In this document: in pieces, positions 1-64,000 of the stretch
Numbering within the stretch: the stretch's first letter is position 1
How the letters are laid out: the number at the start of each line of letters is the position of its first letter
Assembly: GCA_963842525.1 (NCBI GenBank)
Contig: CAWJGT010000003.1
Location: 96,001-160,000, forward strand
Direction of reading: 5' to 3'
Length of the DNA stretch: 64,000 bases
Source of the DNA: an uncultured Holophagales bacterium
GTDB lineage: Bacteria > Acidobacteriota > Thermoanaerobaculia > Multivoradales > UBA5704
Translations under genes and position numbers: made by a program
Notes under the pieces: generated by a model
What the model was told of the DNA's origin: nothing
What the model saw: only the letters and a program-made list of their open reading frames with translations
Database searches by the model: none

Positions 1-1139
1 AGGACATCATTGCCATCTCCTTCCTGGATGGGAAGATCGTCGGCGCGGACGCCCTCAACCAGACGGTGGAGGAGGGCCTCTCGCAGGTGCTCGTCGACGA
101 AGGGCTGATGGCCGCCGCCGAGTTCAGCCGTGCCCTGGCCGAGCAGCAATCGGCCGGCAGCCGGCTGGTGGATCACTTGGTCGAGCGGCGGTACGTGACG
201 CGCGAGGGCCTGCTCCACGCGTTGCGCCTCCAGACCTCCCGGCTCCTCGAGCAGCTCCTCGGTTGGGACAAGGGGGAGTTCAAGTTCTATGGCGGCGACG
301 AGGTCCCCTACGAGGAGGGCTTCGTCCCCATCGCCGTCGAGGAGCTGCTCTTCCAGGCCGGCCAGAAGGCCGCCGCCGCCCGGCCGGCAACGCCGTGGCC
401 CGTACCGGCACCGGCCGCGACCGGACCGCGCCCGGTGGCGGCTCCTCCACCGCCGGGGTCGTCGCCGCCCGCTCCCGTCCCTCACAACCCGACCCCTGTC
501 CCGGTCCCGGCGGCAGGGTCCGCGACGGCTACTCCGTCGCGGACCGGGTTGCGGGTCGTCCGCAAGGAGGGCGCTCCGCCGGCCTCTTCCGCCACGCGGG
601 TCGTACCGGGCTCCCTGGTGGCGGCCGAGGGGGAGAGGGCCGGCCCCTTCCGCAAGATGAAGGTGGAGGCGCCGGCCGCCGGTCCCGCGCCGCGGCCGTT
701 CCTGCCCAAGCTCCTGGCCGCGGGCCTCGCCGGGCTCGTCGTGGCCGTCCTGCTCACCCGGCCGGAGGCGCTGATCCTCCCCTTCCCCTGGCAGCCGGAA
801 GAGCGCGCTGCCCTGGCGCAGGACCAGCGGGCCTCCCTGTACCTCAAGATCGACCGCGCGGCGAAGACCTGGTTCCTCCACGAGGGCCACTTCCCCTCCA
901 GCCTGGCGGAGCTCCAGCAGGCGGGCTTCCTCGGCCGCGGCGACCTGCGCGACCCGCAGGGGCACCCCCTCCGCTACACCGCCGGGCAGGAGAGCTACAC
1001 CCTGGAGCCGGTCCAGGGCGACCAGCCCATCCCCGGCGCTGAGACCAGCGAAGCCATCACAGGCAACTTTCTCCTCGATCCGGAGCTCCTGAACCTCCCC
1101 ACCGATTCCACGGCGCCGCCCCTGGTACTGCTGGATTGA
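1..1139 (+). CDS. DUF4388/PATAN-like domain membrane protein, 5'-truncated by the window edge
   Basis: Frame is open from position 3 (DIIAISFLDGKIVGAD...). It has a LL.W..G.F.F motif, a Pro-rich linker, one TM segment and a C-terminal GspG-like DPQG segment. Confidence 0.65.
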   Translation, partial: DIIAISFLDGKIVGADALNQTVEEGLSQVLVDEGLMAAAEFSRALAEQQSAGSRLVDHLVERRYVTREGLLHALRLQTSRLLEQLLGWDKGEFKFYGGDEVPYEEGFVPIAVEELLFQAGQKAAAARPATPWPVPAPAATGPRPVAAPPPPGSSPPAPVPHNPTPVPVPAAGSATATPSRTGLRVVRKEGAPPASSATRVVPGSLVAAEGERAGPFRKMKVEAPAAGPAPRPFLPKLLAAGLAGLVVAVLLTRPEALILPFPWQPEERAALAQDQRASLYLKIDRAAKTWFLHEGHFPSSLAELQQAGFLGRGDLRDPQGHPLRYTAGQESYTLEPVQGDQPIPGAETSEAITGNFLLDPELLNLPTDSTAPPLVLLD

Positions 1140-1195
1140 CGGCGGCTCCTGGAATAAATCTGCGTCCGTTCTTGTCAAAGAGGGTGCGGCGGAAA

Positions 1196-1225
1196 GTTGA
1201 CACGCCGTCACTAAGGTTTTAGACT
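1196..1225 (+). promoter_or_regulatory. sigma70-type dnaK promoter overlapping a degenerate HAIR (HspR operator)
   Basis: TTGACA(1197-1202)-17 bp-TAGACT(1220-1225). GTTGACA-N7-ACTAAGG resembles the HAIR consensus CTTGAGT-N7-ACTCAAG. Confidence 0.65.
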
Positions 1226-1291
1226 CTGAGCGAAGCCGCGGGGCCAGGTTCCCTGCCTGGCGGTACGCAGCAGAGCAAAGGAGGGTACAGC

Positions 1292-3220
<1,929 letters not shown>

Positions 3221-3231
3221 GCTCGTAGCCC

Positions 3232-3675
3232 ATGGCGCCGCTCAAGAAGATCTACCTCGAGGAGCTCGCACGCATTCAGGAGAGGATCAACAGCCTCTTC
3301 GAGCAGGCGCTGCTCACCTCGGATTACGACGACCCGGACGGGAGCCTGCCTGGTACGTGGGCTCCCGCCGTGGACGTGATCGAGACCGAGGACTCCTATC
3401 TCCTCTTCGCCGAGCTGCCGGGAGTGCGAAGGGAGGACATCCAGTTGCAGGTGCGGGACCGGCGGTTGGAGATCTCCGGCCGCCGGCAAACCATGGGAGA
3501 GAACCTGAGCTTCCTCCGCATGGAACGCAGCTACGGCCCGTTCCGCCGCGCCTTCGACCTCGGCACGCTGGTCGAGGCGGACGACATCACCGCCGGCTTC
3601 GAGCAAGGAATCCTGCGGATCCAGGTCCCGAAGCGGCCGGCTGCCGTGCAGGTGCCCGTTCGGGAGGAGGCCTGA
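3232..3675 (+). CDS. Hsp20/alpha-crystallin small heat shock protein
   Basis: WAPAVDVIE..AELPG, ERSYGPFRRAF and A.F..G.L.I.VPK motifs. Confidence 0.93.
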   Translation: MAPLKKIYLEELARIQERINSLFEQALLTSDYDDPDGSLPGTWAPAVDVIETEDSYLLFAELPGVRREDIQLQVRDRRLEISGRRQTMGENLSFLRMERSYGPFRRAFDLGTLVEADDITAGFEQGILRIQVPKRPAAVQVPVREEA

Positions 3676-3676
3676 G

Positions 3677-4057
3677 ATGCCGGGCCGGCGCAAGTCCGAG
3701 CAGAAGTACGTGATGATCAGCGTGGTGGCCGAGCGCTACGCAATCCATCCGCAGACCCTGCGGCTCTACGAGCGCGAGGGCCTCATCAAGCCCACCCGCA
3801 GCTCCGGCAACACCCGCCTCTATGACGAGGAGGCCATCCGCCGCCTGGAGATCATCCTCACCCTGACGCGCGACCTGGGGGTCAACCTGGCGGGTGTGGA
3901 GGTGATCCTCAACATGAAGGAGCGGATGGAGAAGATGCAGATCGACTACGACCGGATGCTCGAGTACGTCCGCCGCATGGCGGAGGAGCGCCGGCAGCCC
4001 GAGAAACAGCACGCCCTGGTCAAGATCCAGAGCGGACCCCTCACCAAGATCCGCTGA
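3677..4057 (+). CDS. hspR: MerR-family heat shock repressor HspR
   Basis: ISVVAE..IHPQTLRLYEREGLI.P.R..GNTRLY...LGVNLAG; lies in the dnaK operon. Confidence 0.88.
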   Translation: MPGRRKSEQKYVMISVVAERYAIHPQTLRLYEREGLIKPTRSSGNTRLYDEEAIRRLEIILTLTRDLGVNLAGVEVILNMKERMEKMQIDYDRMLEYVRRMAEERRQPEKQHALVKIQSGPLTKIR

Positions 4058-4060
4058 AAC

Positions 4061-4113
4061 CTCACCCCCTGTCCCCCTCTCCCATCGCTCTCCCTGCCCC
4101 CGGGAGAGGGGGA
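4061..4113. repeat. REP-like palindrome, family A (CTCACCCCC..CCTCTCCC..GGGAGAGGGG)
   Basis: The same element recurs at about 41631, 46778, 50729 and 52051. Confidence 0.85.
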
Positions 4114-4121
4114 CGTTGCTC

Positions 4122-4152
4122 TGTCATCCTGAGCGAGGCGAAGGATCTGGGG
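4122..4152. repeat. Palindromic repeat, family B (TGTCATCCTGAGCGAGGCGAAGGATCT)
   Basis: ATCCT..AGGAT stem; a second copy lies at about 10853-10882 inside the ALDH gene. Confidence 0.75.
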
Positions 4153-4265
4153 GGATGGGAAGCTCCGCCCGCCTCCGTGCTACCATAAGGCAGCGGTTGC
4201 GTCAGCGCACCGACTGGTGATCTGATGGCGCAACCGTCGGGATTGTTCCAAGAGGGAAGGCACGT

Positions 4266-5090
4266 ATGTGCGCGCTGCCGCTCGAGCAAGAGATCGAGTA
4301 CCCCGCCTCCGACGGCCAGCCCATGGCCGAAACAACGCTTCACCGCCTGGTGATGTCCGACATGATCGAAGGCCTCGAACGGCGTCATGTCGACGTGGGG
4401 GACGTCTGGGTGGGCGGCAACCTCCTGCTCTACTACCGGAAGGGAGACCGGAGGAAGTCCGTGGCTCCCGACGTGCTGCTGGCCCGTGGCGTCGAAAAGT
4501 GGCCGCGGAGGACCTATCTCCTCTGGGAGGAGAAGCCTCCGGCCCTGATCTTCGAGATCACCTCCCGCTCGACCGCGGACGAAGACACCGGTTTCAAAAA
4601 AGGCCTCTACGAGCAACTCGGCGTGGCCGAGCTCGTTCTCTTCGATCCCTTTGCGGAGTACCTGGAGCCGCGCCTCCAGGGCTACCGCCTCGAACGGAGC
4701 CGCTATGAGCCGATTCTGCCGAACCGCGATGGCTCGCTGGACCTCCGGACGGCGGGAGTGACCGCGCGCTCCGAAGGCGACCGGCTGCGGCTGGTGGACA
4801 CCGCCACCGGAGAGGCCGTCCTGTGGAACGACGAGATCGAAGAGGCACGGCGGTTGGCCGTAGAGGCGCACAGGTTGTCCGAGGAGGCACGCCGGTTGGC
4901 CGAAGAGGCACGCCGATTGGCTGAAGAGCGTGCCGCCGAGGAGTCCGCCGCGCGCCGTTCTGCCGAAGAACGCGCCGCCGAAGAGGTTGCCGCGCGCCGA
5001 TCGGCCGAGGAACGTGCCGCCGCCGCCGAGGAGCGCGCCAGTTCTCTCGCCGAGGAGCTCGCCTGTCTACGGCGCGAATCAAAGCCCTGA
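4266..5090 (+). CDS. Uma2/DUF820-family PD-(D/E)xK nuclease with a coiled-coil repeat tail
   Basis: YPASDGQPMAET..H, VAPDV, P.LIFEITSRST...D...K..LY..LGV.E..LFDP; EEARRLA repeats. Confidence 0.88.
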   Translation: MCALPLEQEIEYPASDGQPMAETTLHRLVMSDMIEGLERRHVDVGDVWVGGNLLLYYRKGDRRKSVAPDVLLARGVEKWPRRTYLLWEEKPPALIFEITSRSTADEDTGFKKGLYEQLGVAELVLFDPFAEYLEPRLQGYRLERSRYEPILPNRDGSLDLRTAGVTARSEGDRLRLVDTATGEAVLWNDEIEEARRLAVEAHRLSEEARRLAEEARRLAEERAAEESAARRSAEERAAEEVAARRSAEERAAAAEERASSLAEELACLRRESKP

Positions 5091-5146
5091 GGACGCTGTC
5101 CCAGCCTGGGGTTTCAACCCCAGGCGCGTGCTACCATTTCCCCGCG

Positions 5147-6034
5147 ATGCCAGTCAGCGAAGCGTTGGACGAGCCGTGCCCGCTCTGCGGCGGCCGGGGT
5201 TGGGTCATCGAGGCGGACGGGGGCGCGGGGTCGGCCCGCACCTGCGCCTGCCGCGAGGAGGGGGTTTCCCAGCGCCTCCTGGCCGCGGCCGGGATTCCCC
5301 CGCGCTACCGCCACTGCAAGATCTCGAGCTTCCAGGTTTCGAGCGCATCGCCGGGGCTCCGCGCCCAGCTCGACAGCGCCCGCAAGACCGCCGAGCAGTA
5401 CGTCGAGGGCTTCCTCCAGGAGGGCGGGTTCCGCAAGTCCGGGCTGCTCTTCGTGGGCCCTCCGGGCGTCGGCAAGACCCACCTCGCCGTGGGCGTCCTG
5501 GTGGAGCTGATCGAGCGCTTTCGGGTGCGCGGCCGGTTCGCCGAGTTCACCTCGCTGATCCACCAGATCCAGGCCACCTTCGATCCCGGCACCCTGGAGT
5601 CGAAGCGGGAGGTCCTCGATCCCCTGATGAGCGCCGAGCTCCTGGTGCTCGACGAGCTCGGCGCCCAGCAGGCGACACCCTGGGTCCGCGACATCCTCTA
5701 CCTGATCATCAACCACCGCTACACGCGCCAGCTCCCGACCCTCTTCACCACCAATTACCTGCTCGACGACGTGCCGAAGAAGGGGGCGAAGCCGCCTGCC
5801 CTGGTGCGGACGAACCTGGACCGCGGCGCCGACCCGCCGGACGCCGCACCCCTCGCCCCCTCCGTGGAGCACCTGGCCGCCCGGCTGCCAGCCATGCTGG
5901 TCAGCCGCTTGTATGAGATGGCGCAGCCGGTGGTCATGACCGCCATCGAGGACTTCCGGCGGGAGCACAAAGTCCATGGAGACTCGCCTGCGCTGAGAAG
6001 CGGCCCGAATCTTGCGGAATCTTGCGAAGACTGA
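5147..6034 (+). CDS. DnaC/IstB-like AAA+ ATPase with an N-terminal Zn ribbon (putative helicase loader)
   Basis: CPLCGG..CAC, Walker A GPPGVGKTHL, Walker B LLVLDELG, TLFTTN, SRLYEM. Confidence 0.85.
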   Translation: MPVSEALDEPCPLCGGRGWVIEADGGAGSARTCACREEGVSQRLLAAAGIPPRYRHCKISSFQVSSASPGLRAQLDSARKTAEQYVEGFLQEGGFRKSGLLFVGPPGVGKTHLAVGVLVELIERFRVRGRFAEFTSLIHQIQATFDPGTLESKREVLDPLMSAELLVLDELGAQQATPWVRDILYLIINHRYTRQLPTLFTTNYLLDDVPKKGAKPPALVRTNLDRGADPPDAAPLAPSVEHLAARLPAMLVSRLYEMAQPVVMTAIEDFRREHKVHGDSPALRSGPNLAESCED

Positions 6035-6061
6035 CAACTCGGCATCGGAGAATCTGACCGC

Positions 6062-8281
6062 GTGAAGACGAAGTGGCTCCTTGTGCTGGTCCTGCTCCCG
6101 CTCCTGATCACCGCCTCCTGCCGGACGGCGGCTCCTCCCGTCCAGAGGCCCGTCCCCCCGCCGCCGTCCCCGCCGGTCGAGCCCGCGCCACCCGCTCCGG
6201 AGCCCGAGCCGGTGCAGCCGGCTCCCGTCGAGCCGGTGCCGCCCTCGGCGCCGGTCCAGCTCAAGGTCGGCCTGGCGAGCGATCTCGAATCGGTGACCTT
6301 CCCCTGCTGCGAAGAGGGCTTGAGCGTGACGGTCGGCGACGCGCCGGTGACGGTGTCGTCCCCCCTGAAGGTCGAGCCCGCGGCGGCGAGCGCCCAGCAG
6401 GGCTACTACCGGCTGCAGGTGGCCGCCCTGCGCGACGAGCGTCAGGCCCAGGAGCTGGCCGCGCGGCTGGCGCGGGAGACCGGGCAGCCGGGCGAGGCCC
6501 ATTTCGACGCCGGGATCGACCTCTACCGTGTGCGCGTCGGGCGCTATGCCACCCGCGTGGACGCGGAGCAGGACATGCGGCGTCTGGGGTCGCTCGGCGT
6601 CGCCGGCGCCTTCGTGGTCAACGAGGGGGCCGCGGTCACGGCGCCGGCCCTCCGCCTCACGCAGGGCGCCGCGTCCGCCGTCTACCCCGGGCGCTGGCTC
6701 GCCGTGACGCCGGTCAACGGTGTCAGCCTGCGGGTCCAGGGCAAGCGCTACCGCGGCCGGATGCTCGTCTACCTGAACGACCGCGGCGCGCTCAACCTGA
6801 TCAACGAGCTGCCGATCGAGCAGTACCTGCGCGGCGTGGTGCCGAGCGAGATGGGCCCCGAGCAGTACAACCAGGTCGAGGCGCTCAAGGCGCAGGCGGT
6901 GGCGGCGCGCACCTATACCCTGCGCAACCTGGGCGAGTTCTCGCGCGAGGGGTACGACATCTGCGCCACGCCCCGCTGCCAGGTCTACAACGGCATGGCG
7001 GTCGAGCACCCGCTCTCCGACCGCGCCATCGCGGAGACCGCCGGCCAGGTTCTGCTCTATGAGGGGCACCTCGCCGATACTCTCTACAGCTCGACCTGCG
7101 GCGGCCACACCGAGGACGCCCCGGTCGTCTTCCCCCTGAAGACGGACGAGCCCTACCTCGAAGGCGTGCCCTGCATGGAGCGGGGCTTCACCCGGATCGG
7201 CGGGACCCTCCGGGCCGGGATCGGTTTCCCCGAAGGGCTGACCCGCACGCTGCTGCCGCCCGCGGCGGGTGCCCCTTCACCCCTGGGGCTGTCGGCGCGG
7301 CTGGAGCACTTGGCCCTGCTCGCCGGCCTGCCCGTGCCGCGGGAGCGCCTGGGCACCCTCGACCGGCGGGAGGTCCAGCGCTTCCTCGCCTACGCCTTCG
7401 ACCTGGCGCTCGACGCCCGGCTCTTCATCGCGCCCGAGGACGTCCCCTACCTGCTGCACGATCCGCCGCGGGACTGGAACGACGAGGACCTCCGCCGCGC
7501 CGCCTGGCTGATCAAGAGCGGCATCATGACCGGGCCGCTCGCCGAGCCGGTGGACGCCGAGGAGATCGAGCACATGCTCCTCGCCCTCGCCGAGCTCGTG
7601 CGGGTGGTGCGCCGGGAGGAGGTCTCCTACCTCGGCCTCGACCAGGGGCAGCTTACGGTCCGCTCCGGCAAGGAGGAGAAGACCTATCCGCTGCCCGACC
7701 GGCTCCTCACCTTCCGCCGCCGCGGCGACCTGCTGTTGAGCGCCGACCTCGGCCTGCTGCCCAGCGACCGGATGACCCTGTTCTGGCAGGGGGACACCCT
7801 GGTTTCCGTGACCCAGGAGGTGGACCTGGACGGCGTGGCCTTCGACCGCAGCAGTCCCTACAGCTCCTGGACCCGCTTCCGCACCGATTCGCAGCTCGCC
7901 AGGCAGGTGAACCAGCGTTTCCCCGGGGTCGGCTTCGTGGACCTGGAGGTCCTGGGGCGCGGCGAGTCCGGCCGGGTGGGGAAGATCCGCATCCGCGGCG
8001 ACAACGGACAGGTCGTCGACGTCGAGGGTCTGCCCGTCCGCTGGACGCTCGACGTGCCGGACACTCTATTCACCACCAAGCGCCTGGCGCCCAAGAGCCA
8101 GGAGGCGGGCTGGCTCTTCACCGGCCGCGGCTTCGGCCACGGCGTGGGGATGTGCCAGGTGGGCTCCTACGGCATGGCCCAGCGCGGCCACACCTACCGC
8201 GAGATCCTGACCCACTACTACACCGGCGTCGAGGTGAGCACGGTGCGGTGGCAGGGAACGGCGGCTCCGGCGGGGAAGTAG
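6062..8281 (+). CDS. SpoIID/LytB-domain lipoprotein with a SPOR domain
   Basis: Lipobox ITASC, SPOR YRLQVAAL..YRVRVG, YLRGVVPSEM, EALKAQAVAARTY, GFGHGVGMCQ. Confidence 0.92.
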   Translation: MKTKWLLVLVLLPLLITASCRTAAPPVQRPVPPPPSPPVEPAPPAPEPEPVQPAPVEPVPPSAPVQLKVGLASDLESVTFPCCEEGLSVTVGDAPVTVSSPLKVEPAAASAQQGYYRLQVAALRDERQAQELAARLARETGQPGEAHFDAGIDLYRVRVGRYATRVDAEQDMRRLGSLGVAGAFVVNEGAAVTAPALRLTQGAASAVYPGRWLAVTPVNGVSLRVQGKRYRGRMLVYLNDRGALNLINELPIEQYLRGVVPSEMGPEQYNQVEALKAQAVAARTYTLRNLGEFSREGYDICATPRCQVYNGMAVEHPLSDRAIAETAGQVLLYEGHLADTLYSSTCGGHTEDAPVVFPLKTDEPYLEGVPCMERGFTRIGGTLRAGIGFPEGLTRTLLPPAAGAPSPLGLSARLEHLALLAGLPVPRERLGTLDRREVQRFLAYAFDLALDARLFIAPEDVPYLLHDPPRDWNDEDLRRAAWLIKSGIMTGPLAEPVDAEEIEHMLLALAELVRVVRREEVSYLGLDQGQLTVRSGKEEKTYPLPDRLLTFRRRGDLLLSADLGLLPSDRMTLFWQGDTLVSVTQEVDLDGVAFDRSSPYSSWTRFRTDSQLARQVNQRFPGVGFVDLEVLGRGESGRVGKIRIRGDNGQVVDVEGLPVRWTLDVPDTLFTTKRLAPKSQEAGWLFTGRGFGHGVGMCQVGSYGMAQRGHTYREILTHYYTGVEVSTVRWQGTAAPAGK

Positions 8282-8302
8282 GGGCGGGGCTTGTCCCCGC
8301 CC
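8278..8302. repeat. GTAG-type REP element
   Basis: GTAG followed by GGGCGGGG-CTTGT-CCCCGCCC; its TAG is the stop codon of the upstream gene. Confidence 0.7.
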
Positions 8303-8325
8303 TTTGTTGGACGTAAGCTCCCACC

Positions 8326-9336
8326 ATGGCCGTCCAGGACCTCCGCAACCGCCCCACCCTGGCCCCGCGACGGGTGGAGGAGCCCCATCCGGAGCGCAAT
8401 CCGGGCCTCCCGCTCGACCTCGGATGGGTGCGGGACGTGCGGGTCAACACCAGCGCGGTCGAGCGCCGGGCGGCGACTCTGCCCAAGCGGCGGACGGTCA
8501 AGAAGGACTGGCAGGCGGCCTGGTACCTGCGGGCCATCACCTGCATGGACCTCACCACGCTCCAGGGGGACGACACGCCTGGCCGCGTGCGGCGGCTCTG
8601 CGCCAAGGCCCGCCAGCCGGTGCGGCAGGATCTTCTTGAAGCGCTCGGCGTCGCCCACCTCGACATCCGGGTCGCCTCGGTCTGCGTCTACCACAACCTG
8701 ATCGAGCCTGCCCGCGAGGCCCTGGAAGGCTCGGGCATCCCGGTCTGCGCCGTGTCCACCGGCTTTCCGGCCGGGCAGAACCCGTTCTCTCTGCGGCTCG
8801 CCGAGATCCGCGAGTCCGTGGCGGCCGGCGCCGAGGAGATCGACATCGTGGTCAGCCGCGCCCACGTGCTGACCGGCGACTGGCAGGCCCTCTACGACGA
8901 GATCCGGGCTTTCCGCGAGGCCTGCGGGCCGGCCCACCTGAAGACCATCCTCGCCACCGGCGAGCTGGGCACCCTGCGCAATGTGGCGCGGGCGAGCCGG
9001 GTCGCCATGATGGCCGGCGCCGACTTCATCAAGACCTCGACCGGCAAGGAGAAGGCCAACGCCACCCTGCCGGTCTCGCTCGTCATGGTACGGGCGATCC
9101 GCGACTACCAGGAGCGCACCGGCTTCCGGATCGGCTTCAAACCGGCGGGAGGGATCTCCACCGCCCGCCAGGCCGCCGACTGGCTGGCTCTGATGAAAGA
9201 GGAGCTGGGTCCTGAGTGGATGCGCCGCGACCTCTTCCGCTTCGGCGCCTCCAGCCTCCTCGGCGACCTGGAGCGCCAGCTCGAGCACCATGCCACCGGC
9301 CGCTACTCGGCCTCCTTCCGACACCCCCTCGCCTGA
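8326..9336 (+). CDS. deoC: Deoxyribose-phosphate aldolase
   Basis: DLTTL.GDDT, GFPAGQ, ADFIKTSTGK, GFKPAGGI, RFGASSLL. Confidence 0.96.
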   Translation: MAVQDLRNRPTLAPRRVEEPHPERNPGLPLDLGWVRDVRVNTSAVERRAATLPKRRTVKKDWQAAWYLRAITCMDLTTLQGDDTPGRVRRLCAKARQPVRQDLLEALGVAHLDIRVASVCVYHNLIEPAREALEGSGIPVCAVSTGFPAGQNPFSLRLAEIRESVAAGAEEIDIVVSRAHVLTGDWQALYDEIRAFREACGPAHLKTILATGELGTLRNVARASRVAMMAGADFIKTSTGKEKANATLPVSLVMVRAIRDYQERTGFRIGFKPAGGISTARQAADWLALMKEELGPEWMRRDLFRFGASSLLGDLERQLEHHATGRYSASFRHPLA

Positions 9337-9357
9337 GGACAGCTTGAGGTCCCTGCC

Positions 9358-11779
9358 ATGACCGTCGCCGAGATCTTCGAGACGATGGAGTACGGTCCCG
9401 CGCCGGAGAGCGCCGATCCGGCCCAGGCCTGGCTGGAGGCGCGGGACCGCGAGATCCTGCCCTTCATCGCGGGCGAATTCCGCCGGCCGGCCGCGGGCGA
9501 GCTATTCGAGACCATGAACCCGGGCACGGGCAAACCGCTCGCAAGGATCGCCCAGTGCGACGCGCCCGAGGTGGACGCCGCGGTCGAGGCGGCGCGGGCG
9601 GCCCAGCCGGGGTGGTGGGAGCTGGGCGGCCACGGGCGCGCCCGCTACCTCTACGCCATCGCAAGGCACGTGCAGAAGAATTCGCGCCTGCTCGCCGTGC
9701 TGGAGACCCTGGACAACGGCAAGCCGATCCGCGAGACCCGCGACCTCGACGTGCCGCTGGTGGCCCGCCACTTCTACCACCACGCCGGCTGGGCCCAGCT
9801 CATGGACCGGGAGCTTCCCGGCTACGTGCCGGTCGGCGTGGCCGGGCAGATCATCCCCTGGAACTTCCCCCTGCTCATGCTGGCCTGGAAGATCGCGCCG
9901 GCGCTCGCCATGGGCAACACGGTGGTGCTCAAGCCGGCCGAGTTCACGCCGCTCACCGCCGCCGCCTTCGCCGGGATCTGCCAGGACGTGGGGTTGCCAC
10001 CCGGCGTGGTCAACATCCTTCAGGGCGACGGCCGCACGGGCGAGCTGATCGTCCGCCATTCCGGCATCGACAAGATCGCCTTCACCGGCTCGACGGACGT
10101 CGGCCGCCTGATCCGCGAGGCCACGGCCGGCACGGGCAAGCGGCTCTCGCTGGAGCTGGGTGGCAAATCCCCCTTCGTGGTCTTCGACGATGCGGACCTG
10201 GACGGTGCGGTCGAGGGGGTGGTGGACGCCATCTGGTTCAACCAGGGGGAGGTCTGCTGCGCCGGCTCCCGCCTGCTGGTCCACGAAGGCGTGGCCGAGG
10301 CCCTTTACTCCAAGCTGCGGGCGCGGATGGAGACCCTGCGCGTCGGCGATCCGCGCGACAAGGCGATCGACATCGGCGCCATCATCGCGCCGGTGCAGCT
10401 CGAGCGCATCGACCGCCTTGTCAAGCAGGGGGTGGAGGAAGGCGCGAAGATGTGGCAGCCGTCCTGGAGCTGCCCGCGGGACGGCTGGTTCTATCCGCCG
10501 ACCCTGTTCACCGGGGTGTCGCCGTCGGCGACCATCGCCCAGGTCGAGATCTTCGGTCCGGTCCTGGTGGCCATGACCTTCCGCACGCCGGAGGAGGCCC
10601 TCGAGCTGGCCAACAACACCCGCTTCGGCCTGGCAGCCAGCGTCTGGACCGAGAACGTCAATCTGGCCCTCGACTTCGCCGCGAAGATCAAGGCCGGCAC
10701 GGTCTGGATCAACAGCACCAACCTCTTCGATGCGGGCTCAGGCTTCGGCGGCTACCGCGAGAGCGGCTTCGGCCGCGAAGGCGGCAAGGAAGGCCTCTGG
10801 GAGTACGTCCGCCCGGCCTGGGAGGCTGCACCGTCGCATACCGCTTCGGAGAGTCGATCCTGAGCGAAGCGAAGGATCTGGGAGGGGGACAGCCTCGGAG
10901 GATGAGGACGCCCCCGCCGGGATCTTCCCGCCCATCGACCGCACTGCCAAGATGTACGTCGGCGGCAAGCAGGTCCGTCCGGACGGTGAAGCGGTCCGCA
11001 AGGTGCTGGGGCCGGACGGCCGACTCCTCGGCGAGGTGGGGGAGGGAAACCGCAAGGACGTGCGCAACGCCGTCGAGGCGGCCCGCAAGGCGGCCCCCGG
11101 CTGGGCCACGGCCACGGCCCACCTGCGGGCCCAGATCCTCTACTACCTGGCCGAGAACCTGGGAGCCCGCGGCGACGAGATGGCCCGCCGGATCGACGCC
11201 ATGACCGGCGTGGGCCGAGAAGCTGCCCGGCGCGAGGTGGAGCTCTCCATCGAACGCCTCTTCACCTACGCCGCCTGGGCCGACAAGTACGCCGGCCGCG
11301 TCCAGGCCACGCCGCTGCGCAACTTCACCTTCGCCGTCCACGAGCCGATCGGCACCCTGGCCGTGATCTGCCCCGAGCCGTGGCCGCTCCTCGGCTTCAT
11401 CTCCACGGTGGCTCCGGCGGTCGCCATGGGCAACGCCGTCGTGGCCGTCCCCTCCGAGCGCTGGCCGCTCGCCGCGACCGACCTCTACCAGGTCCTGGAC
11501 ACCTCCGATGTCCCGGGCGGCGTCATCAACATCCTCACCGGCAGCCGCGACCTCCTCGCCGGCGTCCTGGCCGCCCACGATGACATCGACTGCCTCTGGT
11601 ACTTCGGTACTCGCGAAGGGAGCGCCGCCGTCGAGCGCGCCTCGACCGGCAACCTGAAGCGCACCTGGGTCGACTACGGCCATCCCCGCGACTGGACCGA
11701 CCCCGAGCAAGGCGAAGGCGAGGAGTACCTCCGCGAGGCGCTGCAGGTCAAGAACATCTGGTGCCCGTTCGGGGAGTAG
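9358..11779 (+). CDS. Two-domain ALDH16-type aldehyde dehydrogenase, split by a +1 frameshift near 10856 (probably one ~806-aa protein)
   Basis: PWNFP, FTGST, ELGGKSP and NQGEVCCAGSR in ORF 9358-10863, with a second ALDH-like domain in the next frame. Removing G10856 restores both the frame and the family-B repeat consensus. Confidence 0.88.
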
Positions 11780-11788
11780 GGAACGGGA

Positions 11789-11817
11789 TTGCTCTTGTGT
11801 AGCAAATCTGCTACGCT
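11789..11817 (+). promoter_or_regulatory. TA operon promoter with an autoregulatory palindrome; leaderless start
   Basis: TTGCTC-17 bp-TACGCT with ATG 6 nt downstream; GTAGCA-AATC-TGCTAC palindrome at 11799-11814. Confidence 0.7.
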
Positions 11818-11823
11818 CCGCTC

Positions 11824-12078
11824 ATGAAGAAGATCGCGCAGCGGGAGCTGCGGAACAACAGCGGCGAAATCCTGCGCGAAGCAGAGGAAGGAGAGCACTT
11901 CTTGATCACCGTAGGAAGCCGCCCGGTCGCCCTGCTGTCCCCTTATCCCAAGCGCCAGTGGGTGCCGAAAGCGGATATCGTGAAGCTGCTGCGTTCCAAC
12001 AAGCCTGATCCCGACTTCTTCGAGGATGTCGCGGAGCTTGGGACTCTCGACGACCTCACGGATCCATGGGAACGCTGA
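11824..12078 (+). CDS. Phd/YefM-family antitoxin
   Basis: RELRNNSGEILR.AE.GE...IT..RPVA.L.P; overlaps the PIN gene. Confidence 0.88.
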   Translation: MKKIAQRELRNNSGEILREAEEGEHFLITVGSRPVALLSPYPKRQWVPKADIVKLLRSNKPDPDFFEDVAELGTLDDLTDPWER

Positions 12079-12470
12079 GCCGCGCAGTCCTCGATACATC
12101 CGTGGTCATCGCCCAGACCGAGGAGGACCTGGAGGAGGCGCTTCCCCGGGAAATGGCCATTTCGACCGCCACCTTGGCGGAGCTGCACTATGGTGTTCTC
12201 GTCGCCAAGGATGCAGAGACCCGGCGGGTGCGGCTCCGCCGCTTGGGGCTCATCGAGGCGATTTTCGACCCGCTGCCGTTGGATGCCCAGGTGGGGCGTG
12301 CCTTCGCGACGGTGGCGCACGTGGTGAAAGCCGCGGGCGGCCAGCCCCGTGCACGTGTCATGGATCTCTGGATCGCCGCCACGGCTCTTGCCTACAAGCT
12401 CCCTCTCTATACGCGGAATTTCGACGACTTCAAGCTTCTCCAGCGGATCATCGAGGTCCGGTCGATCTGA
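12066..12470 (+). CDS. vapC: VapC-family PIN toxin
   Basis: VLDTSV, T.AEL..G, D.WIAATA, LYTRN..DF. Confidence 0.9.
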   Translation: MGTLSRAVLDTSVVIAQTEEDLEEALPREMAISTATLAELHYGVLVAKDAETRRVRLRRLGLIEAIFDPLPLDAQVGRAFATVAHVVKAAGGQPRARVMDLWIAATALAYKLPLYTRNFDDFKLLQRIIEVRSI

Positions 12471-12757
12471 GCTTTTCGCGCTGGGCTCTTATAGAAGGAA
12501 AGAGTCAGCTCCTGTAAATCGGGCCCACTCGTGCGAGCCAAAGCCCTTTTGGCTGCGGCCTGAAGAGCCCGAAGAGCAAATCTCGCTCACTTCCGCGAGC
12601 AAAAAACCTTTTCCCTCGGGCTTTGACCCTCTTGGGCTGTCAGAAGCCTTTGCCCGTCGGCAGAGGGGCTTTCCTCCCGGCGAAAGACTTGTAGATCGGA
12701 CCTGGAGTTGCCCCGGTTTCGTGGACACTTTATCCTTTGGGATAATAGGAGTGTCCG

Positions 12758-13078
12758 ATGCCCAGAACCCGTCCCCCGTACAGTCCTGAGTTCCGGCAAC
12801 AGATGGTGGAGTTGGTGCGAGCAGGTCGCACCCCGGAGGAGCTGTCGCGAGAGTTTGAGCCATCGGCTCAGGCGATCCGCAACTGGGTCCAGCAGAGCGG
12901 CGGGAACGTCGAGAGTCGTCGCGAGGCCGGCGGCCTGACGAGCGCAGAGAACGAGGAGCTGCGCCGTCTGAGGCGGGAGAACCGTCAACTGCGTGAAGAG
13001 CGGGAGATTCTGGCAAAAGCCGCGGCCTGGTTCGCTCGGGAGACCGGATCGATTCCGTCGAGGTGTTCAGATTCGTGA
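12758..13078 (+). CDS. IS3 transposase OrfA (HTH plus leucine zipper)
   Basis: YSPEFR..LSREF..S..IRNWV..EL.RLRREN..LR.EREIL.KAA; AAAAG -1 slip site at 13015-13019. Confidence 0.92.
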   Translation: MPRTRPPYSPEFRQQMVELVRAGRTPEELSREFEPSAQAIRNWVQQSGGNVESRREAGGLTSAENEELRRLRRENRQLREEREILAKAAAWFARETGSIPSRCSDS

Positions 13079-13920
13079 GCGCCAACCAGGCGAAGTACCC
13101 GGTGCGCCGGCTGTGCCGTCTGCTGGGAGTCTCCCCCAGCGGGTACTACGCGTGGTCGCGTCGATCGATCTCGCAGCATGCACGGTCCGACGCGGAGCTT
13201 GTGGCGCGGATCAGAGCCATCCACGAGCGTTCGCGGGGGACGTACGGGTCGCCGCGGATCCACGCAGAGCTGCGCGCTTGCGGTGTGCTGGTGAGCCGCA
13301 AGCGGGTGGCTCGGCTGATGCGCGAGGCGGGGTTGCGGGGAGCCAGTCGTCGTCGCCCGATCACCACGACGGTGCGGGATGCGAAGAGCCGTCCGGCCCC
13401 GGACCTGGTGAAGAGGGACTTCGCGGCCGGCGGTCGCGATCGGCTCTGGGTGGCCGACATCACCTACATTCCGACCGGGTCGGGGTTCCTGTACCTGGCG
13501 GTGGTGGTGGATGCCTGGAGCCGTCGTGTGGTGGGCTGGTCGATGGCCACGCATCTGCGGACAGAACTGGTTTTGGAGGCGCTGAACATGGCCTTGGGGC
13601 AACGCCGGCCGCAGGGAGTGATCCATCACTCCGACCAGGGGAGCCAGTACACCTCCATCGCCTTCGGCCAGCGCTGCCGTGAGGCCGGCGTGCGGCCGTC
13701 AATGGGGTCCGTGGGTGACTGTTTCGACAACGCGCTGTGTGAGAGCTTTTTCGCCACCCTGGAGTGCGAGCTCTTGGAGCGCCGTCGGTTCGGCACGCAG
13801 GTGGAGGCCCGCCTGGCCGTCTTCGAGTTCCTCGAGGGCTGGTACAACCCGCATCGTCGTCATTCGGGCCTGGGCTACCTGAGCCCAGTGGAGTTCGAAC
13901 GACGCGGGGAGGCGGCGTAA
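13063..13920 (+). CDS. IS3 transposase OrfB (DDE integrase core), in the -1 frame relative to OrfA
   Basis: YGSPRI, WVADITY, HHSDQGSQY, DNA..ESFF..LE.E, YN..RRHS.LGY.SP. Confidence 0.95.
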   Translation: MFRFVSANQAKYPVRRLCRLLGVSPSGYYAWSRRSISQHARSDAELVARIRAIHERSRGTYGSPRIHAELRACGVLVSRKRVARLMREAGLRGASRRRPITTTVRDAKSRPAPDLVKRDFAAGGRDRLWVADITYIPTGSGFLYLAVVVDAWSRRVVGWSMATHLRTELVLEALNMALGQRRPQGVIHHSDQGSQYTSIAFGQRCREAGVRPSMGSVGDCFDNALCESFFATLECELLERRRFGTQVEARLAVFEFLEGWYNPHRRHSGLGYLSPVEFERRGEAA

Positions 13921-14199
13921 CGTGACGCCAAACCGCGGCCCGCTACGCGTTTCCGTAGGACCTTGGTGCTGGGGGGCTCTGCCCCCCAGGCCCCCCGAAG
14001 AACGAGTTGAGAACCCAAGCCCTAAACCGTCCACCAAACCGGGGCAGGTCCAACCAGAGGCTCTCAGGCGCGAGCCATTAGGCTTTTGCAGCAGGGTCAA
14101 GGGCTCTTCCGGCTGTCATTGACCTTTTCCCCGGTCCAAAGACTCAATGCTGGGAGCAAAAGATCTTTAGGCAAGGCCATCTGGTGGCAACTCGGGAAG

Positions 14200-14427
14200 T
14201 CAACGCTTTAGCGGCTTCCTATATGCCGCCGAGCGGCCGGAGAGGGGCGGGGGCGTGCCGGACAGGTGTATTTGGGCTCGCGCCTTGGCGAGACGCATGA
14301 TGTGCTCGAGCTGCAGGTAGTGCTCGAGCTCAGAACGCTCCTCGGCGGAGAGGCTTCCTGCCTTCTCCCGGGCGACAAGGTTGGCTACGCGGGCCTTGGC
14401 TTCCTCGGAGGCCCGGTGAATCTCCAT
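14200..14427 (-). CDS. Small helical protein resembling the antitoxin-like partners of HNH nucleases
   Basis: ARV..L..REK.G.LS.EE..EL..Y..LEH..RLAKA; TAGAGT -10 lies 7 nt before the ATG. Confidence 0.55.
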   Translation of the reverse strand: MEIHRASEEAKARVANLVAREKAGSLSAEERSELEHYLQLEHIMRLAKARAQIHLSGTPPPLSGRSAAYRKPLKR

Positions 14428-14475
14428 GGCTCGCACTCTACACCAGACGCGGCCCTGCGACCTCGCCGGCGCGCC

Positions 14476-14784
14476 TTACCGGCTGTGCTTGTAGACCAGC
14501 TCGATGAGCTCGTCGTACATGGATTCGGCGTCGGTGCCGCCGGACCGGATGGCCTGGGTGGCGCAGTGCTTCAGGTGGTTGCGCATCAGCTCGCGGCCGA
14601 CGGCGCGGAGCGCTTCCTGGACCGAGGAGATCTGGGTCAGGATGTCGGCGCAGTAGCGCTCCTCCTCGACCATCTTCTGCAGCCCCCGGACCTGCCCTTC
14701 GATCCGGCGCAGGCGCTTCAGGTTGCTCGCCTTGAGGCCGGTATCGACGCCGGCCGCCTTGCGCTCGTGCATCGGCTCGCTCAT
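14476..14784 (-). CDS. csoR: CsoR/RcnR-family copper-sensing repressor
   Basis: RLRRIEGQVRGLQKM.EE.RYC.DIL.Q...H..HC, with Cys/His ligands. Confidence 0.92.
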   Translation of the reverse strand: MSEPMHERKAAGVDTGLKASNLKRLRRIEGQVRGLQKMVEEERYCADILTQISSVQEALRAVGRELMRNHLKHCATQAIRSGGTDAESMYDELIELVYKHSR

Positions 14785-14801
14785 GACGGTCTCCTCACGG
14801 G

Positions 14802-17183
14802 TCACGCCAGCCGCGCGCGGCGGAGACGGAGGCTGTTGGCGACGACGCTCACCGAGCTGAATGCCATCGCGGCGCTCGCCAGGATCGGCGACAGCAGGAG
14901 GCGGAGCACAGGATAGAGCACGCCGGCCGCCACCGGAATGCCGATGACGTTGTAGACGAAGGCCCAGAAGAGATTCTGCTTCATGATCCGCATCGTCCGC
15001 CGGGAGAGAGCGATCGCCGTGGCCACGCCACGCAGGTCGCCTCGCATCACCGTCACGTCGCCGGCCTCGACGGCGATGTCGGTGCCGGTGCCCATGGCGA
15101 TGCCGACGTCCGCCTGGGCGAGCGCCGGGGCGTCATTAATCCCGTCGCCCACCATGGCGACCACCGCACCTTCCTGCTGGAGCCGCCGGATTTCTTCCAC
15201 TTTGCCCTCGGGGAGGACGCCCGCCACGACCCGCTCGATCCCCACCTGCCGGGCCACCGCCTCGGCCGTGCGCCGGTTGTCGCCCGTGAGCATCACGACC
15301 TGGAGGCCCATACGCCGCAGGTTGTCGACGGCCTCGCGCGCAGTCGCCTTGATGGGATCGGCCACGGCCAGGAGACCGGCCAGCGCGCCGTCGATCGCCA
15401 CGTAGATCGCCGTCTTCCCGTCGCCGGCCAGGCGCTCGGCCTCGGCCCGGAGCGGGTCGACCTTGATGGCGTAATCCGCCAGCAGCGCCTCGTTGCCCAC
15501 GGCGAGTGCATGGCCGTCCACGACGCCGACGGCGCCGCGGCCGGTCATCGACTGGAAGCCGTCGGTGGAGCTCAGGGCCAGGGACTTCTCGCGGGCGTGG
15601 CGCACGATGGCGTCGGCCAGCGGGTGCTCGGACGACGCCTCCAGCGAAGCGACCAGGCGGAGCATCTCGTCAACCGGCAGCTCGGCCCCCGGGGGCGTCA
15701 CGACGTCGGTCACCGCCGGCTGCCCCTCGGTGATCGTGCCGGTTTTGTCGAGGACCACATGGGTGACCTCGCCGGCACGCTGGAGGACCTCGCCTCCCTT
15801 GAACAGGATGCCGGCCTCGGCCCCTTTGCCGGTCGCCACCAGGACGGCGGTCGGCACGGCGAGGCCCATGGCGCAGGGGCAGGCGATGATGAGGACGGCG
15901 ACCGAAGCCGCGAAGGCGCGCACCGCAGCCGGCGGGCCGTCCCCGGCCACGAACCAGACCACGAAGGTGGCGATGGCGATCGAGAGCACGACCGGCACGA
16001 AAACGGCGCTGATGCGATCGGCCAGCCGCTGGATCGGGGCCCGCGAGCCCTGGGCGTCGCGCAGGAGCTGGACGATCCGCGCCAGCACGCTGTCGGCTCC
16101 GATGGTGGTCGCCCTGTAGCGGAAGGCGCCGGTCTTATTGATGGTGGCGCCGATCACCCGGTCCCCAGGCCCTTTCGCGACCGGCATGGACTCGCCGGTC
16201 AGCATGGACTCGTCGACCGCACTCGTGCCGGAGAGGATGTCTCCATCGACCGGGACGCGCTCGCCGGGGCGGACCACCACGATGTCGCCGCGATGGACCT
16301 CCTCGACCGGGACGTCAACCTCCTGGCCGTCGCGGAGCACCCGCGCGGTCTTCGGCTGCAGCGAGACGAGCGACCGCAGGGCCGCCGAGGTACGGCTCTT
16401 GGCCCGCGCCTCCAGTGCGTTACCGGTCAGGATCAGGGCGATGATGATGACCACCGCCTCGTAGTAGACGTCCGGCGCCAGGCCGTTGCGCAGGAAGAAG
16501 CCGGGGGCGACGGTGGCGACCACGGAGTAGAGGAAGGCCGCGCCTGTGCCGACGGCGATCAGGGTGTTCATGTCCGCGGCGTGGTGGCGGAAGCTCGTCC
16601 AGGCCCGGGCGTAGAAGTGCCGCCCGGCCCAGCCCATGACCCACAGGGTGAGGGCCAGCAGCGTATAGGAGAGGACGCCAGGGTCGATCCGGTAGAGCCA
16701 GGGGAAGATGCGCTCCAGGGCCGGGCTCATCGACTCCATGGCCCAGCGCATGAACGGATCGGCGACCGTGCCGTGGGCTGCATGCGCTCCTGCCACCATC
16801 AGAGGCATCGAGAGGAGCATGGCGCCGGCGCCGGCCGCGCCGCTCACCACGGCTTTGCGCCGCAGCGCGCGGTACTCCTCGTCCTGGGCGCGGTCCCGCG
16901 CCTCCTGCTCCTCGAAGGCGGTGCGCTCCGGCCGCGGCATCTCAGCGCCGTAGCCGGTCTCGCGGATCGCCTCCACCAGAGCCTCGGGTGTCGTGGCCGC
17001 CGGGTCGTAGGTGACCGCGGCGTTCCCCGTCATCAGGTTGACCGCCGCCTCCTGGACGCCGGGCGTGCGCTCCAGGGTCTTCTGGATGGTCCCCTGGCAG
17101 CCGGCGCAGGTCATGCCGCTGACCGGGATCGTGACCCGGGCCCCGGCCCTGGGCTTCTGCTCGTGCAGCGTTGCCGTTGCCAT
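14802..17183 (-). CDS. copA: Cu(I)-exporting P1B-type ATPase
   Basis: [41 protein letters not shown]. Confidence 0.96.
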
Positions 17184-17193
17184 GACGTCTCCC

Positions 17194-17574
17194 TCAATCT
17201 TCGACGATGAGCCGGCCGCGCAGCATGCTCATCCCGCAGGTGAAATCGAAGCTCCCCGACCGGTCCGGTGTCAGATCGACGGCCGTCTTCTGGAAGGCGG
17301 GGAGGAACTTGCGGATGCCGAAGTCGGGCAGGACGACCTCCTCGGAGCAGCCCGAGGTCTCCTGCCGGTCGAAGACCAGGCGGACCGGCAGGCCCCGCTT
17401 CACCCGCACCTCGGCCGGCTCGTAGCCACCCTGGACGGTGATGGCCACCTCCTGCCGCCCCTCGGCGCCGGCCACGGCGGACGCGCTTCCGCGCCTGGCC
17501 AGGAAGAAATACCAGTTGACCCAGGCGATGGCCGCCATGCCGGCAGCGACGATCAACCAGTCTGTTGTGCTCAT
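17194..17574 (-). CDS. Membrane-anchored cupredoxin-domain protein (CupA-like)
   Basis: N-terminal TM; GGY.P, SGCS..V, F.CGM.M.RG. Confidence 0.88.
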
Positions 17575-17599
17575 ACGACCCCCCTCATCGCGCAGAACC

Positions 17600-17629
17600 A
17601 GCATACCCCCCTCCCCTATTCCTGAGCAA
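17600..17629 (-). promoter_or_regulatory. Copper operon promoter with a CsoR-type G-tract operator
   Basis: On the minus strand, TTGCTC-18 bp-TATGCT encloses ATAGGGGAGGGGGGTAT. Confidence 0.7.
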
Positions 17630-17676
17630 GGTTGCGAGTCTGGGAGGGGGATGAAGAGGGGACCGGAGGTGAGGCC

Positions 17677-18651
17677 CTACCGCGCCAGCACCCGCGCCAG
17701 CTCGAAGAGGCTGGTGTCGAGCGGCTTCCGGGTCGACACGACCTCGGCGAGCGGAGTGGTCGCGATCGCGCCCCGAAGCTGACCGACCAGAATCCCGTGC
17801 TCCCCGCGGGCGAGGCATTGCGTCGCCGCGGCGCCCAGCCGCGTGGCGAGCAGCCGGTCGTAGGCACCGGGGTTGCCGCCGCGCTGGACGTGGCCGAGGA
17901 TGGTGGCCCGGAGCTGGTCGAAGCCGAGCCGCTCGCGATGTTCCTTGAAGTGCTCGATCAGCCGCGCTGCGTTGTATTTCGACCCTTCGGCGACGACCAC
18001 CACGGCGTGCGCCTTGCCGCGCTCATAGGCCAGGCGCAGCTCGGCTGCCAGAGCGTCGGGGTCGGTCTCGATCTCCGGGATCACCACCGCTTCGGCGCCG
18101 CCGGCGATCGCCGCCATCAGGGCCAGGTAGCCGCAGTCACGTCCCATGACTTCGACCAGGAAGGCCCGCTGGTGCGACGAGGCCGTCACCTTCAGGCGGT
18201 CGATCGACTCCAGGGCGATGTTCAAGGCGGTATCGACCCCGATCGTCACCTCCGAGCCGTAGAGGTCGTTGTCGATCGTCGAGGCGACCCCCACGACCGG
18301 GAAGCCCCGCTGCGCGAGAGCATGGGCGCCGCACTGCGAGCCGTTGCCGCCGATCACCACCAGGCCGTCGACGCCGGCCCGGACCAGCTCGCGCACCGCC
18401 TTGGACTGCCCCTCCTCGTCGCGGAATTCGTGACAGCGGGCGCTGCCCAGACAGGTGCCACCGAGCTGCAGGATGCCGCCGACGTCGCGGGCCCGCATCT
18501 CCTGGAAGTCGCCGATGAGCAGCCCGGCGAAGCCGCGCCGCACGCCCAGCATCTCCCAGCCCTCGCCGAGGCCGGTGCGCACCACCGCCCGGATGGCGGC
18601 GTTCATGCCGGGGGCGTCTCCCCCGCTGGTCAGCACGGCGATCCTCTTCAT
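17677..18651 (-). CDS. pfkA: ATP-dependent 6-phosphofructokinase
   Basis: LTSGGDAPGMNAA, TIDND, VEVMGR, LGHVQRGG. Confidence 0.95.
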   Translation of the reverse strand: MKRIAVLTSGGDAPGMNAAIRAVVRTGLGEGWEMLGVRRGFAGLLIGDFQEMRARDVGGILQLGGTCLGSARCHEFRDEEGQSKAVRELVRAGVDGLVVIGGNGSQCGAHALAQRGFPVVGVASTIDNDLYGSEVTIGVDTALNIALESIDRLKVTASSHQRAFLVEVMGRDCGYLALMAAIAGGAEAVVIPEIETDPDALAAELRLAYERGKAHAVVVVAEGSKYNAARLIEHFKEHRERLGFDQLRATILGHVQRGGNPGAYDRLLATRLGAAATQCLARGEHGILVGQLRGAIATTPLAEVVSTRKPLDTSLFELARVLAR

Positions 18652-18756
18652 GCGCGCTCCTCGTGCGGACGAGACTCTATCGCAGGCGTGCTATAGTCCC
18701 GCTTTCTAGCCGAACAGTCGGGGAGCTCTCTCTGCGTTCGGGATCTCAGGCGGGTC

Positions 18757-19528
18757 GTGTCTCCGAGCCAGATCTTGATCGACGACGAACGTCGGGCGTT
18801 GCAGGAGTGCGAGGCGCGACTGCGCGAGGCGAGATCGGCGTTGGCGGCCCTCGCGGCCGGGACGGCCCATGAGGTGCGCAACCCCCTCTTCGGCATCTCG
18901 GCAACCCTCGACGCTCTTGAAGCCAACCTGACCGCCCCAGAAGAGATGCCCGAATACATCCGGGTCCTGCGCGAGCAGCTTCAGCGCCTGAGCGATCTGG
19001 CGAAGGACCTTTTCGATTACGGCAAGCCGCCGCGGCTCGACCTCCGGCCCGGCTCCCTCCAAACGGCCGCTGGATTGGCGGTCGAAGCCTGCGCCGCGCT
19101 GATCGGACAGCGCCGGGCCACGGTCGTCAACCTGATCCCGGAAGACCTCCCGCCCTTCCGCTTCGACCACGGCCGCATCGTGCAAGCACTGCGCAACCTG
19201 CTGGAGAACGCGGTCCTCCGTGCCCGCCCCGGCTCCGCGGTCGAGATCGACGCGGCGCCCAGCCGCCTGGAGGATTTGCCGGGCGTCGAGTGCGTGGTCA
19301 GCGACGCCGGCTCCGGCTTCAGCGTGGAAGACCTCCCCCGGATGTTCCAGCCGTTCTACTGCCGCCCGCGCGGCGCCACCGGGCTGGGCCTGTTCATCGT
19401 CCAGCGTATCGTGGACGAGCACGGTGGCCGGATCGTCGCCGCGAACCGTCCCGAAGGGGGGACCCGGATTTCTCTTTTCCTTCCCGTTCTTCCCGGATCA
19501 CCTCCGGGCGCGGAAGACGCGCTTCTAG
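18757..19528 (+). CDS. Cytoplasmic histidine kinase (HisKA plus HATPase) with no sensor domain; as given it reads in frame into the response regulator
   Basis: AHEVRNPL, NLLENA, D.GSG, GLGL..V.RIV.EHGG. A TAG at 19526-19528 becomes the stop if one G at 19506-19508 is spurious. Confidence 0.75.
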
Positions 19529-19551
19529 CGCCGTCAGGAAACCCGGGCGCG

Positions 19552-20901
19552 ATGGCCAGACACAAGATCCTCCTGGTCGACGACGAGGGAGGAGTGCGCT
19601 TCGGCATCCAGAAGTTCCTCGGCGCCAAGGGCTACGAGGTCCGGGAGGCGGACTCGTGCCAGGGGGCCGAGGAGCTCTTTCGCGATACGCGCCCCGACCT
19701 CGCCGTGATCGACTACCTGCTGCCGGACGGCACCGCCCTCGACCTGCTCCCCCGGCTGCGCCAGATCGATCCGGGGGTGCCCGTGCTGATCCTGACCGCC
19801 CACGGCTCGATCGACCTCGCCGTGCGCGCCATCAAAGAGGGCGCGGAGCAGTTCCTCACCAAGCCCGTCGAGCTGCCGGCCCTCCTGCTCGTCCTCGAGA
19901 AGCTGCTCGAGAACCAGCGCAACCGGCGCAAGCAGCTCGCCGGCACGAGCCAGCGCTCGCGGCAGGCCGTCGACCCCTTCCTGGGGAGCAGCGGCGCCAT
20001 TGGCCGGCTCTCCGAGCAGGCCGGCCGGCTGGCCCTGTCGGACAGCCCGGTCCTGATCGAGGGCGAGACCGGCACCGGCAAAGGGGTGCTCGCCCGCTGG
20101 CTCCACGAGCACGGCGCCCGTGCCGAGGAGGCGTTCGTCGACCTCAACTGCGCCGGCCTCTCCGAGGAGTTCCTGGAGACCGAGCTCTTCGGCCACGAAA
20201 GGGGGGCCTTCACCGGAGCGAGCGCCGCCAAGACCGGCCTCCTGGAGGTGGCGCACCGCGGCACCGTCTTCCTCGACGAGATCGGCGACATGAGCCTGGC
20301 GGTCCAGCCCAAGCTCCTCAAGGTCCTGGAGGACAAGAAGTTCCGCCGCCTCGGCGACATCCGCGACCGCTTCGTCGACATCCGCCTCCTGGCCGCCACC
20401 CACGAGACCCTGGCGTCCCAGGTGCGGGAGAAGCGCTTCCGCAGCGACCTCTACTTCCGCATCAGCACCCTGCCGCTGCGGGTGCCGTCTCTGCGCGAGC
20501 GCACGGAGGACATCCCTTTTCTGGCCCGCTACCTGCTCGGGCGCATGGCCGCCGACCTGGGGCGCGGCGAGGTCGAGCTTGCGCCGGCGGCCGAACGGGC
20601 CCTCCGGCAGTACGCCTGGCCCGGCAACATCCGCGAGCTGCGCAACGTACTGGAGAGAGCGCTCCTTCTGGGCGGACGGCAGGCGTTGGAGCCGCGCGAC
20701 CTCCTGTTCGACGCCGCGCCTTCCGGCTCCTGGCCGCAGGACACGCGCCTCACCCTCCGGGAGCTCGAAGCCAGCTACATCGAGCGCGTGCTGCAGGAGG
20801 AGCAGGGAAGGGTGACGGAGGCCGCACAACGCCTCGGCGTTCCCCGCAGCTCTCTCTACGAAAAGATCAAACGCTACGGCATCCCTGTGTCCAAGATCTA
20901 G
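19552..20901 (+). CDS. Sigma54-dependent response regulator (REC-AAA+-Fis HTH; NtrC/AtoC family)
   Basis: ILLVDDE, D.LLPD, GETGTGKG, GAFTGA, FLDEIG, WPGNIREL and a C-terminal HTH. Confidence 0.93.
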   Translation: MARHKILLVDDEGGVRFGIQKFLGAKGYEVREADSCQGAEELFRDTRPDLAVIDYLLPDGTALDLLPRLRQIDPGVPVLILTAHGSIDLAVRAIKEGAEQFLTKPVELPALLLVLEKLLENQRNRRKQLAGTSQRSRQAVDPFLGSSGAIGRLSEQAGRLALSDSPVLIEGETGTGKGVLARWLHEHGARAEEAFVDLNCAGLSEEFLETELFGHERGAFTGASAAKTGLLEVAHRGTVFLDEIGDMSLAVQPKLLKVLEDKKFRRLGDIRDRFVDIRLLAATHETLASQVREKRFRSDLYFRISTLPLRVPSLRERTEDIPFLARYLLGRMAADLGRGEVELAPAAERALRQYAWPGNIRELRNVLERALLLGGRQALEPRDLLFDAAPSGSWPQDTRLTLRELEASYIERVLQEEQGRVTEAAQRLGVPRSSLYEKIKRYGIPVSKI

Positions 20902-20926
20902 ACGAAATGTGTCCAGGATCTGGACA
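20888..20926. promoter_or_regulatory. Tandem enhancer (UAS) palindromes
   Basis: TGTCCAAGATCTAGACG (20888) and a perfect TGTCCAG-GAT-CTGGACA (20910), 22 bp apart and about 90-120 bp upstream of a -24/-12 promoter. Confidence 0.75.
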
Positions 20927-21010
20927 GCCTTTTGTCTGTTCGCCCTTGCTCCCGTGCTTCAAACTGCGGAGCCGATGGGGCTTGGGGGCCGGGAGCCCAC
21001 CGGCCTGGGG

Positions 21011-21027
21011 TTGGCACCGTCGTTGCT
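21011..21027 (+). promoter_or_regulatory. Sigma54 -24/-12 promoter
   Basis: TTGGCACCGTCGTTGCT with exact GG-N10-GC spacing. Confidence 0.85.
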
Positions 21028-21037
21028 CTATAGAGTG

Positions 21038-21101
21038 ACATTCCCTCCTGCGGTGCGCCGAGCATGGTGGTTAAAGCTGTGCTCAGCGCCCCACTTTTTT
21101 T
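21038..21101 (+). ncRNA. Candidate sigma54-dependent small RNA
   Basis: Starts at the predicted +1 with a 5' ACATTCCCTCCT, then a long hairpin GCGCCGAGCATGG/CTGTGCTCAGCGC and a T7 tract; no plausible ORF. Confidence 0.6.
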
Positions 21102-21184
21102 CTCCAGGCTTCTTCCTCTGCGGCAATCCGGCGCCGTGCTGCGGCTGCGGGGCTGAAGATCGACTTCGGCGTACACTTCATGCC

Positions 21185-22267
21185 ATGCGCACGGACGAGC
21201 GCCGCACCCTCGAAGACCTCGGCTGGAGCGACTTCTTCGCGGCGGCCTTCGAGCCCCACGCGAAGCAGGGCCTGGTGCCGGGGCGGGTCGTCCGGGAGGG
21301 CAAGGGAGTCTATGGGGTGTCGACGGGCGAGGGCGACCTCTCGGCGGCGGCGTCCGGACGGCTGTGGCATGGCGAGGAAGGCGTAGGCCGGCCGGCGGTC
21401 GGGGACTGGGTCGCTCTACGACTCCCCACCCTGCCAGAGGAGCCGGGGCTGATCCGTGCCATCCTGCCGCGCAAGAGCAAATTCTCCCGCAAGGCCGCGG
21501 GATCCCGCACCGAAGAGCAGGTGGTGGCGGCCAACGTGGACACGGTCTTCCTGGTGACAGGCCTCGACGGCGACTACAACCTGCGGCGGATCGAGCGCTA
21601 CCTGGCCGTAGCCTGGGACGGCGGCGCCGACTCGGTGATCGTCCTCAACAAGGCCGACCTCGTGCCGGACATCGACGAGGTGGTCCGCGAGGTCGAAACG
21701 GTCGCCCTGGGGGTGCCCATCCACGCCGTCAGCGCCAAGGCGGGGCAGGGGATCGAAGCCCTCGCCGCCTACCTCGAGCCGGGGCGGACCGTGAGCCTCC
21801 TCGGCTCGTCCGGCGCCGGCAAGTCGACGATCATCAACCGGCTCCTCGGCTCCGACGTCCAGCGGGTCGCGGAGGTGCGGGAGAGCGACCAGCGGGGCAG
21901 GCACACCACCACCCACCGCGAGCTCTTCCTGGTCCCCTCCGGCGGGCTCGTCCTCGACACCCCGGGCATGCGCGAGCTCCAGCTCTGGGACGCGGACGAA
22001 GGGATCGAGGCCGCCTTCGCCGACATCGAGGAGCTGGCCCAGGGATGCCGCTTCGGCAACTGCACCCACAATGGCGAGCCCGGCTGCGCCGTCGAAGAAG
22101 CGGTCCAGACCGGCGCGCTCGACCCCGACCGGCTGGAGAGCTGGCGCAAGCTCCAGCGCGAGCAGCACCAGGTCCACCTCCGCCAGGACGGTCTCGCCCG
22201 CCTGCGCGAGAAGCAGCGCATCAAGGCCATCCACAAGGCCGCCAGCCGGTTCCGCCCTAGGGGGTGA
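21185..22267 (+). CDS. rsgA: Ribosome small subunit-dependent GTPase A
   Basis: PAVGDWV, NKADL, GSSGAGKST, GRHTTT, DTPGMRE, CRFGNCTH.EPGC. Confidence 0.95.
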   Translation: MRTDERRTLEDLGWSDFFAAAFEPHAKQGLVPGRVVREGKGVYGVSTGEGDLSAAASGRLWHGEEGVGRPAVGDWVALRLPTLPEEPGLIRAILPRKSKFSRKAAGSRTEEQVVAANVDTVFLVTGLDGDYNLRRIERYLAVAWDGGADSVIVLNKADLVPDIDEVVREVETVALGVPIHAVSAKAGQGIEALAAYLEPGRTVSLLGSSGAGKSTIINRLLGSDVQRVAEVRESDQRGRHTTTHRELFLVPSGGLVLDTPGMRELQLWDADEGIEAAFADIEELAQGCRFGNCTHNGEPGCAVEEAVQTGALDPDRLESWRKLQREQHQVHLRQDGLARLREKQRIKAIHKAASRFRPRG

Positions 22268-22631
22268 GGCGCCAAAGCGGAGCCGGTCAAGGCCTGCGCC
22301 GGATCTCGGCACTGTACTTTCTTGCATTTAGCTTCACCGAATTGCGTCCCGCCGGGTACCATGACGCCTTGTTTGTGGTAATGTTGGCCTACCGCGCAGC
22401 CGTAGCAGGAACTGCCCCGCATCCGATGACGCGCTAGAGGCTTTGGGCTTGAGGGGCGGTGACCATGGCGGATGAAGTACCGGGGGGATGCCCCCTCCGG
22501 AGCCGGGATGCCTGAAGGCTGATGCTGCGCGGACCGTGCATGGACTTGTCGCTAATTTTCGGATCGTCTCCGTCACCCGCCGCGTGGCCTCTAGAGAGGT
22601 GCGCGGGCGTCGCCGTTGAGGAACCCCCAGC

Positions 22632-25600
22632 ATGAACGCACTCCGTCTCGCTCGCACCCGCTCTGGTCTCGCTCTGCTGCTGACCGTCCTGAGCCTCGCT
22701 CTAGCAGCGAGCTTCGTCCCGGCATCCGCCTTCGCTGCCGGTGGTGCAACAGATCCCTACACGCTGGGAGTGTGCCGGATCTACGACAGCCGGGTTAGCG
22801 GCGGTCCGATTGTGATCAACCCTCCGGACCTCGAAGCGATCCGGACGATCCCGGTAATCGGCGGGGCATGCGGTCTGCCGGCCGACACCAGGCACGTTAC
22901 GCTCAACGTGACAGTCGTCGAGGCTACGGCGCCAGGCCAAGTGAGCCTGTCCCCGGGAGACATAGCGCCGCCAGCCCTTCCTCCGGCTCCTCCGGGAGGC
23001 GAAGCGCTAGCGGTGGCAGGACTTTACTTCGATCCTGGTTTCCCGGGGCGTTCTACGCTACCAAACCCGATGACCGTACAGCTCGCAGGAGACGGGAGCG
23101 GCACGATCAAGGTTGCAGCTCGGCTGCGGAATCAGCCCGCTGCAGGTGCTTATCCGCTGAGTTTTCATTTGGTCCTGGACATCAACGCGCACTTCCGGGA
23201 TTCCGCCGTGGCGCAGGATGACGCCCCCCCAGACATTCCAACTGTACCGGAAGATAGCGCCCCCACAACGATTGACGTACGGGCGAACGATCTCGGCCCG
23301 CCGGGCGGCGGACCGTTCAGCATCGACTCCGTGACACAGCCCGCTAACGGAGAGGTGGTCATCACCAACTCCGGCGCGGACCTCACCTACGAACCGAATC
23401 CGGATTACTGCAACAGTCCGGGTGGGACGCCGGACACATTCACCTATACGCTGGAGCCGAGTCCCTCTACGGCCACGGTCAGCATGACGGTGATTTGCAG
23501 CAATGATGCGCCGGTCGTGGATCTCGATCCGGACGACTCGGGCGGCAACCGCCCTGACTTCACAGCCACCTTCACCGAGGGAAGCGGCGGGGTCAAGATC
23601 GGTGACACGGACCTTGCGACAAGCGACGCCGACGACACCAACCTCCAGTCGGCGACGATCACACTGACCAACCGCCCGGACGGCGACGGTGTGGAATCGC
23701 TGAGCGCCGACACGACAGGGACGGCGATCACCGCCCTCTACACGCCGGCGACGGGCGTCCTCGCATTGACGGGCCCGGATACAGTGGCGAACTTCCAGCA
23801 GGTCCTGCGCACGGTCGAGTACGACAACACCTCGATCAACCCCGACACCACGGCGCGTTCGATCACGGTGGTGGCCGACGACGGCGACGACGTGAGTGCC
23901 ACGGTGACGAGCACGATCAACATCGGCGCAACCAACGACGCGCCAGAGCTGACAGCCGGCGGAGTGCTGAACTATGCCGAGGATGATCCGCCGACCGCGA
24001 TCGACACGACGATCACGGTAAGCGATGACGACGATACGAACCTGGAGTCGGCGACGGCGCAGATCACGGGCAACTATCAGAACGGCCAGGACGTGCTGAG
24101 CTTCGTGGACACGCCGAACATCACGGGCGTCTTCACCGCGGCGACGGGGACGCTGACGCTGACGGGGACGGATACGCTGGCGAACTGGCAGACGGCCCTG
24201 CGCAGCGTGCGTTACAACAATACGTCGGACAATCCGTCGACGCTGGCGCGGACGGTGACGTGGATCGCCAGCGACGGCAGCGACCCGAGCGCGCCGGTCA
24301 CCAGCACGATCAACGTCAGCACGACCAACGATGCGCCGGAGCTGACGGCCGGCGGAGTGCTGAGCTATACCGAGAACGATCCACCGGCCGCGATCGATAC
24401 GACGATCACGGTGAGCGATGACGACGACACGAACCTGGAGTCGGCGACGGCGCAGATCACGGGGAACTACCAGAACGGGGCGGACGTGCTGAGCTTCGTG
24501 GACACGCCGAACATCACGGGTGTCTTCACCGCGGCGACCGGTACGCTGACCCTGACGGGGACAGATACGCTGGCGAACTGGCAGACGGCCATGCGCAGCG
24601 TGCGTTACAACAATACGTCGGACAATCCGTCGACGCTGGCGCGGACGGTGACGTGGATCGCCAGCGACGGCAGCGCGTCGAGCACGCCGGTCACCAGCAC
24701 GGTCAACGTCAGCGCGACCAACGACGCGCCAGAGCTGACCGCCGGCGGAGTGCTGAATTATGCCGAGGGTGATCCACCGGCCGCGATCGACACGACGATC
24801 ACGGTGAGCGACGACGACGACACGAACCTGGAGTCGGCGACGGCGCAGATCACTGGGAATTACCAGAACGGGGCGGACGTGCTGAGCTTCGTGAACACGC
24901 CGAACATCACAGGCATCTTCACTCCGGCGACTGGCACGCTGACCCTGACCGGCAGTGACACGCTGACGAACTGGCAGACGGCGTTGCGCAGTGTGCGTTA
25001 CAACAATACGTCGGACAATCCGTCGACGCTGGCGCGGACGGTGACGTGGATCGCCAGCGACGGCAGCGACCCGAGCGCGCCGGTCACCAGCACGATCAAC
25101 GTCAGCACGACCAACGATGCGCCGGAGCTGACGGCCGGCGGAGCACTGACCTATACCGAGAACGATCCGCCGGCCGCGATCGATACGACGATCACGGTGA
25201 GCGATGACGACGATACGAACCTGGAGTCGGCGACGGCGCAGATCACGGGCAACTATCAGAACGGCCAGGACGTGCTGAGCTTCGTGAACACGCCGAACAT
25301 CACGGCCATCTTCACCGCGGCGACGGGGACGCTGACGCTGACCGGGTCGGACACGCTGGCGAACTGGCAGACGGCCCTGCGCAGCGTGCGCTACCACAAC
25401 ACCTCGGACAACCCATCGACGCTGGCGCGGACGGTGACGTGGATCGCCAACGACGGAGACGCGTCGAGCACGCCGGTCACCAGCACGATCAACATCAGCG
25501 CAGTCAACGATGCGCCGGAGCTGACGGCCGGCGGAGCGCTGAGCTATACCGAGAACGATCCGCCGACCGCGATCGATACGACGATCACGGTGAACGACGA

Positions 25601-28600
25601 CGACAACACGAACCTGCAGTCGGCGACGGCGCAGATCACGATGAACTATCAGAACGGCCAGGACGTGCTGAGCTTCGTGAACACGCCGAATATCACGGCA
25701 GTCTTCACCGCGGCGACGGGGACGCTGACGCTGACCGGGTCGGACACGCTGGCGAACTGGCAGACGGCCCTGCGCAGCGTGCGCTACCACAACACCTCGG
25801 ACAATCCATCTACGCTGACGCGGACGGTGACCTGGATCGCCAGCGACGGCAGCGCCTTGAGCACGCCGGTGACGAGCACGATCAACGTCACGGCGGTGCC
25901 TGACGCGCCGACCTGCAACCCGCTGCCGGGCGCCTTGAACTACAGCACGCCCGGCAACACACAGCTCCACGCCGCTGGCGCTACGCTGCCTGGAGTGACA
26001 TCGATCAGCGACCCCAAAAACGCTCTGACCGCGGCGAATGCCACTGACGCGGACGGTCCGCCGCCGATCACTGTCGTCCCGTTCTCGGGCAACACATCCG
26101 GAGGCGATTGGGTTCTGAATGGCGACGGCTCGTTCACGTTCGTACCAAACGCTGGCTTTACCGGGCCGGCGACCTTGGCCTTCCAGGTCAAGGACAACGG
26201 GGGGGCGACGGGCAGTTGCGCCACGATCAACGTCAACGTGGGGCCGAGGGTCTGGTACATCCACGATGTGGTCGATGGAAACAACCCGGCAGGCGGCGAC
26301 GGCCGCTCTACGAACGCTTTCGACAGTGTCACGGCGTTCAACACCGCGGCCACGGACAACAACGGCGACATCATCTTCGTGTTCGAAGGGAACACCGGCG
26401 CGACGCCGCACACCGGGAGCATTACGCTCAAGGACGGCCAGAAGCTCTGGGGTCAGGGGATCGCCCTCAACGTACCTGGCTTCGGCACGCCGCTGGTGAC
26501 CGCGACCAACAAGCCTCGGATCCGGACGACGACCGCAAGCACCAATGTCGTCTCCGTCCCCGCGACCGCCGGCAACCGGAGCAACGTCGAGATCCGCGGT
26601 CTCGATCTCGAGGCGACCGGTGCCACCTCGAACGCCATCGACGTGACCTCCTCCGGCGGCAACACCGTGGGGATCACGATCAACGACAACAACGTCCGCG
26701 GCGCCACGGCCGAAGGCATCGATCTCAACGCTGGCGCCACGGCCGCGTTCTCGGCGACCGTTCAGAACAACACGGTCACCGCGGCTGGTAACGGTATTGA
26801 CACCCGGGTGAGCTCGACGGGCACGACGACCGTGACGGCGTCGAGCAACATGATCACCTCCACGGGCGGCAACGCCTTCGACGCACGGACCCTCGCGGGG
26901 GCGAGCGCGCTGCGGGTGGCTCTCGACAGCAGCAACGTCGCGGCGGCGGGCACCGGCATCCTCATCGACGGCTCGGTCGCCGGTACGACGACCATCACCG
27001 GCTTCGCGAATAACGTGGTCGATGGCAGCACGGTAGGCACCGGTATCAGCATCACAAGCGCCACCTTCGACGCCAATACGACCACGGCGGGCTTCCAGCA
27101 GGTCTCGGGCGGCAACACAGTTGTGGGAGCCACGGGGGTGGGCAACGGAGTTGGCGGCTCGGGCATCTTTATGACGAATGTGGCCGGCGATCTCGCCTTC
27201 ACCGATTTGAGTGTCTTCGCCGAGGGCGTGGGCGGCACCGGTCTGCGCATCAACGGCACCGGCGCGGTGAACACGGGGGCAGGCACGGGTACTCGGGTGA
27301 CCGTGAACAGCGCCGCTCCGGGGAGGATCATCGAGGCGACCGGCGGGCCGGCCGTGGACGTCAACAACGCGACGATCGATCTCCAGCTCTCGAGCCTCAA
27401 GAGCACCACCACCAGCACCGGCGTGTCGCTAGTGAACGTCTCCGATGGTTCAACGACGAACGCCTTCTTCTCGGCACCGTCCGGTAGCAGCATCACGGCA
27501 AGCTCCGGGGCCGGTCCGGCCTTCAACGTCAGCGGCGGCAACGCGAAGATCACCTACGGCGGCACGATCACCAACAACGGCACCGGCCGGGCCGTATCCA
27601 TCGCAACTTGGAGTGGCGACGACGCCGTACCCGGCGACGACCTGCTGCTCTCAGGTGCTATCGACGAGAACGGCGCCGGTATTCTAGTGAATGGCAACGG
27701 CGGCAGTCGCTCGATCACCTTCAGCGGTGGGATGGATATTGACACCACGACCGGCGAGGGCTTCGCTGCGACGAGCAACACCAACACTGGTGGGCTGCAT
27801 ATCACTGGCACAAACGATATCACCTCGACCAGCGCCACCGCGCTGCGCGTCACCAGTACCACCATCGGTTCGTCGAATCTAAACTTCCGCAACATCTCGT
27901 CCGGCAACAACACTGCTGCCGCCGACCCGGCGAGCGGCATTGTGCTCAGCAACACGGGTTCGTTGGGTGGACTGACAGTGACGGGCACTGGCAGTGCCGA
28001 TAGCGGTGGCATCATTCAGAACACCACGAGCCATGGTATATCGCTGACCAGCACGCTGAGCCCGTCGTTCAGCCGGATGCGGATTCAGAACACGGCGGGC
28101 AATGGTGTCAGGGGTACGCAGGTAACCAACTTCACGTTTACAAACGGCACGATCGACAACTCTGGTACTGACCTTGCCGCCGAAAGGTCGAACATCGCGT
28201 TCAACGATACTGCGGCAGGGACGGAGAACAACCTCTCAGGGACAGTTACGATCACCGGAAACACGCTAACGAACGCCTACTACCACGGGGTGGATATCTT
28301 CAACTTCAACGGCACGATCGCCGACGCCACCATCTCGAGCAACACGATCACCAGCACGAGCTCGACGGCGACGTCGAAGGGCTCGGGCATCCGCTTCGTC
28401 GCGTTCGGCTCCGCGACAACCGTTGCCAACGTCACCAAGGCGACGATCGCCAACAACGTCGTCTCCAACTTCCCGAGCGCCACCGGGATCCAAGCGCAGG
28501 GCGGCAACGGGAACGCCGCCGGACCGGCCGGCGTCTTCGGGACCTCGGGAAGTGCCACGAACGTCATCGCGATCACCGGGAATCGCGTCGCGGGGTTCAG

Positions 28601-29291
28601 CCCAGCGATCAGATTGGGCGCCTTTGCGATCCTCGCGAACGTCAACGGCAAGGGCCAAGGGAACTTCGACATCTCGGGCAACGGCACTGCGGCCAACCCG
28701 GTGACAAACGTCATTGGCAATGCGATTTCGCAGGGCTCTTTCGGACAGGCGATCGTCACCTCGAACATCAACAACAACGTCATCGTTGCGAATAACCAAG
28801 CCGGCGCGCAGGGCATCGGCGCCGGTACGAGCCAGACCTTCGGAGCCGCCGATACGCCGAGCCTGACGGTCACGATTTCGAACAACCAGATCAGCCAGAC
28901 CGACGGCAACGGTATCCTCGTGACAGCGCGCGACGCCACAGGGACGGTCCGGGCGAAGATCCAGAACAACACCGTAGCAGCGCCTCTTGGCGGAAATAGG
29001 AACGGCATCCGGGTGGACGCCGGCAACGCCGTGAGCGTCAACGACTCCGTGTGCCTGAACATCTCGGGTAACACCAGCGCAGGCGTCGGCCTCTCTCCGG
29101 AGGGTATCGGTCTTCGCAAGCAGGGAACCATTGCGGCTACCAACAACTTCGCCCTTCACGGGTTTGCGACTTCCCCTGCCAACCAGGCGCAGACTGCGGC
29201 CTACTCCACATCTCAGAATCCGGGGAGCGCGAGTGGGACGTTGATCATCAGCGGCGACAACTTCAATTCCCCAACCTGCTCGTTCCCGTGA
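22632..29291 (+). CDS. Giant secreted adhesin-like protein (2219 aa): signal peptide, N-terminal beta domain, Ig/cadherin-like repeats, parallel beta-helix region
   Basis: Signal peptide ending ASAFA; NDAP-bounded repeats; T/N/G/S-rich C-terminal half with I.NN.I motifs. Confidence 0.88.
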   Translation: MNALRLARTRSGLALLLTVLSLALAASFVPASAFAAGGATDPYTLGVCRIYDSRVSGGPIVINPPDLEAIRTIPVIGGACGLPADTRHVTLNVTVVEATAPGQVSLSPGDIAPPALPPAPPGGEALAVAGLYFDPGFPGRSTLPNPMTVQLAGDGSGTIKVAARLRNQPAAGAYPLSFHLVLDINAHFRDSAVAQDDAPPDIPTVPEDSAPTTIDVRANDLGPPGGGPFSIDSVTQPANGEVVITNSGADLTYEPNPDYCNSPGGTPDTFTYTLEPSPSTATVSMTVICSNDAPVVDLDPDDSGGNRPDFTATFTEGSGGVKIGDTDLATSDADDTNLQSATITLTNRPDGDGVESLSADTTGTAITALYTPATGVLALTGPDTVANFQQVLRTVEYDNTSINPDTTARSITVVADDGDDVSATVTSTINIGATNDAPELTAGGVLNYAEDDPPTAIDTTITVSDDDDTNLESATAQITGNYQNGQDVLSFVDTPNITGVFTAATGTLTLTGTDTLANWQTALRSVRYNNTSDNPSTLARTVTWIASDGSDPSAPVTSTINVSTTNDAPELTAGGVLSYTENDPPAAIDTTITVSDDDDTNLESATAQITGNYQNGADVLSFVDTPNITGVFTAATGTLTLTGTDTLANWQTAMRSVRYNNTSDNPSTLARTVTWIASDGSASSTPVTSTVNVSATNDAPELTAGGVLNYAEGDPPAAIDTTITVSDDDDTNLESATAQITGNYQNGADVLSFVNTPNITGIFTPATGTLTLTGSDTLTNWQTALRSVRYNNTSDNPSTLARTVTWIASDGSDPSAPVTSTINVSTTNDAPELTAGGALTYTENDPPAAIDTTITVSDDDDTNLESATAQITGNYQNGQDVLSFVNTPNITAIFTAATGTLTLTGSDTLANWQTALRSVRYHNTSDNPSTLARTVTWIANDGDASSTPVTSTINISAVNDAPELTAGGALSYTENDPPTAIDTTITVNDDDNTNLQSATAQITMNYQNGQDVLSFVNTPNITAVFTAATGTLTLTGSDTLANWQTALRSVRYHNTSDNPSTLTRTVTWIASDGSALSTPVTSTINVTAVPDAPTCNPLPGALNYSTPGNTQLHAAGATLPGVTSISDPKNALTAANATDADGPPPITVVPFSGNTSGGDWVLNGDGSFTFVPNAGFTGPATLAFQVKDNGGATGSCATINVNVGPRVWYIHDVVDGNNPAGGDGRSTNAFDSVTAFNTAATDNNGDIIFVFEGNTGATPHTGSITLKDGQKLWGQGIALNVPGFGTPLVTATNKPRIRTTTASTNVVSVPATAGNRSNVEIRGLDLEATGATSNAIDVTSSGGNTVGITINDNNVRGATAEGIDLNAGATAAFSATVQNNTVTAAGNGIDTRVSSTGTTTVTASSNMITSTGGNAFDARTLAGASALRVALDSSNVAAAGTGILIDGSVAGTTTITGFANNVVDGSTVGTGISITSATFDANTTTAGFQQVSGGNTVVGATGVGNGVGGSGIFMTNVAGDLAFTDLSVFAEGVGGTGLRINGTGAVNTGAGTGTRVTVNSAAPGRIIEATGGPAVDVNNATIDLQLSSLKSTTTSTGVSLVNVSDGSTTNAFFSAPSGSSITASSGAGPAFNVSGGNAKITYGGTITNNGTGRAVSIATWSGDDAVPGDDLLLSGAIDENGAGILVNGNGGSRSITFSGGMDIDTTTGEGFAATSNTNTGGLHITGTNDITSTSATALRVTSTTIGSSNLNFRNISSGNNTAAADPASGIVLSNTGSLGGLTVTGTGSADSGGIIQNTTSHGISLTSTLSPSFSRMRIQNTAGNGVRGTQVTNFTFTNGTIDNSGTDLAAERSNIAFNDTAAGTENNLSGTVTITGNTLTNAYYHGVDIFNFNGTIADATISSNTITSTSSTATSKGSGIRFVAFGSATTVANVTKATIANNVVSNFPSATGIQAQGGNGNAAGPAGVFGTSGSATNVIAITGNRVAGFSPAIRLGAFAILANVNGKGQGNFDISGNGTAANPVTNVIGNAISQGSFGQAIVTSNINNNVIVANNQAGAQGIGAGTSQTFGAADTPSLTVTISNNQISQTDGNGILVTARDATGTVRAKIQNNTVAAPLGGNRNGIRVDAGNAVSVNDSVCLNISGNTSAGVGLSPEGIGLRKQGTIAATNNFALHGFATSPANQAQTAAYSTSQNPGSASGTLIISGDNFNSPTCSFP
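23934..25898 (+). repeat. Five near-identical 393-bp (131-aa) intragenic tandem repeats, plus one diverged copy upstream
   Basis: NDAPELTAGG starts at 23934, 24327, 24720, 25113 and 25506. Confidence 0.95.
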
Positions 29292-29388
29292 GGGGAGAGG
29301 AGCCGGGAAGGTCGGAATCGTACTTTGGGAGAGGAAACAGTAGCCGATCCGGAGCCCGACGAGCTCCAGAAAAGGAGGAGGAGGGAGA

Positions 29389-29895
29389 ATGGCGGAACCG
29401 TTCTTGTCCGAGATACGGATCATGAGCTTTGTCTACGCCCCGAAAGGTTGGGCCCTCTGCAATGGGCAGCTCCTGCCCATCAATCAGAACCAGGCGCTCT
29501 TCTCACTGCTTGGCACCACCTTCGGCGGTGACGGTCGCGTGAACTTTGCGCTTCCTGATCTGCGTGGCAGGACACCCATCCATGTCGGCTCCGGTCACAC
29601 ACTGGGCGAGCGCGGAGGCGAGCAGGCTCATACGCTCTCAATCGCAGAGCTCCCCGAGCACGTCCACGTGTGGAACGCGAATGGGTCACCCGCGACGACC
29701 AATACGCCCACCAACGCGCTGTTGTTAGCGGGGTCCACGGGCGAGCAGGCCTGGGGGCCGGCCACCAACCTGGTCGCCATGAGCCCGGCGACGATCCTCA
29801 ACGTGGGCGGCTCACAAGCACACCTGAACATGCAACCTTTTTTAACCCTCAGCTTCTGCATCGCCCTGCAGGGCATCTTCCCGAGCCCGAACTAG
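29389..29895 (+). CDS. Phage tail-collar domain protein 1 (MdpB-like)
   Basis: PFLSEIR..F..AP.GWALCNGQLLPI.QNQALFSLLGTTFGGDG..NFALPDLRGR; C-terminal H.NMQPFL..FCIALQGIFP. Confidence 0.92.
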   Translation: MAEPFLSEIRIMSFVYAPKGWALCNGQLLPINQNQALFSLLGTTFGGDGRVNFALPDLRGRTPIHVGSGHTLGERGGEQAHTLSIAELPEHVHVWNANGSPATTNTPTNALLLAGSTGEQAWGPATNLVAMSPATILNVGGSQAHLNMQPFLTLSFCIALQGIFPSPN

Positions 29896-29908
29896 GAGGA
29901 GAGCCGCA

Positions 29909-30418
29909 ATGGCACAACCATATGTCGGTGAGATCCGCATGTTTGCCGGGAACTTCGCTCCCGCCGGATGGATGTTCTGCGAGGGGCAACTCCTGCCAAT
30001 CTCCGAGAACGAGACGCTCTTTCAACTGATCGGGACGACCTATGGCGGCGATGGAGAGTCGACCTTCGCTCTGCCCGACCTGAGGGGCCGCATCCCGATC
30101 CACCAAGGGAACGGCTTCATCCTGGCGGAAACTGGGGGTGCGGAGGAGATCACGCTGACCGTCAATCAAATCCCCGCGCACTCCCACGCCGCGCTCGGGT
30201 CGACGAACACGGGCACCGGGACGGCGCCGCTGAACAGCGTGCTGTGCAACTTGGCAGGCGCCACCAACGCGGGCTACGGGACGGACAACCCGCAAACCAA
30301 CCTGAGCCCGCAGAGCGTGTCGCCGGTCGGTGGAAGCCAGCCACACACGAACTTCCAGCCCTACCTGTGCGTCGATTTCATCATTTCATTGTTCGGGATC
30401 TTCCCGAGCCCGACCTAG
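29909..30418 (+). CDS. Phage tail-collar domain protein 2
   Basis: PYVGEIRMFAGNFAPAGWMFCEGQLL..TTYGGDG..FALPDLRGR; RBS AGGAGG. Confidence 0.92.
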   Translation: MAQPYVGEIRMFAGNFAPAGWMFCEGQLLPISENETLFQLIGTTYGGDGESTFALPDLRGRIPIHQGNGFILAETGGAEEITLTVNQIPAHSHAALGSTNTGTGTAPLNSVLCNLAGATNAGYGTDNPQTNLSPQSVSPVGGSQPHTNFQPYLCVDFIISLFGIFPSPT

Positions 30419-30426
30419 GAGGAGAC

Positions 30427-30945
30427 ATGGCGGATCCGTTCGTTGCGGAAATCCGGATCTTTCCGTTCAACTTCGCACCCAGGGGATGGGCATGGTGCGA
30501 TGGGCAGTTGATGCCGCTGTCGCAGAACACGGCGTTGTTCTCGTTGTTGGGTACCACCTATGGGGGAGACGGCAAGTCCAACTTCGCGCTGCCGGACCTC
30601 CAAGGCCGAGCTCCAATGCACCCCGGCCAAGGTCCAGGACTCTCACTGCACGACCTCGGAGAGACCGGGGGTAGCGAGACGGTCACCCTGCTCGAAAGTG
30701 AGATTCCATCGCACAGCCATGCCCTGCGAGCCTCCGCGCAGGACGGGACGACGCGCATCGTAGCCGGACAACAACCGGCAACGGGTATCGGAGTTTCTTT
30801 CTATGGGCCGCAGCCCTCGACCGTGACCCTTAGTCCCAGTGCGCTTACACCCGCCGGTGGCGACCAGCCGCACAACAACCTTCAGCCATACCTGACTTTC
30901 TACTTCTGCATCGCGCTCCAGGGCGTCTTCCCGCCCCGGGGCTGA
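30427..30945 (+). CDS. Phage tail-collar domain protein 3
   Basis: DPFVAEIRIFPFNFAPRGWAWCDGQL..NFALPDLQGR..HNNLQPYL; RBS AGGAGG. Confidence 0.92.
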   Translation: MADPFVAEIRIFPFNFAPRGWAWCDGQLMPLSQNTALFSLLGTTYGGDGKSNFALPDLQGRAPMHPGQGPGLSLHDLGETGGSETVTLLESEIPSHSHALRASAQDGTTRIVAGQQPATGIGVSFYGPQPSTVTLSPSALTPAGGDQPHNNLQPYLTFYFCIALQGVFPPRG

Positions 30946-31021
30946 CCAACGAGCTACACCGGGCGGCGGCTGGATGAGCCGCCGCCTTTGCATAGATGCT
31001 TTTATTTATCTGTTCGCAGAG

Positions 31022-31546
31022 ATGATCGCCGAGAGACCAGCGCCACCGTCCGTCGTCCTCCGTCCGATCACGGCGGAGGACATGGATTTCCTTCTCCGGC
31101 TCTATCGCAGCACCCGGGAAGAGGAGCTGGCGATGGTCGTGGACTGGTCCGAGGAGCAGAAGGACTGGTTCATCCGCATGCAGTTCAACGCCCAGCATGC
31201 GTGGTACCAGGAGCATTACGTCGGGGCTTCCTTCGACGTGATCCTGGTCGATGGCGAGCCTGCCGGACGCCTCTATGTCCACCGGCGCGAACGCGAGATC
31301 CGGCTGGTGGACATTTCCTTCCTGCCTGAGCTTCGCAACCGCGGTCTTGGCTCGGCTCTTCTGCACGGCCTCATGGCGGAGGCCGAGGCGGCGGGAAAAC
31401 CGCTCACGATTCATGTCGAGAAATACAACCCCGCCATGCGCCTTTACGAGCGGCTCGGCTTCAAACCCATCGGCGAGACCGGGCCGTATGACCTCATGGA
31501 ATGGAAGGCGCCTGGGGCGGCTGATCAGTTGAACACCGCCTCATAG
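31022..31546 (+). CDS. GNAT-family N-acetyltransferase
   Basis: Acetyl-CoA motif LPELRNRGLGSALL and NPA.RLYERLGF. Confidence 0.9.
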   Translation: MIAERPAPPSVVLRPITAEDMDFLLRLYRSTREEELAMVVDWSEEQKDWFIRMQFNAQHAWYQEHYVGASFDVILVDGEPAGRLYVHRREREIRLVDISFLPELRNRGLGSALLHGLMAEAEAAGKPLTIHVEKYNPAMRLYERLGFKPIGETGPYDLMEWKAPGAADQLNTAS

Positions 31547-31818
31547 CACATCCCCTGTCCATCCGGGCCGATGGGGACCAGGAAGATGTCTATCGGCTCC
31601 ATCTGCACGTGCTCCACCCGGTAGATGGCCTGCGGCAGGACGGTCTGGCGCGGGCCGCGGAAGTACACCGAATAGGGCTGCTTGCGGGGGCCGTCGTGCG
31701 GCTCGTGCAGCCGCACCTGGTAGAGGACGGCTTCCAGCGGAGCCTCGGCGCCGTAATGGATGCGGAAGGGCGTATTGAGATGCTCCTCGAACGAGGAGTG
31801 GGTTAAATCCTGCAGCAT
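31525..31818 (-). CDS. DUF6916-like small protein
   Basis: F..HLNT.F, R.P(Y/F)S..FRGP...LPQ.IY..EH..IFLVPIGP..YEAVFN; RBS AGGAGG; convergent overlap with the GNAT gene. Confidence 0.8.
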   Translation of the reverse strand: MLQDLTHSSFEEHLNTPFRIHYGAEAPLEAVLYQVRLHEPHDGPRKQPYSVYFRGPRQTVLPQAIYRVEHVQMEPIDIFLVPIGPDGQGMCYEAVFN

Positions 31819-31912
31819 GGATCGATTCCTCCTGTCTGGGCTCAGCCCGACTCTAAACGACCGGGACGGGGATGTCGACCCGCCAAGCGAGCCGCTGCGA
31901 TAAGCTGAGGGC

Positions 31913-33686
31913 ATGGGACGAACGGTCGTTGCCTTCGCAGCGCTGCTCGCCTTCGGAGCTGTCGCCGTCCATGCCTCCGGCAGCCCCACGTGGCTCGAGC
32001 GGAGCAACGAGAACACCCGGCTCATGCTCGACGTGCAGGCACGGTTCAGTCCCGAGACCTCCGGCGTGTTCGGGGTCGAGGGGCTCGACGAGATGGTGGT
32101 GGGCCTGCCGCTCGACCGCCCCGCCCAGGAGGCGCAGGCCTGGGAGACGGCGGTGGCCGAGCTCGAACGGAGGCTCGCGGTCGAACGGGATCCGGCGGTG
32201 CGCCTGGACCTCGAAATCCTGATCGATGCCGGGAAGCGGTACGTCCAGGACCTGCGTCTCGAACGGAAATACTTTCTCCCTGTCTTCAACCTGCCGCAGA
32301 TGGTCTTCCAGGGGCTTCGCGCCCTGCTCGAAGACCGGGTGCCGAAGGAGCGCCATCCGGCCGCGCTGGTGCGCCTGCGCAAGTACGCCGGGGTCGAGCC
32401 GGGCACCACGTCGCTCGCCGCCCAGGCGACCGCCTTGCTGCGCGACCGGCTCGATGATCTCGACGATCCCGGGCTGCTCCCGCCGTTCCGCGACGACCTT
32501 GAGCGGCAGCTCAACAACTCGTCCCGCTTCGTGACAGGGACCGCCGATCTGTTCCGGCAATACGGTTTGACCGGCTGGGAGGAGCCCTACGCGAAGCTGA
32601 AGGACCAGCTCGACGCCTATGACGCGTTCCTCCGCGCCGAGGTGCTGCCGCGGGCCCGCCAGGACTTCCGGCTGCCCGAGGAGGTCTACCGTTTTCGCCT
32701 CCGCCAGCGCGGCATCGACATGAGCCTCGAAGATCTCGTGAGCCGGGCGAAGACCAGCTTCCGGGAGATCCAGAACGAGATGCAGACCGTGGCCGCGCTG
32801 GTCGCGAAGGAGCGCAATCTTCCTTCTTCTGACTACCGCGACGTCATCCGTGCCTTGAAGCGCGAGCAGCTCGTCGGCGAAGCGATCGTCCCGCACTACC
32901 AGGCGCGTATCGCCGACCTCGAACGGCTGATCCGCGAAAACAAGGTGGTGACGCTGCCGCAGCGGTCGATGCGTATTCGTCTCGCCAGCGCGGCCGAGAG
33001 CGCCGCCGTTCCCATGCCGAACGTGCCGCCCGTGCGCCTCCTCGGCAACACCGGCGAGACCCCCGAGCTCGTCCTGCCTCTGCGCATCCCCGGTGAAGCG
33101 GGCGAGGGACAGGTCGGCTTCGACGACTTCACGTTCGAAGCCGCCTCGTGGACGCTGACCGCCCACGAAGGGCGTCCCGGGCACGAGCTGCAGTTCAGCT
33201 CGGTCATCGAAAAAGGGGTGTCGATCGCGCGGGTCATGTACGCCTTCAACAGCGTCAACGTCGAGGGGTGGGCGCTCTACGCCGAGGCGGAGATGAAGCC
33301 GCTGCTGCCGCTCGACGGCCAGCTCATCGCTCTCCAGCACCGCCTGCTGCGCGCCGCTCGCGCCTTCCTCGATCCCGGGCCTGCAGACCGGCGCCATCTC
33401 GCGCGAGGAGGCGTTCCGCGTCCTCGAAGAGGAGGGTGCCTTCTCCCATGCCATGGCCCTCCAGGAGGTCGAGCGCTACACCTTCCGCACTCCGGGTCAG
33501 GCGCCCTCCTATTTCGTCGGCTATTGCCGTCTCCTGGAGCTGCGGACCGATGTCGAGCGGTTGCTCGGCGACCGCTTCGACCGCCAGACCTATCACGATT
33601 TCGTCCTCGCCCAGGGATTGCTCAGCCCGGCGCTGCTGCGCAAGGTGGTGATGGAGCAGTTCGTGCCGGCGCAACGGCCCAGATGA
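31913..33686 (+). CDS. DUF885-family secreted metallopeptidase-like protein with a +1 frameshift near 33375
   Basis: HEGRPGHELQ, EGWALYAE and RAAR..LD.GL; the C-terminus EVERY...PGQA.SY..G is in the next frame. Confidence 0.85.
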
Positions 33687-33749
33687 CGAATGGATATAGG
33701 ACCTCGTGACCTCGCAATGTTAAGCTGAAGGTCATCGAAGGGAGCTCTT

Positions 33750-35213
33750 ATGGCGGGAGAGGAAAGAGCGAACAGGCCCAAGCGGTGCTTCGTTGTCATG
33801 GGCTTCGGGCTCAAGACCGACTACGTCACGGGGCGGAAGCTCGACCTTGACAAATCGTACCGGCTGCTGATCAAGCCCGTTGTGGAGGAGAACGGCCTCG
33901 CCTGCGTCCGGGCCGACGAGATCCGCCATTCCGGGAGCATCGATGTGCCCATGTATCAGGAGCTCTTGACGGCCGACCTTGTCATCGCCGACCTCTCGAC
34001 GGCAAACCCAAATGCTCTCTATGAGCTGGGAGTCCGGCACGCGTTACGGCCAGAGACGACGATCGTGATCTCCGAGAGCAAGTTCCCCTATCCTTTCGAC
34101 CTGAACCACATTTCGATCACCAGCTATACTCATCTGGGCGAGGCCATCGATTACGACGAGGTCACGCGATTCCGCCATGTGTTGGGCGAGACGATCCAGG
34201 CCGTCCTCAAAGAACCGAAGACGGACAGTCCGGTCTACACGTTCCTGAGCCAACTCACGCCTCCCTCGCTCGGCGGGCCTGCCGCCCAGGCGATGGCGCA
34301 AGCCGAAGAGGCCCTGGAGCAGGCGGGTAAGGCCGTGGCTGCGGTGGCGGACAGTATCCAGCCTCCCGAGCCCGGCCCCGAGGACAGGACGCTGGCCATG
34401 CTCATCGCGGAGGGAGAACAGGCGATCCGCGCGGACCGCTTCTCCGACGCGAAGACCCTGTTCGATCGCGCCCGGAGGCGCTCCATGGACAGGCCCGACA
34501 GCGATCCCCTGCGGCATGATCCCTACCTCATCCAGCGCTCGGTGCTCGCGACCTACAAGGCCCAGCAACCCGACGAGCTCTCGGCTCTGCGCGCGGCGCA
34601 AGATGTGCTTGCTCCGCTCGGCCCCGAGGAATCCAACGATCCGGAGACGGTGGGGCTGGCTGGCTCCATCGCGAAGCGGCTCTTCGAAAGGGGCGAGGGG
34701 GATGAGCATCTCACTCAAGCCATCTGGTATTTCGGGCGGGGCTACTATCTCCGGAACGATAGTTATAACGGGATCAGCCTGGCCTATTTGCTGAACGTCC
34801 GCACCGATACTCCGCTCGACCCGACGAATGAGGACAAAATCGCCGATCTCGTCTGGGCCAATCGCATCCGGCGCGAAATCCTCCCTCTGTGCCACCGGGA
34901 ATTGCAGGAGATCCTCGATCGCGAGGAGCGGACGCAGACGAAACACGACGATCTCGTGAAGGAGCAGAAGGCTCGGGACCGAGAAAAGAAATTCTGGTGC
35001 ATTGCCACAATGGCTGAAGCCCAGCTCGGCCTCGGCGAGCTCGCCAATTTCGAGCGGATGCGATCCCAAGCCCGGAAGCACTTTCCCGCAGACTGGATGG
35101 TGTCTACCTTCGAGGAGCGTATCGAGAGGCTGAGAAGGCTTCTCGAAAAGCACGGTCATCTCCTGAATCCGCCATGGCCCGGAAGCCTGGCCGGCCCTGG
35201 CGGTCCGGGCTGA
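33750..35213 (+). CDS. Deoxyribohydrolase/TIR-like domain plus TPR (DUF4071/MAP3K TRAF-binding-like) protein
   Basis: CFVVMGFG, RADE, ADLVIADLST.NPNALYELGVRHAL; DPET.GLAG.I.KR; Y.GI.LA.L; W..AT.AEA. Confidence 0.8.
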   Translation: MAGEERANRPKRCFVVMGFGLKTDYVTGRKLDLDKSYRLLIKPVVEENGLACVRADEIRHSGSIDVPMYQELLTADLVIADLSTANPNALYELGVRHALRPETTIVISESKFPYPFDLNHISITSYTHLGEAIDYDEVTRFRHVLGETIQAVLKEPKTDSPVYTFLSQLTPPSLGGPAAQAMAQAEEALEQAGKAVAAVADSIQPPEPGPEDRTLAMLIAEGEQAIRADRFSDAKTLFDRARRRSMDRPDSDPLRHDPYLIQRSVLATYKAQQPDELSALRAAQDVLAPLGPEESNDPETVGLAGSIAKRLFERGEGDEHLTQAIWYFGRGYYLRNDSYNGISLAYLLNVRTDTPLDPTNEDKIADLVWANRIRREILPLCHRELQEILDREERTQTKHDDLVKEQKARDREKKFWCIATMAEAQLGLGELANFERMRSQARKHFPADWMVSTFEERIERLRRLLEKHGHLLNPPWPGSLAGPGGPG

Positions 35214-35274
35214 GTAGCCCGTCAGACTCTCCTTCTCGCCCCGACCTGCTGGTCGGACCGCCGGAGAACATGAA

Positions 35275-35827
35275 ATGCGAACGACACTCCCTGCTGCAGT
35301 GATCTGCCTTCTGGTCGCCAGCAGGCGGCGACCTTGGCATCGATCCCCAGCGCGTGGCCGGCTACGGGACTTCCGCCGGCGGTCATCTAGTGGCCAGCGC
35401 AGTCACCGTAAGTTGCCCGCCAGCAGGCACCGAAACGGCACGTGCCGAGCCGGACCTGCTCCTGTTGTGGTCGCCTGCGCTCGACATGGCGCGGGACGGA
35501 TGGTTTGAGAAGAAGCTGCAGGGCCGGGCTCCGGTGAACGACTACTCGCCCGCAGACCACGTCAGCGCGACGACACCGCCGACGAGCATCGTCCACGGCG
35601 CCGAGGATACGCTGACGCCGCTCGCGGGCGCCCGACGTTACTGCGATCGATTGGTCGCGGCCGGAAAAGCCTGCGAGCTGAACGTGTACAAGGGCGTCGG
35701 GCACCTCCTGACGAGGAACCTGGCGAACCAGGAGAGCGACTACGATCCCGACCCCGAAGCACGCGCCGACGGCATCGCGCAACATGCGAGCTTCCTTCGG
35801 AAGATGGGCTTCATTCCATCTGGGTAG
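35275..35827 (+). pseudogene. Internally deleted alpha/beta hydrolase
   Basis: A signal-peptide start is joined out of frame to IDPQRV..G.SAGGHL..IVHG.ED..GVGH; the N-terminal HGG region is missing. Confidence 0.7.
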
Positions 35828-36007
35828 GCTCCCCGGAGCACACAGATCCTTGCAACCGGTCCCACCCACCTGAGGCGGCCGTCCGCCCCACGAAGGTCTC
35901 CGCTGGGAGCGCCGGCATCCTTGCCGGCGATCCCTGCAAATCTAAACCCCAAGCCCCAGCGGTGCGTTGGCCTTCCTCCATGCCCTGGGCCGTTCCCACC
36001 GCCCATG

Positions 36008-36271
36008 GCCCTCAGAGTCCGGCAGATGGCCCTCAAGGGCCGGCAGGATGCCCTTGAGAGCAGCCGCATCGCCCTCAGGGGCGAGCACGTTGCTCCTAGT
36101 GGCGAGCTCATGGCCCCCAAGGGCGAGTGCGTTGCCATCAGGGGCCGGAGCATGGCCCTCAAGAGCCGGCGCGCTGCTCTCAAGGGCGAGCTCATGGCCT
36201 CCAAGGGCGAGCGCGTTGCCCTCAGGGGCGAGCCGATGGCCCCCAGGGGCGAGCACGTCGCCCTCAAGGGC
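36008..36271. repeat. Tandem array of 13 x 21-bp units with palindromic core GCCCTCAAGGGC
   Basis: Cores at 36008, 36029, 36050 ... 36260 with an exact 21-bp period and variable 9-bp linkers. Confidence 0.88.
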
Positions 36272-36588
36272 CAGTTCCCCCAGGATAGGTGCCGGCCACT
36301 TAGTTTGGGAGGCATCTCGTGCGTTGACTCTCCTAAAGCAGGGGTGTATGCTCTTCTAAGTTGAGGGGCGACAAGACGTTAGCGCCGGAGGAGCGAAGAT
36401 CGGCGAGGTGCTTAGCCGGCGCGTAGAAGCCCTAAGAAAGTCGCTCACGCAGACGGTTGAACTAAACCGCTACGCGGTAGTGCCCTCCGAGCCGAATTTC
36501 GCTTTTTTTAGCCGATTTCTTCTCCAAGACGACAAACGTTTCTGAGCGGTCTACCTTTCGGGCTGTACTTTCCCGAAAGGAGGACCCC

Positions 36589-36810
36589 ATGACAGAGATG
36601 CGTCACGGATGGAAGAGGAGTTGAAGCTGCGGGGCTACAGCCCGCGCACACATGAGGCGTACATCCACTGGGAACGCCAGTTTGCCGCGCACTATCGTCG
36701 GCCGCCCGAGCAGATGGGAGCTGAAGAGGTTCGCGCCTACCTGGTCGATCTTCTCGAAAATCGTAAGCTGGCGCGGTCGTCGTTGGTTCAGGCCTTGTGC
36801 GCTTTTCGTG
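36589..36810 (+). pseudogene. Tyrosine recombinase N-terminal SAM-like domain remnant
   Basis: MTEMR/MEEELKLRGYSPRT..AY..QFA.HY.R.P..MG.EEVRAYL; frameshifted after codon 6 and lacking a catalytic domain. Confidence 0.75.
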
Positions 36811-37036
36811 CGAGCCGGCGTACTGTTGGTCGCTCTTTGTACTCTGGGCTTGGTCGCCGGCATCTGTGGCATCCTGTTCAATCTTCGCCCGTTGCGCGCT
36901 GCCCTTACGATTCCTCTGATCGGGACCGCTGCCAACGCAATCCTTTTGTGGTACTACGCACCGCCATTCCTGGGACTCGCCTTCTAGTCGAGGGGATATT
37001 GAACTCTGGTGAAGTAGCGGCGGCGAAGCTGCTGCC

Positions 37037-37138
37037 GCCCCTACCGGGGCTTGGAAATAATTTTGTCTCTATTTACCCGGGGTCGCCGCTCCTTCGTCGC
37101 TCTGACCCCGGGCTACACGCCGTGAGCCCCTCCGGGGC
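37037..37138. repeat. Three-hairpin REP-like element, family C
   Basis: GCCCC..GGGGC, CCCGGGGTC..GACCCCGGG, GCCCC..GGGGC; same architecture at 62663-62759. Confidence 0.7.
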
Positions 37139-37211
37139 CTTTTCTGTTGGAGCCTATTTGGCAGGCGGAGAGACTTGGTACACTTCGACGGACTTTCGAG
37201 GACAACAGATC

Positions 37212-38111
37212 ATGACGGCTCCTGAGACTCTCGACAACCTGTTTCGCGTGGCCGTATCGGCGATGGACGCCGGTGATTTGGCCACGCTGCAACGCCTGCT
37301 GGGCGAGCATCCAAGGCTGGTGTGTGACCGCATCGACTCTCCCGGCGACTGGTTGCGCGACACGGTGGGCGACGCGCTCGACGGATTCTTCCAGCGGCCC
37401 TATCTGCTTTGGTTCGTGGCGGAAGATCCGGTCCGCAATGGCAAGCTGCCTGGGAACATCGCGGAGGTGGCTCGCGCGATCATTCAGGCGGCAGAGCGCC
37501 AGGGCGTGGACAGCTTGCAGGAACAGCTCGATTATGCCCTTCGACTGGTGGCCTGGTCATGGATCGCACGGGATTGCAGTGTGCAGACAGTGCTCATCGA
37601 TGTGCTGATCGATGCCGGTGCTTCGCCGGGTGACACGATTACGCATGACGCTCTCATCAACGGCAACTTCGCCGCGGCCGAACGTCTCGTTGAGCGCGGC
37701 GCGAATCTGACGTTGGCGACTGCCCTTTGTCTGGAACGTTGGGACGACGTGGCGCGTCTCGGGCCGACGGCAAGCGGCAGGGACAAGCAGGTGGCGCTGG
37801 TCCTCGCCGCTCTCAACGGCAAGGCAGAGGCGCTCGCGAGGCTGCTCGACCTCGGCATCGACCTGAATGCCTACAGCACCGACATCTACACGCATGCGAC
37901 GGCCCTTCATCACGCCGTGTCTTCGGGCTCGCTGGATGCGGTGAAGGTGCTCGTGGAAGCCGGGGCCGAGCTCGGCACCAAAGACCGCGCCTGGGATGGG
38001 ACGCCGTTGGAGTGGGCCGAGCATTACAGTCGCGAAGCGAAGGGAGAGGGCGCAGGGAAACTCTACCCCGAAATCGCCGTATACCTTCGTGAAAATGCTG
38101 GAGGTGCGTGA
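37212..38111 (+). CDS. Ankyrin repeat protein
   Basis: TALHHAV.SG.LDAVKVLVEAGA, GTPLEWA, A.DAGDL..L..LL. Confidence 0.85.
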   Translation: MTAPETLDNLFRVAVSAMDAGDLATLQRLLGEHPRLVCDRIDSPGDWLRDTVGDALDGFFQRPYLLWFVAEDPVRNGKLPGNIAEVARAIIQAAERQGVDSLQEQLDYALRLVAWSWIARDCSVQTVLIDVLIDAGASPGDTITHDALINGNFAAAERLVERGANLTLATALCLERWDDVARLGPTASGRDKQVALVLAALNGKAEALARLLDLGIDLNAYSTDIYTHATALHHAVSSGSLDAVKVLVEAGAELGTKDRAWDGTPLEWAEHYSREAKGEGAGKLYPEIAVYLRENAGGA

Positions 38112-38251
38112 GGCGAAGGCGGACCAGCGGTGGGCTCGAAAGGGTAGGGAAGACCTGGCTCCGGGGGGATCGGAGAGGGGAACCACGACGCCCGTGCCCT
38201 TTGGGGCAGCGAGCACGGGCGGTTGTCAAATCCGGCGTGGTCTTTACCGAT

Positions 38252-38536
38252 TTACAACATGTCGCGATGGTCCCGAGGACCTCCAGCCCCTCCGGTGCGG
38301 GGTCGAGCCTCGTTGACATTGAGCTTCCGGCCCATCATGTCCCGCCCGTTCAAGCCGTTGATCGCCGCTTCGGCTTCCGAGTGCTCGGGCATTTCGAGGA
38401 AGCCGAAACCCTTGGACTGCCCCGTCATCTTGTCCTTGATGATGGTGCAGGACACGACCGTGCCGTACTCCTCGAAGGCTTGCTTGAGATCGTCTTCGGT
38501 GAGACGGTAGGGCAGGTTGCCGACATACAGGTTCAT
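38252..38536 (-). CDS. RRM-domain RNA-binding protein
   Basis: RNP2 LYVGNL, RNP1 KGFGFLEM, VNEARPR; RBS AAGGAG. Confidence 0.95.
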   Translation of the reverse strand: MNLYVGNLPYRLTEDDLKQAFEEYGTVVSCTIIKDKMTGQSKGFGFLEMPEHSEAEAAINGLNGRDMMGRKLNVNEARPRTGGAGGPRDHRDML

Positions 38537-38678
38537 CGATTCTCTCCTTTGGGGCTTGGGTCTCGGCCCATATATCTTGCAAAAGATCTGCCCGATTTAT
38601 CGATAAACGTGAAATTATCGCGCGGAGGCCTGCGGGAGGGATGCAGGCGGCGGGGGACCGCCCCGCCGCCGTGAGGGC

Positions 38679-40901
38679 TCAGCCCATCGAGGGATAGAGC
38701 TGCCGGTAGCTGTCGGTCAGCACCAGGACGCGCTTGACGTAATCGCGGGACTCGTCGATCCCCAGGTTCTCGACGAAGTCGTCGAGCTCGGCCTCGGGCC
38801 CGGCCTCCTTCCACAGCCGCTGGATGCGGTTCGGCCCGCCGTTGTAGCCGGCGACCGCGAGCTCGACGTTGCCGTCGAACATGTTGAGGAGCTGCCGGAG
38901 ATAGGCCGTGCCCAGCTCGATGCTGAACTCCGGGTCGTAGAGCCCGTCGGACGGATAGCGGCGGTCGAGCCGGCGCGCCGTCTCACTCGCCGTGGCCGGC
39001 ATGAGCTGCATGAGCCCGCGGGCGCCGACCGGGCTGGTGGCGCGCGGATCGAAGGCGCTCTCCTGGCGGATGATGCCGGCCACCAGGGGGGCGGGCAGAT
39101 CGTTCTCCCGGGCCTGGGCCAGGATCGTCTCGCCGTATTCCAGGGGATAGTAGGCGCGCAGGACCTCGTCCGGCACGGCCGACTGCCGGGGCCCGCCGAG
39201 GGCGGGGAAGGCCTCGCGCAGCAGGGCGATCGAGGTGCGGCGGCCACCGTCGCGGCCCATGATCAGGGCCTTGAGGGCCAGCAGGTCGCGCGGGTCCGCC
39301 TTCGCCTCCACGAGCTCCATCTCGCGGCCGGCGAGCTTGTCGAGGCCGAGGTCGGTCAAGGCCTTGGCCCGCTGCAGCAGGGGATCGACCAGCCAGGAGC
39401 CGGCGGAGCGTGCCAGCTCGATGTCGGAGGACACCGGCGGCACCCCCAGCCGGGCCATGGCGCGGCGGCGGTAGAAGTCGGTGGTGTCCGAGGAGGCGAC
39501 CAGCCGGCGGTAGGCCTGGCGAGCGCCGTCTTCCCGGCCGAGCTTCTCGAGCGCCCGCGCCTGCCAGTAGAGGCCGCGCTGGGCGTCCGTGTGGCCGGGA
39601 TAGATGTCGGCGAGCTCGGTCCACCAGGTCACGGCCTTCTCGAGGTCCTGGGCGCGGTATTCCTCCCAGCCGCGCTCCCAGAGCTTGCGGGCGCCGGTCG
39701 TGTCGCGCGTGTCGATGCGGCGCAGGATGCGTAGCGCATCCATGGCGGGCTCGAACAGACCGGCCGCCAGGAAGTCCTCGTAGAGCCCGCGCAGCGCGTC
39801 GACCGTCATCTGCGTGGCTCCGAGCTCGGCGGCCTTCGCCAGGTGGCGGTGCGAGGTCACCAGCAGGGCCCGCCGCTCGGCGCCGCCCAGGCGGAGCCCG
39901 GCGCTGGCCGTGGCCATGGCGCGTTCCCACTCCAGGCCGGCCTGCTCCACGGGATCGTGGGCGTCCACCTGATCGAGCACGGTGAGGGCGTCCTGCGCGC
40001 GATCCGCCTCGGTGAGGGCGCGCGCCTTGATGAGGTGCCATTCGAGGTCCCGCTCCGCGGCAGGGACGTGATCCAGGGTGTCCAGAGCGGCGGTGAGGCG
40101 CTCCACGTCGAGGAACGAGCGCGCGCGCTGCATGACCCCGCCGTTCGAGAGCACGTGGTTCCAGTCGATCGAGCCGTCCAGGGCGCGGAAGGTGTCGGCC
40201 ACCTCCAGTGCGCCGGCGGTCATGGGGGCGTCGACCAGCAGGCGGCGGGCCGCCTCGCGGCGCACCTGGTGGTCGTTCAGCTTCTTGCCCAGCTTCCAGG
40301 CGAGGTTTTCGATCTCGACGGCCTCCTCGCCGCCGATCTTCTGCCGCCGCGCCCCGTCGATCAGCTCCAGGGTGCGCCGCTCGTCGCCCGCCTCGTAGGC
40401 GAGCTCGGCGGCCTCCAGGAAGGCCCGGGCGCGCAAGGGCGACGCGGGGTAGTCGGCGATCAGCCGGCCGAGGACGGCGGCCGCCTTCTCGTGGTGCCCG
40501 TTGTCCTGGGCGCTCTCGGCGAGGAGGTAGAGGCGCCAGTCTTCGAACGCGTTGCCGGGGGCCGCGGCCTGCGCCAGGATCTCCTCGGCGAGCGCGAGCT
40601 CGTCCAGCTCGTGGGCGTACAGGCCTTCGAGGATGCGCGCGCGCTCCGCCTCGTCCGGATACCGGCGGGCGACCTCTCCAAGGAGATGGCGCGCCTCTTG
40701 CAAATCATTGTTGCGAAGGGCCTGGGCGGCCGGGGCGTAGCGAGAGGTGAAGGACCAGGGGCTGAAGGCGATGGGTGGGGAGGGTAGCGGTGGCGTTTCC
40801 GCCTGCACCTTGTCCGGGAGGCTCAACTGGATGTAGAGGAAGGCAACGACACAGAGCAGGAGGACAGCGGCAGCAAGACGAAAGCGTGAAAAATTCACCA
40901 C
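38679..40901 (-). CDS. Soluble lytic transglycosylase (Slt70-like) with TPR repeats
   Basis: IIRQESAF.P.A.S.VGARGLMQLMPATA, AGYNGG, ESRDYVKRV. Confidence 0.92.
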   Translation of the reverse strand: MVNFSRFRLAAAVLLLCVVAFLYIQLSLPDKVQAETPPLPSPPIAFSPWSFTSRYAPAAQALRNNDLQEARHLLGEVARRYPDEAERARILEGLYAHELDELALAEEILAQAAAPGNAFEDWRLYLLAESAQDNGHHEKAAAVLGRLIADYPASPLRARAFLEAAELAYEAGDERRTLELIDGARRQKIGGEEAVEIENLAWKLGKKLNDHQVRREAARRLLVDAPMTAGALEVADTFRALDGSIDWNHVLSNGGVMQRARSFLDVERLTAALDTLDHVPAAERDLEWHLIKARALTEADRAQDALTVLDQVDAHDPVEQAGLEWERAMATASAGLRLGGAERRALLVTSHRHLAKAAELGATQMTVDALRGLYEDFLAAGLFEPAMDALRILRRIDTRDTTGARKLWERGWEEYRAQDLEKAVTWWTELADIYPGHTDAQRGLYWQARALEKLGREDGARQAYRRLVASSDTTDFYRRRAMARLGVPPVSSDIELARSAGSWLVDPLLQRAKALTDLGLDKLAGREMELVEAKADPRDLLALKALIMGRDGGRRTSIALLREAFPALGGPRQSAVPDEVLRAYYPLEYGETILAQARENDLPAPLVAGIIRQESAFDPRATSPVGARGLMQLMPATASETARRLDRRYPSDGLYDPEFSIELGTAYLRQLLNMFDGNVELAVAGYNGGPNRIQRLWKEAGPEAELDDFVENLGIDESRDYVKRVLVLTDSYRQLYPSMG

Positions 40902-41089
40902 ACCTCCAGTACGTCACGAGTGAGCTCTTACGACGGACGGGTTACCTTCCCCGACTCCGCCGGGTGGGTGCTTACAAAGAGCCCAACACCCATAGCTCTT
41001 CTTCCATTCCCCTTCCGGGAAATTTGTAAAAATTTCTGTCTGTTAGGATGTTGGCCCGGGCTGCTCGGGGTCCCGGGAAGGAGATAGGC

Positions 41090-41629
41090 ATGTCGATCCT
41101 GGATTGGCTGGGGCTGCGCCGCGAGGAGCCGGAGGCGGGCGCCGGCGGCGACACGGAGGGCGACACGGAAACAGTGCGGCGGATCGTGCGCGAGCTGCGG
41201 TCGCTGGAGCCGCCGCGGGCGCGCCATCTGGCCGCCTTCGCCTTCATCCTGGCGCGGGTGGCGCACGCCGACCTGGAGATCAGCGAGGAGGAGATGCGGA
41301 AGATGGAGCGCATCCTGCAGGACGTCGGCAAGCTGCCCGAGGCGCAGGCGGTGCTCGCGGTGGAGATCGCCAAGCGGCAGAGCGAGCTCTCGGGCGGCAC
41401 GGAGAATTTCCTGGTGACCCGCGAGCTCCGGGAGGTGGCCACGCGGGAGGAGTGCCGGGAGCTGCTCGACTGCCTCTTCGCCGTCTCGGCAGCCGACGAC
41501 TCGATCTCGAGCGCCGAGGAGTCGCAGATCCGCCAGATCGCCAGCGAGCTCGGCTTCAGCCTCGAAGAGTACGTGGAGATCCGCTCCGCCTGGAACGACA
41601 AGCGCGCGGTGCTCAAGGGGCTGCGGTAG
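41090..41629 (+). CDS. TerB-family protein
   Basis: VAHADLEISEEE and VSAADDSIS.AEE..IRQIA.ELG; RBS AAGGAG. Confidence 0.82.
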   Translation: MSILDWLGLRREEPEAGAGGDTEGDTETVRRIVRELRSLEPPRARHLAAFAFILARVAHADLEISEEEMRKMERILQDVGKLPEAQAVLAVEIAKRQSELSGGTENFLVTRELREVATREECRELLDCLFAVSAADDSISSAEESQIRQIASELGFSLEEYVEIRSAWNDKRAVLKGLR

Positions 41630-41630
41630 C

Positions 41631-41675
41631 GCCCTCTCCCCCTGGCCCCTCTCCCGCGAGAGCGGGAGAGGGGGA
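41631..41675. repeat. REP-like palindrome, family A
   Basis: CCCCTCTCCCGC-GAGA-GCGGGAGAGGGG directly after the stop codon. Confidence 0.8.
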
Positions 41676-41761
41676 ATGCGTCTGCCGACATCCTTGCGCC
41701 CCTGCCTCGTCGTCTGCGACAATGCCGCCGTTTCCTCAGCCGATGCCGAAGGGGAGGTGCG

Positions 41762-42760
41762 GTGGCGAAGCACGATACCAGCTACAAGGCGCTGTTCTCT
41801 TATCCCGAAATGGTGGCCGACCTGATTCGCGGCTTCGTCCGCGAGGAGTGGGTTGCCGAGCTCGACTTCTCCACCCTGGAGAAGGTTCCGGCGAGCTTCG
41901 TCACGCCGGATATGAGTCCCCGCGAGAGTGACGGCCTCTGGCGGCTGCGCTGGGGACGCAAGCGCTGGCTCTACGTCTACATCCTCCTGGAGTTCCAGTC
42001 CAAGGTCGATCCTTTCATGGCGCTGCGCGTGATGGTCTACCTGGGCCTGCTCTATCAACACCTGATCAGGGAGCACCAGCTCACAGCCTCCGGCAAGCTT
42101 CCCGCGGTCCTGCCGCTGGTTCTCTATAATGGGTTGAAGCCTTGGCGGGCCGCCCTGGACATCGCCGAGCTGATCGAAGATGTTCCGGGCGGTCTGGAGC
42201 GCTATCGGCCGCAGCTCCGCTATTGTCTTCTGGACGAAGGGCGGATTGCGACGGCCGAGCTGGGGTCGCTGCGGAACCTGACGGCGGCGCTGTTCCGGTT
42301 GGAGAAGAGCCGTGGCCCTGAGGAGATCGAAGGGATCCTGGTCGCCCTGATCGAGTGGCTCCAGGAGCCGGAGCTGGCCGAACTGCGGCGCGCGTTTGCC
42401 ACCTGGCTGCGGGATGTTCTGCTCCCCGCCCGGGTGCCTGGAGTGGAGATTCCGCAGATGGCGGATCTCGAGGAGGTCAAGACGATGCTGGCGGAACGAG
42501 TCAAGGAGTGGACCCGCGAGTGGCAGCAGGAGGGCTTCGAGAAGGGGCTCGAGAAGGGGCTCGAAAAGGGGCTTGAGAAGGGGCGTGCGGAAGGGCTTGA
42601 GAAGGGGCGCGCCGTTCTGATCCGCCAATTGGAGAGGCGCTTCGGGCCTCTGCCTCAAGAAGCCCGGCAGTGCATCGAAGCGCTCGATCTTGAGGCGATC
42701 GTGGAGCTGAGCGCCGCGGTTGCGACGGCCCCGTCGCTTGCGGCTTTAGGGTTGAGCTGA
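41762..42760 (+). CDS. Rpn/YhgA-family PD-(D/E)xK nuclease with EKGL repeats and a DUF4351-like tail
   Basis: HD..YK.LF, RESD.LW, ILLEFQS..D..MALR...Y, LP.VLPLVLYNG..W. Confidence 0.9.
   Translation: MAKHDTSYKALFSYPEMVADLIRGFVREEWVAELDFSTLEKVPASFVTPDMSPRESDGLWRLRWGRKRWLYVYILLEFQSKVDPFMALRVMVYLGLLYQHLIREHQLTASGKLPAVLPLVLYNGLKPWRAALDIAELIEDVPGGLERYRPQLRYCLLDEGRIATAELGSLRNLTAALFRLEKSRGPEEIEGILVALIEWLQEPELAELRRAFATWLRDVLLPARVPGVEIPQMADLEEVKTMLAERVKEWTREWQQEGFEKGLEKGLEKGLEKGRAEGLEKGRAVLIRQLERRFGPLPQEARQCIEALDLEAIVELSAAVATAPSLAALGLS
42485..42760 (+). CDS. Putative in-frame internal small protein (RpnS-type antitoxin)
   Basis: AGGAGG at 42471-42476, 8 nt before an in-frame ATG (MLAERVKEW). Confidence 0.6.
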   Translation: MLAERVKEWTREWQQEGFEKGLEKGLEKGLEKGRAEGLEKGRAVLIRQLERRFGPLPQEARQCIEALDLEAIVELSAAVATAPSLAALGLS

Positions 42761-42969
42761 CGAGGGCTAGGCCGGTCGATCTCGTTCGCTCGCAACGATT
42801 TCGAACACCGGGCTGAGGCCGAAGCCTTCGGCTGGTCGCCCCAGATTCCGGCCTCGCTTGGGTCGAGACGTAAGATAAGATACGGTCTTGCGGCCGGTTG
42901 GGGCGTGGTGCCTGCCTCTCGCAGTAGGTCCCCGTTTTGCAGAGCAACTCCCGAGAGAGGTAGTAGACG

Positions 42970-44415
42970 ATGCGTGATCGTGATCGCGGCAAAGCCAAAG
43001 CCGCTGGCTGTTTCCTCCGTACCCTGCTGGCCCTGGCACTCCTGGTGGTGGCCGTGGCGGCGTTCGCCACCTTCTACACGGGGGCCACGCCGGAGGTGAG
43101 CGTCCAGTCCAAGCTGCCCGGCATCGGCCGGCGGACGCCGATCCACATCCGGATCGAGGACCCGCAGCGGGTCTCCAAGGTCAAGGTCGAGGTGGTTCAG
43201 GGTGCGGACGTCAAGCCGGTCCAGGAGAAGGAGCTCCAGCCGGGGTCGTCGTTCGCCTTCGGCGGCGGCGAGCCGGTCGACATGACCGTCGAGGTCGGCC
43301 GCGAGACGGTCCAGGGGCTGCGCTCGGGTGAGGCCACGGTGCGGGTGACGGCGGAGCGGGCGGGGACCTGGCTGCGGCGGCCGGCGCCGGTCGTGGCCGA
43401 GGTCAAGCTCCCAGTCCGCCTGGCGCCGCCGACCCTGCAGATCCAGTCGAATTTCCACTACGTGAACCAGGGCGGCAGCGAGGTGGTGGTCTACCGGGTT
43501 GGCGAGGGGGCGATCCGCGACGGCGTCCAGTCCGGCGACTGGTGGTTCCCGGGCTTCCCCTTCCCCGGCAGCAACGACAAGCAGCAGCGCTTCGCCTTCT
43601 TCGCCGTGCCGTACGACATGGGCGATGCATCGCGCATCCGGCTGGTCGCGGTCGACGAGGTGGGCAACCGGGCCGAGGCCGGGTTCATCGACAAGTTCAC
43701 CCCGCGGCCACTGAAGACCGACACGATCGATGTGAACGACGCCTTCATGAACAAGGTCGTGCCCGAGATCATGTCGCAATCGTCCGAGGTTTCGGACCAA
43801 GGAAACCTCCTGGCCAACTACCTGGAGATCAATCGCAACCTGCGAAAGAAGAACGCGCAGACGCTCAAGGATTTGGGGCAGAAGTCGGCCCGTCAGTTCC
43901 TTTGGAGCCAGCCCTTCGAGCCGATGATGAATGCCGCGATCACCGCCGCCTTCGCCGACCGCCGGACCTATACCTACAACGGCAAGAACGTCGACCAGCA
44001 GGACCACCTCGGCTTCGACATGGCCTCGGTCGAGCGCGACGCCATCAAGGCCTCGAACAACGGCCGGGTGGTGCTGGCGCGCTTCTTCGGGATCTATGGC
44101 AACGCCGTGGTGATCGACCACGGCTATGGCATCCAGAGCCTCTACGGGCACCTCTCCTCAATCGGGGTGCGCGAAGGGCAGGAGGTCCAGCGCGGCCAGG
44201 AGCTGGGCCGCTCCGGCCAGACCGGCCTCGCGGCCGGCGACCACCTGCACTTCACCATGCTCCTCCAGGGCCTGGCCGTGACGCCGGTCGAGTGGTGGGA
44301 CCCGCACTGGATCCAGGACCGCGTCGCGCGGAAGCTGGGGCCGACGCTGCCGTACAACGCCAAGGCGGCAGCGCCGGCGGCGTCCGCTACATCACCAGCG
44401 CGTACCCGACCTTGA
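42970..44415 (+). CDS. M23-family metallopeptidase
   Basis: HLGFD, YGNAVVIDHG, YGHLS, GDHLHF; N-terminal TM. Confidence 0.92.
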   Translation: MRDRDRGKAKAAGCFLRTLLALALLVVAVAAFATFYTGATPEVSVQSKLPGIGRRTPIHIRIEDPQRVSKVKVEVVQGADVKPVQEKELQPGSSFAFGGGEPVDMTVEVGRETVQGLRSGEATVRVTAERAGTWLRRPAPVVAEVKLPVRLAPPTLQIQSNFHYVNQGGSEVVVYRVGEGAIRDGVQSGDWWFPGFPFPGSNDKQQRFAFFAVPYDMGDASRIRLVAVDEVGNRAEAGFIDKFTPRPLKTDTIDVNDAFMNKVVPEIMSQSSEVSDQGNLLANYLEINRNLRKKNAQTLKDLGQKSARQFLWSQPFEPMMNAAITAAFADRRTYTYNGKNVDQQDHLGFDMASVERDAIKASNNGRVVLARFFGIYGNAVVIDHGYGIQSLYGHLSSIGVREGQEVQRGQELGRSGQTGLAAGDHLHFTMLLQGLAVTPVEWWDPHWIQDRVARKLGPTLPYNAKAAAPAASATSPARTRP

Positions 44416-46708
44416 AGAACAGCGTCCGGTCGGCGCGGGTGAGGTCGACGATCTCGTCGCGCCGCACCTCGCCGCCGACCTGGTTGTCCGAGTAGCCGAG
44501 GAAGAGCACCGTCTGCGGGTTCAGCTTGTAGGAGAAGAGGAGCTGGCTGAACAGGTGCTCGTCCTGGCTCGGCACCTCGGCAGCCGTGTAGAGGTCCTGG
44601 TTGTACCGGAAGTCCTCGTACAGGAAGGTGGCGCGGACGAAGGTGCGGATGTTGATCTGGTAGACCGCCCGCATCTCGCTCAGGTTGACCTCCAACAGCT
44701 CCTCGTCGCGCACCGTCACCCGTTGCAGGTCGTGGGAGGCGGTCATCCGGAGGTGGCGGCCGAAGTTGTAGCCGACCCAGGGGCGGATGCGCAGCAGGTC
44801 GCCCGCCCGGGTATGGGCGAAGTCGATGGTGTCCGCCACCGTCGAGGACAGCCCGAGGTCGAGGGCGCCCGTGGGCCGCATTTCCATCTCGAAGTGGGTG
44901 AAGCGCTCGTCGAAGGTGACTCCGTTCCAGAACCGGTCGCGCCGACCCGTGTCGATCATGTAGAACGACTGCAGCGGGCCACGGAGCTGGAGCCAGGTCT
45001 CGAGCTCGCGTTCGAGGACGTTGCCGCCGGCGTCTTCGGTCTGGTCCCAGTCGCCGCCGAAGGTGAAGCTGGTCCACCAGCCGTCCGGCTTCTTGGCCCA
45101 CCAGGTGTGCTCGAGCCCGGCGAGGCCCAAGGTATAGCCGACCTGCGGCATGAAGCCGAGATCGGCACGGAACTCGGGGTCGATGTCCTCGTAGCGCGCC
45201 CACCAACCCCAGTTTCGCGTGCCGTGGTTGTAGCCGACGCGCCAAGCCGAGCCGTCGAGCTGCCCCTCCGGCAGGCCGTCTCCTCCTGTCCCTCCTGCCG
45301 CTCCCGCCCCCCCCGGATACTCCGTCCGGGAGCCGAGAGCATGGGCGGTCACCACGTCGCTCGGCGTCGGGCGCCAACGGCCGTCGATCCCGAAGACGTC
45401 GTTCGAGTAGTCGCCGCCCGCGCGGTGGGTCATCACCGCGCCCAGGGTGGAGGAGGCCCCGAGGTCCACCCGATAGCGCAGGGCGGCGTTGGTCGTCTGT
45501 TCCTTGAGCTCCAGGCTCCTGGAGGACTGGCTGCTGGGGAGGAGGGACGTGCTCGCGTCGTCCTGCGCCACGAAGACGCCGATGCCGTGCCTGCCCTCCT
45601 TGCCGGTCAGCTTCGCGCCCCACGACGGGTCGACCACGGTGCGGGTATGCACGATGTTGAAGGGGGTCTCGAAGAAATCCGCCCCCTCCAGGAAGAACGG
45701 CCGCTTTTCCGGATAGAAGAGCGCGAACTGGCTGTTGACGTCGAACTGGGTGGCATCGGCCTCGACCTGCGAGAAGTCGGGGTTGAGGGCGCCGGAGAGG
45801 ATCAGGTTCGGAGTGATCCCCCAGCGTGCCGTGAGCCCCAGGTTGGCCTCTGGGTCGCCATCCTCGATCGAGCCGCGGGGGAAGTCCTGCCGCGCGTCGG
45901 TCCGATGGGCCGTCAGCGTGGGGTCGAGCTCGATGTTGCGCCCCGGCGTGACCCCTGCGAATCCGGTCACCTTCGGGATCTGGCAGAGCAGGCAGTTGTC
46001 GTCCGGGTCGACCGTCGCGGTGGTCATCTGGTGGCGCCGGCTGCGGGGGTAGGAGCGGAAGGCGCCGAGCCCCCAGGTCTGCTCCCCCGCGGCGCGCTGG
46101 AACCGCAGCGAGCTGAACGGGATGGCGATCTCGACCGTGTACCCCTGCTCGTCGATGCGGCCCGCGGACTGCCAGATGGCGTCCCAGGCGGCATCCTCCT
46201 CCTCGTCCGCGGTCTCGTCGAGAGAGAGGTCCATCTGCACGCCCAGCGGGTTGACGAAGATCTCGAAGCCGCGGCGCTCGTCGTTGAAGGTATCAAGGAA
46301 GAGGCCGACGAAGTCGTCGCGGAACGGCGTATCGCGGTCCGCGAGGTTGGCGCGGATCGCCGGCGGGTCTGGGTCGTAGGCCCGGAAGGCGGCATAGAGC
46401 TTGTCGCTGTCGTAGGCCAGGTAGGCGATCGTCCTGACCGGCGCCGGCACGTTCTTGCCCGGATCGATCTCGTTGTCGACGCGGACGACCAGGGCATGGC
46501 GCCAGGCCTCCTCCTGGAGGAGCCCGTCGATCCGGATCTCCGAGGTGATGCGAGGCATCCGGTAGTGCAGCTTGCCCGCGGTCGTACGTTCCGGAGCAGT
46601 CGGCTCCGTCGCCTCCAGGGTGAGCTCGGCCGGCGCGGCGGCAGCGGCTCCGAGCGGAAAGGACAGGGTCAGGGTCGCAAGCAGGCAGGTGGAACGGAGT
46701 GATTTCAA
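44387..46708 (-). CDS. CBM9-like plus DUF5916 outer-membrane protein
   Basis: IDG.L.E..W, EIAIPFSSLRF, NPDFSQVEAD, FYPEKRPFFLEG; C-terminal FFKVGY; TTG start with GGAGG. Confidence 0.85.
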   Translation of the reverse strand: MKSLRSTCLLATLTLSFPLGAAAAAPAELTLEATEPTAPERTTAGKLHYRMPRITSEIRIDGLLQEEAWRHALVVRVDNEIDPGKNVPAPVRTIAYLAYDSDKLYAAFRAYDPDPPAIRANLADRDTPFRDDFVGLFLDTFNDERRGFEIFVNPLGVQMDLSLDETADEEEDAAWDAIWQSAGRIDEQGYTVEIAIPFSSLRFQRAAGEQTWGLGAFRSYPRSRRHQMTTATVDPDDNCLLCQIPKVTGFAGVTPGRNIELDPTLTAHRTDARQDFPRGSIEDGDPEANLGLTARWGITPNLILSGALNPDFSQVEADATQFDVNSQFALFYPEKRPFFLEGADFFETPFNIVHTRTVVDPSWGAKLTGKEGRHGIGVFVAQDDASTSLLPSSQSSRSLELKEQTTNAALRYRVDLGASSTLGAVMTHRAGGDYSNDVFGIDGRWRPTPSDVVTAHALGSRTEYPGGAGAAGGTGGDGLPEGQLDGSAWRVGYNHGTRNWGWWARYEDIDPEFRADLGFMPQVGYTLGLAGLEHTWWAKKPDGWWTSFTFGGDWDQTEDAGGNVLERELETWLQLRGPLQSFYMIDTGRRDRFWNGVTFDERFTHFEMEMRPTGALDLGLSSTVADTIDFAHTRAGDLLRIRPWVGYNFGRHLRMTASHDLQRVTVRDEELLEVNLSEMRAVYQINIRTFVRATFLYEDFRYNQDLYTAAEVPSQDEHLFSQLLFSYKLNPQTVLFLGYSDNQVGGEVRRDEIVDLTRADRTLFFKVGYALVM

Positions 46709-46777
46709 GTCAGGGCCCTCCGGCAGATTCAATCTCCGCCCTGACGTACGCAAAGAGGGGGGGCTGGGTTACAACGG

Positions 46778-46934
46778 GCCCTCACCCCCCTGGCCCCCCT
46801 CTCCCATCCGCACTCCCTGCCCCCGGGAGAGGGGGGAAGAAGGCAGAGAAGCCATCTCATTGTCGGATCACCACGACTCCCCTCTCCCGGTGGATCGGGA
46901 GTGCGGATGGGAGAGGGGCCGGGGGTGAGGGCTC
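46778..46934. repeat. Inverted pair of family-A palindromes (BIME-like)
   Basis: GCCCTCACCCCC... and ...GGGGGTGAGGGC ends with internal CCTCTCCC/GGGAGAGG. Confidence 0.85.
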
Positions 46935-47857
46935 AGCGTCGCCGGCGGGCGTTCTGGCGGGCCTGGAGCAGCTCGGGCAGGTGCTCCAGGATCCAGCGGT
47001 CGGCGCGGTCGAGGTTGCGGTACAGCCTCTCCCGGCGCCGGAACTCCGGCGTATGGAAGTACCGCCGGCCGTTGCGCACCACCGGCGGCAGGTCGGCGTG
47101 CAGCAACTCGTGGTAGACGACCGCCTCGAGGACGTAGCGGGGCACCATGGGCTGGTCGAGCACCCGGTGCAGGCGGATCAGCCGGTCCTCGTAAGAGTAG
47201 CTGCCGAGCTGGAGGCTGGACGTGCGGCGGCCCCGCCGGCAGCGGTGGGCCTCGCCGACCGAGGACCGTCCCCAGGTGATCTCGACCTTCAACCGGCTGT
47301 CGAAGTAGCGCTGGTTCAAGTCGTCCACGATCTGGCGCAGGTCGCAGGAGATCCCCTCGGTCCGGAGCGAGGCGCGGCGGGGGCGTCCACCCTCTGCCTT
47401 GTGGGAGAAGTGCTGGCGGATCGTGAGCAGGGCCTGCCGCGACTTGTCGGTCCCCTTGCGGCTCTCGACGAAGACGGCCACGGCGGCAAGGACCTCCGGC
47501 GGCGCGTCCAGGAAGCAGCGGTGGATGCGCAGCGCAAGCTGGTCCCCGGGCCGGCCCGGCCGGACGCTCAGGATCGTGCGGCGGTTCTCGGTCAGCGTCA
47601 GTGCGGCGACGCGTCCGCCGGTCAGGCGGTTCAAGGCTCGCATCAAGGCGAGCCGCGGACCTTCCGGATTGGGGACGACCGTGGGCCGGGGGTGCTCGCC
47701 CGTGGCCCGGGGCAGGACTCGGATGCCCGTTCCCGAACAGCTCCAATTGGAGCGGACGGCGACCCGCCGGTCCAGCGGGACGACCGGCGGACCGGCGCAA
47801 AGGTCCGCGGGAGGGTTCCCTGGAGGGGCGAGGAAGAGCCTGGCTCGAAGATCTCAT
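46933..47857 (-). CDS. SprT-like zinc metalloprotease, with a probable +1 frameshift near 47707
   Basis: LN..YF...I.WG, LGSY..IR.H..LD..VP.Y..VVYHELLH..H..EF. The N-terminal segment containing QLELF is in the adjacent frame. Confidence 0.75.
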
Positions 47858-47983
47858 GCGTCGTCGATCCCCTCTTGGCCGACAGAGGAAGGACACTCTA
47901 GCACAGGGGTCTCACCCCGCCGGTTCCGTTCGACCTCTCTTGAACCCAGACGTTGCTTGGACTATGGTGCACAGGGTAACCCG

Positions 47984-49321
47984 ATGCAGAAAGATCACGG
48001 CCTGCAGAGACTGGTCACGCTGATCCGCGAGCGGACAGGCAACGTCGTCCCGCCGAGCCGGTATGCATTCCTTGAAGAGCTGATCGAGCGGCGGTCCCAG
48101 GCCCGGCGCTGCGGCTCGGCGGCCGAATACGTCCGGGAGCTGGAGACCGGCGGGGTGCCGGGGGAGTGGGAGAACCTCATCCCCCTGGTCACCATCAAGG
48201 AGTCGTACTTCTTCCGGGCGCCGCAGCAGTTCGACATCATCCGCGAACAGATCCTGCCACAGCTCGTCCGCGCCCGGGCCTCCGCGAAGCATCTGCGCAT
48301 CTGGTCCGCGGCCTGCGCGCGAGGGGAGGAGCCGGCGACGCTTGCCATGGTGCTGGCCGAGGAGCGCGCGCTGGCCGGCTGGACGTGGAGCATCATGGCG
48401 ACCGACCTCGACGAGGAGGCCCTTGCCGGAGCGCGGCTGGGGCTCTACGGCGAGCGGGCCGTGGCGCAGGTGCCGCCGCCGCTCGCCCAACGCTATTTCA
48501 GCCCGCGCGGCAAGCTCTACGAGCTCGATCCGGCGTTGCGCGCACGCATCGAATACCGGCTGCTGAACCTGGCCGAGCCGCCATACCCCCTGCCGGCGCG
48601 CGGGTTCGACCTTATCCTGCTGCGCAACGTCCTCATCTACTTCCGCCAGCCCCTCCAGCGGCGGGTCGTGACACACGCCGCGCAGCACCTCTCCGCGGAA
48701 GGCTACCTTTTCCTGGGCGCCTCCGAGACCCTCTGGCAGATCCAGGAGGAGGGCCTGGAGGCCGCGGGCCTCGGCTCCTGCTTCGCGTACCGGCTGCCCC
48801 GGGAGCCCCGGGCGGAGCGCTCTCCCACGAAAGCCGCACGGCCGGCTGCAGGACCGGAGGAGCGCTCCGTGCCCCCGGTCGTCGTCTCCTCCAGGCCGGA
48901 GCCGCCCCTGAAGCCCGAAGACGTCCAGGAGCGTCTGCGGGCTGCGGCCCGCAGCCTGGCCGGGAACCGGATCGACGAGGCGAGCCGGGCGCTCGAGCAG
49001 GTGCTGGCGGCGGACCCGTCGGAGCCGGCCGGCCACGCCCTGGAGGGGTTCCTCCACGACGTCACCGGCCGCACCGGCGAGGCGGTCGTCTCCTACCGCG
49101 CCGCGCTCTACCTCGACCCCGAGCTCTACCAGGTGCGCCTCCTGCTGGCCGACTGCCTCCTGCGCCTCGGCAACCGCGACCGGGCCGAGCACCACTACCG
49201 CGAGGTCCTGACCCATCTCGGCAACGACCGCCAGCGGGACCTGCAGATCCTGGAGGACCTCCCGTTCCCGGACCGCCTCCGGGCGCGGAAGCGGTGCCGG
49301 CAGGTGCTGGGGGGCGGGTAG
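47984..49321 (+). CDS. cheR: CheR-type methyltransferase with C-terminal TPR
   Basis: TIKESYFFR, RIWSAACARGEE, ATDLD, FDLILLRNVLIYF, GYLFLGASE; TPR YRAALYLDP. Confidence 0.88.
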   Translation: MQKDHGLQRLVTLIRERTGNVVPPSRYAFLEELIERRSQARRCGSAAEYVRELETGGVPGEWENLIPLVTIKESYFFRAPQQFDIIREQILPQLVRARASAKHLRIWSAACARGEEPATLAMVLAEERALAGWTWSIMATDLDEEALAGARLGLYGERAVAQVPPPLAQRYFSPRGKLYELDPALRARIEYRLLNLAEPPYPLPARGFDLILLRNVLIYFRQPLQRRVVTHAAQHLSAEGYLFLGASETLWQIQEEGLEAAGLGSCFAYRLPREPRAERSPTKAARPAAGPEERSVPPVVVSSRPEPPLKPEDVQERLRAAARSLAGNRIDEASRALEQVLAADPSEPAGHALEGFLHDVTGRTGEAVVSYRAALYLDPELYQVRLLLADCLLRLGNRDRAEHHYREVLTHLGNDRQRDLQILEDLPFPDRLRARKRCRQVLGGG

Positions 49322-49366
49322 GCTCCCCTGGCATCCTCCCGCCGATCGCGCTACATTCAGACTTGT

Positions 49367-50176
49367 ATGGCTGTTCGCGTCCGCCCCGCCGCTGTGGCCG
49401 GAGCGTTCTACCCCGGCTCCCCGGACACCCTGCGGTCGACCGTCGAAGGCCTTCTCGCAGAGGCTCCAGCGCCGGATGGTCCCCCGCTCAAGGCGCCCAA
49501 GGCGATCATTGTGCCTCATGCGGGGTACGTCTATTCGGGGCCGGTCGCCGCGTCCGCGTTCCGGACCGTCACTCCCCTGGCCGGGTCGATCGAGACGGTC
49601 GTGCTTCTGGGGCCCGCCCACTTCGTGCCGATCCAGGGGCTCGCTTTGCCGGACACGCGGGCCTTCGAGACGCCGCTCGGCCAGGTGGCGATCGATCCCG
49701 AGGGAGTCCAGGCCGCGAGCCGGCTGCCGCAGGTCCGGGTCCAGCCGGCGGCCCATGCCCAGGAGCACTCCCTGGAGGTCGAGCTGCCGTTCCTCCAGGT
49801 CCTCCTGGGGGAGGGCTTCAAGATCGTCCCTCTGGTGGTCGGCGATACTGACGGTGACGAGGTGGCCGAGGTGCTGGAACGGCTTTGGGGCGGGCCGGAG
49901 ACCCTGATCGTCATCAGCTCGGACCTGTCCCACTACCTCTCCTATGAGCAGGCGCGGGAGGCCGACCGCCGGACCGCGCAAGAGATCCTGGAGCTGGGAG
50001 GGCCGCTCAAGGGGCGGCAGGCCTGCGGCGCGCGGCCGATCAACGGCCTGCTCGCGGCGGCCCGCCGGCTGGGGCTCACCCCCGAGCTGCTCGACCTGCG
50101 CAACTCAGGAGACACCGCAGGAGACCGCTCCCGGGTCGTCGGCTATGGTGCCTTCGCCTTTCGGGAGGCGGCATGA
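49367..50176 (+). CDS. amrB: AmmeMemoRadiSam protein B (MEMO1 family)
   Basis: RPAAVAGAFYP, PHAGYVYSG, EHSLEVELPFLQ, SSDLSHY, ACG, VVGYGA. Confidence 0.92.
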   Translation: MAVRVRPAAVAGAFYPGSPDTLRSTVEGLLAEAPAPDGPPLKAPKAIIVPHAGYVYSGPVAASAFRTVTPLAGSIETVVLLGPAHFVPIQGLALPDTRAFETPLGQVAIDPEGVQAASRLPQVRVQPAAHAQEHSLEVELPFLQVLLGEGFKIVPLVVGDTDGDEVAEVLERLWGGPETLIVISSDLSHYLSYEQAREADRRTAQEILELGGPLKGRQACGARPINGLLAAARRLGLTPELLDLRNSGDTAGDRSRVVGYGAFAFREAA

Positions 50177-50787
50177 GAGAACCCCAGGGTGAGATCCTCC
50201 TGGTGATCGCGCGGAAGAGCCTCGCCGATGCGTTCGGGCTGGGGGAGGGGGCGGAGTATGGCAAAGGCGAGCCCTGGCTCCGGGAGCCGGGCGCCTCCTT
50301 CGTGACCCTGATGCGGTACGACCAGCTCCGCGGCTGCGTCGGCTCGGTCCGCGCCTACCGGCCGCTGCTCGAAGACGTCTGGTCCAATGCCCGCGCCGCG
50401 GCCTTTTCGGACACCCGGTTCCCGCCCCTCGGACGCGACGAGCTGCCGGACGTCTCGATCGAGGTCTCCCTCCTGTCCGCGGCCGAGCCGATGGAGTGCT
50501 CGTCCGAAGCGGAGGCCCTGGCCCTCCTGCGCCCGGGCCATGACGGCGTGATTTTCGAGTGCGACGACTGCCGCAGCACCTTCCTGCCCCAGGTCTGGGA
50601 CCAGCTCCCGGACCCCCGCGACTTCCTCGGCCACCTCAAGCGCAAGGCCGGCCTGCCTCCGACCTTCTGGAGCCCGCAGGTCCGTCTGTTGCGCTACACG
50701 GTCACGAAGTGGGTGGAGCGGGAGAGGACCCCTCACCCCCGGCCCCTCTCCCAACCGCCCTCCCGGCCCCCCGGGAGAGGGGAGTAA
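50173..50787 (+). CDS. amrA: AmmeMemoRadiSam protein A (AMMECR1 family)
   Basis: GASFVTL...LRGCVG, AAF.D.RF, TFLPQVW, L..KAG; the C-terminus runs into a family-A repeat. Confidence 0.92.
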   Translation: MREPQGEILLVIARKSLADAFGLGEGAEYGKGEPWLREPGASFVTLMRYDQLRGCVGSVRAYRPLLEDVWSNARAAAFSDTRFPPLGRDELPDVSIEVSLLSAAEPMECSSEAEALALLRPGHDGVIFECDDCRSTFLPQVWDQLPDPRDFLGHLKRKAGLPPTFWSPQVRLLRYTVTKWVERERTPHPRPLSQPPSRPPGRGE

Positions 50788-50861
50788 AAGTCGCTTCTGT
50801 TCCCCCCTCTCCCGGAGGTTGTGGGGGGCGGATGGGAGAGGGGGGTTAGGGGGGTGAGGGC
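50729..50861. repeat. Inverted pair of family-A palindromes between convergent genes
   Basis: CCCTCACCCCC..GGGAGAGGGG / CCCCCTCTCCC..GGGGTGAGGG. Confidence 0.85.
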
Positions 50862-52057
50862 TACTCCGTCCGTAGCGCCTCGATCGGATCGAGAGCGGCG
50901 GCGCGGCGGGCGGGGAGGACGCCTGAGAGCAGGCCGGTGACGACGCTGACTGCCACCGCCAGCACCACGAAGAGCAGCGGCGTGTGGATGGGCAGGCCGG
51001 GCACGGCGAGGCGGAGCAGGGTGGCGAGGCCGAGCCCGGCGAGCACCCCGATCGAGCCTCCCAGCGTGGCCAGGGCCGCGGCCTCGGTCAGGAAGAGGAG
51101 CTGGACCTGCCGCTGTGTGGCCCCGATCGCCCGCACCAGGCCGATCTCGGAGGTCCGCTCGCCCACCGCGATCCACATCATCGTCAGGATGCCGATCGCC
51201 CCCACGAGCAGCGAGATGCCGGCGATCGCTCCCACCGACATCGTGACCACGTTCATGACGTTGTCGAAGACGACCAGCATGGCCTCCTGGCTGGTGATCG
51301 TGAAATCTTCGTTGCCGCCGTGCCGGTCGGTCAGCACGCGCCGGACGTCCCGCTCCACCCGGTCGGTCAGGCCGGCGTGGCTGAAGACGATGTGGATCTC
51401 GTTGACCTCCGGGAGGTTGAAGATCCGCAGGGCGGTGGCCACGGGGATGTAGGCGGCGTCGTCGATGTCGAAGCCGAGGAACTGGCCTTTCGGCTCCATG
51501 ATCCCGATCACCCGGAAGCGGCTGCCGGCGATGCGGACGAACCGGCCCAGCGCGTTCGCTTCGCCGAACAGCTCGCGCTTGAGCTTCGGCCCGAGGACGA
51601 CCACCTGGGAGCCCCGGCGCGGGTCCCCCTCCGGCCAGAAGATGCCCTGCCGGACGCGGAACTTCCACGCCCGCGGCACGTTCGGCGTGACTCCATAGAT
51701 GAAGACGCTGCGCCCGCGGCCGCCTCCCTCGACCCTGGCGGTGCCGTAGCCGTTGGCCACGATCTCCTCGACGCCCGCGATCCGCCCCAGGGCCATGGCG
51801 TCGTCGATCGTCAGCTTGCGCGTGGTGCCGCCGAACACCCCCGGGATGCCGCTTGTCTGCGACTTGCCCGGCACCACCGACAGGATGTTGGTGCCGAACT
51901 GGGAGAACTGGCTGACCACGTAGCGCCGCGTCCCCTCGCCGATCGAGGTCAGCAGGATCACCGAGGCGATGCCGATGGCGATGCCCAGCATGGACAGGGC
52001 CGACCGCAGCTTCTGCCCGGCGACGGCGTGGAAGGCGAGGCGGAGGAGGTCCCTCAC
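50861..52057 (-). CDS. MacB/FtsX-family ABC permease
   Basis: RS.LS.LGI.IGIASVI, ISLLVG.IGI..M..V.ERT.EIGL, PARRAA.LDPIEALR. Confidence 0.92.
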   Translation of the reverse strand: MRDLLRLAFHAVAGQKLRSALSMLGIAIGIASVILLTSIGEGTRRYVVSQFSQFGTNILSVVPGKSQTSGIPGVFGGTTRKLTIDDAMALGRIAGVEEIVANGYGTARVEGGGRGRSVFIYGVTPNVPRAWKFRVRQGIFWPEGDPRRGSQVVVLGPKLKRELFGEANALGRFVRIAGSRFRVIGIMEPKGQFLGFDIDDAAYIPVATALRIFNLPEVNEIHIVFSHAGLTDRVERDVRRVLTDRHGGNEDFTITSQEAMLVVFDNVMNVVTMSVGAIAGISLLVGAIGILTMMWIAVGERTSEIGLVRAIGATQRQVQLLFLTEAAALATLGGSIGVLAGLGLATLLRLAVPGLPIHTPLLFVVLAVAVSVVTGLLSGVLPARRAAALDPIEALRTE

Positions 52058-52202
52058 CCCCCTGACCCCCCTCTCCCATCCTCACTCCCTTCCCCCGGGA
52101 GAGGGGGGAAAAAGGAAAAAAGATAGGGTGGAATGCTTTTGTTTTGCTCCCCTCTCCCGGGTGGTCGGGAGTGCGGGTGGGAGAGGGGCCGGGGGTGAGG
52201 GT
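52051..52202. repeat. Inverted pair of family-A palindromes inserted between the two permease genes
   Basis: Same ends as the other pairs, with an A/T-rich centre. Confidence 0.85.
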
Positions 52203-53402
52203 TCATCGCGACGCCAACGCCAGCACCGGGTCCAGCCGGGCGGCGCGGCGGGCCGGGAGCCAGCCGAAGAGGAGGCCGACGCCGAAGGAGAGGCCGAGCG
52301 CGGCGGCTACGGCCCAGGGCGGCGGAGAGGCCGGCAGGGCAGGGTAGAGCCCCACCAGGATGCGGATTGCGGCCCAGCCGATGGCGAGCCCCACCAGGCC
52401 GCCGGCCGCCGAGAGCAGCGCGGCCTCGGTCAGGAAGACAGCCAGCACCTGGCCGCTGCCGACGCCCACGGCGCGCAGCAGGCCGATCTCCCGCGTGCGC
52501 TCCGCCACCGCGACCAGCATCACGTTCATGATGCCGATCCCCGCCACCGTCAGCGAGATGGCGGCGATCGCTCCCACCGCGAGGGTGAGCGCGCCGAGGA
52601 TCTGGGAGAAGGTGGAGACCACCGCGTCCTGGGTGAGGACCGTGATGTCCTCCTCGCCGTGCCGCTCCGTGAACAGCCGGATCACCTGGGCCTTGACCCG
52701 TTCGAGGTCGGACGCACCGCGGACCTGGATCATGACCCGGAAGAGCGACCGCCGGTCGAACATCTTCATGGCCGTCACCACCGGCACGACGACCACGTCG
52801 TCGAAGTCCATGCCGAGCTGGACGCCCCGCGGCGCCATCACCCCGAGGACCCGCATCCGCCAGCCGCCGATGCGCACCACCCGGCCGACCGGCGACTCGC
52901 CCGGGAAGAGCTCGCGCGCGACCTTGGTCCCCAGCACCGCCACGGGACGGCCGCGCAGGGTCTCCTCGTCCGGCAGGAACTCGCCGCTCTCCATGGTGAG
53001 CTTGCGCACCTCGTAGAACTCGTCGGTCGAGCCGGCGATGAGCACCTGCCGCCGCCGCGCGCCGTGGGCTACGAGCTCGGTGCCGACGACGAGCGGCGCC
53101 ACCTTCTCGGCCCCGGGGATCTGGCGTACCACGGCCTCGGCGTCCTCGAGCGTGATGTCGTTCGCTCCGGCGGCCAGGCCGGGGATGCCTGTCGTATCGG
53201 TCCTGCCCGGCACCACGATCAGCAGGTTGGTGCCGATGCTGGCGAACTGGTCGATCACATACCGCCGCGCCCCCTCGCCCAGAGCCGTCAGCGCGATCAC
53301 CGCCGCCACCCCGATCGCCATGCCGACCAGGGACAGCAGGGTCCGCAGCCGGTGCCCGGAGAGGGACCTGAGGGTGAAGCGGAGGAGGTCGGAGGGGCTC
53401 AT
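52203..53402 (-). CDS. MacB/FtsX-family ABC permease
   Basis: GIGIMNVMLVAV.ERTREIGL, PARRAARLDPV.AL. Confidence 0.92.
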   Translation of the reverse strand: MSPSDLLRFTLRSLSGHRLRTLLSLVGMAIGVAAVIALTALGEGARRYVIDQFASIGTNLLIVVPGRTDTTGIPGLAAGANDITLEDAEAVVRQIPGAEKVAPLVVGTELVAHGARRRQVLIAGSTDEFYEVRKLTMESGEFLPDEETLRGRPVAVLGTKVARELFPGESPVGRVVRIGGWRMRVLGVMAPRGVQLGMDFDDVVVVPVVTAMKMFDRRSLFRVMIQVRGASDLERVKAQVIRLFTERHGEEDITVLTQDAVVSTFSQILGALTLAVGAIAAISLTVAGIGIMNVMLVAVAERTREIGLLRAVGVGSGQVLAVFLTEAALLSAAGGLVGLAIGWAAIRILVGLYPALPASPPPWAVAAALGLSFGVGLLFGWLPARRAARLDPVLALASR

Positions 53403-54109
53403 GGCGCGAACAGGTCCGCCGTCGCGGCCACGTCCGCGCCGGCGAGGCGCCGGACGACATGGCCGTCCACCAGGACGATGATCCGCTCGGCGCGCTTGGC
53501 CACCGAGGGGTCGTGGGTCACCACGACCAGGGTGGTCCCTTCACCGTTCATCCGGTCGAGGAGGTCGAGGATCTGCTTGCCGGAGCTGGTGTCGAGGTTG
53601 CCCGTGGGCTCGTCGGCGAGGAGCACGCGGGGGCCCATCACCGTGGAGCGGGCGAGGGCGACGCGCTGGCGCTCGCCGCCGGAGAGCTGGTCCGGGCGGT
53701 GGTCCATGCGGGCCCCGAGGTCCACCGAGCCGAGGGCAGTCTCCACCCGCTGCCGGCGCTCCGCCCGCGACAGGCCGGCGAAGATCATCGGCAGCTCCAC
53801 GTTCTCGGCCGCGGTCAGGCGCGGCACGAGGTGGAACGACTGGAAGACGAAGCCGATCATGTGCCGCCGCACCTCGGTCAGCTCCGCGTCCGAGAGGTGG
53901 GCCACGTCCCGGCCGTCGAGGAAATAGGAGCCGCTGTCCGGGCGGTCCAGGCAGCCGACCGTGTAGAGGAGGGTCGACTTGCCCGACCCCGAGGGGCCCA
54001 TGATGGCGACGTGCTCGCCCGTCCGGATGTGCTCGTGGATGTCCACCAGGGCGTGGACCGGCTGGCCGCCGAGCTGGTACGTGCGGGAGATCCCCTCCAG
54101 GCGGATCAC
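53399..54109 (-). CDS. ABC transporter ATP-binding protein (MacB/LolD-like)
   Basis: GPSGSGKST, LSGGERQRV, ADEPTGNLD, VTHD; GTG start overlaps the upstream stop. Confidence 0.93.
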   Translation of the reverse strand: MIRLEGISRTYQLGGQPVHALVDIHEHIRTGEHVAIMGPSGSGKSTLLYTVGCLDRPDSGSYFLDGRDVAHLSDAELTEVRRHMIGFVFQSFHLVPRLTAAENVELPMIFAGLSRAERRQRVETALGSVDLGARMDHRPDQLSGGERQRVALARSTVMGPRVLLADEPTGNLDTSSGKQILDLLDRMNGEGTTLVVVTHDPSVAKRAERIIVLVDGHVVRRLAGADVAATADLFAP

Positions 54110-55302
54110 CGGCCGGCTCCGCGCGCCCGCTCGGTGGTCCCCTCGGTCGTCCCATCGGTGGCAGGCGGAGTCACCCGGACCTCGGCGCCCGCCTTGACCT
54201 CCGGCCGGTCGAGCGACGTGACCACGAGGTCTCCGGCCGACACGCCCGAGCGCACCTCCGTCCAGTCCCAGTTCTTGAGACCGATCTCGAGCTGGCGTTC
54301 CACCAACAGCCCGTTCTCGGCCACCAGGACCCGGTTGCCTTCGAGCAGGGCCGGCGTCGGGACCCGCAGCACGTCGGGGTGCTCCTCCAGGATCACTTCG
54401 ACGTCGGCCGAGGTGCCGGGCAGCAGCCGCACACCCTCGGGGAGCCCGTCGAAGGCCGCTTCGGTCTCCACCGTCCGGTTCTGCTCCTCGCGGTCGAGCA
54501 CGTATGGGGCGATGCGCGCCACCCGTCCAGGGAAAGTCCGGCCGGGATAGGAGTCCACCGTGATCCGCGCCGGCCGGTCCACCTGGATGCGGGCCGAATC
54601 GACCTCGTCCATGGGAGCGCTCACGTAGACCGACTCCGGGTCGATCAGGTCGATGACCGCCGGGATCGGCATGCCGGGCGGCGACGGCGTGGTGTACTCG
54701 CCGACCTCGATCGACACATCGGCGACCACGCCCGGGAAGGGGGCGCGGATCACCATCAGGCGGGTCTGCCGCGACGCGAGCTCGATCGACGCCTGCGCCT
54801 GCTCGACGCCGGCCCGGGCCGCGCGGCAGGCGGCGGCAGATGTCTCGACCGACGTCTGGGCCTGGTCGAGGACGTCGGCCGAGATGATCCCCTCCTTGGC
54901 GAGCTTCGAGATCCGGGCGAGCTCGCGGCGGGAGCGCTCGGTGGCGGCGCAAGCCTGCTCGCGCTGGGCCTGGACGGCCTGGAGCTCGCGGCGGGCGAGA
55001 GAGGTCCGCGCTTCCAGCACGTCGGTGTCGAGCCGGAGCAGGATGTCTCCCTGTTGGACCCGGTCCCCCTCGCGGTGCGGGACCTCGACCGCCCGGCCGC
55101 CGACCTCAGGGGAGATCTGGGCCCGCCGGCGGGCCTTGACCGTGCCCGCCCGCGAGTTGGTCACCGTCTCCTCCACCCGTCCTCTGCCCACGGGTACCGC
55201 CTGCACCTCGATCGGCTTGGGAGCGAGCACCGTCGTGCGGAGCGCGAACGCCACCGCCACGATCACGAGGATCGCCGCGATCCGGATCACCCATCGCCGC
55301 AT
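54106..55302 (-). CDS. Efflux periplasmic adaptor (MacA/MFP family)
   Basis: N-terminal TM, GD.V..G..L, coiled hairpin, IRAPFPGVV, G.SADVE. Confidence 0.9.
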   Translation of the reverse strand: MRRWVIRIAAILVIVAVAFALRTTVLAPKPIEVQAVPVGRGRVEETVTNSRAGTVKARRRAQISPEVGGRAVEVPHREGDRVQQGDILLRLDTDVLEARTSLARRELQAVQAQREQACAATERSRRELARISKLAKEGIISADVLDQAQTSVETSAAACRAARAGVEQAQASIELASRQTRLMVIRAPFPGVVADVSIEVGEYTTPSPPGMPIPAVIDLIDPESVYVSAPMDEVDSARIQVDRPARITVDSYPGRTFPGRVARIAPYVLDREEQNRTVETEAAFDGLPEGVRLLPGTSADVEVILEEHPDVLRVPTPALLEGNRVLVAENGLLVERQLEIGLKNWDWTEVRSGVSAGDLVVTSLDRPEVKAGAEVRVTPPATDGTTEGTTERARGAGR

Positions 55303-55356
55303 AGCGGCATGACTCTATCATTGTGGCATGATGGATTCCGGAAGGGAGGGCCCCCG

Positions 55357-55785
55357 ATGTTCCGCAAGATCCTGATTCCCGTCGATTTCAGCGAGAAGAA
55401 TGAAGCGGCGCTCGAAGCCGCCCTGCAGATGGCCCTGCACCCCGACCGGCAGGAGCCCGAGGTCACCCTCCTGCATGTGATCGAGACCATCGAGCACATC
55501 TCTTTCGAGGAGATGGGCGACTTCTACCGCGGCCTGGAGACGCGGGCCGAGGCCAAGCTGAGCGTCATGGAGGAGCGGTTCCGCGCCGCGGGGGTCAAGG
55601 CTTTTCACGAGACCCTCTACGGCAAACGGGCCGAGACCATCGTCCGCTACGCGGAGGAGAGGAGCTTCGACCTGATCCTCCTCTCCTCCCACAAGGTCGA
55701 TCGCGACCATCCCGCCCTGGGCCTGGGGACGATCAGCTACCGGATCGCCATCGTGGCGCGGTGCGCCGTGCTCCTGGTGAAGTAG
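55357..55785 (+). CDS. Universal stress protein
   Basis: FRKILIPVDFS, LLHVIE, DLILLSSH, LG.IS......C.VLLVK. Confidence 0.9.
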   Translation: MFRKILIPVDFSEKNEAALEAALQMALHPDRQEPEVTLLHVIETIEHISFEEMGDFYRGLETRAEAKLSVMEERFRAAGVKAFHETLYGKRAETIVRYAEERSFDLILLSSHKVDRDHPALGLGTISYRIAIVARCAVLLVK

Positions 55786-56597
55786 GGGAAAGGGTCCTCG
55801 GCCGCCCTCATCTCCACGATGAGGCTAGGCGACGTGGCGCGGTGCCAGGGCCGGCCGTCGAAGTCCCCCCAGAGCCGGGAAATCCGGAGCCCCGCCCTGC
55901 GTCCGCGGCGCTCCAGCTCCTCGACCGACCAGAGGCGGGCCTGGAACGAAGCCTCCTCGACGCACCGGCCGCCGAGCCGGTACTCCCAGCGGGCCGTGCA
56001 GATCCGGCTGCCGGGATCGCAGCGCCAGGTCTCCCGGACCCGCAGTCCGCTGCCCTCCACGGAGCGCTCCCCGGTCCACCCCTGATCCCCGGAGGCGACC
56101 CGCCCCCGCTCCGGCGGCAGCCACGCCGCGTCCAGCAGGAACCGCCCTTCCGGCGCGAGGTGCCGGGCCACGGTGGCGAGCGCCCGGTCGCGGTCCTCCT
56201 CCAGGATCAGGTGGACGAAGGGGTCGTCCACCGCCACGACCAGGTCGAACCGTGCGCGCAACCGGACGTCGCGCATGTCAGCGACGAAGAGGGTCACGTG
56301 GGAGAGCCCGGCGAGCCGGCGCCGGGCCGTGGCGACGAGCTCCGGGCTGAGGTCGAAGGCGACCACCCGCCGGGCGTGGCGCGCCAGGAAGGCCGTGGCC
56401 CGCCCCGTGCCCGCACCCAGCTCCAGCACCCGGCACGGCGTCCCGGCAGCGGCCCGGGTCCAGAAGCCGGCGTCCCCCCGATCGCTCAGCTCGAGATCGA
56501 AGAACGGGAGGATGCGGTGGTAATACGCCTGGACGCCGGAGGAGTGTCCGGTTTCCTGCGGCGCTGGAGGAGGCCCCTCGATCACGGCAACGCTCAT
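55737..56597 (-). CDS. Class I SAM-dependent methyltransferase
   Basis: VLELGAGTGR, FDLS, ADMR..FDLV, HL.P.GRFLLD, WGDFDG. Confidence 0.88.
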   Translation of the reverse strand: MSVAVIEGPPPAPQETGHSSGVQAYYHRILPFFDLELSDRGDAGFWTRAAAGTPCRVLELGAGTGRATAFLARHARRVVAFDLSPELVATARRRLAGLSHVTLFVADMRDVRLRARFDLVVAVDDPFVHLILEEDRDRALATVARHLAPEGRFLLDAAWLPPERGRVASGDQGWTGERSVEGSGLRVRETWRCDPGSRICTARWEYRLGGRCVEEASFQARLWSVEELERRGRRAGLRISRLWGDFDGRPWHRATSPSLIVEMRAAEDPFPYFTRSTAHRATMAIR

Positions 56598-56629
56598 GCC
56601 TCCTCATCCCCTGCAATGAGTGGGCCGGC

Positions 56630-56649
56630 CTTGAGATAACTTGAGATAA
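56630..56649. promoter_or_regulatory. Perfect 10-bp direct repeat (CTTGAGATAA x2) in a divergent intergenic region
   Basis: AT-rich tandem repeat one helical turn apart; likely a regulator site. Confidence 0.5.
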
Positions 56650-56747
56650 GATGACAGTAAATAAAGACAAGCGCGGTATGGACCCCTGCGTTCCCGGCAG
56701 ATCCTCCGGCGGCGCAGACTCCCCCTCCCGCGCGGGAGGAACGACTC

Positions 56748-57863
56748 ATGGCCAGCAGGAAGAAAGCGGTACCGCCCCCGGAGGAAAAACCGGAGCCCAG
56801 GAACAAATCGCGGAACGTCGAGGTCTACGCCCCCAAGCTGCTCCTGCACCTGATCGGCGTGGACCGGGCCCCGACAAATGACGTCGCGGAGTGGGAGGCA
56901 GCCTATAAGCGCGACCTGAGGCCCGGCTTCGCTGCGCTGTCCGGACAAGGCAGCTTCAACCACCAGCAGATGCTCCGGGCCGTCGATCTGTGGAAGACGA
57001 ACGACCCGTCGTGGTGGAAGACCTACCTGCGCTGGCAATGCGGCGTGGAAGAGCCGCCGCCAGAGCACGCCCTGCTGCGCTTCTTTGGCGGCAGCGAGCC
57101 GTTCAGCCCGACCTATGAGCCGTTCCGCTGGGGCTCCGTGCTGGCCGCCCGGCTCTGGACCCTCCGGAAAAGAGACGCCGAGCTGCTGCGGCTCACCTCG
57201 CGCTACGCCGAGGCGATCTGTGCCCTGTGCGCCTTGACGGCGGTGCCCTGGCCGGACACCGCGCGTTCCGTCAACAGGAGGGGGGAGCCGGTCTACCGGG
57301 GTCCTTTCGTCTCTCCCGTGGGAGAGCGCTCCAACCAGCACGTCGTCTCCGACCTGGGGCCCCTGTTCGGGTTCTCCGTGCACTGGCCGGACGTCTGGGT
57401 CAAGAACCTGGACTCCTGGCCGCTGCGCGTCGCCCATGAGCTGCGCGGCGACCTGGGGGTGAACGAGTCCCTGGCCGAAGACCTGAAGAGCCACGTCAAC
57501 GGAGAGGACCGCGCCGGTGTCCTCGAACGGGTGCTCAAGGGCATCACCGTGCGGGGGGAGAACCGGGTCCTCCGCTTTCCGGAAGGCCGGCTGGTCTACA
57601 AGCTCGAAAGGACCAACGGCAACACGCCCTGCATCTTCTACGAGTGGTACGACTTCACGACGAAGACCGCGACCATCGGCTTTCCCTGGCCGGAAGGCCG
57701 CGGCGCCCGGCTGCGGGGTGCGGGCCAATGCGACATCGTCGAGGAGGACGGAACCCGCAAGGTCGTCGCCCAGACGGAATACGGCACCGTCTCCTTCTCC
57801 CTGCCCGCTGGTGGATTCTCCCGGAGCGCTCTAGGAACGGAGGGCTTCCGGAGAGAGAGCTGA
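56748..57863 (+). CDS. Hypothetical protein (371 aa, Trp-rich, family not recognised)
   Basis: RBS GGAGG, GC3-biased codons and globular composition. Confidence 0.75.
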   Translation: MASRKKAVPPPEEKPEPRNKSRNVEVYAPKLLLHLIGVDRAPTNDVAEWEAAYKRDLRPGFAALSGQGSFNHQQMLRAVDLWKTNDPSWWKTYLRWQCGVEEPPPEHALLRFFGGSEPFSPTYEPFRWGSVLAARLWTLRKRDAELLRLTSRYAEAICALCALTAVPWPDTARSVNRRGEPVYRGPFVSPVGERSNQHVVSDLGPLFGFSVHWPDVWVKNLDSWPLRVAHELRGDLGVNESLAEDLKSHVNGEDRAGVLERVLKGITVRGENRVLRFPEGRLVYKLERTNGNTPCIFYEWYDFTTKTATIGFPWPEGRGARLRGAGQCDIVEEDGTRKVVAQTEYGTVSFSLPAGGFSRSALGTEGFRRES

Positions 57864-57999
57864 AGCGACCCGCGACGCGGCCGTCGTGGCAAGCTGGCTT
57901 CCCGCGCAACGCGCCACCCAGGCGGACCCGGTGTTCCTCCTGCGGGCGAATTAGGCGCGAACGAATCCGAGGTAGGATGGAGCGGAAGCTCTGCGTCCG

Positions 58000-58502
58000 G
58001 CATCGATTTCAGATAACTCTGGATGCCTTCCAAGAATTCTGTATCGATTTCGGGTGACGTGAAACGCATTCGAGGCCAGATGGAATCGATTTCGCGTGAG
58101 GTGGAATCGATTCCAAAAAATCTGGATGCGTTCCAAAAATTCTGAATCGATTTCGCGTGACGTGGAACGCGTTCCAGTTTAAGTGAAATCGATTCCAAAA
58201 AATCTGGACGCGTTCCAAAAATTCTGAATCGATTTCGCGTGACGCGGAACGCGTTCCAGTTTAAGTGAAATCGATTTCACGTGAGGTGGAATCGATTCCA
58301 AAAAATCTGGACGCGTTCCAAAAATTCTGAATCGGTTTCGCGTGACGTGGAACGCGTTCCAGTTTAAGTGAAATCGATTTCACGAGAGGTGAAATCGATT
58401 CCAAAAAATCTGGACGCGTTCCAAAAATTCTGAATCGGTTCAACGTCACCCGCTACGCGTTCAGGGTCGCGGTGGATCGATCCAGCGTCATTCTGGATCG
58501 AC
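58000..58502. repeat. AT-rich array of about 25 palindromes (ATCGAT/ACGCGT cores) at 20-21-bp spacing with a 103-bp higher-order period
   Basis: Cores at 58002, 58023, 58043, 58064, 58085, 58106, 58126, 58146 ... 58476, 58497. Confidence 0.92.
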
Positions 58503-58603
58503 ATCCTTCCCCGCCCGAGAAGACAGGATACCTTCATCCCGATAGGGCAGGCGCGTCCGGCCGATCGAGGCCGGGCCGGCGTCCTGCCGGAAGGGAGCTT
58601 TCC

Positions 58604-58909
58604 ATGTCCTGCAAGTCTCTCGGACTCGGAGCCGGCCTCGTCCTCCTCCTCGCCTGCCTGGGAGCCGCACCGCTGACCGCCGCGCCGGGGCCGCGCGGGC
58701 TCGTTGCGCCCGAGCCAGCCGCCCGGAGCCTCCTCGCCGACCTGTGGACCCTCTTCGGCCGGCTGTTCCAGACTGACACGGCGGACAACCGGTGCAGCAT
58801 CGATCCCGATGGATGCCCGGCCGCGACCGGCGACAACCGGGGCAGCATCGACCCGAACGGGCTGCTGTCGGAGCCGGACAACCGGGGGACCATCGATCCC
58901 AACGGCTGA
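58604..58909 (+). CDS. Small secreted protein (101 aa) with three DNRxxIDPxG repeats
   Basis: RBS AAGGGAG; signal peptide; amphipathic LLADLWTLFGRLF; DNRCSIDPDG, DNRGSIDPNG, DNRGTIDPNG-stop. Confidence 0.8.
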   Translation: MSCKSLGLGAGLVLLLACLGAAPLTAAPGPRGLVAPEPAARSLLADLWTLFGRLFQTDTADNRCSIDPDGCPAATGDNRGSIDPNGLLSEPDNRGTIDPNG

Positions 58910-59016
58910 CTCCGGCCCGGGGAGCCGTCCTGCGGTCGCGGCTCCCCGCATCTTCCCTTGCATCCGAGGTTCCTTCTTCAGGTAAACTGTTCTCGACGAG
59001 AGAGACGGAGCCCGGC

Positions 59017-59271
59017 ATGACCTCCTCCGACCGCCCCAGCCCCGAGGACCTCGAACGGGTCGTGGCGAGCGCCCGTTCCGAGATCGTCCGCCTGTTCGAG
59101 GAGCGGGGAGTGCCGGACGAGGAGGCCGAGCGCCGGATCGGCGACGCCCTGGTGCGGCTCGCCTGGCGCTGGGGCCGGGTGCGCAACCGGGCCCGCTGGC
59201 TGGTGACGACCCTGGACAAGGAGACCCGGAACCGTGAGCAGACAACCCGAGAAAGACCCGCAGGAGGATGA
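59017..59271 (+). CDS. 84-aa protein resembling ECF sigma factor region 2 only
   Basis: I.RLF...GVP.EEAE..I.DAL..L...W..VRN...WL..TL pattern; RBS GGAG; no region 4. Confidence 0.55.
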   Translation: MTSSDRPSPEDLERVVASARSEIVRLFEERGVPDEEAERRIGDALVRLAWRWGRVRNRARWLVTTLDKETRNREQTTRERPAGG

Positions 59272-60488
59272 GCAGCCCCCGACGGGGGAGCCGAAGACGC
59301 CCGCACCGGCCAACCGCTACGAGAGGCCGTTGGACCGAGGGCTCGCTCGCGGGGTCCGGGAGCTTCTCCCGGCTGTTTCAGGAGATCGACGAGGGGAAGG
59401 CTCTCCTGACCGACCTCTTCCGCAGAAGCGCGCCCGAGCGCAGCGTGGCCGTGGTGGAGGAGACCCGGTTCCAGGCGCTCGGGCTCTGCGAGCTCCTGCA
59501 GGCGAGGAGCCAGGAGCTCTGGTTCTCCGACCCCGCCGCCGCGGTCGACCTGGCCGAGCTTGCCGTCGCCGTGGCCGGCCGGCTGGACGAGGAGCACTAC
59601 GGCCGAGCGTTGGTCGAGGATGCCCGCGCCCTGGCCTGGGGCCATCTGGGCAATGCGCGCCGCATCGCCTCCGACCTCCGGAAGGCGGAGGAGGCGCTCC
59701 AGACCTCCGAGCAACACCTCGCCTTATCCGATGCCGACGCTCACACCGAGGCCCAGATCCTGAGCTTCAAGGCGTCCCTGAGAAACTCCCAAGGGCGCTT
59801 CGATGAAGCAACCCAGCTCCTGGACCGAGTCATCGCCATCTACCGCGACGCCAGGGATCGCCACCTGGAAGGCAAGGCTCTGATCAAGAAAGGAATGGTC
59901 ATGGGAGACGCGGGCCGGCACCGTCCGGCCGTCCGCCTGCTCCGGCAGGGGCTCTCTCGGATCGTCCCCTTCGAAGAACCGGCCCTCCTGGTCTCGGCGC
60001 GGCACAACCTCATTCTGTATCTCCATGAGAGCGGGAGGAACGCGGAGGCGGAAAGCGCTCTTGTCGAGACGCGTGGGCTCTACGACGAGTTGGGCCAGCC
60101 GACGCACCGGATCCGCCTCGGTTGGCTGGCGGGGAAGATCGCCCGCGATCTCGGCCGCCTCGACGAGGCGGAGACCGTCCTGCGGCAAGCCCGGGACGCC
60201 TTTATCGCCCAGGGCATCGGCTTCGACGCGGCCCTGGTCGCCCTCGACCTCGCGCTGGTCCACGTACGGAAGGGAGACCGCGCCGAGATCAAGCATCTGG
60301 CGGCGGAGATGGTCCCCATCTTCCAGTCGCGTGACGTGCACGCGGAAGCGGCCGCCGCGCTGGTCCTCTTCCAGAACGCCGCCGAGGCCGAGGAGGTCAC
60401 CGAAGATCTGGTCCGCCAGATGGCCGCCTACCTCCAGCGCGCCCGGCACGACCCGGATCTGCGGTTCGCCGCCAGGAAGAGGAGCTAG
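59234..60488 (+). CDS. Tetratricopeptide repeat protein (start is either GTG 59234 with a +1 frameshift near 59358, or ATG 59268)
   Basis: Serial TPR-like helices: AWGHLGNARRI..DL..AE, ASLR..QGRFDEA..LL, ARHNL..L..GR..EA, G.I...LGR.DEAE. Confidence 0.82.
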
Positions 60489-60510
60489 TCCGCCGCGGGG
60501 CCGTCGCCGA

Positions 60511-60687
60511 TCAGCAGTTGCCCGAGCAGTCCCACCCCGCGATGGTGCAGGCCTTGTAGATTTCGCAGCTCGGCCCGGTGTTGCCACCTGCGACCGCTTC
60601 GTCGCGCAGCTCAATGCTCTCGGATTGGAGTCGGAGCAGCGTCTCTTTGTTGAGGGTGATTTTCTTGCCTTCTTTGGTCTTCTTCAC
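60511..60687 (-). CDS. RiPP precursor, lanthipeptide-like (58 aa)
   Basis: RBS AAGGAG plus GTG; leader KKITLNKETLLRL..AVAGG; core NTGPSCEIYKACTIAGWDCSGNC. Confidence 0.75.
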   Translation of the reverse strand: MKKTKEGKKITLNKETLLRLQSESIELRDEAVAGGNTGPSCEIYKACTIAGWDCSGNC

Positions 60688-60836
60688 GGCTTCTCCTTCG
60701 GCGCAGCGGTGAACCTGCACAGGAAGCTGTGCGGACGCGAAGATCCTCTCACCAACGACCACGCACTGCAACAGGCTCAGACTCCCTTCCCCGTGGCCAC
60801 GTCGCTGGTGACGTCTTTCTAGAGTGATAGGATCAG

Positions 60837-61145
60837 ATGATGAAGTCGAGAACTTTCCCTGAGCTGTTTGAGGAAGCGGAGCGGCACGAAGACTACTGGG
60901 TGGCGGGCGCGATCCTCGAGCTCACGGAAGACGTAGTGCGGGAGATGGAGCGCCAGGGAATCACCCGCACGGAGCTTGCGCAGAGACTCGGCATTACCCC
61001 CGCGTACGTGACCAAGACCCTGCGCGGCCAGGTGTGCTTCTCCCTCGCCACGATGGTGCGGCTGGCTCGCGCGCTCGACGCGGAGCTCCGCGTCCAAATC
61101 GCAGGCCCAACTGTGACGACTGCGAAGAGAGCACACCCCCGGTGA
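60837..61145 (+). CDS. XRE-family HTH protein (antitoxin-like)
   Basis: M...GITRTELAQRLG.TPAYVTK.LRG...SL.TMVRLA.ALD. Confidence 0.85.
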   Translation: MMKSRTFPELFEEAERHEDYWVAGAILELTEDVVREMERQGITRTELAQRLGITPAYVTKTLRGQVCFSLATMVRLARALDAELRVQIAGPTVTTAKRAHPR

Positions 61146-61481
61146 GCAGTCGAAAGCCGATTAACCGTGAAGCGGCGCGAGAGGGCGCTCCGCCACGGCC
61201 ACCCCCCGACGCTCCAACGCTGGCGGGCGCTGCATCACCTTGCGGGCCGCAGCGCCGCGCTTTGGGCCTCTCTGGTGGCCGACCGTCCGGCCACGCGGAC
61301 CTTTTCCTACCGAGAAGGGCAACGAGCAGAAGACAGGGCCGCTTCGGTGGAAGTTCGTCCGTCCCCAGCTTCATCCGGGTATGTGGCTCGGCGAAGAGGC
61401 ACCTAGTCCGGGCCGGATCTCCAAGACCGGCCGCCACTCGCCCTTCCACCCAAACCAGGCGGGACCCAGTTCCTAGGCAAT

Positions 61482-62231
61482 TTGCATAGTTACCCTGCGG
61501 CAGGTGAAGTTCTCGAAGATCTCGGCGCCAAGTTCGATTTGCCACCCATGCAGCGCTGGCGAATCGGTTTAGCTCTTCAAGATCTTGGACGCTTTACTGC
61601 GGCCCTTAACATATTTCGGGAAATTGCATCCGTATCCCAAGATGCGGGATTGTTTGCTGTTACCACTTTGCACGAAGCGGGAGAGGCTGAACTACTTATT
61701 AGCATACTACGCGACCCGCTTGTAGATCCAGTTATACGAATGCTGGCCGCGCAGCACTCTGGTGAACTTGGGCGTGGAGAGGAGGTTCTAAAGATCGCGG
61801 CCCTTGATAGCATGGACGACTCTGGGCGGAAGGCGGCTATTTCAGCTCTCAATTTGCTTGGTAGAAAGAGCGATCTTGAGGTGCTCGTGCGCAGAAGAGA
61901 TTTAAAAAGTGATTTATGCTTCGCTGTGGCAGAGAGCTTGGAGAAGACACGTAGTGATGAAATATTAAGCAGAATAGCAGGGGATCGAAAAGCCTCGAAT
62001 GATGCTCGGATGGCTGCCGGCATTGCTCTTAAAAAACTCGATCGGCTCGAAGTCATCAAGGCCTTGGCTAGAGATAAGACTACGCCTCGTGAAGTTGCAC
62101 TATTCTTCGGAGTCCTGGCTGGCGCTACAGATCTTGCATCGCTTAAAAGGGCCGTAGGGCCAGGCCGGGCCATTCCAGGCCGACCTTATTTCCAGCAAAG
62201 AGGAAGGAAGAAGCGTCCAAAGAAGCGTTAA
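61482..62231 (+). CDS. HEAT/alpha-solenoid repeat protein, probably a 5'-truncated foreign fragment
   Basis: Repeats of R..AA..L..LG...L..IA.D; visibly lower GC than the flanks; no good start or RBS. Confidence 0.5.
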   Translation: MHSYPAAGEVLEDLGAKFDLPPMQRWRIGLALQDLGRFTAALNIFREIASVSQDAGLFAVTTLHEAGEAELLISILRDPLVDPVIRMLAAQHSGELGRGEEVLKIAALDSMDDSGRKAAISALNLLGRKSDLEVLVRRRDLKSDLCFAVAESLEKTRSDEILSRIAGDRKASNDARMAAGIALKKLDRLEVIKALARDKTTPREVALFFGVLAGATDLASLKRAVGPGRAIPGRPYFQQRGRKKRPKKR

Positions 62232-62305
62232 TGCAGAGGGAGTCTTCCTTCAATAGATGCATGCTGGAAGGACTACGCGTGGCGGAGTTTTCGTCGGCAA
62301 AAACC

Positions 62306-62608
62306 TCATCTCCTGATATGGAGCCCGAGGAGGATCCCGTCCGTGCTGAGTACGTCTCGCGCGTAGCCGACCGCAGCGAGCACGTCCTCGCGGGTCAGAC
62401 CGGGGTAGTCGACGAGGATGTCATCGATCGCGGAGCCGGCAGCGATCTTTTCGAGGAGGATCTCCACCGTGATCCGAGTGCCCCGGATGACGGGCTTTCC
62501 CAACATAACTTGCGGGTTGATGTTGATGCGTTCCAGGAGATCCTCCGGTATAAGGTGGCTCGGGGAGGGGCGGCCTTCCCGGCAGGCGTAGTCTAGCAGG
62601 AACCGCAC
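62306..62608 (-). CDS. DUF433-family antitoxin-like protein with an atypical N-terminus
   Basis: RI.INP.V..GKPVIRGTRI.VE.LL...A.G.....IL.DYP.LT.EDV.AA..YA. Confidence 0.75.
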   Translation of the reverse strand: MRFLLDYACREGRPSPSHLIPEDLLERININPQVMLGKPVIRGTRITVEILLEKIAAGSAIDDILVDYPGLTREDVLAAVGYARDVLSTDGILLGLHIRR

Positions 62609-62662
62609 AGAAGGTCCCGCGCCCGTCCTCCATCGGGGCTCACGCCCCTCGTCCCTGCCGCC

Positions 62663-62759
62663 GCCCGTTGGGGCTTGGAGAGATGGGGGATGCCTTCCCG
62701 GGGTCGCCGCGCCTTCGACGCTCGGACCCCGGCTCTATGCTGTCGCCCCCTCTGGGGGC
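62663..62759. repeat. Three-hairpin REP-like element, family C
   Basis: CCGGGGTC..GACCCCGG stem flanked by GCCC..GGGC hairpins, as at 37037. Confidence 0.7.
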
Positions 62760-62843
62760 TCAGCAGCCACAGGCCGAGAGCGCTCCCGGGAACGTGAGGA
62801 TGGACGAAGTGATGGTAAACTCACGAGGCATGAGGTTGAGCGT

Positions 62844-63296
62844 ATGGTGACCCGACACGTCGAGTTGACAGAAGAGCAGAATGAGACTCTGGAGCGGCTT
62901 GCCGCCTCTGAGGGACGACCCGTCTCAGAGCTGATCCGTGCCGGGGTGGATGTCGTCCTGGGTAGAAGGGGATCCACCCTGCGCCTCGTCCATGGCAACG
63001 GCAAGGGGACGTCTGAGCAGGCGCCGCGCCTTTCGGAGAAAGAGTCGGAGCTTCTCCTGGCGATCAATCGAAGTCTGCCAGAGCCAAGGGCCGGGCGTTA
63101 CCGAGAGCTGGTGAGCCGGCGCCGGGCGGGTACGCTCAGTCCGAAGGAGCATCAGGAGCTGCTGGACTTGACCGACCAAGTGGAGCAGTTGCAGGCCGAG
63201 CGGATCGAGCATCTGGCAGAGCTTGCGCAGCTCCGCGGCCGGCCGCTCGGAGTGCTGCTGGAGGAGCTCGGAATCCGGCCCTCTCCGTCCGAATGA
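62844..63296 (+). CDS. Ribbon-helix-helix (CopG-like) protein with a helical C-terminal domain; putative antitoxin
   Basis: V.LTEEQ...L..LA...GR.VSELIR.GV; RY.EL..RRR.GTL...E..EL; ATGA overlap with the HNH gene. Confidence 0.72.
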   Translation: MVTRHVELTEEQNETLERLAASEGRPVSELIRAGVDVVLGRRGSTLRLVHGNGKGTSEQAPRLSEKESELLLAINRSLPEPRAGRYRELVSRRRAGTLSPKEHQELLDLTDQVEQLQAERIEHLAELAQLRGRPLGVLLEELGIRPSPSE

Positions 63297-63735
63297 TTGA
63301 CAAACACTTGGGGAGTGCGCGGAGGGAGGGGGTCAAGTCTCGCGCCGCGGGCTTTGTGAGTACTGCCGCAGCCAGGATCGTTTCGCAACCCAATCGTTTG
63401 CGGTCGAGCACATCGTCCCTGTTCAGGCCGGAGGAGGGAGCGATTTGGACAATCTGGCTTTCGCCTGCCAGGGCTGCAACAACCATAAATACACCAAAGT
63501 CGAGGCTCTCGATCCTGTGACCGGAGAGGCCGTCGCCCTCTTCCATCCAAGGCGCGATCGGTGGCCTGACCATTTCATCTGGAGCCACGACTTCGCTCGC
63601 ATCGTCGGCCTTACCGCCAAGGGCCGGGCGACGGTCGAGGCGCTTCGCCTCAACCGTCCAGGTCTCGTGAATCTGCGGCAGGCGCTCTTCCGCTGTGGCG
63701 AGCACCCTCTCGCGGAACCAGACGAAGACTCCTGA
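63293..63735 (+). CDS. HNH endonuclease, missing one T at 63353-63355
   Basis: Adding one T gives RA.G.CEYC..EHIVP..GG....NLA.AC..CN..K, LFHPR...W..HF, G.T..GRAT..L.LN. Confidence 0.82.
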
Positions 63736-63779
63736 TAGCCCCGGCGGCGGTGCAGAAGCCGGAGCCCAGCCGGTCGAAG

Positions 63780-64000
63780 CTACCGGAAGGCTCTGAAGAG
63801 AAGGCTTGCCAGCGCCCAGGCCAGCATCAGTATTCCGAAGATGAGGTTGCCGCGACGAGGCCTGGGGCGCACCTGGGGCATGAAAGAGGTGGTCAGGAGC
63901 GCAATGGCAGCCGCGATCAGCCACAGCTCGGCGGGGAAATCCTTGAGGCCGAACCGCTCGATCAGGATTTTGAGGAGCTCGACCCCCCCTTGCGCAACGA
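63780..64000 (-). CDS. 3' end of a membrane protein that begins beyond the window
   Basis: Open frame ...ELWLIAAAIALLTTSF..NLIFGILMLAWALASLLFRAFR-stop, with two hydrophobic segments. Confidence 0.5.
   Translation of the reverse strand, partial: VAQGGVELLKILIERFGLKDFPAELWLIAAAIALLTTSFMPQVRPRPRRGNLIFGILMLAWALASLLFRAFR

Follow-up and report, generated by a model that had tools for sequence, protein, structure and literature searches.

What does a bacterium build from three tandem copies of a phage-fibre tip gene set beside the gene for a giant secreted protein? We addressed this question in a window of 64,000 nt (the whole stretch of DNA analysed, from contig CAWJGT010000003.1; all positions are window positions). 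A sequence-only reading had described six genes here, encoding the giant, three collar paralogues, a GNAT acetyltransferase and a convergent DUF6916 protein, and all six lie where it had placed them (Table 1). We find that these genes make up a minimal copy of a non-phage cassette that is widespread and horizontally mobile. The cassette probably builds a surface binding device, which seems to have gone unstudied so far.

Table 1. Features of the cassette in window positions
Feature	Position	Strand	Evidence
Giant secreted protein, 2219 aa	22632..29291	+	ORF and translation; Pfam Big_9/Cadherin_4/5
Giant, predicted Sec-type signal peptide, ~35 aa, ...ASA/FA	22632..22736	+	read from translation
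Giant, tandem array, 393-bp (131-aa) unit x 5.1, 90% matches	23902..25890	+	Tandem Repeats Finder
Giant, conserved core, RVWYIHD motif (aa 1206) to C-terminus, putative right-handed beta-helix	26247..29291	+	homologue conservation
Collar paralogue 1, 168 aa	29389..29895	+	PF07484, E 2.9e-27
Collar 1, P-x-H-x-H motif	29653-29667	+	alignments
Collar 1, hypervariable segment, aa 92-140, putative distal tip	29662..29808	+	consensus identity; omega
Collar paralogue 2, 169 aa	29909..30418	+	PF07484, E 2.7e-29
Collar 2, P-x-H-x-H motif	30173-30187	+	alignments
Collar 2, hypervariable segment, aa 92-141	30182..30331	+	consensus identity; omega
Collar paralogue 3, 172 aa	30427..30945	+	PF07484, E 1.6e-27; Gp10_C, 7e-6
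Collar 3, P-x-H-x-H motif	30706-30720	+	alignments
Collar 3, hypervariable segment, aa 97-144	30715..30858	+	consensus identity; omega
Cassette-specific GNAT acetyltransferase	30974..31546	+	PF00583 at 6.9e-12
DUF6916 protein, 97 aa	31525..31818	-	PF21880 at 1.8e-28
Sigma-70-like promoter match upstream of DUF6916	31850..31878	-	consensus match only

Results

A genome scan recovered at least 597 relatives in species genomes, and because the arrangement recurs in loci from many phyla it lies far beyond chance. Our neighbourhood survey of collar triplets drew on 41 well-flanked loci (at least 5 kb on both sides) from seven phyla. A homologue of the giant is adjacent in 41/41 of these loci, GNAT is present in 40/41 and DUF6916 in 38/41; one of the three loci without DUF6916 is also without GNAT. 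Across the 81 regions examined (the window region and 80 fetched loci), any other gene cluster is shared by about 21 at most. This constancy, together with 0 matches to DUF6916 in 50,697 phage records, bears out the earlier view that the genes, the giant's included, form a real, recurrent, non-phage set. On the plasmid of Ruegeria TM1040, the large protein is in divergent orientation.

The giant begins with a signal-like leader, continues through variable Ig/cadherin-like repeats and closes with a conserved C-terminal module ending in ...C-S-F-P. Nearly all full-length homologues have an N-terminal hydrophobic leader. The tandem-repeat part is poorly conserved among homologues, and the core from RVWYIHD to the C-terminus is the best-conserved stretch across 69 of them. 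Pfam assigns only Big_9/cadherin-like domains to the window giant and calls no beta-helix in its C-terminal half. Weak profile matches of the core to beta-helix enzymes (GH110/mannuronan-epimerase), PF13229 in one homologue (L045) and, as a lead only, Beta_helix/NosD in Atlas neighbours suggest that the core may fold as a right-handed beta-helix. It is C-terminal in 38/38 giants encoded upstream of the collar triplet and N-terminal in 18/24 of those encoded downstream, and it adjoins the collar genes whichever the gene order. Both complete Bacteroidota giants carry T9SS sorting domains (type A).

The window collars are 51-53% identical to one another and are separated by gaps of 13 and 8 nt, each containing GAGGAG; the median intergenic gap across loci is 11 nt. 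Their conserved N-termini, variable middles and C-terminal H.N.QP motifs (HLNMQP, HTNFQP and HNNLQP) agree with what had been described before. Collar positions 1, 2 and 3 are each monophyletic (75/75; supports.989,.999 and.959), with 72-74% identity within a position vs 47-52% between positions of one locus, and collar 1 orthologues keep 66-84% identity across phyla. By these measures, the three positions are ancient orthologous lineages that descend from an ancient triplication. Among the best 120 longer relatives, 40 are three-unit single chains and 30 are two-unit fusions. Because separate ancient lineages exist alongside natural three-unit chains, the 1:1:1 heterotrimer already proposed from the sequence is the favoured assembly for the three collars, strongly but indirectly supported by both observations and by a biochemical virophage precedent in the available text of PMC12724248.

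Each collar unit combines a nearly invariant scaffold with a hypervariable segment of ~45 residues. Residues ~95-140 show 28-59% consensus identity vs 82-98% elsewhere, and omega is 0.77 in the hypervariable segment vs 0.12 outside, a mean below 1 that relaxed constraint fits as well as diversifying selection does. Both His residues of the P-x-H-x-H motif are invariant in all three lineages. The H-x-H aligns with that of the solved long tail fibre 8kec (matched at E 5e-8, with T4 gp12, 1ocy, at 4.9e-5), and we presume a metal-binding role for it from T4 gp12/gp37.

By sequence the GNAT is of a generic kind; the best-scoring relative with a solved structure is annotated as an N-terminal acetyltransferase and reaches only 1e-5. 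The GNAT has an RNRGLG motif at aa 121, which we take to be the acetyl-CoA motif. Its orthologues (n = 78, 35-73% identity) align from residue ~25, which makes M17 at 31022 the probable true start. The 3' end of DUF6916 overlaps GNAT by 22 bp in the window; across loci, the gap is 100 bp or less in 55/72 and the genes overlap in 34. An AlphaFold2 model of DUF6916 is a small six-stranded beta-barrel (pLDDT 95.1) with no significant fold match (best E 0.055 in PDB and 0.008 in BFVD, TM ~0.46). Mantel comparisons of distance matrices gave r.58 for GNAT vs DUF6916 and.07-.29 with the collars, correlations for which shared ancestry alone may account. Natural GNAT-DUF6916 fusions are also found (P0122 and P0126). 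Adjacent, co-varying and twice fused, GNAT and DUF6916 are on this evidence a pair. The sigma-70-like promoter match upstream of DUF6916 is not significant (1 site vs 1.3 expected).

No hydrophobic leader is visible in the translations of the window collars, and we saw no export signal on the collars, GNAT or DUF6916. Tat accessories are present in about half of loci overall, as a Tat-tagged DUF6916 in 17 loci or as an unrelated Tat-signal protein between collar 3 and GNAT in 21 others, and the two never occur together in one locus; one protein (P0123) combines a Tat signal with two DUF6916 domains. There is no Tat accessory in the 64-kb window. Because the five small proteins are signal-less and unaccompanied by such an accessory, the collar trimer of the window could be cytoplasmic. 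We regard it as unlikely, although worth weighing, that the leaderless trimer, GNAT and DUF6916 all stay inside and act on the pre-export giant (in folding, modification or quality control) or, under the same judgement, on some other cytoplasmic target, the trimer then not being a surface tip. Such a role would suit the lack of export signals, the absence of a Tat accessory from the window and 20/41 well-flanked loci, and the GNAT-DUF6916 fusions, which are necessarily cytoplasmic. GNATs need cytoplasmic acetyl-CoA, a requirement that points the same way. However, a hydrophobic leader that stops immediately ahead of QPYVGEIR is present on 30 of the 40 three-unit chains, and PEP-CTERM closes 37 of the best 120 longer relatives. 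With Sec leaders or PEP-CTERM anchors on many of its fused members, the collar family is expected to work outside the cytoplasm. The occurrence of DUF6916 with Tat signals argues against confinement to the cytoplasm as well, as do a hypervariable distal segment, unexpected in a housekeeping chaperone, and a collar-domain protein reported in the Ruegeria pomeroyi exoproteome (available text of PMC4949626). The hypervariable tips, the GNAT-DUF6916 pairing and fusions, the Tat accessories and the export problem of the leaderless collars are observations beyond the sequence-only reading.

Antagonism of a bacteriocin-like kind, with the trimer as a released lectin-like module targeting competitors and GNAT and/or DUF6916 providing immunity or self-receptor modification, strikes us as quite improbable. 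Variable tips and horizontal mobility would suit it, as would locus L002, in which several cassette copies with differing tips lie on a single contig, and the fast evolution of DUF6916 (27-44% identity outside the window's class), often seen in immunity proteins. However, the cassette has no conserved gene for a toxin, lysis or release, PADLOC (anti-phage defence models) gave 0 matches for the five small proteins and the C-terminal half of the giant, and the collar unit contains no domain besides the fibre-tip unit. Moreover, the correlation of DUF6916 distances is higher with GNAT (r.58) than with the tips (r.22; partial r.07, p.08).

Homology to the tips of phage minor tail proteins spans 91-96% of the collar unit. 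The unit's phage relatives occupy 581 places in 539 records, all single-copy and all below 60% identity, with at most 39% among the best listed matches. As the sequence-only reading had held, no capsid, sheath, tube or baseplate family is present, here by a Pfam scan of the 37 other ORFs of the window, and across 80 loci no phage structural gene is a conserved neighbour within 10 kb. It is extremely doubtful that the collars, by virtue of their homology to phage tips, serve as a fibre reserve for some prophage, tailocin or contractile injection system located at another site of the genome, given this absence from the 64-kb window and the 80 loci, the absence of DUF6916 from phage records, the single and divergent phage units, the constant partnership with a Sec-secreted giant and no baseplate, and units that begin at the collar without a shaft for baseplate attachment.

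Discussion

On balance, we lean towards a domesticated, horizontally transferred non-phage cassette in which a fibre-tip binding module is mounted with a giant surface protein as an extracytoplasmic binding device. The sequence-only interpretation is supported in part, for the cassette and, indirectly, for the heterotrimer; the maturation of the tip by GNAT and DUF6916, its display with the giant and the adhesion or antagonism that it also proposed are candidate roles. The collar genes are ancient paralogues of a complete phage-fibre tip unit (collar, H-x-H, distal excursion and returning C-terminal strand), whose products would assemble 1:1:1 into a pseudo-threefold knob with an almost invariant scaffold. 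The three hypervariable segments would form the ligand-binding end of this knob, the ligand probably being a glycan. The giant would be Sec-exported, its beta-helix module may contact and work with the knob, and its variable Ig/cadherin arrays and lineage-specific sorting signals would give it reach and an anchor. GNAT and DUF6916 would act as a pair, with DUF6916 as an adaptor that holds the trimer and presents it to GNAT in the cytoplasm as the putative acetylation target. In loci with the Tat-tagged paralogue, DUF6916 may escort the folded trimer across the membrane, and we infer an export route in the window as well.

Among the closest known systems, virophage DSLV2 (Aquatic Virophage 1 lineage; J Virol 2025) has tripartite tail proteins that, in the available text, co-purify as a 1:1:1 heterotrimer, form ~16 nm fibres and bind Synechococcus cells, with LPS as the proposed receptor (PMC12724248). 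It shares with the cassette three consecutive co-oriented PF07484 genes (~170-190 aa in DSLV2), and its flexible 'head patch' (residues 120-145) corresponds in position to the hypervariable segment (PMC12724248). As described there, the DSLV2 genes adjoin capsid genes in a virus, whereas the cassette occurs in bacterial chromosomes and plasmids and has the secreted giant, GNAT and DUF6916 as partners; the two are likened by description only. The tips of T4 gp12/gp37 and 8kec share the collar domain and the C-terminal Q-P-Y/F-L strand, as well as the aligned H-x-H in 8kec, but these are homotrimers of one long shafted chain within a virion, whereas the cassette encodes three different short chains that start at the collar and have neither shaft nor virion.

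In Tat 'hitch-hiker' export, as in E. coli hydrogenase-2 HybO/HybC and DMSO reductase DmsA/DmsB, a partner without a signal of its own, already assembled and carrying its cofactor, crosses the membrane on a subunit with a twin-arginine signal. A Tat-tagged DUF6916 (17 loci) or other Tat protein (21) beside leaderless collars resembles such pairs by pure analogy, although half of loci, the window included, are without a Tat-tagged gene. Giant repeat adhesins with lineage-specific sorting include T9SS cargo such as SprB, as well as PEP-CTERM and RTX adhesins. From sequence alone, the cassette giants resemble them in their signal peptide, long Ig/cadherin-like arrays and, in Bacteroidota, T9SS type A domain, but differ in a conserved putative beta-helix core that always adjoins the collar triplet.

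Non-phage collar proteins in small operons are also described for Microcystis and Rhizobium, where MrpB/RhiB ('microcystin-dependent protein', COG4675) are, in the available excerpts, of unknown function and associated with interactions between cells or with a host (PMC3328848, PMC13133039). By these descriptions, rhiABC and mrpAB are set apart from the cassette: they have one collar gene beside an unrelated RhiA/MrpA, control is by quorum sensing or light, and the excerpts report neither a giant nor GNAT or DUF6916. The 12-kDa pilin MrpC has no relation to the giant (available text of PMC12397347). Some of the fused collar relatives are themselves named 'microcystin-dependent protein' in their sources.

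Organization of the locus

The positions that the sequence-only reading had given for the giant secreted protein, the three collar genes, the GNAT and DUF6916 were borne out by our annotation (table below). The giant opens with a signal-like leader, judged from the translation as MNALRLARTRSGLALLLTVLSLALAASFVPASA/FA, and Big_9/cadherin-like domains are its sole Pfam matches. The three collar proteins share 51–53% pairwise identity and score 94.8, 101.3 and 95.7 bits against the PF07484 HMM (cut-off 24; E ~1e-27 to 1e-29). Their genes are separated by gaps of 13 and 8 nt, each containing GAGGAG, and the products start with MA(E/Q/D)P(F/Y), without a hydrophobic leader, and have the motifs P-x-H-x-H and H-x-N-x-Q-P in common. 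Each protein begins five residues ahead of the collar domain, with no N-terminal shaft. The GNAT and DUF6916 genes are convergent and overlap by 22 bp (31525–31546); DUF6916 scores 98.9 bits against the PF21880 HMM (cut-off 27). M17 (31022) is the probable true start of the GNAT, as the alignment with 78 orthologues begins only at residue ~25.

Coordinates of the cassette genes and of neighbouring features in the window
Feature	Position	Strand	Description
Giant ORF	22632–29291	+	2219 aa
Tandem array inside giant	23902–25890		393-bp unit x 5.1, 90% matches; five near-identical 131-aa repeats
Collar 1	29389–29895	+	168 aa, PF07484
Collar 2	29909–30418	+	169 aa, PF07484
Collar 3	30427–30945	+	172 aa, PF07484
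GNAT	30974–31546	+	PF00583 at 6.9e-12
DUF6916	31525–31818	-	97 aa, PF21880 at 1.8e-28
DUF885 gene	31913–33709; 33297–33686	+; +	secreted, frameshift-split
Sigma-54 activator	18757–20901	+	HisKA, HATPase_c, receiver, sigma-54 AAA+, HTH_8
S9 peptidase; SAM-like/ankyrin ORF	35354–35827; 36609–38111		at the end of the low-GC stretch
Mobile-element genes	12997–13920; 4925–6034; 41630–42760		IS3-type integrase-core transposase, IstB-like ATPase, YhgA-like transposase
Aldehyde dehydrogenase ORFs	9337–10863; 10577–11779	+; +	overlapping

Conservation of the cassette across genomes

Thousands of bacterial genomes carry annotated collar-domain 'tail fibre' genes, which usually pass for prophage debris. 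Our analysis shows that a large subset of them forms a self-contained cassette under strong purifying selection. We scanned one genome per species with an alignment of the three window paralogues and confirmed at least 597 relatives among the at least 608 pattern matches listed. The best 80 of these at least 597 loci were kept and annotated using longest ORFs and local profiles, and 41 of the 80 are well-flanked, with at least 5 kb either side of the triplet. The association of collar triplets with a large secreted protein, proposed earlier from this single locus, recurs in this neighbourhood survey: a giant homologue is directly adjacent in 41/41 well-flanked loci (39 found by BLAST clustering, two more by profile). 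The cassette GNAT is present in 40/41 and DUF6916 in 38/41, a count corrected for over-extended ORFs; DUF6916 is missing from L014, L017 and L066, and the last also lacks the GNAT. Across the best 80 loci, the GNAT occurs in 74, DUF6916 in at least 69 and the giant in at least 67, with misses mostly at contig ends. The giant is encoded on the same strand as the collars, and divergently in the Ruegeria TM1040 megaplasmid copy. No further gene family is widely shared among the 80 loci. Where copies are annotated, the collars are called 'tail fiber protein' and the other genes 'hypothetical', 'GNAT', 'VcbS' or 'choice-of-anchor D'. Neither a description of the cassette nor a mention of DUF6916 was found in the literature searched, which lies outside most subscription journals.

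Phyla were assigned by hand from record titles, and the 80 loci fall into seven: Acidobacteriota (27), Pseudomonadota (23), Chloroflexota (11), Verrucomicrobiota (10), Bacteroidota (6), Actinomycetota (2) and Gemmatimonadota (1). The cassette also occurs in Deinococcota and on Rhodobacterales plasmids, and DUF6916 is carried by 26 plasmids or chromids. Non-pathogenic carriers of the cassette besides Ruegeria sp. TM1040 include Mesorhizobium, Flavobacterium phragmitis, Spirosoma luteum and Chiayiivirga flava DSM 24163, the last of which also encodes the Tat protein described below. For 47 of 75 triplets the nearest relative comes from a different phylum, and scaffold dS across phyla can be ~0.5, as between Burkholderiales and Roseiflexaceae, a value that codon bias may lower. 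The analysis shows exchange of the cassette across phylum boundaries as deep as those separating Acidobacteriota, Chloroflexota, Bacteroidota and Actinomycetota. One Gemmatimonadales contig (L002, 1–15034) holds three triplets and two giants within 15 kb; two of these triplets are near-identical (scaffold dS 0.011), and the third is diverged and has different tips (scaffold dN 0.24, tip dN 0.82). The named homologues of the window DUF6916 belong to Thermoanaerobaculia. At one locus (L007, 11734–12816), a DDE transposase is inserted between collar 3 and the GNAT.

Three ancient collar lineages and their hypervariable segments

A phylogeny was built from 75 clean triplets (225 collar proteins), each composed of three consecutive, co-oriented genes of similar length. 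Positions 1, 2 and 3 are each monophyletic in it (75/75; supports.989,.999 and.959). Mean identity is 72–74% within a position across phyla, whereas it is 47–52% between the positions of one locus. Gene order is fixed, with a median gap of 11 nt. The collar-1 profile matches 1,936 proteins longer than 300 aa at E <=1e-20; the best 120 of these include 40 single chains of three full units and 30 two-unit fusions, such as a Paenibacillus 'phage tail protein'. Unit order is 2-1-3 in 19 of the 40 three-unit chains, the units being typed approximately, by best profile. In virophage DSLV2, three consecutive collar proteins co-purify at 1:1:1 and form fibres of ~16 nm, according to the published report (PMC12724248). 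Because of the monophyletic positions, the identity gap, the fixed order, the natural fusions and the virophage complex, the collars probably form a 1:1:1 A-B-C heterotrimer.

Within each lineage, a 52-sequence alignment gave consensus identities of 82–98% at residues 1–90 and from ~140 to the end, against 28–59% at residues ~95–140. All three lineages keep P-x-H-x-H without exception. For 201 of 2,926 triplet pairs, those with scaffold dS from 0.05 to 1, median omega was 0.12 in the scaffold (IQR.09–.15) and 0.77 in the variable segment (IQR.63–.91), where it exceeded 1 in 15% of pairs. The solved fibre 8kec aligns with the window units across the collar and H-x-H and resumes at the C-terminal Q-P-Y-L; since it aligns on both sides, the variable segment is an excursion. 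By analogy with the 'head patch' described at residues 120–145 in the virophage (PMC12724248), we infer that this segment would be the distal binding end.

The giant secreted protein

Among 69 homologues, the conserved parts of the giant correspond to residues ~1150–1300 and 1600–2200 of the window protein; its repeats show no such conservation. The core consensus starts V-W-Y-V...GDG...PF.T...GD.I.V and ends ...C-x(1-6)-P. PF13229 is found in one homologue (L045), Atlas neighbours carry Beta_helix/NosD, and weak profile matches point to GH110 and mannuronan epimerase; these are leads towards a putative right-handed beta-helix. The core is C-terminal in 38/38 giants encoded upstream of the triplet and directly follows the signal peptide in 18/24 giants encoded downstream, with rough boundaries. 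As the position of the core flips with gene order, core-coding DNA borders on the collar genes whichever way round the genes lie, and the variable arrays are on the outside.

Nearly all full-length giants have N-terminal leaders. A T9SS type A sorting domain forms the C-terminal end of both complete Bacteroidota giants (L055, L077; 29.5 and 39.9 bits, cut-off 23) and is absent from the window giant; an actinobacterial giant has RTX repeats.

GNAT and DUF6916 form a pair

The GNAT and DUF6916 genes are linked. Of the 72 loci carrying both, 55 have them within 100 bp of each other and 34 have them overlapping. A convergent orientation is seen in 41 loci and a co-directional one in 31, while a divergent one never occurs; the conserved overlap of their ends could couple their expression. 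Natural GNAT-then-DUF6916 fusions exist (P0122, 265 aa; P0126, 263 aa). Pairwise distances of the two families correlate at r.58, to which shared ancestry may contribute, and their correlations with the collars are.07–.29. A specific co-variation between DUF6916 and the tips was not supported after correction for the GNAT (partial r.07, p.08).

The structure predicted for DUF6916 from 58 sequences is confident (pLDDT 95.1, pTM.86) and shows a six-stranded beta-barrel with a short helix N-terminal to it. The model had no significant structural match: the top PDB hit, a lambda neck chain, reached E 0.055 and the top BFVD hit E 0.008, at TM ~0.46. We do not assign it to phage neck, stopper or tube-like barrels, PilZ or Psb28, to which the resemblance is weak (TM <=0.46). 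An Atlas search returned DUF6916 clusters only, and the family comprises 9,715 clusters with E <=1e-3, or 6,237 clusters at 50% identity with E <=1e-10, among 1.84 billion representatives.

The window GNAT is weakly similar to RimI and to N-terminal acetyltransferases, and the collar lineage alignments contain no invariant lysine. For these two reasons we float the idea, and only that, that the GNAT might N-terminally acetylate the conserved collar Ala-2. GT4 glycosyltransferase genes lie between collar 3 and the GNAT in two loci (L010, 12193–13395; L059, 2563–3774), a hint of glycan chemistry.

Export and location

Signal peptides were called by eye and with simple hydrophobicity rules, and by these means no export signal was found on the five small proteins of the window. 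Many relatives come with twin-arginine (Tat) accessories. Among the best 80 loci, 17 encode a second DUF6916 paralogue with a leader of the S/T-R-R-x-F-L type, and 21 others encode, between collar 3 and the GNAT, an unrelated 205–285-aa protein with a twin-arginine leader (L001, L004, L005, L007, L012–L014, L017, L019, L020, L027, L028, L034, L036, L043, L065, L069, L072, L075, L079 and L080). This second protein has no Pfam or NCBIfam domain beyond a sub-threshold TAT_signal in one member, and the idea that it is a distant DUF6916 relative was rejected with hhalign (probability 0.65%). The two accessories never share a locus; one or the other is present in 21/41 well-flanked loci. Neither kind is encoded within the 64-kb window, as in 20/41 well-flanked loci. 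In a tree that looked for a single origin of the Tat-tagged DUF6916 proteins, these fall into four pure clades, the domain being short; one homologue (P0123) combines a Tat leader with two DUF6916 domains, and two (P0145, P0258) combine it with one.

A hydrophobic leader ends just before a conserved QPYVGEIR in 30 of the 40 three-unit single chains, and 37 of the best 120 longer relatives end in a PEP-CTERM anchor. A collar-domain protein, at best a candidate member of this cassette, is reported in the Ruegeria pomeroyi exoproteome (PMC4949626). From the Tat-tagged accessories, the leaders and anchors of relatives and this exoproteome, it follows that the cassette family works outside the cytoplasm in many lineages.

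Relation to phages and other known systems

The collar unit is homologous to phage fibre tips throughout, in its collar, H-x-H, tip and C-terminal strand. The window collars match phrog_9116 over residues ~7–164 (8e-22 to 5e-29), and by tblastn 91–96% of collar 2 is covered in phage minor tail proteins. A virion or prophage tail fibre would account for this homology and is rejected on gene content, as no phage structural genes are present in the window or conserved across the 80 loci. The sequence-only reading had noted an absence of capsid, sheath, tube and baseplate genes, and this holds across the 64 kb: a Pfam search found none of these families among the 37 other window ORFs. DUF6916 is likewise absent from 50,697 phage records. 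The sheath, tube and baseplate genes of a tailocin or contractile injection system are missing from the 64-kb window and from the conserved neighbours in the 80 loci. In toxin–antitoxin pairs of the TacT/AtaT type, a small DNA-binding antitoxin (RHH/DUF1778) adjoins the GNAT; here the partner is the DUF6916 barrel, and PADLOC had no match for the five small proteins or the C-terminal half of the giant.

By analogy, we infer that in its working the cassette would come closest to the tripartite fibre of the virophage and to the tips of T4 gp12/gp37, minus the virion context. The DSLV2 fibre is attached to the capsid and has an adjacent capsid gene, whereas the neighbours here are the giant, the GNAT and DUF6916. 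In T4 gp12, three copies of a single gene product trimerize and carry an N-terminal shaft, unlike the three shaftless paralogous lineages of the cassette. Fibres of the gp12 type also have a His-coordinated metal on the trimer axis, a role that the P-x-H-x-H histidines may play here. MrpB and RhiB belong with the cassette collars to PF07484/COG4675; in the rhiABC and mrpAB operons the collar gene shares a transcript with RhiA/MrpA and has quorum-sensing regulators on its flanks, and Pfam found no LuxI/LuxR families among the ORFs flanking the window locus. MrpC, a 12-kDa pilin, was ruled out as a counterpart of the giant.

A possible mechanism

The collars would assemble into an A-B-C trimer with a His-bound metal, which may mount on, or act with, the putative beta-helix module of the giant. 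The trimer would be a ligand-binding tip, the ligand probably being a glycan. DUF6916 could be an adaptor offering the trimer to the GNAT, and its Tat-tagged form may escort the trimer out. The full reading, which we put forward as a long shot, is that the cassette is an as yet undescribed kind of mobile, polymorphic surface recognition system in which a metal-bound A-B-C tip is built in the cytoplasm, held by DUF6916, acetylated by the GNAT and exported folded, and caps the giant beta-helix. Export would be by hitch-hiking on the Tat-tagged DUF6916 or the unrelated Tat protein where present, and by some other route elsewhere. The asymmetric trimer would have evolved to fit a stalk that is three-faced, single-chain, asymmetric and monomeric, and the three hypervariable loops, with the variable arrays of the giant, would determine which partners are recognized (kin, prey, host or matrix glycans).

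With a phage receptor-binding tip coupled to a giant secreted protein, the cassette is a case in which the domestication of phage parts, free of any contractile machine, can be tested. The collar fold is normally homotrimeric, and the cassette would supply a natural obligate heterotrimer of it, single-chain versions included. It provides a first functional context for DUF6916, and may add a new example of Tat-assisted export of a signal-less complex. The cassette is carried by bacteria abundant in soil, water and the rhizosphere, and soil metaproteomes contain COG4675 proteins (PMC5579227); the ligand could therefore matter for aggregation, biofilms or host association.

Genomic surroundings in the window

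The 37 other ORFs of the window include housekeeping and mobile-element genes, namely DnaK, Hsp20, SpoIID, PFK, copper ATPase, RsgA, CheR, MacB/HlyD and transposases by Pfam; there are no tRNA genes in the 64 kb, and no Rfam matches in the locus or the whole window. GC content drops from ~0.69–0.70 to 0.62–0.65 between ~22 and 38 kb. This stretch (~22000–38000) contains the cassette, and close to its end lie a truncated S9 peptidase and an ORF in which a phage-integrase N-terminal SAM-like domain is fused with ankyrin repeats; the region looks like an island remnant. Mobile-element genes of three types lie around the locus.

Two genes upstream of the giant, a single polypeptide combines sensor kinase, receiver and sigma-54 activator domains. 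Because of this neighbour we considered a sigma-54 promoter ahead of the giant and rejected it, as matches were below chance expectation and the nearest site was wrongly spaced. The DUF885 gene adjoining the cassette has profile positions 23–442 in one frame and 442–532 in another, a split that reflects either pseudogene formation or a mistake in the assembly. Aldehyde dehydrogenase matches occur in both of two overlapping ORFs, which could be a frameshift or tandem fragments.

Follow-up and report, generated by a model that had tools for sequence, protein, structure and literature searches.

A massively duplicated, unannotated peptide-TPR gene cassette of soil Acidobacteriota with possible likeness to RRNPP peptide sensing

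The locus at 58604-60488 of the window (the whole 64,000-nucleotide stretch of DNA that was analysed) is one copy of a massively duplicated, unannotated cassette of soil Thermoanaerobaculia-like Acidobacteriota. It comprises three genes on the same strand (+), encoding a 101-aa signal-peptide protein, an 84-aa sigma-region-2-only ORF and a 406-aa TPR protein. An initial annotation, made from the letters of the DNA, had described three co-oriented genes here, the first encoding a signal-peptide protein with the third of its DNRxxIDPxG cores as the exact C-terminus, and ORF and translation analysis bore out both points, the stop codon lying directly after core 3. We consider it quite possible, though a little short of probable, that these lineage-specific cassettes function in the manner of RRNPP peptide sensing, with a sigma/anti-sigma output that has degenerated in this copy. 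The features of the locus are as follows.

58535..58606, + strand: structured 5' leader of the peptide gene (folding, covariance model R2, covariation)
58604..58909, + strand: gene for a putatively exported multi-core propeptide, 101 aa (ORF, family membership)
58604..58681, + strand: signal-peptide-like N-terminus, aa 1-26 (read by eye from the translation)
58727..58768, + strand: conserved amphipathic pro-region SLLADLWTLFGRLF (family alignment and listing)
58784..58813, + strand: core 1, DNRCSIDPDG, aa 61-70 (translation)
58832..58861, + strand: core 2, DNRGSIDPNG, aa 77-86 (translation)
58877..58906, + strand: core 3, DNRGTIDPNG, aa 92-101, with the stop codon directly after (translation)
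59017..59271, + strand: sigma-region-2-only protein, 84 aa, three-helix (profile comparison, AF2)
59268..60488, + strand: all-helical TPR protein, 406 aa, taken as cytoplasmic (TPR_12, AF2)

An orphan lanthipeptide-like precursor is encoded 23 bp downstream, and LanC genes are plentiful in the genome.

Spread and linkage of the peptide and TPR genes

This genome of 9.95 Mb contains 66 peptide-family ORFs and 127 TPR paralogue ORFs, and 58 of the former have one of the latter within 600 bp. By our estimate the TPR genes together with 600-bp margins make up roughly 3% of the genome, and the peptide-TPR arrangement is far beyond chance. Linkage of the families in other genomes had been set beforehand as the test of the proposed module, and it was found: the peptide-TPR pair was present in all 11 loci examined, from 11 other genomes, and the trio of peptide, sigma2-only and TPR genes, which occurs at five loci in this genome, was present at seven loci in others. 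An independent MAG has the trio with a TPR protein that is 63% identical and with NRGQIDPNG-like cores, and at the MAG locus L057 the sigma2-only and TPR genes likewise overlap by 4 bases, with a GTG start. A search of genome contigs with one protein as the query gave only 2 loci.

The peptide family was found in all 24 sampled genomes of the same family, with 8-55 matches each, and in a phylum-wide sample of 300 genomes, with 17 candidates scored per genome, it was found only in the one genome of the same family. A global protein library held 3,486 peptide-family clusters, and all family members seen were either designated 'hypothetical protein' or unnamed. Within 4 kb on either side of the cassettes there was no recurring transporter, protease or modifying enzyme, the largest cluster having 7 members among 527 flank ORFs. 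Since no third gene recurs in these flanks, the cassettes appear to be self-contained.

The orientation of the peptide gene followed the type of TPR protein. Next to zf-HC2-type TPRs of this genome it was upstream and co-oriented in 17 of the 18 peptide-neighbour records, and next to HTH-type TPRs it was on the opposite strand in every case (20/20). The HTH-type TPRs form one clade, and all are paired with Cys-flanked cores. Peptide distances correlated with TPR distances (Mantel r 0.236; 11 of 2000 permutations as high), a correlation that co-duplication alone could produce.

The gene products and the structured leader

The N-terminus of gene 1 (aa 1-26) has a hydrophobic core and the residues LTA ahead of the likely cleavage point, both the signal peptide and the cleavage site being judged by eye from the translation, and a similar layout is present in 52 of the 66 peptide-family ORFs of the genome. 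Members of the family consist of a signal peptide, an amphipathic pro-region and one to four near-identical cores of the form (D/E)-x-G-x-x-(I/L/M)-D-P-x-G. By alignment and family listing, the pro-region SLLADLWTLFGRLF corresponds to the L-W-x-x-L-x-x-x-W block of the family, which is its most conserved part outside the cores. The DPxG end of the core is fixed and the cores are often flanked by two cysteines, many such cores being probably disulfide-looped. In the six residues ahead of DPxG the identity was 64% within a precursor versus 33% between precursors. Since a library protein of 669 aa contains about 20 xDPxG units, the unit can also act as a structural repeat.

The overlapping TPR protein of about 410 residues in the initial annotation proved to have 406, its ATG overlapping the stop codon of gene 2 by 4 bases (ATGA, 59268-59271) and its start lying 358 bp past the peptide gene. 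It matches TPR_12 (E 6.1e-18, 65.2 bits against a cut-off of 30.1), the only Pfam family above cut-off. The AF2 model (pLDDT 86.8, pTM 0.84) has 20 helices, with residues 1-30 disordered, and was identified in the fold search as a TPR superhelix, the peptide-binding TPRs of LGN/Pins coming top (TMq 0.53-0.61) and the Rap pheromone receptors appearing from rank 22 (TMq 0.46-0.57). RRNPP-specific Pfam and NCBIfam models were absent from the matches of the protein at E<=1. No membrane segment was found in it, and since among 53 full-length TPRs only one showed any hydrophobic segment, and that a borderline one, the TPR proteins are taken to be cytoplasmic.

Pfam/NCBIfam searches and a motif scan found no HTH, no zf-HC2 and no H-x3-4-C-x2-C motif in this TPR copy. 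At the N-terminus of its paralogues there is an XRE helix-turn-helix or a zf-HC2 anti-sigma motif, most copies having zf-HC2 or nothing, and in the closest paralogue zf-HC2 was matched at 30.6 bits. About 20 ORFs were classed as HTH-type, and all five of these that were scanned matched HTH_3 above cut-off, at 24-32 bits. Elsewhere in the neighbourhood, the HTH of an unrelated 102-aa protein at 60837-61145 was the sole match to the AimR model.

Gene 2, which had been called sigma-region-2-like, had no Pfam or NCBIfam match at E<=1, so that the description lacked direct family backing, but it was upheld by way of full-length relatives. A profile of 20 short forms aligned to the N-terminal half of a profile of 13 full-length paralogues (hhalign 99.2%, E 1.2e-19), and one of the full-length paralogues matched Sigma70_r2 at 40.4 bits (cut-off 24) and Sigma70_r4 at 19.8 bits. 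Gene 2 itself covers only columns 3-73 of the 184 in the full-length profile and ends 8 residues past the region-2 match. The length of the short forms is steady at about 80-100 aa across the 20 aligned copies, and the DAED and YWRKRR blocks, which are invariant in the full-length paralogues, are missing from them. The AF2 model of gene 2 has three helices (pLDDT 86.0) and gave no significant fold match (best E 1.2), with ECF sigma2 domains in many of the top ranks (TMq 0.45-0.65). Judged by these profile relationships, gene 2 appears to be the remnant of an ECF-like sigma factor.

The ZAS motif (H-x3-4-C-x2-C) was present in all nine TPRs beside a full-length sigma, versus 3 of the 11 beside a sigma2-only protein. 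In the trio sub-family the sigma has lost all but region 2, and the TPR protein has for the most part lost its anti-sigma motif. The more likely role for the 84-aa protein is hence that of a sigma mimic or adaptor working with the TPR protein, and promoter recognition the less likely one. Two counts tell against the RRNPP-like reading: a sigma gene lies within 600 bp of only 9 TPR ORFs, most zf-HC2 TPRs being without an adjoining sigma, and no TPR gene occurs in the 3.2-kb loci of 8 of the 20 sigma2-only ORFs. Output through sigma region 2 alone is a derived form, confined to a minority of cassettes.

The peptide gene is preceded at 58535-58606 by a long imperfect hairpin with a GGCC-loop-GGCC tip, which ends at the ribosome-binding site and ATG. 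The folding energy of this leader was -41.7 kcal/mol (MFE; z -3.62, 1 of 200 shuffles as good), and it matched at 26 bits the covariance model R2, derived from other paralogues. The structure also had covariation support on 35 distinct leaders, and 33 of the 38 genome-wide leader-model matches were at peptide genes or peptide-like ORFs. A first model from the trio leaders, R1, proved too narrow in sequence, its 4 matches at E<0.01 all being trio-type loci (on C29, C3, C32 and C6), and a MAFFT alignment of 25 leaders produced no consensus structure, with the stems misaligned. None of 4227 Rfam families gave a match overlapping 58535-58606 at E<=1. We regard the leader, which is conserved and family-specific, as a candidate cis-regulatory RNA. 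The idea that it hides the ribosome-binding site found no support, the unpaired probability being 0.36 versus 0.40 for a control set of 150 leaders (p 0.2). Nor was there support for an intrinsic terminator following the peptide gene (hairpin z -1.51; 2 terminator-like sites versus 2.5 expected), and the same scan found 0 sigma-70-like promoters.

Possible functions of the cassette

If the cassettes work like RRNPP peptide sensing, the propeptide would be exported by a Sec-type route and cut to core peptides of roughly 10 residues, which would re-enter the cell and bind to the concave face of the cognate TPR protein. Binding would then switch the N-terminal output module, which in the paralogues is either an XRE HTH or a zinc-type anti-sigma presumed to hold the adjacent ECF-like sigma. 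In the trio sub-family, with the sigma reduced to region 2 and the TPR mostly without the anti-sigma motif, the 84-aa protein would be translationally coupled to the TPR gene, and the structured leader ahead of the peptide gene may provide a shared extra layer of control. An analogy to RRNPP systems with output through a split or truncated sigma factor had been proposed for this locus. The analogy gains from the linkage and from the XRE HTH-TPR paralogues, but the proposed sigma2-only output is the minority form described above, and this particular TPR carries neither zf-HC2 nor HTH.

The complex prediction that had been suggested for the TPR and its peptide lent weak support. With TPR residues 31-406 and the propeptide 27-101 the score was 0.53 (runs of 0.56, 0.53 and 0.50), the best of three controls scoring 0.00; the runs shared at least 44% of contacts, with a partner pLDDT of at least 38. 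In the calibration, 58 of 80 solved complexes passed, as did 2 of 110 mismatched pairs, and scores of 0.60 or less included only 7 of the 80 solved complexes and both passing mismatches. Passes in the range of 0.53 would be expected to be wrong more often than right unless the guess was likely beforehand. The genomic association together with this one weak prediction hints at peptide binding.

The Acidobacteriota are generally regarded as diderm, and re-import is a difficulty for peptide sensing of the RRNPP type, since the peptide has to make two passages through the outer membrane and one through the inner. Cys-flanked and probably looped cores would also be awkward for Opp-type import; the genome has three OppA-type SBP_bac_5 genes. 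An extension of this model, which we put forward tentatively, is a private network in which each cell would make dozens of orthogonal DPxG-core peptides, each with its own TPR receptor, with HTH, anti-sigma-sigma or sigma-mimic outputs and one shared leader, amounting to independent RRNPP-type quorum sensing in a diderm phylum.

Control could instead run in one direction only, the TPR regulating its neighbour gene in response to something else and the exported peptides being the output (antimicrobial, metal- or calcium-binding, or surface-active) rather than TPR ligands. The HTH and anti-sigma modules mark the TPRs as regulators, the Cys-flanked loops and the array of about 20 units in the 669-aa protein would suit a structural or effector peptide, and the lanthipeptide-like precursor nearby in a LanC-rich genome suggests that peptide natural products are common here; the weakness of the complex prediction also leans this way. 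However, the provision of one regulator per peptide gene in about 58 copies, with a strand rule set by regulator type, resembles receptor-ligand pairs, and one-way control sits poorly with cores that are homogenised within precursors and diverged between them and with the 0.00 of all three complex-prediction controls. We consider it unlikely, while giving it serious weight.

The re-import problem would be removed if the TPR, being cytoplasmic, bound the unprocessed precursor before export through its pro-region or cores, acting as a chaperone or as a secretion-coupled switch with the anti-sigma logic of FlgM. The conservation of the LWxxLxxxW pro-region outside the cores is consistent with this, as is the complex prediction, which was run on the whole propeptide 27-101 and gave no interface that would distinguish the part that binds. 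Recognition before export is nevertheless improbable, since a conserved pro-region cannot make each of about 58 pairs specific, Sec substrates normally leave quickly, and co-translational export leaves little free precursor.

It is very improbable that the peptides are multi-core precursors of ribosomal natural products (RiPPs) with the TPR as a biosynthetic scaffold or recognition protein, as the conserved leader-like region of the multi-core precursors and an NCBIfam match to HaaT, a cyclophane RiPP TPR protein (E 4.3e-5), might suggest, since that match scored 21.8 bits where the cut-off is 1125, the flanks show no recurring modifying enzyme, the precursors have Sec-type signal peptides and the TPR paralogues carry HTH or anti-sigma domains. 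We give just as little credence to control at the RNA level, in which the helical-repeat protein would bind the leader hairpin of the peptide mRNA and set its translation or stability: the conserved, family-specific leader with its covariation support and its matches at peptide genes, and the designer PPR proteins among the matches of a PDB profile search with the TPR protein (E 1.4e-11), would fit, but the PPR matches reflect generic helical-repeat similarity, TPR_12 being the sole Pfam family above cut-off, the paralogues have DNA-binding or sigma-binding modules, and pairing of the ribosome-binding site does not exceed that in controls.

Relation to known systems

The likeness that underlies the RRNPP-like reading is that of a cytoplasmic TPR-type receptor with an adjoining small exported propeptide, as in the RRNPP(A) systems Rap-Phr, NprR, PlcR-PapR, PrgX, Rgg-SHP and AimR-AimP, the candidate active part being at the C-terminus of the propeptide. 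Pheromone-bound Rap receptors are among the fold matches of the TPR protein, and some paralogues are XRE HTH-TPR fusions whose peptide gene runs on the opposite strand, an arrangement also known from Rgg-SHP. In contrast to the RRNPP(A) systems, the host phylum is regarded as diderm and there are no RRNPP-specific sequence family matches. The TPR of the window is without an N-terminal effector module (HTH or Rap three-helix bundle), and most copies have zf-HC2 or nothing instead of HTH. The cores differ in having a fixed DPxG end, often between two cysteines, and the pairs in their number of about 58 per genome and in the structured leader before the peptide gene. For RRNPPA propeptides, tandem duplication of the pheromone unit has been reported (PMC11343458), and a published large-scale RRNPP detector is reported to have been run only on Firmicutes and viruses (PMC10075063).

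The second likeness is to ECF sigma factors with ZAS (zf-HC2) anti-sigma factors, since full-length paralogues of gene 2 with Sigma70_r2 and r4 are followed by H-x3-4-C-x2-C TPRs at 9/9 loci. Many sigma/anti-sigma gene pairs overlap by 4 bases, and genes 2 and 3 are adjacent, co-oriented and overlap to the same extent. In this locus, however, the sigma is without region 4 and the TPR without the ZAS motif; the anti-sigma is a soluble protein in which the TPR domain is large, and the operon begins with the gene for a secreted peptide. In those passages of the ECF re-classification that name tetratricopeptides, TPRs are mentioned only as a C-terminal extension of ECF42 and in the FecR-like anti-sigma of ECF267 (PMC7826278).

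In SigO-RsoA the sigma4 and sigma2 domains are on separate proteins (PMC8103513), and gene 2 is similar in being a small stand-alone protein corresponding to sigma region 2. Unlike SigO-RsoA, the trio has no sigma4-only partner, there being no Sigma70_r4 match in its peptide or TPR proteins, and the short forms lack the two blocks of the full-length paralogues. The same source describes PhyR as having a degenerate sigma-like module in which the promoter- and core-contacting regions have decayed (PMC8103513). The role proposed for the 84-aa protein would resemble it in being sigma mimicry. PhyR acts by binding an anti-sigma in the alphaproteobacterial general stress response, and differs in having both sigma-like halves and a receiver domain with a phosphorylation switch, versus a lone region 2 and a TPR partner here.

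The initial annotation knew of no earlier description of such a system, and literature searches agreed, finding no publication that describes this peptide/TPR system. The sensing of peptides inside the cell by TPR receptors is usually regarded as characteristic of Bacillota and their phages. RRNPP-type genetic logic is seen here in abundant, mostly uncultured soil Acidobacteriota, with about 58 cassettes per genome and the thousands of library clusters noted above. If the peptides are signals, the cassettes would represent a large unexplored communication system of soil and a natural library of orthogonal peptide-receptor pairs. Independent of signalling, they provide a candidate sigma-mimic family, a soluble zf-HC2-TPR anti-sigma architecture and a new candidate cis-regulatory RNA. 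As a separate observation, a search for sequencing runs that contain the locus gave no RNA run, a result that speaks neither for nor against expression, and two soil DNA runs that contained 5-6% of its sequence words.

The gene trio and the lineage of its sigma2-only protein

By translation, the locus comprises three genes, all in the same orientation:

58604-58909, forward strand: gene 1, an exported-type propeptide of 101 aa
59017-59271, forward strand: gene 2, 84 aa
59268-60488, forward strand: gene 3, a TPR protein of 406 aa

The initial annotation, which described three co-oriented genes with a signal-like peptide ending on its third core and an overlapping TPR gene, was right. The gene 1 product begins with a hydrophobic segment resembling a signal peptide and contains an amphipathic block (SLLADLWTLFGRLF); its three cores are DNRCSIDPDG, DNRGSIDPNG and DNRGTIDPNG, with the stop codon directly after the third. 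The start of gene 3 sits within the stop of gene 2 (ATGA). Genes 1 and 2 matched no family in Pfam or NCBIfam, and for gene 3 solely generic TPR models passed in these collections (TPR_12 at 65.2 bits).

Judged by its sequence relatives, the 84-aa gene 2 protein is the N-terminal half of a sigma factor. It was matched in 17 of 41 related genomes (E<=1e-6), and its relatives in the window's own assembly (G000) include ORFs of ~170-270 aa, one of which matches Sigma70_r2 at 40.4 bits and Sigma70_r4 at 19.8 bits. In the 32 loci of relatives that were read, short forms (n=20) end 5-25 residues beyond the region-2 match and long forms (n=14) extend ~100 residues further, into region 4. The short- and long-form profiles align over the N-terminal 70 columns (probability 99.2%, E 1.2e-19), and it is through these relatives that the sigma-region-2 likeness first proposed for the ORF holds. 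A direct Sigma70_r2 match was found in just 5 of the 20 short forms (best E 4.1e-4) and not in the window copy. The AF2 model of the protein has three helices (pLDDT 86.0), and a fold search with it placed ECF sigma2 domains on top, none of them significant (best E 1.2).

A TPR paralogue directly follows the short form in 12 of 20 loci and does not in 8. The order peptide, sigma2-only, TPR was found at five loci of G000, one with a broken TPR gene, and at seven loci elsewhere, including a MAG labelled uncultured Acidobacteriota bacterium. Two blocks that do not vary among the long forms, DAED and YWRKRR, are lost from the short forms, and the zinc motif of the TPR neighbour is present in 9/9 cases beside a full-length sigma factor as against 3/11 beside a short form. 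On these observations, the trio looks like a decayed yet conserved sigma/anti-sigma pair. We infer that the 84-aa protein may serve as a sigma mimic or adaptor, a role for which passages of PMC8103513 provide precedents in SigO-RsoA and PhyR.

Expansion, regulator classes and distribution of the peptide/TPR pair

A six-frame search of the 9.95-Mb assembly with the TPR protein gave 129 matches at E<=0.001, 13 of them with in-frame stops. The census of G000, by iterated local searches across all ORFs, counted 66 ORFs of the peptide family and 127 TPR ORFs (>=150 bits), 53 of these TPR ORFs being near full length. The co-localisation check suggested at the outset bore out the pairing: of the 66 peptide ORFs, 58 have a TPR ORF scoring >=150 bits within 600 bp (8 are unlinked), and a TPR paralogue adjoins the peptide gene in 11/11 best loci of other genomes.

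In 52 of the 66 peptide ORFs, a Met precedes a hydrophobic stretch. DPxG cores per precursor (n=52) number one in 20, two in 18, three in 13 and four in 1; 19 precursors end exactly at DPxG and 27 more end 1-8 residues past it. The cores give the consensus (D/E)-x-G-(C)-x-(I/L/M)-D-P-(N/D/H)-G, in many cases with x-C after it. Since one library cluster representative (P0069, 669 aa) carries ~20 successive xDPxG units and another (P0098, 731 aa) matches the peptide profile in 12 stretches, a long repeat array form of the unit also exists.

The N-termini of the 127 TPR ORFs carry H-x3-4-C-x2-C in 29, an XRE-like segment in 20 and neither in 78, the last class including many fragments. A Pfam scan agrees with these classes: the closest paralogue (contig C32, 64% identical) matches zf-HC2 at 30.6 bits (cut-off 22.2), and HTH_3 is above cut-off in 5/5 scanned HTH-type copies. 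Gene layout tracks regulator class. The peptide gene is upstream on the same strand in 17/18 neighbour records of zf-HC2 TPRs and on the opposite strand in 20/20 of HTH TPRs (9 divergent, 11 convergent). The seven HTH copies among 31 paired TPR domains form one clade (FastTree, midpoint-rooted), and their paired cores all read C-x-(I/L/M)-D-P-x-G-x-C (7/7). The TPR proteins do not look membrane-bound: among the 53 near full length, a search for membrane segments gave a borderline hydrophobic window in one, within a TPR helix.

At least six tandem TPR paralogues and peptide genes form one array at C9:424157-437556, interleaved with a small family of ~200-aa ORFs bearing an XRE-like segment. This family (7 ORFs near 9 of the peptide/TPR cassettes) is the sole recurrent flank family.

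The peptide profile matched 24/24 sampled same-family genomes (8-55 matches apiece) and 8/16 genomes from other families of the order; a phylum-wide sample of 300 genomes, with few candidates scored per genome, gave a match only in the single same-family genome that it contained. Among 1.84 billion cluster representatives, 3,486 matched the profile at E<=0.001, 931 of them at E<=1e-10. Taxa on the matching records are Acidobacteriota and Thermoanaerobaculia, named matches are without exception 'hypothetical protein', and the ESM Atlas clusters matched are Acidobacteriota clusters without function names.

The structured leader of the peptide genes

Most peptide genes are preceded by ~70 nt folding as a long, imperfect hairpin whose tip is GGCC-loop-GGCC. 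In the window this is:

58535-58606: leader, MFE -41.7 kcal/mol, z -3.62

The median folding z is -1.33 in 52 leaders versus -0.20 in 100 control leaders (p 3e-6), and the tip occurs in 20/52 leaders versus 4/150 controls. A covariance model built on 13 leaders found 38 places in G000 at E<=1, of which 31 are at peptide-family genes (the 13 seeds and 18 others), 2 at peptide-like ORFs missed by the census and 5 elsewhere. The two missed copies are a 45-aa ORF with two STMDPxG cores (C25:511437-511511) and a probably frameshifted copy adjoining a TPR gene (C1:373302-373372). Across 35 distinct leaders from G000 and other genomes, in an alignment fitted to the model and so biased towards the structure, 82.4% of cells pair, against 64.5 +/- 2.0% when shuffled (0/500 as high) and <=48.8% in slid controls; the covariation score is 0.472 versus 0.191. 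The leader matched nothing in Rfam, and pairing of the ribosome-binding site is no greater than in controls. The leader could act as RNA, or its palindromic tip could act as a DNA operator.

Possible peptide binding, known systems and the surroundings of the locus

The six variable core positions are 64% identical within a precursor versus 33% between precursors, the cores being homogenised inside a precursor and diverged among precursors. Distances among peptides correlate with those among TPR proteins (r 0.236; 11/2000 permutations as high), which co-duplication alone could explain. No recurrent transporter, protease or modifying enzyme was found near the cassettes. Together, these three observations support TPR-peptide binding indirectly.

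In the AF2 model, gene 3 encodes a TPR superhelix (pLDDT 86.8) whose closest structural matches are LGN/Pins, with pheromone-bound Rap receptors from rank 22 on. Prediction of the complex between TPR residues 31-406 and propeptide residues 27-101 scored 0.53 (runs 0.56, 0.53, 0.50; best of three controls 0.00), with >=44% contact agreement among runs and partner pLDDT >=38. Of 80 solved complexes used for calibration, 58 reached the pass mark, as did 2 of 110 mismatches; scores <=0.60 came from just 7 of those 80 and from both passing mismatches. The prediction, whose output gives a score for the pair and no interface, lends weak support to a complex.

G000 has three OppA-type binding-protein genes, two of them 2-3.5 kb from a cassette:

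C9:403483-405414: SBP_bac_5 (OppA/DppA-type) gene, locus L082
C1:375095-376933: SBP_bac_5 (OppA/DppA-type) gene, locus L083

The flanking ORFs scanned at these two loci included no recognisable ABC permease, and both genes appear to be orphans; two genes are too few for their position to count as evidence.

In layout the cassette resembles RRNPP systems; its sequence, taxon and output domain place it outside them. There is an overlap with ECF sigma/ZAS anti-sigma systems. A literature search, at the level of paper texts, found no description of such a system in Acidobacteriota; the analysis in the RRNPP detector paper was, by its own statement, restricted to Firmicutes and viruses (PMC10075063).

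Around the trio lie the following features:

58002-58440: tandem repeats (periods 82, 103 and 185 bp), immediately upstream of the cassette, AT-richer (49% GC)
60514-60687, reverse strand: 58-aa ORF, convergent with gene 3, 23 bp past the TPR stop, strong ribosome-binding site
60837-61145: small gene, HTH_3 40.5 bits
62306-62608: small gene, DUF433 80.7 bits
62844-63296: small gene, ribbon-helix-helix 27.3 bits

Against the repeats, Rfam gave merely sub-threshold microRNA-model noise; weaker copies occur at just four other places in G000 (C3:1740272-1740473, C27:35168-35587, C9 near 700722-700851, and C25). The 58-aa ORF combines a Lys-rich leader and a GG site with a tail rich in Cys, Ser and Thr, and its class I lanthipeptide-leader match is weak (NF038153, 17.2 bits, cut-off 22). 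No LanC gene was found near it, and it is missing from a MAG locus with the trio (L057); its sole paralogue (38% identity, E 0.33) is just upstream of two LanC-like genes (C3:879267-881722). The HTH_3, DUF433 and ribbon-helix-helix genes suggest that the region downstream of the trio is antitoxin-rich and possibly mobile.
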